33,645 bases of DNA from Catajapyx aquilonaris (lineage: Eukaryota), in assembly GCA_000934665.2 (NCBI GenBank), contig JYFJ02004246.1, forward strand, positions 1-33,645, read 5' to 3'. Within the stretch, counting starts at the first letter, position 1. Every line of letters starts with the position of its first letter. The translations under genes were made by a program, and so were the position numbers. The notes beneath the pieces were generated by a model. That model was not told the DNA's origin, ran no database searches, and was given only the letters and a program-made list of their open reading frames with translations. Shown here one piece after another: positions 1 through 33,645 of the stretch.

Positions 1-811
1 CCCCCCCAGGAGAATGTTCTATTTGGCAGTGGAGTCGGTCCACAGTAGAGTAATTTCCAAAGCCCAAAACTGGTGTGGCAAAGTTTAGTGCAGTAGTTCC
101 CAACCTGTGGGTCGTCGCGGCCCTGTTGGGCCTTGGGGGTCGCAAAGTGTTTTCCGGGTGGTTGGGCGGTGGCTGCGGTAATTTTTACTTGCAAGAAATT
201 TTATAGGAAATTTCACCACGAAGGTTTTTAAATGTTTTAATATGAGTAAAATACATTATCTTCTACTAATTCTCGGGGCAAGGGGGGTTGGGGGTCACAG
301 GTTACTTCTTACTTGACTATCATGAAAGGGGGTCGTGACCCGAAAATGGTTGGGAACCACTGGTTTAGTGCTTCAAATGGGTGGCTGGAAAGTTTCTGCA
401 ACAGGCACATAATTTCATGGAAAAGAGTGCATGGTGATGCAAGTGTCATGATCTCATGAATCTCGAAGTAGAATATTGGAAGAAGGTGCTGGGAAGTGTT
501 TGTTCGGGGTATTCCAAAGAGAACATTTTCTAACTGCAAATGAAACTGATCCCCTTATTTTTAAGATGTGCTGTATGCCAGAAAAAACTGTATAGGGTAA
601 AACATACTATTCCACAAAAATGCTACTATATGGACTGGTTTTGCACCATATTGAGGTCATTTTTGGATTTTTTTTGATCTCCCCATTTTCCTATCTGTCT
701 AACCAGCAAAAAATATCAGTAACGTCCTTGATCTGATAATATAGCGGAAACCTATCCATTACGGAAAAACTTTAGGGTTCCGTGCGATTCTGCAATGCAC
801 AGGTTTCACTG
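1..811 (+). mobile_element. Decayed Tigger/pogo DNA transposon, 3' part, interrupted by a hAT MITE at 91-362
   Basis: With 91-362 removed, the frameshifted translation reads GVAKFSASNGWLESFCNRH...GYSKENIF..NET, matching the CENP-B HTH 'ASNGWL..F..RH' and DDE 'IFN.DET' motifs. Bases 700-811 are the reverse complement of 19074-19170 and end in the TIR GGTTTCACTG. Confidence 0.75.
91..362. mobile_element. hAT (Charlie-like) MITE, 272 bp
   Basis: TIRs CAGTAGTTCCCAACC / GGTTGGGAACCACTG. Exact 8-bp TSD GTTTAGTG at 83-90 and 363-370. Confidence 0.85.
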
Positions 812-1394
812 CATATGCGTCAATTCCGCTAACAGAGTCGTGATTGACCTCCTCAGAGAAAAAACTCTTGCTTATTGTTTTCAAATTCTAATCATAGGCC
901 TACTACACAATGTCCCATTCGCATATGGATGAAGTTTATGAAGTGTATTTCATTCTTGCATACCCGTACATCTACCACCACAAAACACCCGGGGAACACC
1001 AGGTTACTTGCAAGTTATTGTGGCTTTGCCAAGCTTCAATCGCATACAAGTGTCACTCAGTCCCAACGACCGCAGTGAACTGTGGCGAATAAAATATGCA
1101 ATGGGGGGCGGATATTGTCCGGGAGCGAAAGCTCCGAGAGGAATACTACATACGTATTGTGCAGGTGCTAGAAACTTCTCTCTCATTTATCAAACCCCGT
1201 GCTAGTCATACCATATCGTAAGAACATGTCAGGTAACAAGCATGTAATCAAATGCATGAGATTAATGCTGCAATGGTTATTACAAGCTGTTTGCATGTCA
1301 TTTTCTACGAAAAAGTGAAAATAAACAAATGCAGAAAAGTGAATAAATTCAATTATGAAGATTATTAATTGCTCAAATATTACTGATGTATATA

Positions 1395-1792
1395 CTTGGT
1401 GTTTGTTACTAGTCCAGCCAACAGCCGTCAGCGTATTCCTGGGACCAAAACAAGTCGAAAATGTAGGGGGGAGAAATGTCGAGGGACCACCGGTTAATGA
1501 GGTAGATGACCAGAAACATTTGGCGGTGGTTGCCGAAGTTTCAGGATATGATTGGTGATAATCACTTCTGTGAAAGAGGTGACCTTGCAAATCCCAACAG
1601 TCGCGATTTTCATGCTCATATCCTGCTCCTTTGACAACCATTGACCAATGTTTCTGGTCAAGGTCATATTAAAGGTTGCTCCCTCGACATTTCTCTCTCC
1701 CCCCCCCCCCACNNNNNNCCCTACATTTTCGACTTCTTTTGGCTCAAGGAATAGGCTGACGGCTGTTGGCCAGACTAGTAACAAACACCCTG
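1395..1792. mobile_element. Foldback MITE, Tc1/mariner-type ends
   Basis: Imperfect inverted arms of about 150 bp (GGTGTTTGTTACTAGTC..GCCAACAGCCGTCAGC vs GCTGACGGCTGTTGGCCAGACTAGTAACAAACACCCTG), flanked by TA. Contains a 6-N gap. Confidence 0.75.
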
Positions 1793-2508
1793 TATAAATG
1801 CATGTGAGGGAAGAAGTAAAAAAAATGACAAAAACATTGATTAGCCCAGTGCACCCACTGACTCATGAGCCTATGGCGAAAGTATCATTTATCAGCAGCG
1901 ACCCAAACTGCCATACCCATCCTGATCAGCCTAAGACGCAGATACTGATTGCACTTTCATCTCTTACATGTCATAACAACATGCTAGAACATTCTTTCTG
2001 ATGCCTCTCCCAAAAAAATAAATGAGCAAAAAATTGCCTGCTTAAATGGAGATAACCTCCCAAGATATCATGCACAAACATACTGAATTCGAATTCAGAC
2101 GCATAAACCTATATTATAACTGACTTGAAGCACTGCACATAGATCTATACAGGGTATTCCACTTGAAATGTGACTAAGTGATTTTTTGGTATTAAGCCCC
2201 AAAACAGTTGCTTTTAGTGGTTATCAAGCTTAACTGAATCATCTACCCAGTCTCTGAATTGCAAAAACTTTCCTATTGGGAAAGAGCCCATTGAAACAAT
2301 GGGCATTGCACATCAACAATGCAAACCCATCTTTTGCAGGCTGTCATGCCCCACCACTAGAGGGATTCTCCAGCCTGCCACGGTAGTCAACCACACTACC
2401 TGGTTTGGGTATTCTATCCACACACATCACCCACAGTGGTGGTAAAGCGAGACCCCTTCAGACGTGAAAAAAGGTTTTGTCCATGCAACCTAATATTGAA
2501 TGACAATA

Positions 2509-3563
2509 AGGTAAGTGTCCCAGTGATGGACACGGTAAGGAAAAAAATTTACGTCGGACACTCTTGCCACGGGAATTGGTTTAAGAATTCCTCGAAAAAA
2601 ATATCGTTCAAATCATCGAGACTTGCTCTTTCATCCAATGCATACTCGTGCCACATTAAACAGGCTAATTTTGCATAAAAATGTTTTATATGCAAGTGTG
2701 AAAAGTTATGGACACCCAAAATGATGGCTGTTCTAGTTATGGACACCACTCATGTCTCAGTAATGGACAACCTCCATGTACTGTATTTACTGCTGTTATG
2801 TCAATATCATCAGGGAAGAGTAGGTTTTACGCCATGTCGGGTTAGTATAACTTAATGGAGTAATTAAATTTTATTCTGAATAATCATCCATTACAATAAT
2901 TATTTCATGTACATGGATGAATATTGAGTAACTGCACTTTAAATTTTTATAAAACACTTGTACACTGAAAATCAGAGCTGACTTTTTCATGAGCTTTCCA
3001 CTCACAAAGTAGGCCATGAATCGTAAACACGTGGGGAACAGGCAGGAGGCAGCCCCATGAAGGGATGTGACATATTGCCAGATTTACTATCAGGTTCAAA
3101 TACTTTTGGCCACTTTATCCTGAATGAAGCAACCCTTCGCACATACTCCATGTTAAGGAGGTGTGTGTGTGTGTGAAGGGTTGCTTCAAGACCAGGATAA
3201 AGTGGCCAAAAGTATTTGAACCCGATAGTACCACTTTCTCGCCACATTGCCGCATCCCTTGTTTTTTTAGCTGCCCAGTCTCGGGCGGTCTTGGGTGTCG
3301 ACTATGGCCCAATGTCTAATTGTCCAGATGGGGTGTCCATAATAAACCACTAAGAAAAGCACCATTTCAAGGCAAAAATGGGAGGTGATGTGTTCACGCG
3401 CTTCTCATTCACTAAGTAGGCCATGAATGGTACGCATGTTGCGATCAGCGAACCCCAAAGGGATGTGAAATTATGCCGGATGTCTCATTTCCACTCAATA
3501 TTGCCGCATTCCCTTGTTATTTAGGTTCCAAGACTCCGGTGTCCATCACTGGTACACCTACCT
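2509..3563. mobile_element. Non-autonomous TA-flanked DNA transposon with repeated ATGGACAC motifs
   Basis: TIRs AGGTAAGTGTCCCAGTGATGGACAC / GTGTCCATCACTGGTACACCTACCT with TA on both sides. Internal ~130-bp diverged direct repeat starting near 3007 and 3414. Confidence 0.7.
3087..3228. mobile_element. 142-bp hairpin MITE, copy 1
   Basis: About 58-bp inverted arms CTATCAGGTTCAAATACTTTTGGCCACTTTATCC..., TA flanks, (GT)n at the loop. Homologous to 5016-5156. Confidence 0.8.
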
Positions 3564-5015
3564 TACTTTTGATAACCACTATTAGTAAAATTCAAGTTAT
3601 TGCTCAAAAATAAGCAGCCTAAGGCCAAAAATTGCTAGGTAAAGCAAGCATTTCAACTGGAACACCTTTCATTGGTGGATTCGACTCACAGACCTAATTC
3701 CACATTGATTTTAAACAGTAAGATTAATACATCCACAAAGCAGAAATGAGTCAGATAAATACTGTGTACAAAACTCCTACATTATTAAAAAACTAATTAA
3801 TGCAAAGGGTCAAGGAGTTCAGGAACACAATATTATCAAAGTAACGCATGATGGGTTGATTTCCGTAAGTAGGGTATGACATTGCACAAAAATAACTGAC
3901 AAAAGCAAAATGTTGTGAAGGAAAATGGATCAATTCATAATTATTTTATGAGCACAGACCTTACTATATGAGCAAATTTTTTCTTATGATGGGGTCAGAC
4001 GAGACAATTTCAAAGTACAGTATTTTGTAAGTTTCATATTGTTAACTTTAGTAATCTCGCTTTTTTGGGGTTAAAAGTGACTTCAACATGGGTACAAGGT
4101 TACTTCAGAATTGGGATGCATATTCTAAATTGCTATTTTCAGCAATTCATAAAATCCTAATTTCGCAACTGTTTATAATATGACCTGATAGAAGAACTCT
4201 AAAAATTTTGTTCAAAACAAACCCAAACATGTAGTGTAAGAGTGAAATAAGAGCAGTTTTTCTTAAAAGTGTAAATCAAACACACTCCTTATGATTACAA
4301 CTGATTGTCAGAGATTTTGCAGAAGGGCTTGAAAGATGAGTGGAGTGACATGGTCAGTCACAACTTGAAACTGGGTAACACCACTCTCAGGAGGTCACAA
4401 TATTGCCAGTGGGTGCCACTATAGAAGTGGCAACCACACGTGTTTCTGCATCCATGAAAGCTGTTTCATAACACATTCATATGTAATATCTCTGAAACTC
4501 CCTCTTCAGAAAAAAGCTTCCCAAATTTCTCTCCTAATTAAAATGTTCAGGTTTTCGTTGAGTAAACTGTGATGAGAGAGTTACAATATTTCTTAATAAA
4601 AGCAATTTGCAAAATTACTTGCCTACAAGTGCCTGAAAGTATGTCTTAGAATGTGAATCCCAGGTCTGAAGGGGTCAGTACAGATGTCTTTTGACCATCT
4701 TGGAGGCTGCATGGTTTCATTGCCCATATCCACCAGTCAAGGTGGAAAGTGTTGTTGCAGGTCTTGTCTTCCCCAAGGATTTCAAATTTGGACTTTCAGT
4801 TTGTCATGGTTACCAAAACCAGCTGACAGGAGTGGATTTGAACCCTTGCTAGAGGGACCCCTTGATCCGTAAGGGAAACCTGTCATCAAGTTTGGCAATG
4901 CCACGTAACAATCCCATGATCCAAATCCATCCAAAAATGGGTGGGAGGGGTTACTACAAAAACAAACCAGTCTTGAAGACATGTGTGGAGACACCCAATC
5001 TTGAAAAACCTTGTA

Positions 5016-5156
5016 CTATTGGGCTCAATTAGTTCCAGCCACTTTATCCTGGTCTTGAAGCAACCCTTCGCACAGGCCCCACGGTGAGGTGTGTGTGTGT
5101 GAGAAGGGTTGCTTCAAGATCAGGATAAAGTGGTCGGAACTAATTGAACCTGATAG
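5016..5156. mobile_element. 141-bp hairpin MITE, copy 2
   Basis: Same family as 3087-3228; inverted arms and TA flanks. Confidence 0.8.
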
Positions 5157-5794
5157 TACTGCATGGTTGGAAAGACCCACCTAATTTTTATGTATGTGCA
5201 GTGTAAAAATGGTAAGTGAAATCATCCATAGTTTAGCAATGATAATTTAATACAGTGAGTGCCCATTATCCATGGTTTAATTATCTGAAGTTTGAAAATA
5301 TTGAATATATTTTAAAAACTGCATTTTAAAAATGCAGTGCGTAGAGTACATTTATTACAGTAGAATTCTGTATTGTTATAACTATCCTATTTTATTTTTT
5401 TGTTTTGTTGATGTCTCGATGCATATAGTTTGTAAATTGAAATGTATATGAAATAATGTATGCATAATGTAAATTATATACGGCTCGTTTTATCTACAGT
5501 TTCCACTTATCTGAAGGGGGAGGAGGGGGGGGGGGGCTCCCTATACACACACACACACATACATACTTTTCAATTATGTATCATCGTTTTGTTCAATACT
5601 GTCCAAAGAACCTTTGATCTAACATGCACTAACCCTTTGCAATGTCAAAGGCCTGTTTAATCATGTCCTAATTCTGACAAAACAGATCATAACTTTTTCT
5701 TTTTGCAGTCTCTCTCACATGCTATTCTATAGTTTATCCTCGAGTCCTTGATTGCAAGCAAAATGAGCACACAAAAAAGTGACTAGTGACTCAC

Positions 5795-5967
5795 AGGTCA
5801 GCACTACAAGTGCAGTTCTAAGCCCATAGTTGGCAATAGTCTCTATCTTGTCAGTTGGGAAGCACGGCTTCAGGCTGGGCCACATTATCTCGATGGGAAC
5901 ATAGAACTGAAGAGCATATGACAGGAAGATGCAGGCAGCCATTAGCAGTTTCACAGCCTGGGACAAC
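5795..5967 (-). CDS. SLC36: SLC36 proton-coupled amino acid transporter, internal exon (last one found in the window)
   Basis: LSQAVKLLMAACIFLSYALQFYVPIEIMWP...LRTALVVLT. Acceptor TTTCAG and donor GTGAGT; phase 2 in, matching the previous exon. The expected C-terminal TM exon(s) were not found in 1-5794. Confidence 0.93.
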
Positions 5968-6981
5968 CTGAAATTTCAGAAATGTGCATATGAATAATCA
6001 ATAACAAATAAACTCCAGAACAGATGGCTTCAGTAGAGTTCATATACACCCAAGAAAATGAATGTATGTCAGAGGCACATACTGTCAAGAGTACCTTCTC
6101 AATCTAACTTTAACTTCAATTCACTGCACTGCCAGCCAGTGATGCCTTAGAGTCCAATGAAACATATGTCGATGTTCATAAGTGGTTATCTCACATCTGT
6201 ATTAGTAAAAATCATCTCTCAAACTGTAATTTCTTGCTCCTGTCACCTCATCTTCCATTTTGGCAGTGCACTACTCATCATTGGAAAGCCCATTTAATAG
6301 GCTTTTCAACTTTGGCATGTATGATTCCATTCAAACCTTGAAGGTGGGGTCACACGGGCAATTGAAAATCACCAAAAATTATCGAAACCTGTGCCAACAC
6401 CAATCCTGAAACCTATTATTTTCACTATTAAATTCATGGATTCCATGATTATATATCCTTAAAGTAAGTGAAGAGAGAGTCCAAAATCATACATCCAAGT
6501 TTGGATGTTTTCCTTTTGGGAGTTGCAGGCTCCCAACCCAAAGAGCAAAGGTAAAATAATGTGTGAAAATGCATATTTGTTGCACCATGGCTTAAACTCA
6601 CATCACAGGGATAAGCAAACTCAGATGCATACATTGTGTACATAACATGAAAGCCACCTTCACATATCCCTATAAAATGGTAGTCAGTGAAGAGGAAGAT
6701 GCAAGGGTAAACGGTGCAATACGAAATACCAAATATGACCATAATAAGACATGGTCATGAAACAAGATGTGATGGATTATATGTACAGTGTGGTACAGTA
6801 CACTGCTTTAAGTTGACACCTCCACCAATGTGATAGTATAAAATGAAATGCCGTACTCACTCCAGTAGCACATGCATATTCCTACTGGTAGATCCCAAAC
6901 TGTACAGTTGCAGAATTGAGTGAGGTGTCAAGCCTGAAGCTCAAATTAACCTCCAAGAGAGGCGATCCTCCCCCTGAGACT

Positions 6982-7211
6982 TTATAATTGATATTAAGGA
7001 GGTTGGCCCAGCATTGCCTTTCAACCTCCAAGGATAGGGAAGGAAGGAAGCGGCTGTGGCCTATTATACGGAAGCAACCCAGGAATTATCCTAGGAAGAC
7101 CGTGGAAAACCACAGAAAACCACGGCCAGGGTTGCCGGCCCCGGGATTCGAACCCAGGACCTCCCGATTAGCAGTCGGACGCCCTATCCACTATGCCAAC
7201 CTGCTTCGGTG
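6982..7211 (-). mobile_element. tRNA-derived SINE, family C
   Basis: B box GGGTTCGAATCCC on the minus strand. 14-bp TSD CTCCCCCTGAGACT at 6968-6981 and 7212-7225. The body (GGAAGGAAGCGG..GTGGCC...GAAAACCAC) resembles SINEs I recall from hemimetabolous insects (unverified). Confidence 0.8.
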
Positions 7212-7534
7212 CTCCCCCTGAGACTGTGTACACGGCTCTGGAGAGTACATGCATGACTGAAGCAAGTAATCCATCCCATTTCACATCCATTGTTGGAGAT
7301 GTTAACTTTGGCAGGATACACTTGGTAAATACCATTGGAGAGCTCATTCAACACTCAGATATAGCTTCCTGCCACAACTGAATATGAGGCAACACTGGCA
7401 TGATCTGCAAAATTTTTACTGATACTGAATATGTTCAACAAAATACTCCATTATTTTATCTGAGAGAAAACCACAAAAGTAACACTAGTTGAAACTTATA
7501 AGATGAAATTATACAGACCACAAATAAAACTTAC

Positions 7535-7970
7535 ACATCAGCTTTTGGCAGATTAAGCGTGACGCTTCCCATGACAGTATCACCATACTGCAAGTATCCA
7601 AAAAAACCAATGGCTGCATAAAGGGAGGCTACAATGACCATGGCTGTATTAAGAACTCCAGAACATCCTCCAAGATCTTTGGGAGTCTTCATTTTGTTTT
7701 CAATGGGTAGGATGACACCAATTCCTTCAAATGCATATATGGCTGTGCCAAAGTAGAGGGGTAGTTGGGCCCAGGAGGCGAAAGCCTTGCGGGACGACAC
7801 AGGTGGCAGGTCTTGGACAGTGTAGTAGAGGATGATTCCAAGGCCCACGAACATGAAGCCATTGGCCACCAACGAGAAGGGGGCCAGGAATTTCAAGTTG
7901 CGAATGTAGTTGAGGAGGACCATCGGAATCAAGAACATCAGGATGTAGTAGTGGAAGTCAATTTCATTCC
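7535..7970 (-). CDS. SLC36: SLC36 transporter, internal exon
   Basis: NEIDFHYYILMFLIP...IRNLKFLAPFS...LPLYFGTAIYAFEGIGVILPIENKMKTP...GFFGYLQYG...GSVTLNLP. Acceptor TTCTAG and donor GTAAGT; phase 1 in, 2 out. Confidence 0.97.
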
Positions 7971-8149
7971 CTAGAAGTGAAGAAAGTGCTTTAAAAATGC
8001 AGTTTAAGACACTAAATACATAAGCTAAAATTATGTATGTAATAGATCACAAATGGTGTCAAATTATGTGGTGTTACAAATTTAGTATTTTCAAGCACAA
8101 AGCACTACAGGCACTAACTAAGATCTTATTGAGGGTGATGTCACCATTG

Positions 8150-8913
8150 CACAGTGTGTCCAAACGCGGGATTGCTTGGACAAAAATGGAAAAACCAAAT
8201 TGGTCGAATCGTGTCAAATCTGCCCTAATGTAAGAAAGTAATATCAGAACAATAATAAAAACCGCTTTGGTAGGTGCAATTGAGATGGGTTTCATACCAG
8301 GCAGGTACTCAAGTCGAGTGTTCGCCTGCCACCTTCTTGTGCCTATTCAGTCAGCTTCGAATGGTCATGGAAGAAAGGTCACCGCATTTCCAAATCCAGG
8401 CTGATCCGGATTTTAAGCTGTGCATAAAATACCTCTGGCTAAGTACTACTTACTGTCATGTAGCAATTTGAATGTGACCATGGAATATCGGTGCCAGGCG
8501 CTCCTTTGTTGAGGCCTCCATCACACGTATTTGTCACGTCATTGATTTGATTTCAAAGACAAAAAGTAACGGATTTCACAATATTTCACTTCGAATCACA
8601 TATTAAACGAAAGACAAGACTCCCCAGTTATAGACTCACTTTGTTTCAATTCCCCATAATGCCCCATTTTTCTAAAAGGAGGTCACATTTGTCAGGGCAG
8701 CATACTGCTACCCTGACAAAAGGTGCAATTATGTGCACTTAAAACAAAGTGAATCTATAACTGAGGAATCTAATAGTTTGTTTGGTGTGTCATTCAAAGT
8801 GAAATTCGCTACTTTTTGTCTTAAAAATCAGAGGAAAGTCATGATCCCATCGTGACAAATAAGTGTGGAGTGGGAGCCATTGTCCAAGCATTCACGTGTT
8901 TGGCCACACTGTG
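8150..8913. mobile_element. Non-autonomous Transib-like element with RSS-like TIRs
   Basis: Both ends begin CACAGTG; ~34-bp imperfect TIRs; exact 5-bp TSD CATTG at 8145-8149 and 8914-8918. No transposase ORF. Confidence 0.8.
8528..8861. repeat. Imperfect ~330-bp foldback inside the Transib-like element
   Basis: Successive inverted matches: TATTTGTCACG/CGTGACAAATA, AGACAAAAAGTA/TACTTTTTGTCT, CAGTTATAGA.TCACTTTGTTT/AAACAAAGTGA.TCTATAACTG, TTTGTCAGGG/CCCTGACAAA. Confidence 0.75.
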
Positions 8914-9297
8914 CATTGTGAAGGCTACTTTAATCTTCAAATATGAAATATGAATTTTTACCTTGAGTATCATAATACACACGAGATACATGGAGGTTTA
9001 ACTATTACTATTAAATCACTATGGCCACTTCAACTGGAACACATTATGTAATTACACTTAATATATGTGGAAAGTCTCGAGTCTTGATAGTGTTCCATAT
9101 CACAATCACTGATACAATCAATCATTCAATCAATGGCTTTATTTATTTAAGTTGGTCAGCCTGCACCAATGGCCACTTTCCCGACCAAATACAAATTCCC
9201 CATCATAATCTCAAATACAATCACAGCTAAATACTTAGTGAATTGTATAAACTATAAACTGTGCAATTAATGATTTCATTTTAAAACAACAACTCAC

Positions 9298-9529
9298 CTT
9301 TTCCTAGGTAATGATCCACCACCTGTTGCACATTTTTGGATATGAACACAATGTAGACACAACAGAACCCAAACTGAGTTATGCATAAAAAGACGTTCAC
9401 TATTCGCCGAGCCCAGGGGGAGAACCCACGTGTTTTGGATGGGCCAGACTTGAAGGCGTACTCAGCCACATCTGAGAAGTCAAGGGAAGCGCGTTGGGTG
9501 CGTCTGCACAGCTCATGTGAACATCTGAC
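9298..9529 (-). CDS. SLC36: SLC36 transporter, internal exon
   Basis: VRCSHELCRR...ARRIVNVFLCITQFGFCCVYIVFISKNVQQVVDHYLGK. Acceptor TTTTACAG and donor GTGAGT; phase 0 in, 1 out. Confidence 0.96.
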
Positions 9530-9805
9530 CTGTAAAATGAGACTGTAATTACAAAGTGCTACACCAGCAGTAAGAGTGAGTATAAAGGGAGATTTTGAAG
9601 TTCTTAGATAACATATTTTCAAACTACAAAACTACACTGTACTCCTGATTATCTGGACTAATGGCTGCACGGGGCTGTCACCGGATTATCGGAAAACACG
9701 GATTATAGGAAAATAGCCCTAGACACTGTAAAGTGAGCTATAATTGCTTAGCCTATTCACAGGTATTAAATGAAGGCCTGTACTGCTTTAAATAAGATTT
9801 AATCA

Positions 9806-10158
9806 GGGAGGCGGAGTGGTGCTGCGGTATCGCACGCACCCACGGATGTTAAGGTCCTGGGTTCGATCCCAGCCCGGGGTTCCCCCCTTCATCTTGTGCA
9901 GAGTTGGGCCATCACTGGCTTCGTCTCGGGTGGAAATTTCCGCTAGACTAATCCACCTGAGGAAGTTCACAAAATGACCAAGCAACGACATTGCACTTGC
10001 ACTTTGGACATCCCCTCCTACCTACCCTAATTGTGGCCGAACTAAATAATTGTAAAATTATACACAATACACATGGTTCCATATATGGTGGTATTCCCAC
10101 CCCCCTAAGAGGGCCTTTCGGCGCTAGCACGAGGTATCTTTGGGGGGGGGGGGGGAAA
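9806..10158 (+). mobile_element. tRNA-derived SINE, family A (variant 3' tail)
   Basis: A-box-like GTGGTGCTGCGG and B box GGTTCGATCCC. Body homologous to the copies at 11842, 14232 and 19428. Possible short TSD TTAATCA (9799-9805 / 10159-10165). Confidence 0.8.
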
Positions 10159-10251
10159 TTAATCAAAATTCTGGGAAAAGTCTGGTATACAGGGTGAAGG
10201 GAAACTCGCGTATAATCGCCAGGTAGACTGATAGTACTCGCAAAACTAATA

Positions 10252-10884
10252 CAGGGTGTATCAGAGTCACGGGTCAAGCGAGTGCGAGGTGGTGGGGAAA
10301 AATCGTAGGTGGCGACAACCCCGGTCGGTTTAATAAAACAATTAGGAATACGGCAGTAATCAATTTATTTATTATGGTCTACGGCGTGACGTCACGTCCA
10401 ATCAGTTTGAATCGAGTCAGGCAGGCTGGCAAGAGTCAAGGTAAGTTTGAACCTGGTTGAACGGGTTTTTAGCCTTGCGGTTGCACTGAAAAAGGCTACA
10501 CAATACACAGTGTACACACTACAAGTAGTGTGTTCAGTACCCTGCCGGTGTAGCCTTTTTCAGTGCTGAAAAAGGCTACACAATACACAGTGTACACACT
10601 ACAAGTAGTGTGTTCAGTACCCTGCCGGTGTAGCCTTTTTCAGTGCAACCCGCAAGGCTAAAAACCCGTTCAACCAGGTTCAAACTTACCTTGACTCTTG
10701 CCAGCCCACCCGACTCGATTCGATTCAAACTGATTGGACGTGACGTCACGCCATAGACCGTAATAAATAAATTGATTACTGCCGTATTTCTAATTGTTTT
10801 ATAAAACCGACCGGGGTTGTCGCCACCTACGATTTTTCCCCACCCCCCTCGCACTCGCTTGACCCGTGACTCTGATACACCCTG
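10252..10884. mobile_element. Young foldback MITE (Tc1/mariner-type, TA TSD) with a tandemly duplicated 80-bp apex
   Basis: Near-identical ~240-bp inverted arms starting CAGGGTGTATCAGAGTCACGGGTCAAGCGAGTGCGA; TA flanks. 10486-10565 is repeated at 10566-10645. Confidence 0.9.
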
Positions 10885-10890
10885 TATAGG

Positions 10891-11198
10891 GATGTGCAAT
10901 TAGTTTTGGGAGCCATTGCATAGTTAATGTGTAAGGCGCCGTCAAAGTTTCGTGACGTCACATCCGTTCCGCCAGCTTCTAAGAAGTAAAAGTCAGCTTG
11001 AGGCCTCCAAACAATTCAGCTTGGGTCCTTACACATAGTCCATGTGCAATAGGTGATCAAATCCCATCAGAGTAAGAATCCGAGTACGACACTTGTGCAC
11101 TTTGTTGTTTTTGCCTAATATTTTACCATCCGGCCCTCTACACTTTAAAGGCGCCGTACGCATTAACTACACAATGGAGTCAAAAAGTAATTGCACAT
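10891..11198. repeat. Older imperfect inverted repeat, probably part of a host MITE starting near 10190
   Basis: ATGTGCAATTAGTTTT..CCATTGCATAGTTAATGTGTAAGGCGCC pairs with GGCGCCGTACGCATTAACTACACAATGG..AAAAGTAATTGCACAT. The right outer end is not resolved. Confidence 0.5.
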
Positions 11199-11841
11199 TG
11201 TTTTGTAGTGAGAAAATCTTCACTTGGACACTACTGATCACTCGGTCCTAATACATTTTCGGTGGGAGAGAGTTCTGAACGACCACCGAAGTGTCTTCAA
11301 ACGCCCCACGCAGTCTGTTAGTTTGGGGGTACCTTATATTACGGCGGTATACCAACATCCCATATATGAAAGTACAGGAGTAAACAGCTCTGGTAGACCT
11401 AATAATTGCAGCATATACTCTGAACTCTGGGTGTAACTTCTTCCAAAATGATATGGTGAGTAACTGGCCCCACCCACTTCCTAGTTACATACCACTAATT
11501 TGCCACATCAGCCAACTATTTTTAAAAGTATTATTTTAGCATGATAATTTATGCACATCTGATGCTTGCTTAATTTTTTTAATGCCCATGGATCGTCAAT
11601 AGCCATAATAAAGTTACCCCCTGTGATCATGTATTTCGTAACATGTAAAACTTTTAGAAATGGCTAATACATCATAATGTAGACTATGTATGAGATACAA
11701 TAAGACATGGCAAATGCTTATACATAGTGCAGTAAACTGTTTGGTAATCACATCGTAATAATCATTGCGGAATTTACCATATTTAAAAAACTAATTAAAA
11801 ATGCTCAAATAACAAAGCATGTTATTGGTTGTGCTGGATGA

Positions 11842-12162
11842 TGGAAGATGAAGTGGCGCTGCGGTATCGCAAGCGCCCATGGATGGAAGGGTCCCGGGTT
11901 TGATACCAAGCCCGGGCATTCTCCCCTTTCATCTCGTGCGGAGTTCTCCAGTGGCATCTCCGGCTTCGTCTAGGGTGGGATTTCCGATAGACGAACCACC
12001 CGGGGGAGCTCACAAAATGTCCACAGCAGAGACATTGCACTTGCACATTGCACATCCCCTCCCAGTCACCCTGCCTTCAGACCAGGGCTCCAAATTAATG
12101 TGTACATCTTGGCAATCAAGGTCCGTGTCAAAACCTCAGATGAGGTACGGCACTACACCCCA
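11842..12162 (+). mobile_element. tRNA-derived SINE, family A
   Basis: Homology to the other family A copies. 18-bp TSD ATTGGTTGTGCTGRATGA at 11824-11841 and 12163-12180. Confidence 0.85.
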
Positions 12163-13372
12163 ATTGGTTGTGCTGAATGACACATTACCAACACATTACA
12201 AAGCGAGAGGGAGAGCAGGCCATGCTCCGAGTGACGTATTATGTGCAGAAGAAACTTGTTTAAGTCCGGCTGAGTGGCTATTAGACCTGGGGACATTTTT
12301 ACAATTCAGTTCTTGTAATATTACACACTAATAATGCATGAAACACAGGCAAGAACAAACGTGACATCATGATATGGCTTCCCTTTGGCCGGTTTCCATA
12401 TATCCAAACCTGCCCCAGCCCCCTCCTTGCAGGCCGACTGCAGCATTTGCCGTGTTTGCACCCGCCCTCAAACGGTGTTTGTTTTTTAGGTGATGCTGCA
12501 ACTTCGCAGACCTGGCGCAGGTAACTTGCAGATGGCAAGTACTTGCAGGCGGGTGCTCATTTTGCTGCCCTAAGACTTCCTCAATGAGTGGGATTTTCTC
12601 TTGCACTTTTGGTAACAATTCATATGCATGAACATACTGCGACTTTTTTTTGTTTTTGCAAAATCCACCATTAGCTGTTTTGACATGGAATGACCCAGTT
12701 TATAGTCGACACATGATGGCAGTGATATTTAGCAACTACTGGCTACAAATGTCATGTCAATCAAAGCATTTTTCAAACCATGTTGTTTTTGTAAGCCTAT
12801 GACACTTTCAGTCAAGTCAACTCTTTCAGCTGCTGGACCCTCCCTATAGACTCTTTCCTTACAAAAATCCCCACAGTGGCGAAAAAAAAGCGAAGGTTAC
12901 TCAGTTAAAGGTCCTGACTATGGTCAATGTGCTCCAAGGTACACCAATTTGAGACTTCGTGAGGGCAAGGTCCTCACCTGTTGCTACTATGTCATGCGTT
13001 TGTGAGTAACAGTAGCTAAAGATCTGTGCCATTATATGGCTCTGTTGATATTTAGGAATAATTCTTCAAACATTTTAAAGGCCACATGGCTAAAATGTGT
13101 GCATTTGTTCTGTGCTGAGGCCATGAAAATTAATTTTCTCAACAATGCAACACAGGCATTTGAAAACAGTTTTCATAACTATCCCTTCCAGGATGGATTT
13201 TGCAGTGTACCACAATAATTTTTTTAGCAGAAGTTCCCCATTATATTAGAAGAAAAAGTGAAACTCAGTTTTAAAATACCTGTATACCTATTCTCCAAGT
13301 AGTGACAATCTGTCTTGATTGTTGCGAGGTTGTAACTTTTCCACATTTCAAATGGCCACAGAATGCACTAGG

Positions 13373-13594
13373 TTGGTTGCCTGATTGAGGGAGCCAAAGC
13401 AACTAAGGGTACCTGGCATATAGGAGGGTGAGAAGGGACTGTGGGAGGAAACCCACGCAAACAGGGAGACAATCTCTCAAAACTATTTCCACAAGAGAAA
13501 GTATCCTCTGTCAGACCTGGGAATCGAACACAGGACCTCAGAGGTGGAAGGCTGTGACATTAGCCACTACACCACCATGCCGTACTGCCCATCA
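13373..13594 (-). mobile_element. V-domain tRNA-SINE (family B), internally deleted, different tail
   Basis: tRNA head homologous to the 20139 copy; truncated V core GCGTGGGTTTCCTCCCAC. 11-bp TSD AATGCACTAGG at 13362-13372 and 13595-13605. Confidence 0.7.
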
Positions 13595-13660
13595 AATGCA
13601 CTAGGAACTTGCCAGAATTTTAGTTTTAATTTTTATGACAATGGTAAATGAGCAGCCAAA

Positions 13661-14155
13661 TTTTTGAACTGGACGTGCTTGAGTTTAGACCAAGTTTAGA
13701 CAGAAATGGCGCAGTTTGAGGCTCACCGCTCCTACCACCTCGTGGAAGGGGGCTCAACTACTATGGCGTATGCTAATATGTTTTTCCGCCTCCCAGCGTG
13801 AGCTAAACATACCCCCTGCCTCCGCGTCAGAACAGGGTTACCCGTAAGTCTGGACTCTTATGAATTTCTCATAGTACAGTGTTTCAGTATCATTCTGTAA
13901 CCATAGTAACAATTTTATAGTGATTTTAAAATTTTAAATAAATTTAATTACCGGTACATTTAAAGTTAATTACACTTAATGTTTTTTCCTGGAACACCCT
14001 GGAGATGAATATTTTCGGCATTTTACATTCAAAAGGACCACCACGAGTTAAAATGATAAATTTGATACAATATTGTTTTTCATTAATATCACTCCTACTA
14101 CAAATTTTCATCGAGAAGAAAAAAAAACAGTCAAAAAAACTATGCCGTCAAAGGG
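13661..14155. mobile_element. Non-autonomous DNA element (piggyBac-like TTAA end), uninterrupted copy
   Basis: Colinear homology with 25860-26116 plus 27241-27452. Ends TCAAAGGG|TTAA; the left terminus was not identified. Confidence 0.6.
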
Positions 14156-14231
14156 TTAAACTGATATTTAATAAAATAAATGCTGATTGAGCAATGTGGC
14201 AACTCTGCCAATGGTATATTAAATGAGAAAT

Positions 14232-14578
14232 CAGGGGAGGCGGAGTAGTGCTGCGGTAACGTATGCGCCCACGGATGTTAAGGTCTCGGGTTTGATCCCA
14301 GCCCGGGGACACCCCCTTCATCTCGTGCAGAGTTCAGGGTCACCTCTCTTCGTCTCGGGTGGTATTTCCAATAGACTAAACCACCCGGGGGAGTTCACTA
14401 AAAATGGCCACATAAGGACATTGCACTGCACCTTGCACATCCCCTCCTGTCATCCTGCCCGTGGGCCCGGGCGTTTCAATTAGTAGGTTCCAATGTAAAA
14501 AAAATAGTACAATAAAGGTTCCGTGTGATATACCCCCACCAGCGGTGAAAGCACTTACCCAGGATTATTATTATGTAT
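14232..14578 (+). mobile_element. tRNA-derived SINE, family A
   Basis: Pol III boxes and (TTA)n tail. 15-bp TSD TATTAAATGAGAAAT at 14217-14231 and 14579-14593. Confidence 0.88.
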
Positions 14579-15654
14579 TATTAAATGAGAAATAATGCTT
14601 GCATGCCCTTTTAATGTTATGAAAATGTATTCACAAACAATGTGCTACTCTAAAAATTGGCCAACATTAGCAATTGTCCTAAAAATGACAATTCTGCCAC
14701 ATTGCTAGCACTTTCTGCGGCCATTGAAAATAGGAAAAAAATTACACATTCTTTGCTTTCAAGCCCAGGTTTTAACTACTTAAAGGACAGATATCTAAAA
14801 ACTGAGTTTCCCTTTTTCATATAAAATTCATTAGGAACAATTTAAACATTATTGTGGTACACCATAAACTTCATCCTGGTAGGTAACCTTTCAAATAACC
14901 TCGTAAGATGCAATTTAAAATGTTGATGGCAAAGTCATGAATTCGTGACTCTTAATCTCGACAGGAACATCTGCAAGCGGAGTCGGAAATAGCCCCCTGT
15001 CATGGTACCACTTTCTAGGAAAATATTGCAATATAGCTCCAAGTAGTGTATTTACACATTATAAATGCCACAATCAAAATGCAAGAGAGTGAACTGCACT
15101 GCCCAAGTCCACAGTCCAAAAGGAGGGAAAAAGTTGTGTATTGTTTACCTCGGAAACCACTGAAAAGATGTGAAAACATTTGGAAGAAACAATCAGCATC
15201 ACATTTACTTGTGAATTATTACTGATATAGAAACTGGTTCTGGAGTAAGCATTAGATAATTTCCTCATCTAGGCCCTACCCCACTTTTGAACTGGAGACC
15301 TGGGCAGTGCATCACCCTGTAAAATGGATGGCATTATTATGTCCTGCTCCTGTTACATGTAGATTCATAATGCTACTAATAAATGAGAACACACAAATAC
15401 AACTGCATTTTTTTGTCTCATTCACATAGTTCATGGGACATAACAATCACTTATGAATCCAATTTTAGCCTGACCAAGAAGAACTACTCAGGCTGCAATT
15501 AACCTTGTGACCATTGAATGTGCTCTATTTTGCTGTCGCACACAACACATTAATACGTTTCAGTGACAAGTGAATAGTTGATCGTCAGGCATTGATCAGG
15601 GAAAAAACAATGAAAAAACCTTAACAATACTGAAAAGGAAAGACTATTACTCAC

Positions 15655-15805
15655 CAACATATGCATGCAGTGTGTGCAAATGAGACCCATGATTAAAATT
15701 CCAAATGTTCCAACAAAAAGGCCTGCATTCTTCAATGCATCTGGCATTGCTAATATTCCAGTTCCGATGTTTCCCTTCAAAATGTGAATTAAAGTGTCGC
15801 AGTTA
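15655..15805 (-). CDS. SLC36: SLC36 transporter, internal exon (TM1-2)
   Basis: NCDTLIHILKGNIGTGILAMPDALKNAGLFVGTFGILIMGLICTHCMHML. Acceptor TTTTTGTTCTAG and donor GTGAGT; phase 2 in, 0 out. Confidence 0.97.
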
Positions 15806-15921
15806 CTAGAACAAAAAGATATACACTTTTAGTATTTATGAAATCCTTTACCCAAGTGAATGCAACAAATTAAGTGACACTATGTTGTAAAGTTTCAACA
15901 GTTTTAATCTGTATACATATA

Positions 15922-16877
15922 TGAGGGGACTTCATAAAGTTCACGCCTTTAGGTTGAAGGAAATGAGAGAAAGCGGTTCAAATTACACACATGTATTAGT
16001 CCTTCTCTCTATATGAACCCTGCAAAGCCACACATTTTTCCCAGTGATTCACGACCTGTGGGACATTATCATTGTAGAGGTCAACACTTTGTGCTTGAAA
16101 ATTGTTTCCAACCCACCCCTCATCGCTTTCAAAATGCTTCCCACACATTTGTTATTAATTTGTTCCAGGTAAGGCCAAAATATCGGCTAATTGCACTGGA
16201 CTAACAGTGTTTGCTTCAAGTGGCAAAAGTGAAAGATGTTTCTAGGGGTGAGGTCCGGGAAATACGGTGGATGAGGCAGAATATTGTACCCCAACTGGCC
16301 AGCAAGTGCCACAGTTGCATGGGCAGAATGAGCAGGTGCGTTGTTGTGCACACCTTGCATCACCATTCCTCGTCTCTTCCGCTTGATCTGGTGATGCAGC
16401 CTTTACAGAAGGTCTTGATAATACTACCCTATGATGATCTGGACTTTTCGTGCATAATTAGTCCTGATAAATCCTTGGGAATTAAAAAAAAACACTGAGC
16501 ATAACCTCTCCAGATGATAGCTGCATCCTGGCCTTCTTTGGGGGTGGAGAGTTCTTAGTGTTTCCACTGCTTGTTCTGTAATTTGGTGTCTAGGTCGTAA
16601 TGGTACACCCAACATTCGTCCATGATGATGAGTCGGTTGAAAAAATTGCATCATCGGAGAGGAACATCCCCAATATTTCCTTAGCCTTACCAAGGTTGAA
16701 AACTTTTTCAAGCGCAGAACTTCGGCAATAATGGTGTCCCACAAGTCGTGCATCGCTGGGAAAAATGCGTGCCTTTGCAGGATTAATATAGAGAGATGGA
16801 CTAATACATGTGTGCAATTTGAACCGTTTCTCTCATTTCCTTCAACCCAACAGTGTGAACTTTATGAACGCCCCTCG
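15922..16877 (-). mobile_element. Rearranged mariner element: decayed catalytic domain between two inverted copies of the 3' end
   Basis: Minus-strand remnants FFNRLIIMDECWVYHYD, HNNAPAHSA and LPHPPYFPDLTP match the mariner GDETW / HDNAPAH / YSPDLAP motifs. About 160-bp inverted arms start YGAGGGG..TTCATAAAGTTCAC; TA flanks. Confidence 0.88.
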
Positions 16878-17179
16878 TACTGACCATGAAGCTTAAGCTC
16901 ATGCACTGAAAATCTTCACTGGCTGGTTCCAAATTCCATTAAAATTGCAAATACATTGCGCATATCTCAGTACTATCCCTCCTGTTCCCACTTCAAAGTA
17001 ATAAATCTTTATGTGCATAATTATTCAATAAAACACATTTTCATGACAAAATAGTACTAGATCGCTTTTCATTTCTTTGAATCCAGCTGACCTAAAAACA
17101 TGATGTGATGCCCAAAAAACTGAGAAATCTTTGCTGCATTCAAGTTACATACTAAAGTAACAAAATGTGATTAACTCAC

Positions 17180-17359
17180 GAAGTTGGATGATCCACATCT
17201 CGGTCTTCCAAAGGGTCAAAATTCAGACTGGCTGCACTGCCTTCTAGCTCAGTTTGAGAGTCCACTGTGATTATGGAAACTGGAGACTTGATTTCTGTTG
17301 GTTTGCCTCCTGGACCTTGCTGCGTCTTTTCCTGTGCCATGTTTGGATTTGCCTGGTGC
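17180..17359 (-). CDS. SLC36: SLC36 transporter, first common coding exon (cytosolic N-terminus)
   Basis: HQANPNMAQEK...NFDPLEDRDVDHPTS, with the typical 'DP...R...HPT' motif before TM1. Acceptor TTTTCAG and donor GTGAGT; 180 nt, phase 2 in and out. Confidence 0.9.
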
Positions 17360-18010
17360 CTGAAAATCACCAAGAGAAGCATGCAACTTGAAAATAAAGT
17401 CAAAGTCCCTGATGTCATAACTTGATAAACTCAATTCTCCAATGATGTTTACATTGCAAAACTTTCCAAGGTAAATATTTAAAATGCAAAACATAAACAT
17501 GTTTTGTCAATGTCTCCCACAAAAATAAGCAGTCATTTGTTACTTTTTCTTCAGACCTCCTATTACACAACCCTTGAATCCAAAAAAATACTTCAAAAAC
17601 TTGACTTACACCAACAGAACTTTTATGCAAAAAGATCAACAAGTCTCAGGTAGTACAAACTAAGGAGGAGAAGAGATGTTAGCCAGGCAAAGTGTAGTTG
17701 TAAATTACCCAGCAGCCACCATGGTCGACTCTGTGCCACTATAGAAAAGTGCACCAATCGTACCAAAGGCTGAGTTGCAACGGCGAATGAGAGATCTTAA
17801 GATGACTCTCCGGCCTTTTTTATCCACTTTTTTATCCCAGGTTTCATTATCAGTCAACACCTCAAGCCATTTGCACCAATCGGCCTCACCATCAACTAAT
17901 TGTCAATACCACTTATCTTGCTACCCACTTGAAGATTCAACCTAGCCATCATGATTCAAGTTCAATTACGCAGCACCTAAAAATGCTTCTTAAAATGCTT
18001 CCTTACTCAC

Positions 18011-18033
18011 CTTTTCAGAGAGATTTCTTCCAT
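18011..18033 (-). CDS. Candidate alternative start exon of SLC36 (MEEISLK-R)
   Basis: GCC ATG G start context and upstream in-frame TAA. Strong donor AAG|GTGAGT in phase 2 matches exon 17180-17359. Confidence 0.55.
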
Positions 18034-19427
18034 GGCAAATTGATATGTAAAGAGGTGTGTGGTTTACTGGCTGTAGATCTGAACAGCAACTGCCTTCAAA
18101 CTACATGAAAGCACTCAATAGCCTTGGTATTCCCTATTACCTCCCAGCCTAATTGCAATTCCAGACAGCATCACCCTTTTACGAGTCACCAATCAGGTGT
18201 AAAATAAAGCTGAAGGTCAATTACCACATTTACCCCATGCATGGGGTAGCATGACATATGGTACATTTTCTACTCTGATCTGATAATCAATTGTTTGTGA
18301 CATTTTTCTGACAAATTCCTAAAGAATAGAAGTCATCAAACTCTTCCTCTCGAAGGTCGTCGACATAGTATTGGTAAGTCACTTACTATCTTGAAAATTT
18401 CAGCATAGAGAGTCATTGTCCGAGTCTCAAAGCAGTTTTATGTGCGTTTTTTTTTGGAAGTGGCAGAATAAAGGATTTTTTTCCATTTTTTTTCAGGAGA
18501 AGTGAATGAACACAGGCTCAATGAGCAGCCATTACCCACAAGTGCAGTAATCTTATGGGTTATGGCTGCTCATCCAAACTGCTATTCAACATTAAAAACG
18601 GCACAATTTTCTTATTTCATCATCTTAACTTCAGTCTACTGAGGAAAGGAACTACATCAAAGAACACCCCTCAATAGCAGTAGCCACATGTATTGTAAAC
18701 AAAAACAATGGGATAATCAAAATTGCTAGGCCAACTAGTGTTGAGGTCAATACTTACAACCTTCTGAAAAAAAAGGGCACGTGTACACTTTGCAAAGGTC
18801 ATGTGCCAGACAACTCGATAGTAACCATGACCCCATCGCAATGTGAACATGTGCCGTTTTTTCTGTAGGATGAGAGAATACACTCCATCTGGCTAACAGC
18901 AGAAGATATCACTAAATTTTCATAATAGTGTGCAAGGTCAAGATGTTTCTTTCTGGAGTATGACTTCATTGTAACTGCTCCATTTACTTTGTAATTTGTA
19001 GTAAGCCCATAATAAAATGTGTCAAATGACAGGTTCAAATAATGCACTTTATTTGACACCCAAGCCAATAATACAGTAAAACCTGTGTATTGGAGAATCC
19101 CACGGGCCCCTAAAATCTTCCTGTAATGGACAAGTTTTGGTATATTCAGATCAAGGACGTTAGTGAGATTTTTTTGCCGGGAAGAAAGAGATGACAATGG
19201 GGAGAGCAAAAATAAGCACCTTACCTCCATATGGAGCAAAATCTGTCCACACAGTAGAGTATTTAGGCCCTTAAGCTTTACCGTGCTACATTTTTGTGGA
19301 ATAGCCTGGAGTGTAGACGTGTAGTAAAAGGGGGGCAATTTCATTGCAGTTGAAAATGTCCTCCTTGGAATAGCCCGAACAAATGCTCTCCACCTTCTCC
19401 TTCCAATTTTCTACTTCTTTGAGATTG

Positions 19428-19741
19428 GGGATGCGGAGTGGCACTGCAGTAACATTTGCGCCCATGGGTGTAAGGGTCCCAGGCTTTTCCCCCTTCATCT
19501 CGTGCAGAGTTGGGTCATCTCTGACTTCGTTTAGGGTGAGATTCCTTGAGACTAACCACCCAGGGGAGCTCACAAAATGTACCATTACAGACATTGCACT
19601 TGCACTTTGCACATTCCCTCCCACTCATCCCTGCCCGTGGCCCCAGGCACTTCGCCAAAGGTTCCAGTCGTGTACAAGTGTACATTAAGACAATAATAAA
19701 GGTCCGTGCAATACCCCAAGAGGGGTCTAAGCACTACCTGG

Positions 19742-19780
<39 letters not shown>

Positions 19781-19790
19781 GTCATTATCA
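19428..19790 (+). mobile_element. tRNA-derived SINE, family A, with (TAT)n tail
   Basis: 16-bp TSD TACTTCTTYGAGATTG at 19412-19427 and 19791-19806, which duplicates Tigger codons (NLEEV / NLKEV). Confidence 0.88.
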
Positions 19791-20138
19791 TACTTCTTCG
19801 AGATTGACAACACTTACTGCATCACCACACACAGTTTTACACGAAATTCTGTGTCTGTTGCAGAATGAGAAACTTTCCAGCCATCCATTTGAAACACTCA
19901 ATTTTGCCACACCACATTTTTGGGCCATTAATTTTGCCTCCTCTATTGGACAATCAACCCAGACACTGGCAATACGTTCAGCCTGTGTCAACCCTTTCTT
20001 CTTCTCTGACATTTCAAAACTGGACTGGACGGTGAACTAAACTTGAAGGCAGGGCACCTACGAATCACGAGTCACAATCTTCTTGGGACCCCTGCAAACT
20101 GTCTTTCCATTTTCCAACGAAAAATAGTCCCTTTTCCT

Positions 20139-20407
20139 AGGGCGACACGGTGGCCGAGTGGTTAGCGCCGCAGCCTTCCACCTCTAAGGTCCCGAGTTCG
20201 ATCCCCGGGTCGGACGGAGGATACTTATGTGGATAGAGTTTCGATGGGTTCTCTCCGTGTTCGCGTGGGTTTTCTCGGGGTTCTCCCGTTTCCTCCCACG
20301 ATCAAAATCCATCACATTACAGGCAAATGATTAAAGTCGGTTATTCAAAAGATGATCCCCTAAGAGGCCCAAGGGGCCTATCACGGGGTATCCATTATCA
20401 TTATTAT
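20139..20407 (+). mobile_element. Full-length V-domain tRNA-SINE (family B)
   Basis: A box TGGCCGAGTGG and B box GAGTTCGATCCC. Core GTTCTCTCCGTGTTCGCGTGGGTTTTCTCGGGGTTCTCCCGTTTCCTCCCAC; (TTA)n tail. Exact 14-bp TSD TAGTCCCTTTTCCT at 20125-20138 and 20408-20421. Confidence 0.9.
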
Positions 20408-20787
20408 TAGTCCCTTTTCCTCACCAATATGCGTATTTTCAAGGCCATGAGCTGGTAGCAATTCCAGCAATTATGAGAGACAGTATGGTGCCGGACGGTA
20501 CAGGAAGGGTAACTCCGAGGCCTCCTGGGAGAGCCGAGAGTGAACCCTGCTGTAGTTTCTATATTTTTGACTCATAGGAGATAATGTGAACCTTTTGATT
20601 TCAGTTATGAACGGAGATTTCCTCTTAAGGAAGACAAAAATCCCTTCCATTTCCGCATTGGTCAGGTTCTGTAATATCCGTCAAAAAATACATTACATGT
20701 CCTACGCATACGCCCATTCCCCGAAATAATTCCGCAATGGATAGGTTTCCGCTATATCCAGGGTCAGTAATGGGCAAGTTTCACTGA

Positions 20788-20839
<52 letters not shown>

Positions 20840-21121
20840 GTAATAATAATAATAACAACAACAACAACAATAATAGTGGACACCTCATGATAAGCCTGTT
20901 AGGGGATCGTCTTTACAATAACCAACTTTAATCATTCCTGAGTTGCGATGGGTTTTGATTGCGGGAGGAAACGGGAGAGCCCTGAGAAAACCTATGCAAA
21001 CACAGAGAGAACCCATCGAAACTCTATCCACATGAGTATCCTCTGTCTGACCCACAGATTAAACTCGGGACCTCAGAGGTGGAATGCTGTAGCACTAACC
21101 ACTCTGCCATCATGTCCCCCC
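20788..21121 (-). mobile_element. V-domain tRNA-SINE (family B) with expanded (AAT/AAC)n tail
   Basis: Reverse-complement homology to 20139-20407 over the whole length. The microsatellite at 20788-20875 is its tail. Confidence 0.85.
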
Positions 21122-21320
21122 TTTTAACACCCAAGCTAGTAGCATGTATTACTACTGGGAATAGCACTAGTACAATGTACACAATACATTGCCTTCTGTT
21201 CCAAACCTTCCCAAACCACACCTGGTTCCAAAACAATTATGGGTGTGCAACTGTTTAGGTTAGATTAGCAGAGCTACTGTTTGCTATATTTCAGGGGTCA
21301 AGCATTATATTTGTACTTAC

Positions 21321-21427
21321 CTATCATATGTAAAGGCAAGGGTATCTGATGACACCAGGAGAGGCTCCGTCTCTTCCTTGCGAAAGCGACTCATGGTTTT
21401 CTTCATCATGTTTATCTCTTCCGGTTC
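21321..21427 (-). CDS. Candidate SLC36 N-terminal exon with dileucine motif
   Basis: EPEEINMMKKTMSRFRKEETEPLLVSSDTLAFTYD(R). Acceptor TTTTGCAG and donor AG|GTAAGT; 107 nt, phase 0 in and 2 out, open and in frame with both neighbours. Confidence 0.75.
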
Positions 21428-22886
21428 CTGCAAAATTTACCCACACAGTTGTAATGATTCAATTCATTTTCACTAATATCCATGCTTCAGAATGTGCTGC
21501 TCAGAATGAACTGGAAGTGTTAATCGGCATTGGTATCAGAACAGGATGTGCAAAATGTCGATGTGATTTTGACGTATCACAATGTAGAAACAGCAGATGT
21601 GCAGGGTGTGTCAAGTGGACTCATAATACAGACAAAAAAATTTGCATGTACACAGAAGAAAGACATGCTGGGTGATAAAAGGGATTGCGGGATCAAGCAC
21701 AAAAAAGGTCAAAGTTGATAAGGCACTGAACATGCAAAATGAAGTCGCAAAAGAGTGAAGAAATAGTAATTTTGCATTTGTTGTCAAGTTCTACATCTAA
21801 AAAATAAAATATACACTTAGTCAATGCCACATTCAAGTATCTTACAATGGATTAAGATTACGAGCAAAGAAAGAAATGGTTCTATTTGCTTAGATATCTT
21901 CCCTCCTCTCTTAAAAAAACTCCTTCAAGTGAAGGTTATTAAATAAGTAAATAAATGTATACAAAGGCCTGAACAAATATAGGTCGGGGGGGAAAATGGG
22001 GTCTAGAGGATGTTGAATTTCATAATTACTTAAGATGTCCCCAATAGTGGTAAACACATTTTTATCTACCAGAACTTTGACTTTCCACCTCCCTTGTTAT
22101 TTCCACCATTACAAGATATTTTTCCATATCCAGAACACTTTGATTTGTTTATGATGAAAGTGTTCCCAAGTCCGGAATTTTCAAATAACTTGCACGCTTC
22201 CAAGTACTCTGCAGATAAGTAAACCACAGCAGCCACATCCTCTGCAGTCATGTCCTGACACACATTTTTGTCAAAGCCACATCTGGCTTACATTTTCCTC
22301 TCTGGTAAACTATAGGCAAAAACTTCAGTGTTCCTCCTCTCACATGACCTCTTTACAATATCACATATCATCATCACATTAAATTGACAGTTGGTGCATG
22401 CACAGGTAGTAAATTGTATTTCACTTTAAAATAACCAGAGAAAATAATGTTAGTCACACAACAAATACATCCCAACATCATTATAAAAGGTAGGCAAAGG
22501 ATGCAATGGTTTTTAAAAAAGCAATCATGTCATGTACATGGCATTCACATGCAATGACCATACAATTCACTGCATCAACATCATACAATCATACAATCAC
22601 TGCAGCAACACATGCGTCCTGGTTTCAATAATGAAAGCAGAACCGAACTCAAGAATTTTGTTTTTTACCAACATTAGTGTGATAAGGACCATACAAGCCA
22701 CTTAGCAACATTCCCTGGATAAGATCCAAGTCACTTATCTGTGACTTTGGAAGGTCGAATCCAGTGCAAAAGGGGGGGGGGGGGGNCCATTAGTAAAAAA
22801 AGCATTATGCCAAAATATATGCCAAAAGCAATGCAATAGCAAAACAAGCAAAAAAAAAAATCAAAATTGAAGGGCTCATAACTTAC

Positions 22887-22934
22887 TATGGGGGCTGGAG
22901 TATCCGAAATGCTTCCATAACCAGATGCAGCCAT
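22887..22934 (-). CDS. Candidate SLC36 start exon, coding part (exon 22887-22994)
   Basis: MAASGYGSISDTPAPI then donor GTAAGT in phase 0. Two in-frame TAA lie just upstream of the ATG. Acceptor TTTTTTTTCTCCCTGGCAG ends at 22995, implying a further upstream 5' UTR exon. Confidence 0.65.
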
Positions 22935-25900
22935 ATCTTATTATTTTACCTTTTTTCTTGTTTTCTCTTTCTTTTCTGCCTTTCTCCTCCACCACTGCCA
23001 GGGAGAAAAAAAATGCATGCACAGCCACCTTTTAGTTTGTGCATTACAGTGCCATGCACATCTCTACCACTTATCTCTTACCCGGCATGCAAAACCTTTC
23101 CTCCAACAAGCTTTCACCTCTAAACCACTCACATATAATAATAAAAGACACTTTACGGACTATAACCTACATGAACTGTTACTAGTTACATATGGGCTGG
23201 AGAAGCATTAAATAACTGAAAACAACTAATAATTAGGTCTTCATAGGCTAATAGTAGTAGAAAAAAATTAATGATATGCAAATCATTTCAATTTATATTT
23301 TTCTCTCTTTAAAAGTCAAATGCTTGCAAATAACATGTCCCTTACTTCACTTGCCAAAATGATAGTTTTGTAATTCGTCTCCATGTTTGCTAGACAATGT
23401 GGTGAACACTCAAGCGTTGCCACGAGTTTTGCACATGTCACTGCAGCTGCTAAACTAATGTAGCAGCTGCTTTAACACCAAGGTAATCTGGCTTGCAGTT
23501 TCATTCTCAGCACTTCTTATACATTATATCCTTAATACAATAATCCAACCACCCATCAACAGTTCATACATTATTAATGAGCACTTCATTCCAAATGCGG
23601 TAGGTTATGACACGTGCATATATATATCGTCCATAACATTTGACTTGTTAAGAAGCTACTGTACATGCAATTTTTGCCCTCCCTCATTGAATATGGCAAT
23701 GGAACAAAAATTACACTTTCTTTTTAACAGTCACAAAGTTCTAGCTTACACCAGTGCCCTGCATAACCAGGAAAGTATCAATGTCACATGACACTTACCT
23801 AGGTGACAAAAAAAGTGGGCGAATCAGGTGGAGTCAAGTACAAGGTATGTTGTGAAAAGAAGATAGCAGCTATCATGTATACTCCTGCACGTTCAATATC
23901 TGATGACAACACACTGATAGGTAACAATTAATGCAACCAGGAATTATACGGGATCAAAGTGGAGTATCTCTTCACCTCACTTCACTTCCCTCGAGACTAA
24001 TGTTACAGACAGATCAGGAAATGTGAAGAGGTCCAGAAGCTTCATCACCAAATGACTTGTGATTGGATGCCATAAAAATGACACATGAGACTGACTGTCT
24101 GCTTTGGAATATATTGGTCAACAGACAGTTTTTGTGCAACCTTAGATCCTTTGCTGCCTGAACCGAAATTGATAAGGATTCACATCAAAAGCATGTGGAC
24201 ATGACCTTGCCCTCATACCAACACTCTCAAAGGCAGACAAAAAAAAGGATATCAGTTTTTATGTAATCAAAGTTCATAATTGGACTTTGAGGCATGCCAC
24301 AACACTTCATCATTAAGATAGAGAGCCAGTGTTTGGTAATATTTGATGGCCTTTAATAAGAAAAAATTGAATCATTATTTGTTAAAAAGTAGGGCAAGAG
24401 TAAAGGTCAGCTCCTGATTAACTTTTATTCTGCAATTGTCAGTCATCAGCTTTTGCTGTTGACTGATAAGAGCGACCCTCCCATAAATGACTCACCATCC
24501 ACTCAAAAGCTTATCAGGGGCAGACAAATGTTTCAAACATACAACCACAATTTGATTTCTTTTGTTGACTTCACAAGCAACCAGACAGTGATGCCACACT
24601 TATTGAACTGAGCAATCGTCACACATCAATTGTTTAATCACATCATTAAAAATGCTGGGGGGCCAAAATATTATCCTGTCACACAAATGATATGACAAAG
24701 AACCAAAAAACATGTTGACTCAAATGCAAAACATTTTCAACATATAATTTTCATGATAAGTTCTCATGTGACTCTGAGGTCATAAAAATGTACAGGAATG
24801 GTGGCAGAATTTCAATTTTTCTCATCCTACAATCATTTTACATTACAGTGTAATCCACAGACCAAATCTAGGGACGACACATTTTAATGCACTTTATTTG
24901 TATCAATCTCAACAAGATATGATGACAGAATTTTCACTATTATTACTTGCAGATAAAAATGAGTTGTCATCATTACTCTACATTTTCTAAAAATGAACAA
25001 TTCATCCTTCAAGGATGCTACTATATTAATTCACTTTAAATAACATTGAGAATGAATTCTCATTTAATTTGAACCACAATCATGACAAAGTACCAACAGT
25101 GTCATATATTCACACAGTGAAAGTGATAATTACACCTGGCAGAATAGCTAATTGAGGGGTTAAACTGGTTAAAAGGTCATAATATTTCAGTGAACAGTGT
25201 TGTGCAATTGAACATTATGGTGGAGGTCATGCCCATTCTGGGCTCACTAGTCACAAGTTAGAACTTGTGGCTAAAACATGATTACTCCAGTAGAAGACCT
25301 TCGGCCTACTCTGCATGGCCACATCATTATGACGTTAGTAGTGTACGTAGCAAAAAAACTTGCCCTGAGGCAAAACTGTGTAATATTTGGTTAAATACTT
25401 AAATAGGCAAGAAAATCTACTCCACTTGAATCTAAAACATTTGAACATTTGTGCAACTAGCCTGAAACTTTATTCATAATGTTGCAGCATTTTTCATAAA
25501 AATATGAGGGGTGTGTGATCCGGAATTTTCATTGCAGTGCTCATTAATTAATGATTACAAAGTTTCAGCTATAACTCACAGCAAAATTAAATTAGCATGC
25601 AGATGTCAAGACTGTCTGTAGCTGTACTAGCCATAAAATTTATGACTTGAGAGCTCAACTTAAGATGATAAACGGCAATAAAGTTTGCAACCTTTGGCCC
25701 AGTATGAAGCAAACAGACAGAAAAAAACTTTAAATGCTGCCATTACTGACACCTAAGAAGATCTCTCATAGTTATAAATTTTTTTTTGAAGGGTGCTGGT
25801 TAGATTTGTTATGTTAAACCCTTTGAGGCCTACAATTATCATATGATTATCTGCAAGTTTTTGAACTGGGTGCGCTCGAGTTTAGACAGAAATGGTGCAC

Positions 25901-26116
25901 TTTGAGGCTCAAACTGCTCCTACCACCTCGGGGAAGGGGGCTCAACTACCATGGCGTATCCTAATCAGTTTTCCCACTTCCCAGCGTGAGCTAAACATAA
26001 CCCCTCCCACGGCGTTAGAATAGGGTGTCCCGTAAGTCTGGACTCGTAGGAATTTCTCACAGTACAGTGATTTAGTATTATTTTGTAACCATAGCAACAA
26101 TTTTATAGTGACTTTA

Positions 26117-27237
26117 GGGCCGATTTCTCGAACAGTGGTTCAAATGTAAACAAGGTTCAAGTCCTGTTTGAACCCAGTTCAGAGAAATTTCCATTTCTCG
26201 AGGCAAAAGTAAACCATGGATACGGTTTAAACTCGGTTCACATCTGACGGCCCGATTGCCGGCCGTTATCTGAAATAAACCGGGTTTGGAATGCCGGGAA
26301 CAACAATGAAAGGTGTCATTTTTTGACTAGTTGCCGACGTTTTTATGGCACTTTTCGGACGCCAAAAAATTCCCCCTGTGAACCCTGCATAGTGCACATC
26401 TTTGTCTATCTAATGATATATTTGAAACTTATAAATCACAACTATGTGTAATCATAATTAAGTTAATTGCACACCTCAGTTATCTCGGCCGTTTCTCATC
26501 CGAATTACTTCGCGAATGTATCGACGGCAAGCCAGAAATGTGCGTGATAAAATTACATTGTGCTCTATTACACTGAAATTTTTAAAAGTATTGTTTTAGT
26601 AAGTTTAATAGACAAGTACTCAGCCCGATTTCTGGAGGGAATAGACGGCGATACTTTTAAATACGTTTAAAAATTTTAGTGTAGTACTATGTAATTTTAT
26701 CACGCACATTTCTGGCTTGCCGTCGATACATTCTCGAAGTAATTCGGATTATAAACGGCCGAGATAACAGAGGTGTGGAATTAACTTAATTATGATTACA
26801 CAAATGGCGATTTCCGAGTTTCAAATATATCATTAGAAAGACAAAGATTTGCACTATCCAGGGTCCACAGTGTGAATTTTTTGGCCTATGAGAAGTGTCA
26901 TAAAAAATTCATTTTGCGGCGTAACGTCGGCAACTAGTCAAAAAATGTCACTTTCAAATGCGATGTCCCTCACTCCACCTTCGAGACTTGCTGACTAGAG
27001 TTTGTTTACAAGCCGGTAAAGACTCGCGCTGAAGCTCAGACCGGTTCGGGGAAATGGGAAGGACGCGACATGTGGCAACGGCGCAATTCTAACAGAGGCT
27101 TGTTGTTCACATAGTAACCGAGGGTTTGTTTAAGCTCGAGAAATGCTCACACTCGGAAGGGGAGTTTAAACTGCATCCAGCGTGTAGACGCAAACTCAGT
27201 TCAAACTGACTTGAACCACTGTTCGAGAAATCGGCCC
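26117..27237. mobile_element. PIF/Harbinger-type non-autonomous element
   Basis: Perfect 27-bp TIRs GGGCCGATTTCTCGAACAGTGGTTCAA. 3-bp TSD TTA at 26114-26116 and 27238-27240. The empty site is visible near 13925. Confidence 0.85.
26307..26956. repeat. ~650-bp foldback inside the Harbinger-type element
   Basis: About 285-bp inverted arms, e.g. CATTTTTTGACTAGTTGCCGACGTT / AACGTCGGCAACTAGTCAAAAAATG and ATGTATCGACGGCAAGCCAGAAATGTGCGTGATAAAATTACAT with its reverse complement. Confidence 0.85.
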
Positions 27238-28029
27238 TTAAAGATTTAAATAAATTTCATTACATAAGTTAATTGCACTTTAATTTTTTTCTGGAACACC
27301 CTGTAGATGAATATTTTTGGCATTTTACATTCAAAAGGACCACCACGAGTTAAAATTATAAATATCGGAGCATATTGTTTTTCATTAATATCACTCCTAC
27401 TACAAATTTTCATCACGAAAAAAAAGGCAGAAAAAACTCCGCAGTCAAAGGCTTAAAATTATATCACCTCCCTGCACAATGATCTACTTTTTGTATACAC
27501 ACCTTAGTCAGCACAACGCAATTTACATGTTGAAAATTTGAATTTGATTTTACGAAATTTCACAAAAAGGCAAAGTATCAGAACATCCATTTTATTCACA
27601 TTCTGCAGGTGGTATTTTGCAAGAATCCCTCGGATATTTTAAAAATTAAAAGTGAAACAGTTCTCACTTTATCAGTGTTATAAACATCCTAAAAAATTGG
27701 AATTGGATGACTCATACTTGCATACAAAACAACAGTTCATTATACTTTCACTTTGTTCTGACACCAACTCAAGACAGTATGTAGCAAGATGCCTACATAT
27801 AGACTAGTAGCACCTGGTATTGTCCCACTATTAGTTTGTTTTCACTGACTTACTGGTTGTTAGTTTATCCATATGGAAGCTTAAAGGAGAAACTCACCAT
27901 ATGCAGGGAAACACTAGTAGCAAGGTAACAGCGAGACAAAGTATTAGTGTAGGCCATAAATTGGGACACAACTTGTAATTCAACACTGCCGAGGAGGGTA
28001 TCATTTACTTCAATTGCAGTAATAACTTA

Positions 28030-28155
28030 GGGCCGGTTTCACCGAGCTCGGTATATGATAAAACCAGGGTTATTTCGGAAAATCCCTACATATTTGTATG
28101 GATTTTCCTAAAGAAACCTGGTTTTATCATATACCGAGTTCGGTGAAACCGGCCC
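28030..28155. mobile_element. 126-bp near-perfect hairpin MITE, PIF/Harbinger (Tourist)-type
   Basis: GGGCCGGTTTCACCGA...TCGGTGAAACCGGCCC with TTA TSD at 28027-28029 and 28156-28158. Confidence 0.85.
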
Positions 28156-28852
28156 TTAGTCAAAAAACAAATTCACAAGTCATACATTGCATCAACAGCA
28201 GCGATACTTCAACAATGAGCAACTATAAAGTAGCCCCTCAAGTAAACTTGCAACGGCGAATCAAGGTCTGACATATGGAACGCCACAGCTCGAATGGCAA
28301 CCATGTGATCTGTCCGATTACTGACTGACAACTATTCATTTACAGAAAACCTCATAATACCACTTCATTAGCATAACTGCAAATGAGGTCAAAGTGCAGA
28401 CATAAAAATGTACGCGAATCCTACCACACACTGCCAACAATTTTATTAATTCCCTTGCACGTGTCACTCCCTGCTTAGGGGTCGTAATCCTTACATAAGT
28501 TAAATCCGGGGTCTGCATAGGTGAAAGCAATCCGCTTATCTCAAGTGTCAATGGGGAGGGAAAAAAACACACACACACATAATACATGCAACAGACACCT
28601 CACCATGCAGGACAGTTCCTCCTGCTGGAAGTCTCCAGTCCCCACCCCTCCTCCAGTCCCGTTTCCTGGATTCACATGTATGTAGCGTTGCCCTGGGGAA
28701 TTTTGGTGCTCTGTGGCAGGTCCCCTTTTGATATACAGGGCAGCGCAGCCAGATCAGATGACCATGGGTAGTTATATCGCATATAGGCTTTCGCACATAG
28801 ATGTTGGATAATGTGGACAAAAGGGTATGATATGTGATATGAATTTACACAC

Positions 28853-28930
28853 CTGAACCGGTAGGTGGACACAGACTGAGAATGTGTGTGTAACACCTGC
28901 CGTCAGATGGCGATAGAAACGATGGCGCCT
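28853..28930 (-). promoter_or_regulatory. Candidate SLC36 promoter and short non-coding first exon
   Basis: Arthropod Inr TCAGTC (28879-28874) lies 25 nt before a possible donor CAG|GTGTGT, with two CGCCATC motifs just upstream. It sits near the CpG-poor to CpG-normal transition. Confidence 0.3.
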
Positions 28931-31900
28931 GAAGTTCAAACAGGCTCCAGCTCTAGCCAATGATTCATAGTGTTTAGCAATAGTAGAAATAGAAAAATTA
29001 AAGCGTAATATTTTATTAAATTGTGCGACCAAGCAAGGTGCATGACAACAGTCCATTAAAGTTACAAACAATTTTTTTTTGCATGGTACGACGTGCTGTT
29101 TTTATTAGTATGGGCGTTTTTGGGAGGTTTTTATGTTATAAAATGCTTTCAATATGCTCATGTCAGTACCGTGCGGTGCTTCATAAGAATGTTTTGGACT
29201 TTTAGATTATTTTCGTAGTTTGGGAGCATGATTAAGGGATTGTGACTCTGCATGACTGAGACAGCATACATTCCTTAAGGGTGGACAACAAGTTTTATTT
29301 GCTTGGCTACCAAGAATATTTCTTTCGTTCATGTAGACCCATGTCATAAACCGCACAAAGGACTAGGTCGAAATCTAGAATCCCTAGATAACAGCCCCAT
29401 TATTTGATACGTGAAATTCATAAACAAGGCGGTGTACTGCCTAAGTTTTTATCGCCAATGATAGTAGGGTGAGGTCAAACCTGATGGATTACTCGCTCTA
29501 CATATATCCCCATTATATGTACCGTACTGTGTATAGGCTACTCATATTGTCGACTTATAAGGCAGTGTCGTACCACCTTGTACATTACGCCAGGAAGTGC
29601 AAAGTTTTTCTTTAAATTACCGTATTCCCATGGCACCAGTAGCAGCATAGGCACTACCTACATCTTTCCAAATCAATTAGATTTTATTATGACGTATAGG
29701 CATTCGGCACCTATTCACACACTCTCAAAAGGAGCATATGGAAATGCAACCTAATCTATTTGAGGCTACTGCTTGCAGGCCCTATTATCTGGCAAGTTTG
29801 TCGACGGGTTCATTTGCGTATTATGCAACTCATACTTGAATAATTACAAACACCATTTTACACCTGTCGTAACTGATGATTGACGCAGAGGGCAATAAAA
29901 ACGCTACATTGTTGTTGTGAAAATACAAACACTAAAATTATGCCATATTTCCATGTTAATTGACACATAGTATACTTGAAAAATAGCGACCTTGTCCTAT
30001 TCGCCAACACCATACAAATGCAGAATTTTTCCACCAATATAATTCTCTATATTACAGGACATAATTAATTAAAGAAAATGGAATTTTGAAAATTCTCACT
30101 GCCTGGCATTTTACATGTAGTCAGGAATATATATTGTACTTTTCATATGTAGCTAATGAAAGTAAAAAAAACTAAATTATACAGGCTCCTAAGCACCCTA
30201 TTATTAAATACCTTAATGCTGGACATTATTTTGCTGCAGCAATACTTTGCGACCAATCAGTTTCCTCCGCAAAAATATTGCGGAGAAAACTGATTGCAGT
30301 GTTTATCCAATATATAGTCCTAATAATAGACCTTTGACAAATCGCAGAAAACCGGTCAGTTATTCGCCAATGAGATAGTTGGAAAATTTCAAAACAAATT
30401 TCAAAACAAATATCAAATACTATACGGTTCTATATGTGAGAGTATGCATTCTGTTATATCATCTGATATTATCACCCATTTTCCCCCTCTTCGGTAGGTC
30501 TATAATGCCTCACACTGCATATAAGCATATAAGCGAATTTACAAAAGAAGTAGAACATTTTCCTTTCATCACGCGTATAAGGAAGACGATTAATATGAGG
30601 CGATAGGAAGTAGTACGAACTAATGTTACACATTCTTTGTTCTCTGCACTTCCGCAATAAAAAATTAAATATGTCCTTCAATCTTGAAGATATGGCTTGC
30701 TCAATCTGCCATGCCTTGTATGACGCGCGTATACCATTATCATTTTGAAAACAGTTTCGGCATGACGTATTTACGTTTCCCAGAAAATATGCTAACTCTA
30801 AGAAACAACATTATGCCATGTCAAAATGTAGTTTTGCTTATGTATGTGTCTTGTCATAATTTCATTGTTGTGTGCACCCATGATCGTCACAATAAGCCAT
30901 TCATGATGCTGTTTGTTCATTGATTGGTCAACAATAAGGGTTTCTCCTCGATTTTGAAGATTTATTGCCTAAACACAACATCTTCCAGAAGCCATTTCCT
31001 ATAATTTTTGTAGGGAGCGATTTTCTTTTTAGGGGCCCTTTTAGGGGGGGGGTGTCTTAAATAGTTTCTAGACATTTCGGATTACCCTCTTAAATACCAC
31101 AATTTTTCTCCTGGCCCCGGGGAGAGAAGAGAGTGCAATTCTGCCCGAACATGTCGGGTAAAAATCGGAAAAATTGTATGGAGTATAGCACAGAAAAGTT
31201 GATTTTTCTACTACGACAATACACATAACTGATTACCAGAATGTAGCCTATGAGTTTTCCAAAGGAAAATCGGAAAAAAGACAACGGTATTGGATTAGCC
31301 TACTAACTTGTTGCGGTGACAATAATTTGCCTCGGTGTAATTCGTGAAGTGTTTGTCGCGCACATTTCATATTTTATTATGTAGGAGAAAGAACCAATCC
31401 ACGACGTGTGCCAATCTCTTCTTGATTTTCTTATTATTTAAAAAGCTATGCATCTCAGATGAAAGCTGGGAGTGTAGTACAGTGTACTTTTCACACGTAG
31501 CAGGATGGTACGAAATATGTGCGACTTGCTATGACACTGTACAAAGTATGCTAAAATTCGCGTCATTTTATCCTTATTTACAAAAAATTCCTGCACAAAA
31601 TTGTAGTGACATACTCCGGAATTTCATTCAAACGCAAGCATTGCGCAGGCAATCTTATGGTATCCAAGTGTTTACTCAATAACAAAATGCTTTCCTAGCA
31701 ATTCTTCATCTATGCACAGCCCTAACAGCACAGTACAAGGGTGACTTCTGTTCTAGAAGCAGTGGTCAAACTTGAGTGTCCAAACCGCTTGTCAGTTTAC
31801 CGCCACTGGTAAAGACCCACCGTGACACACAAGTGGTTCCATCTGTCGGTCACTCCACGTCTAACAACGCACTTGCCTAGTTGCGCTTCGCTCGGTAGGT

Positions 31901-31997
31901 GCTAAAGACGTTCCACGTTTACCAGTTATCGCATATTTGGCCTCTGTCGACGCTGCATCGTCTGCCGTCATAGCCTGTCACCGTCGAAGTCGAAGTC

Positions 31998-32096
31998 ATG
32001 CCGCCTCCAACCAAGCTGAACCTGCGGTCTAAGCTGGACGACAATGAGCTGGACTTAAGCATGATGGAACTCACAGAGGTGCCCGTAAAGGAAATT
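31998..32096 (+). CDS. LRRC59: Leucine-rich repeat-containing protein 59, coding exon 1
   Basis: MPPPTKLNLRSKLDDNELDLSMMELTEVPVKEI resembles the LRRC59 N-terminus ([26 protein letters not shown], from memory). Donor GTAAGA, phase 0. Confidence 0.92.
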
Positions 32097-32947
32097 GTAA
32101 GAATACCTGTTCGTAGAACGCTTGGTGCGTGTAGTTTGGTTGTGTCTACTGGTAGCTGGTACCGTCGTACCAAGGGCTGATGTTGTATCGGTGCATAAGT
32201 GCCTGATTGACACATTGGAGTTCTGATTTGCATGTAGTAAGCTGGAGAAGTTTAGAAGGCTTGACCTTGCAGTATCCTAATCTCAGTAAAATTTAGTGAC
32301 CACATAGTAGCCTACATTATGGAGGTCCCCAGAAAGTGATGGTGTTATGCCTGAGGGCGTTTTGCATGCCTACATTATTAGTCACTGTGTGATTTTCTTA
32401 TGTAATATAATGAGTCGGTGTCTTATAGACTTTAATTGAGCTTGATGACAGCTTCCTCGAGTGGGATTGTTGCGCAACAGAAGTTAATTAAATTGTTTCC
32501 TCTCGAAACATAGTGTGCATAAGTAATGTTCAGTAGTTGGCTGCAATTTCTCACAGTTCTATCCTGCAAATTGTTATAATTGAAGTTATTATGTGCACCG
32601 AGGGGCAGAGCTGAGGGAATGCATTTAATTAAGAGTATGTCCGGCGTACACTTTCCCGCTGTACCAAAGTGTTTGTGTGGGTTTTTCTGTTTCATCCCAC
32701 TTGCCAAAAACCCCTTATTCCTCTTCCCACACCTCATGGGCTTATTTACTGTGGCTACCCCAATCAATCAATGTTCCAGTCTCGTTATGTACTTTTATCC
32801 ACAGGTTTAGGGGAAGTTCGTATCTTTTTCAGTAGATTACGCCCAATTTCCATTCAGTCCCACACAGTAAAATAAGATTACCTTACTTTAATGCATTGCA
32901 TAATAATGCAAGGATATATTATTTATTACTTCTTTTGAACTTTCTAG

Positions 32948-33645
32948 GCTGCCATCCCAAAAGCATCTTTCCTGGATCTTTCAAACAACCGTTTGATGTC
33001 CCTGGGATCCACCTTTGCACCCATCCTTGCTCAGCAGCTGGTGAAGCTTGACCTTAGCAAGAACACCCTTCGTGACCTTCCTGACAACTTTGGAGACCTC
33101 CGTTCTCTACGCCATCTGGATTTAGATAGCAACCGAATTGAACGTCTGCCACTCAGCTTCAGTCGCCTTGTCAATCTTCGCTGGCTGGACCTCAAGAGTA
33201 ATCCTCTAGTGCCTCCTCTCAGGGAAAAAGCAGGTGACTGCCTGGATGCAGGGCAGTGTCAGCGATGTGCACGAGATGTAGTTGCATTCCTGCAGACAAT
33301 GCAACTGTCGTACGACCAGCGCCTGGAGGAGTTACTTCGGGAGCATTCAGAGATGGCAGCAGCAGAAGTGGCAGCCGCCATGGTTCCAAATCAGCCGAAA
33401 CCTAAGCCGAAGCAGCGGAAGAGCAAGAAGAAGAAGTCGGGCAATGCTGATGACCTGAAACAGCACCACAATGGCAACACAGCAGATGGTTCCGATACCC
33501 CAGATCAATGTGATGTTCCAGCTACTCGTAGTTTTGCTTACACCACTGGGAAGGGCAAAAACAAGCCAACCAAAAAGCCGGTGCCACCCAACTCACTGCA
33601 ATTAACAACTCCTCCTCCTGCCTCCTCATGGCTGCGTTCATTTCT
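32948..33645 (+). CDS. LRRC59: LRRC59 coding exon 2 (runs off the window)
   Basis: Acceptor TTTCTAG. AAIPKASFLDLSNN...LVKLDLSKNTLRDLPDNFGDL...LRWLDLKSNPLVPPLREKAGDCLDAGQCQRCARDVV, i.e. LRRs plus the GDCLD..QC..CA cap, followed by a Lys-rich linker. Open to the window end. Confidence 0.95.

Follow-up and report, generated by a model that had tools for sequence, protein, structure and literature searches.

Is the short stretch bounded by CACAGTG heptamers at this locus a mobile element, and, if so, what does the resemblance of its left end to a V(D)J recombination signal sequence (RSS) signify? We addressed this question within a 33,645-nucleotide stretch of DNA, referred to here as the window, in which an initial annotation had described a non-autonomous Transib-like element with a 5-bp target-site duplication (TSD), a symmetric 23/23 arrangement of RSS-like ends and an unusually canonical left end. 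We conclude, with a probability of about 80%, that positions 8150-8913 constitute a single non-autonomous (MITE-like) cut-and-paste copy belonging to the Transib superfamily, which was inserted at CATTG in an intron of an arthropod SLC36-like gene.

The element is 764 bp long and is flanked by two identical copies of CATTG, the left one at positions 8145-8149 and the right one at 8914-8918; the reconstructed empty site reads gtcacCATTGtgaag. A repeat finder and a scan with a 34-nt pattern placed the terminal inverted repeats (TIRs) at 8150-8183 on the plus strand and 8880-8913 on the minus strand. These 34-nt repeats are identical at 30 of 34 positions, with mismatches at TIR positions 10, 17, 20 and 23. 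Beyond TIR position 34 the two ends are no longer alike, and positions 35-40 all differ. When the window was searched with the 34-nt pattern derived from both ends, the only matches were those two ends, and none of 100 dinucleotide-preserving shuffles contained two or more matches to it. In addition, the whole window was scanned for CAC...GTG pairs that are flanked by an exact 5-bp TSD and share TIR identity of at least 15/20; the element was the sole match, and 20 shuffled sequences yielded none. On re-reading, the coordinates given in the initial annotation for the element, its ends and the CATTG duplication all proved exact. Its description of the element as non-autonomous and Transib-like likewise stands, in that this is a TIR transposon without coding capacity that carries published end, TSD and target features of Transib. 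Two other Transib-like pairs in the window, at 6423-13922 and 23792-29040 (13/20 each), were rejected as chance occurrences because one of them spans host exons, their similarity ends after 20 nt, and 2 of 20 shuffles also reach 13/20.

To describe the surroundings of the element, all 193 stop-to-stop open reading frames of at least 55 amino acids in the window were compared with Pfam. The matches consisted of host exons encoding Aa_trans and leucine-rich-repeat (LRR) domains, together with three weak, sub-threshold ones: a Tc5 helix-turn-helix (HTH) at 250-456 on the plus strand (19.8 bits, below the cut-off of 22.2; E = 7.7e-4), Sigma_M_inh at 10576-10899 and DUF4325 at 30330-30494. Two open frames on the minus strand that encode parts of an Aa_trans/SLC36-like protein lie on either side of the element, one at 7531-8046, downstream of it with respect to the gene (PF01490, E = 2.4e-28, profile positions 108-270), and the other at 9281-9631, upstream of it (PF01490, E = 2.7e-14, profile positions 37-119). 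The element therefore resides in an intron of an SLC36-like transporter gene. Further Aa_trans exons, also on the minus strand, were matched at 15550-15828 and, weakly, at 5730-5975. Four exons of this SLC36/'pathetic'-like proton-coupled amino-acid transporter are thus recognized, separated by introns filled with repeats and distributed over 10 kb or more, and the element occupies the intron that separates the second from the third of them. The organism-named best matches of the transporter exon were all arthropod proteins, which identifies the host as an arthropod; the top identities (64-69%) belonged to proteins of copepods and brine shrimp and to unnamed records, and the host is probably a crustacean. 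At the far end of the window, the first part of a leucine-rich-repeat protein is encoded on the plus strand at 32948-33643 and runs off the window end.

No open reading frame in or around the element matched any Pfam family, and no RAG1/Transib-like or other convincing transposase was recognized by Pfam among the 193 frames of the window. For a Transib transposase this negative result carries little weight, because such proteins are described as able to escape domain databases (preprint 10.64898/2026.08.26.747230). A search of the whole window against Rfam likewise returned nothing inside the element. Its sole match was a tRNA at 7133-7204, a minus-strand, tRNA-Ser(GCT)-like sequence within an intron of the transporter gene (Rfam tRNA, 38.4 bits; also ARAGORN), which could be a genuine tRNA gene or else form the head of a SINE derived from a tRNA.

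We then considered the features by which the element can be classified. Kapitonov & Jurka 2005 (PMC1131882) describe 5-bp TSDs as unique to Transib among the superfamilies of eukaryotic DNA transposons. In that description, which covers 21 families, the 38-bp TIR consensus consists of CACAATG, a variable 23-nt spacer and then AAAAAAATC; conservation extends to the CAC and to the A's that correspond to RSS nonamer positions 5-6, and most families are RSS23-like at both ends. The same paper describes non-autonomous Transib families as common, gives the targets of Transib-N1_AG and Transib-N2_AG as cCASTGg and cCAWTGc, respectively, characterizes Transib targets as GC-rich, and reports the discovery of Transib in arthropods (PMC1131882). 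A more recent account lists a CARTG 5-bp TSD for the Nozomi/Kodama Transib family and describes MITE-like non-autonomous Transib derivatives; this source also shows that members of Transib differ in TSD length and in their termini (preprint 10.64898/2026.08.26.747230). We accordingly treat such features as supportive and not strictly diagnostic. Non-autonomous DNA transposons are classed in Repbase by terminal and TSD features, under a rule that combines equal TSD length with alignment of terminal positions 1-11 to a classified member with at most one mismatch (PMC4455052).

The element has both the 5-bp TSD and the CAC start by which Transib is recognized, and each of its heptamers agrees with the consensus CACAATG at 6 of 7 positions. 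Its target, cCATTGt, fits the cCAWTGc of Transib-N2_AG, CAWTG accounting for 0.34% of the 5-mers in the window. We file the element under Transib because its 5-bp TSD, CAC start, 6/7 heptamer, 34-nt TIR, left A-run and CAWTG target match the published signature. Several observations count against this assignment: there is one copy, no transposase is linked to the ends, the right end has no A-run, the internal sequence shows no relation to any known Transib, and the target is not GC-rich (43% GC in the 35-bp target region against 40% in the window), whereas Transib targets are reported to be so.

The RSS-likeness of the two ends was examined separately. The left end consists of the heptamer CACAGTG (8150-8156), a spacer of 23 nt (8157-8179) and the nonamer-like block ACAAAAATG (8180-8188), which extends 5 nt past the part of the TIR that is common to both ends. 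This block agrees with the RSS nonamer ACAAAAACC at 7 of 9 positions, including the A at nonamer positions 5 and 6, and with the Transib consensus also at 7 of 9. Read inward from 8913, the right end has CACAGTG, 23 nt and then ACAATGGCT, which shares 5 of 9 positions with the RSS nonamer and 3 of 9 with the Transib nonamer; four of the five RSS matches are contributed by ACAA, a part of the shared TIR tail. At TIR positions 34-35 this single copy reads AA on the left and AT on the right, so the right end has T where the conserved nonamer A would stand and is without an A-run, which may reflect either decay or a true difference between the ends. A 3-nt deletion was considered as the cause of the missing A-run at the right end and was rejected, since just three more bases (TGG) can be aligned in this way, which is too few.

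The expectation for such matches was estimated from the window itself. Among the 67,228 positions of the two strands, 166 (0.25%) agreed with ACAAAAACC at 7 or more of 9 letters, and 6.8% agreed at 5 or more. Counting both ends and both canonical spacers ±1, a nonamer of the type seen at the left end would arise by chance with a probability of a few percent. A second 7/9 match at the left end, GGAAAAACC, lies at a spacer of 31, which indicates that the left subterminal stretch is simply A-rich. CACAGTG occurs ten times in the window, and it is followed by a nonamer of at least 7/9 at a spacer of 12 or 23 at the left end of the element alone. We read the A-run that follows the left heptamer at a distance of 23 nt as the usual nonamer-like block of Transib. 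The heptamer, the 23-nt spacer, the 7/9 nonamer on the left and the 5/9 match on the right, as originally reported, were all borne out. The proposed symmetry of the 23/23 layout holds for the heptamers and the 34-nt TIRs but does not extend to the nonamers, given that the right end has no A-run and the likeness stops at TIR position 34. The suggestion that the left end is unusually canonical was not sustained, as a heptamer, a 23-nt spacer and an A-rich nonamer are the published consensus of the 21 Transib families.

A 5-bp TSD and a CAC start are common to Transib and to the RAG-like transposons (RAGL; RAG1L-RAG2L, ProtoRAG-type), and they therefore do not discriminate between the two. RAGL elements are described as having CAC-starting, heptamer-like TIRs along with the 5-bp TSD, and non-autonomous members exist (Martin et al. 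2020, PMC7204232). The element could in principle be a non-autonomous derivative of such a transposon, and not of a classical single-gene Transib, but we regard this origin as very unlikely. The RAGL/ProtoRAG elements of deuterostomes, molluscs and nemerteans resemble the element in their TSD, CAC start and non-autonomous copies but differ from it in TIR consensus: the protostome RAGL consensus, CACTWMCAAACKTYKBB, matches the left end at 6 of 17 positions and the right end at 5 of 17, and the AAA conserved in RAGL at positions 8-10 is absent, the element reading TGT and TGG there. In the RAGL survey, TIR similarity is limited to about 15 bp and the nonamer is not relied on, whereas the left block of the element, at 23 nt, typifies Transib; the survey also names Arthropoda among the phyla in which no RAG-like sequences were found, whereas the present host is an arthropod (PMC7204232). 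This last point bears equally on the proposal that a V(D)J-like system of the host uses the left end as a functional recombination signal, a reading that we find scarcely credible. Its appeal lies in the exact heptamer, the 23-nt spacer and the 7/9 nonamer with A at positions 5 and 6. The site, however, is in a transporter intron with no adjoining receptor gene segment, the phylum is one for which that survey found no RAG-like genes (PMC7204232), and an inverted twin together with a TSD is the anatomy of a transposon end, with the full layout present at the left end only.

Membership in another superfamily that can generate 5-bp TSDs, such as Ginger2/TDD, an atypical CACTA/Mirage/Chapaev element or an atypical hAT element, appears unlikely. 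In its favor, elements of the CACTA group also start with CAC. Integrase-type elements such as Ginger end in TG...CA, but redrawing the ends of the present element as TG...CA, or moving them further outward, leaves no TSD, which argues against a Ginger-type reading. Ginger2 is reported to make TSDs of 4 or 5 bp (Kojima & Bao 2023, PMC10045372), and TSD length is described as variable within lineages (preprint 10.64898/2026.08.26.747230). The preprint, however, gives TSDs of 2-4 bp for CMC elements, and hAT elements are characterized by 8-bp TSDs and by G, not C, at terminal position 3 (PMC1131882). In addition, the combination of heptamer, 23-nt distance and A-run with a CAWTG target fits the published Transib families specifically (PMC1131882). 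We also weighed an origin without mobility, in which a chance or local inverted repeat, for example a palindrome formed during replication or repair, would be flanked by a fortuitous direct repeat. The single copy seen, the long palindrome that makes up part of the interior and the abundance of palindromic DNA in the window are all compatible with such an origin. It is extremely unlikely, however, as an inverted identity of 30/34 abutting an exact 5-bp repeat never arose in shuffled sequences, and the ends of the remaining palindromes in the window are of other kinds (TA-type or TACTATC), these palindromes themselves looking like MITEs.

Having weighed these alternatives, we compared the element, taken as a non-autonomous Transib copy, with well-described relatives. 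Its closest counterparts are insect families without a transposase gene, namely Transib-N1_AG, -N2_AG and -N3_AG of Anopheles gambiae and Kodama/'Hopper' of Drosophila melanogaster. According to their published descriptions, which are the sole basis of this comparison, these families share with it a 5-bp TSD of the CANTG type (CASTG, CAWTG and CARTG, compared with CATTG here) and RSS23-like TIRs that start with CAC, theirs being about 37-38 nt long. The element differs from them in its heptamer, CACAGTG as opposed to the consensus CACAATG. Kodama is given as about 1.4 kb, compared with 764 bp for the element, the interior of which, a long palindrome plus a unique segment, is unlike that of an obvious internal-deletion derivative of the insect Transib families. 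HzTransib of Helicoverpa zea is characterized biochemically and structurally; no transposase is associated with the present element. The two would be alike in a nick-hairpin cut at the CAC border, inferred for the element, and in a strand transfer staggered by 5 bp; they differ in that the TIRs of HzTransib are described as having 'little or none' in the way of nonamer similarity (PMC4840297), whereas the left end of the element reaches 7/9. The vertebrate V(D)J 23-RSS resembles the left end in the exact CACAGTG, the 23-nt spacer, the 7/9 nonamer and the A's at nonamer positions 5-6. The left end is unlike it in belonging to a transposon, as its TSD and inverted partner show, and in lying within an intron of an arthropod gene with no receptor gene segment adjoining it; the right end of the element has no nonamer above chance.

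A route by which the element may have arrived can be proposed by analogy with HzTransib, for which RAG-like nick-hairpin cleavage is reported (Carmona et al. 2016, PMC4840297; also preprint 10.64898/2026.08.26.747230). A RAG1-like DDE transposase, supplied in trans by an autonomous relative that is either elsewhere or now lost, would bind both ends, nick the DNA at the border between CAC and the flank, convert the flanking DNA into hairpins and so free a blunt-ended element. The two 3'-OH ends would then be joined to the target strands at points staggered by 5 bp, and the CATTG duplication would result from repair of the gaps. What is observed at the locus is the product of insertion, that is, TIRs and a TSD with no gene. 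The autonomous partner that the initial annotation placed elsewhere in this genome is conjectural, no RAG1/Transib-like frame having been recognized in the window. Given four mismatches over the 34 TIR positions, this may be an old copy, and the partner may be extinct.

The interior of the element is asymmetric. Alignment of the arms against each other delimited a segment of about 338 bp (8184-8521) that is confined to the left side, with nothing equivalent in the right arm, and whose overlapping open reading frames matched 0 Pfam families. This is followed by a long internal inverted repeat at 8522-8867, identified by the repeat finder and the arm alignment and centered near 8704, and by a 12-nt linker (8868-8879) that leads, in the arm alignment, to the right TIR. 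The arms of the internal repeat are roughly 80% alike, with indels, and contain mirrored GACAAA motifs; in the whole arm alignment, 162 of 198 aligned positions are identical. Folded as single-stranded DNA, the element gives z = -12.5 relative to shuffles, a strong fold that is attributable to its inverted repeats. We tentatively take the palindrome at 8522-8867 to be part of the element and not a second, nested one, since no TSD flanks it (TCCAT compared with GAGTG) and the likeness of the arms continues outward, fading and with gaps, to the TIRs. Possibly, this was originally a foldback-like MITE whose left arm was later enlarged by about 326 bp.

In an unbiased scan of 6-mers, GACAAA ranked first among 567 in the element, with seven copies compared with 0.57 expected. 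Four of these lie on the plus strand (8179, 8558, 8715, 8854) and three on the minus strand (8530, 8688, 8815). The same hexamer is the inner motif of the TIR and the start of the left nonamer-like block. The enrichment is inflated because the internal palindrome mirrors copies, most of which are accounted for in this way, leaving about four that are independent. The right arm alone holds three (p = 5.6e-4, uncorrected for the roughly 200 k-mers compared). Judged from sequence, the internal copies may be putative accessory binding sites for the transposase.

Repetitiveness is a hallmark of transposon families, and within the 33.6-kb window the element was seen as a single copy. A search of the window with a 16-nt end pattern, allowing up to three mismatches, returned just the two ends, with a chance expectation of 1.25, and a blastn comparison of the complete element with the window returned the self match, arm-to-arm matches and TIR matches, the remainder having E values of 0.9 or above. 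The 34-nt TIR pattern gave 0 matches in bacterial and archaeal contigs, a result that has no bearing on the host genome. A full-text search of a limited set of literature for the first 16 nt of the element found no paper in which they are printed.

Since 2005, textbooks have drawn on the likeness of Transib ends to the 23-RSS to argue that V(D)J recombination originated from a transposon. As a known hallmark of Transib, the RSS resemblance seen here is unsurprising, and one more RSS23-like Transib end adds no new principle, so that the importance of the element extends little beyond annotation. It does mark past Transib activity in an arthropod genome, and its ends can serve to probe for the family and for the transposase that goes with it. 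Work on nonamer recognition by RAG1-like transposases would gain modestly from a TIR logo built genome-wide, though only if this logo showed conservation of the A-run (positions 31-37) and of the internal GACAAA copies. A far more consequential reading is that the element represents an undescribed Transib/RAG lineage of crustaceans or other arthropods with true bipartite ends, composed of heptamer, 23-nt spacer and nonamer, and with accessory GACAAA sites; in its boldest version, this would be a RAGL transposon in a phylum from which none is known. We consider such a lineage very improbable. Were it real, its transposase would read the nonamer as vertebrate RAG1 does, and it would provide a protostome model for the origin of nonamer recognition.

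Apart from this element, the window is unusually rich in repeats of the foldback type. A near-perfect foldback/MITE-like palindrome of 639 bp, at 10249-10887, has arms that are 88% alike and ends that read ATACAGGGTG..., and an exact tandem duplication of 80 bp (two units, 10486-10646) lies at its center. Another palindrome, at 1391-1796, is bounded by a related end, TATACNNGGTG. Both of these look like MITEs of the Tc1/mariner type, which we presume them to be, and not like Transib. A 147-bp palindromic MITE-like family with ends reading TACTATC... is represented by two copies, at 3085-3230 and 5013-5159, and two further, unrelated palindromic elements are located at 26307-26956 (650 bp) and 28025-28160 (136 bp).

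The window also contains interspersed repeats whose copies are 71-87% identical to one another, at 9788-10019, 11852-12075, 14219-14459 and 19427-19760; the repeat at 13693-14167 falls within the same range of identity when compared with 25879-26116 and 27238-27464. Open reading frames running through these interspersed repeats matched no Pfam family. Near the start of the window, the weak Tc5/pogo transposase HTH at 250-456 adjoins a repeat at 459-814 that is similar to the sequence at 19071-19426, and the two together are possibly decayed remnants of a pogo-like transposon.
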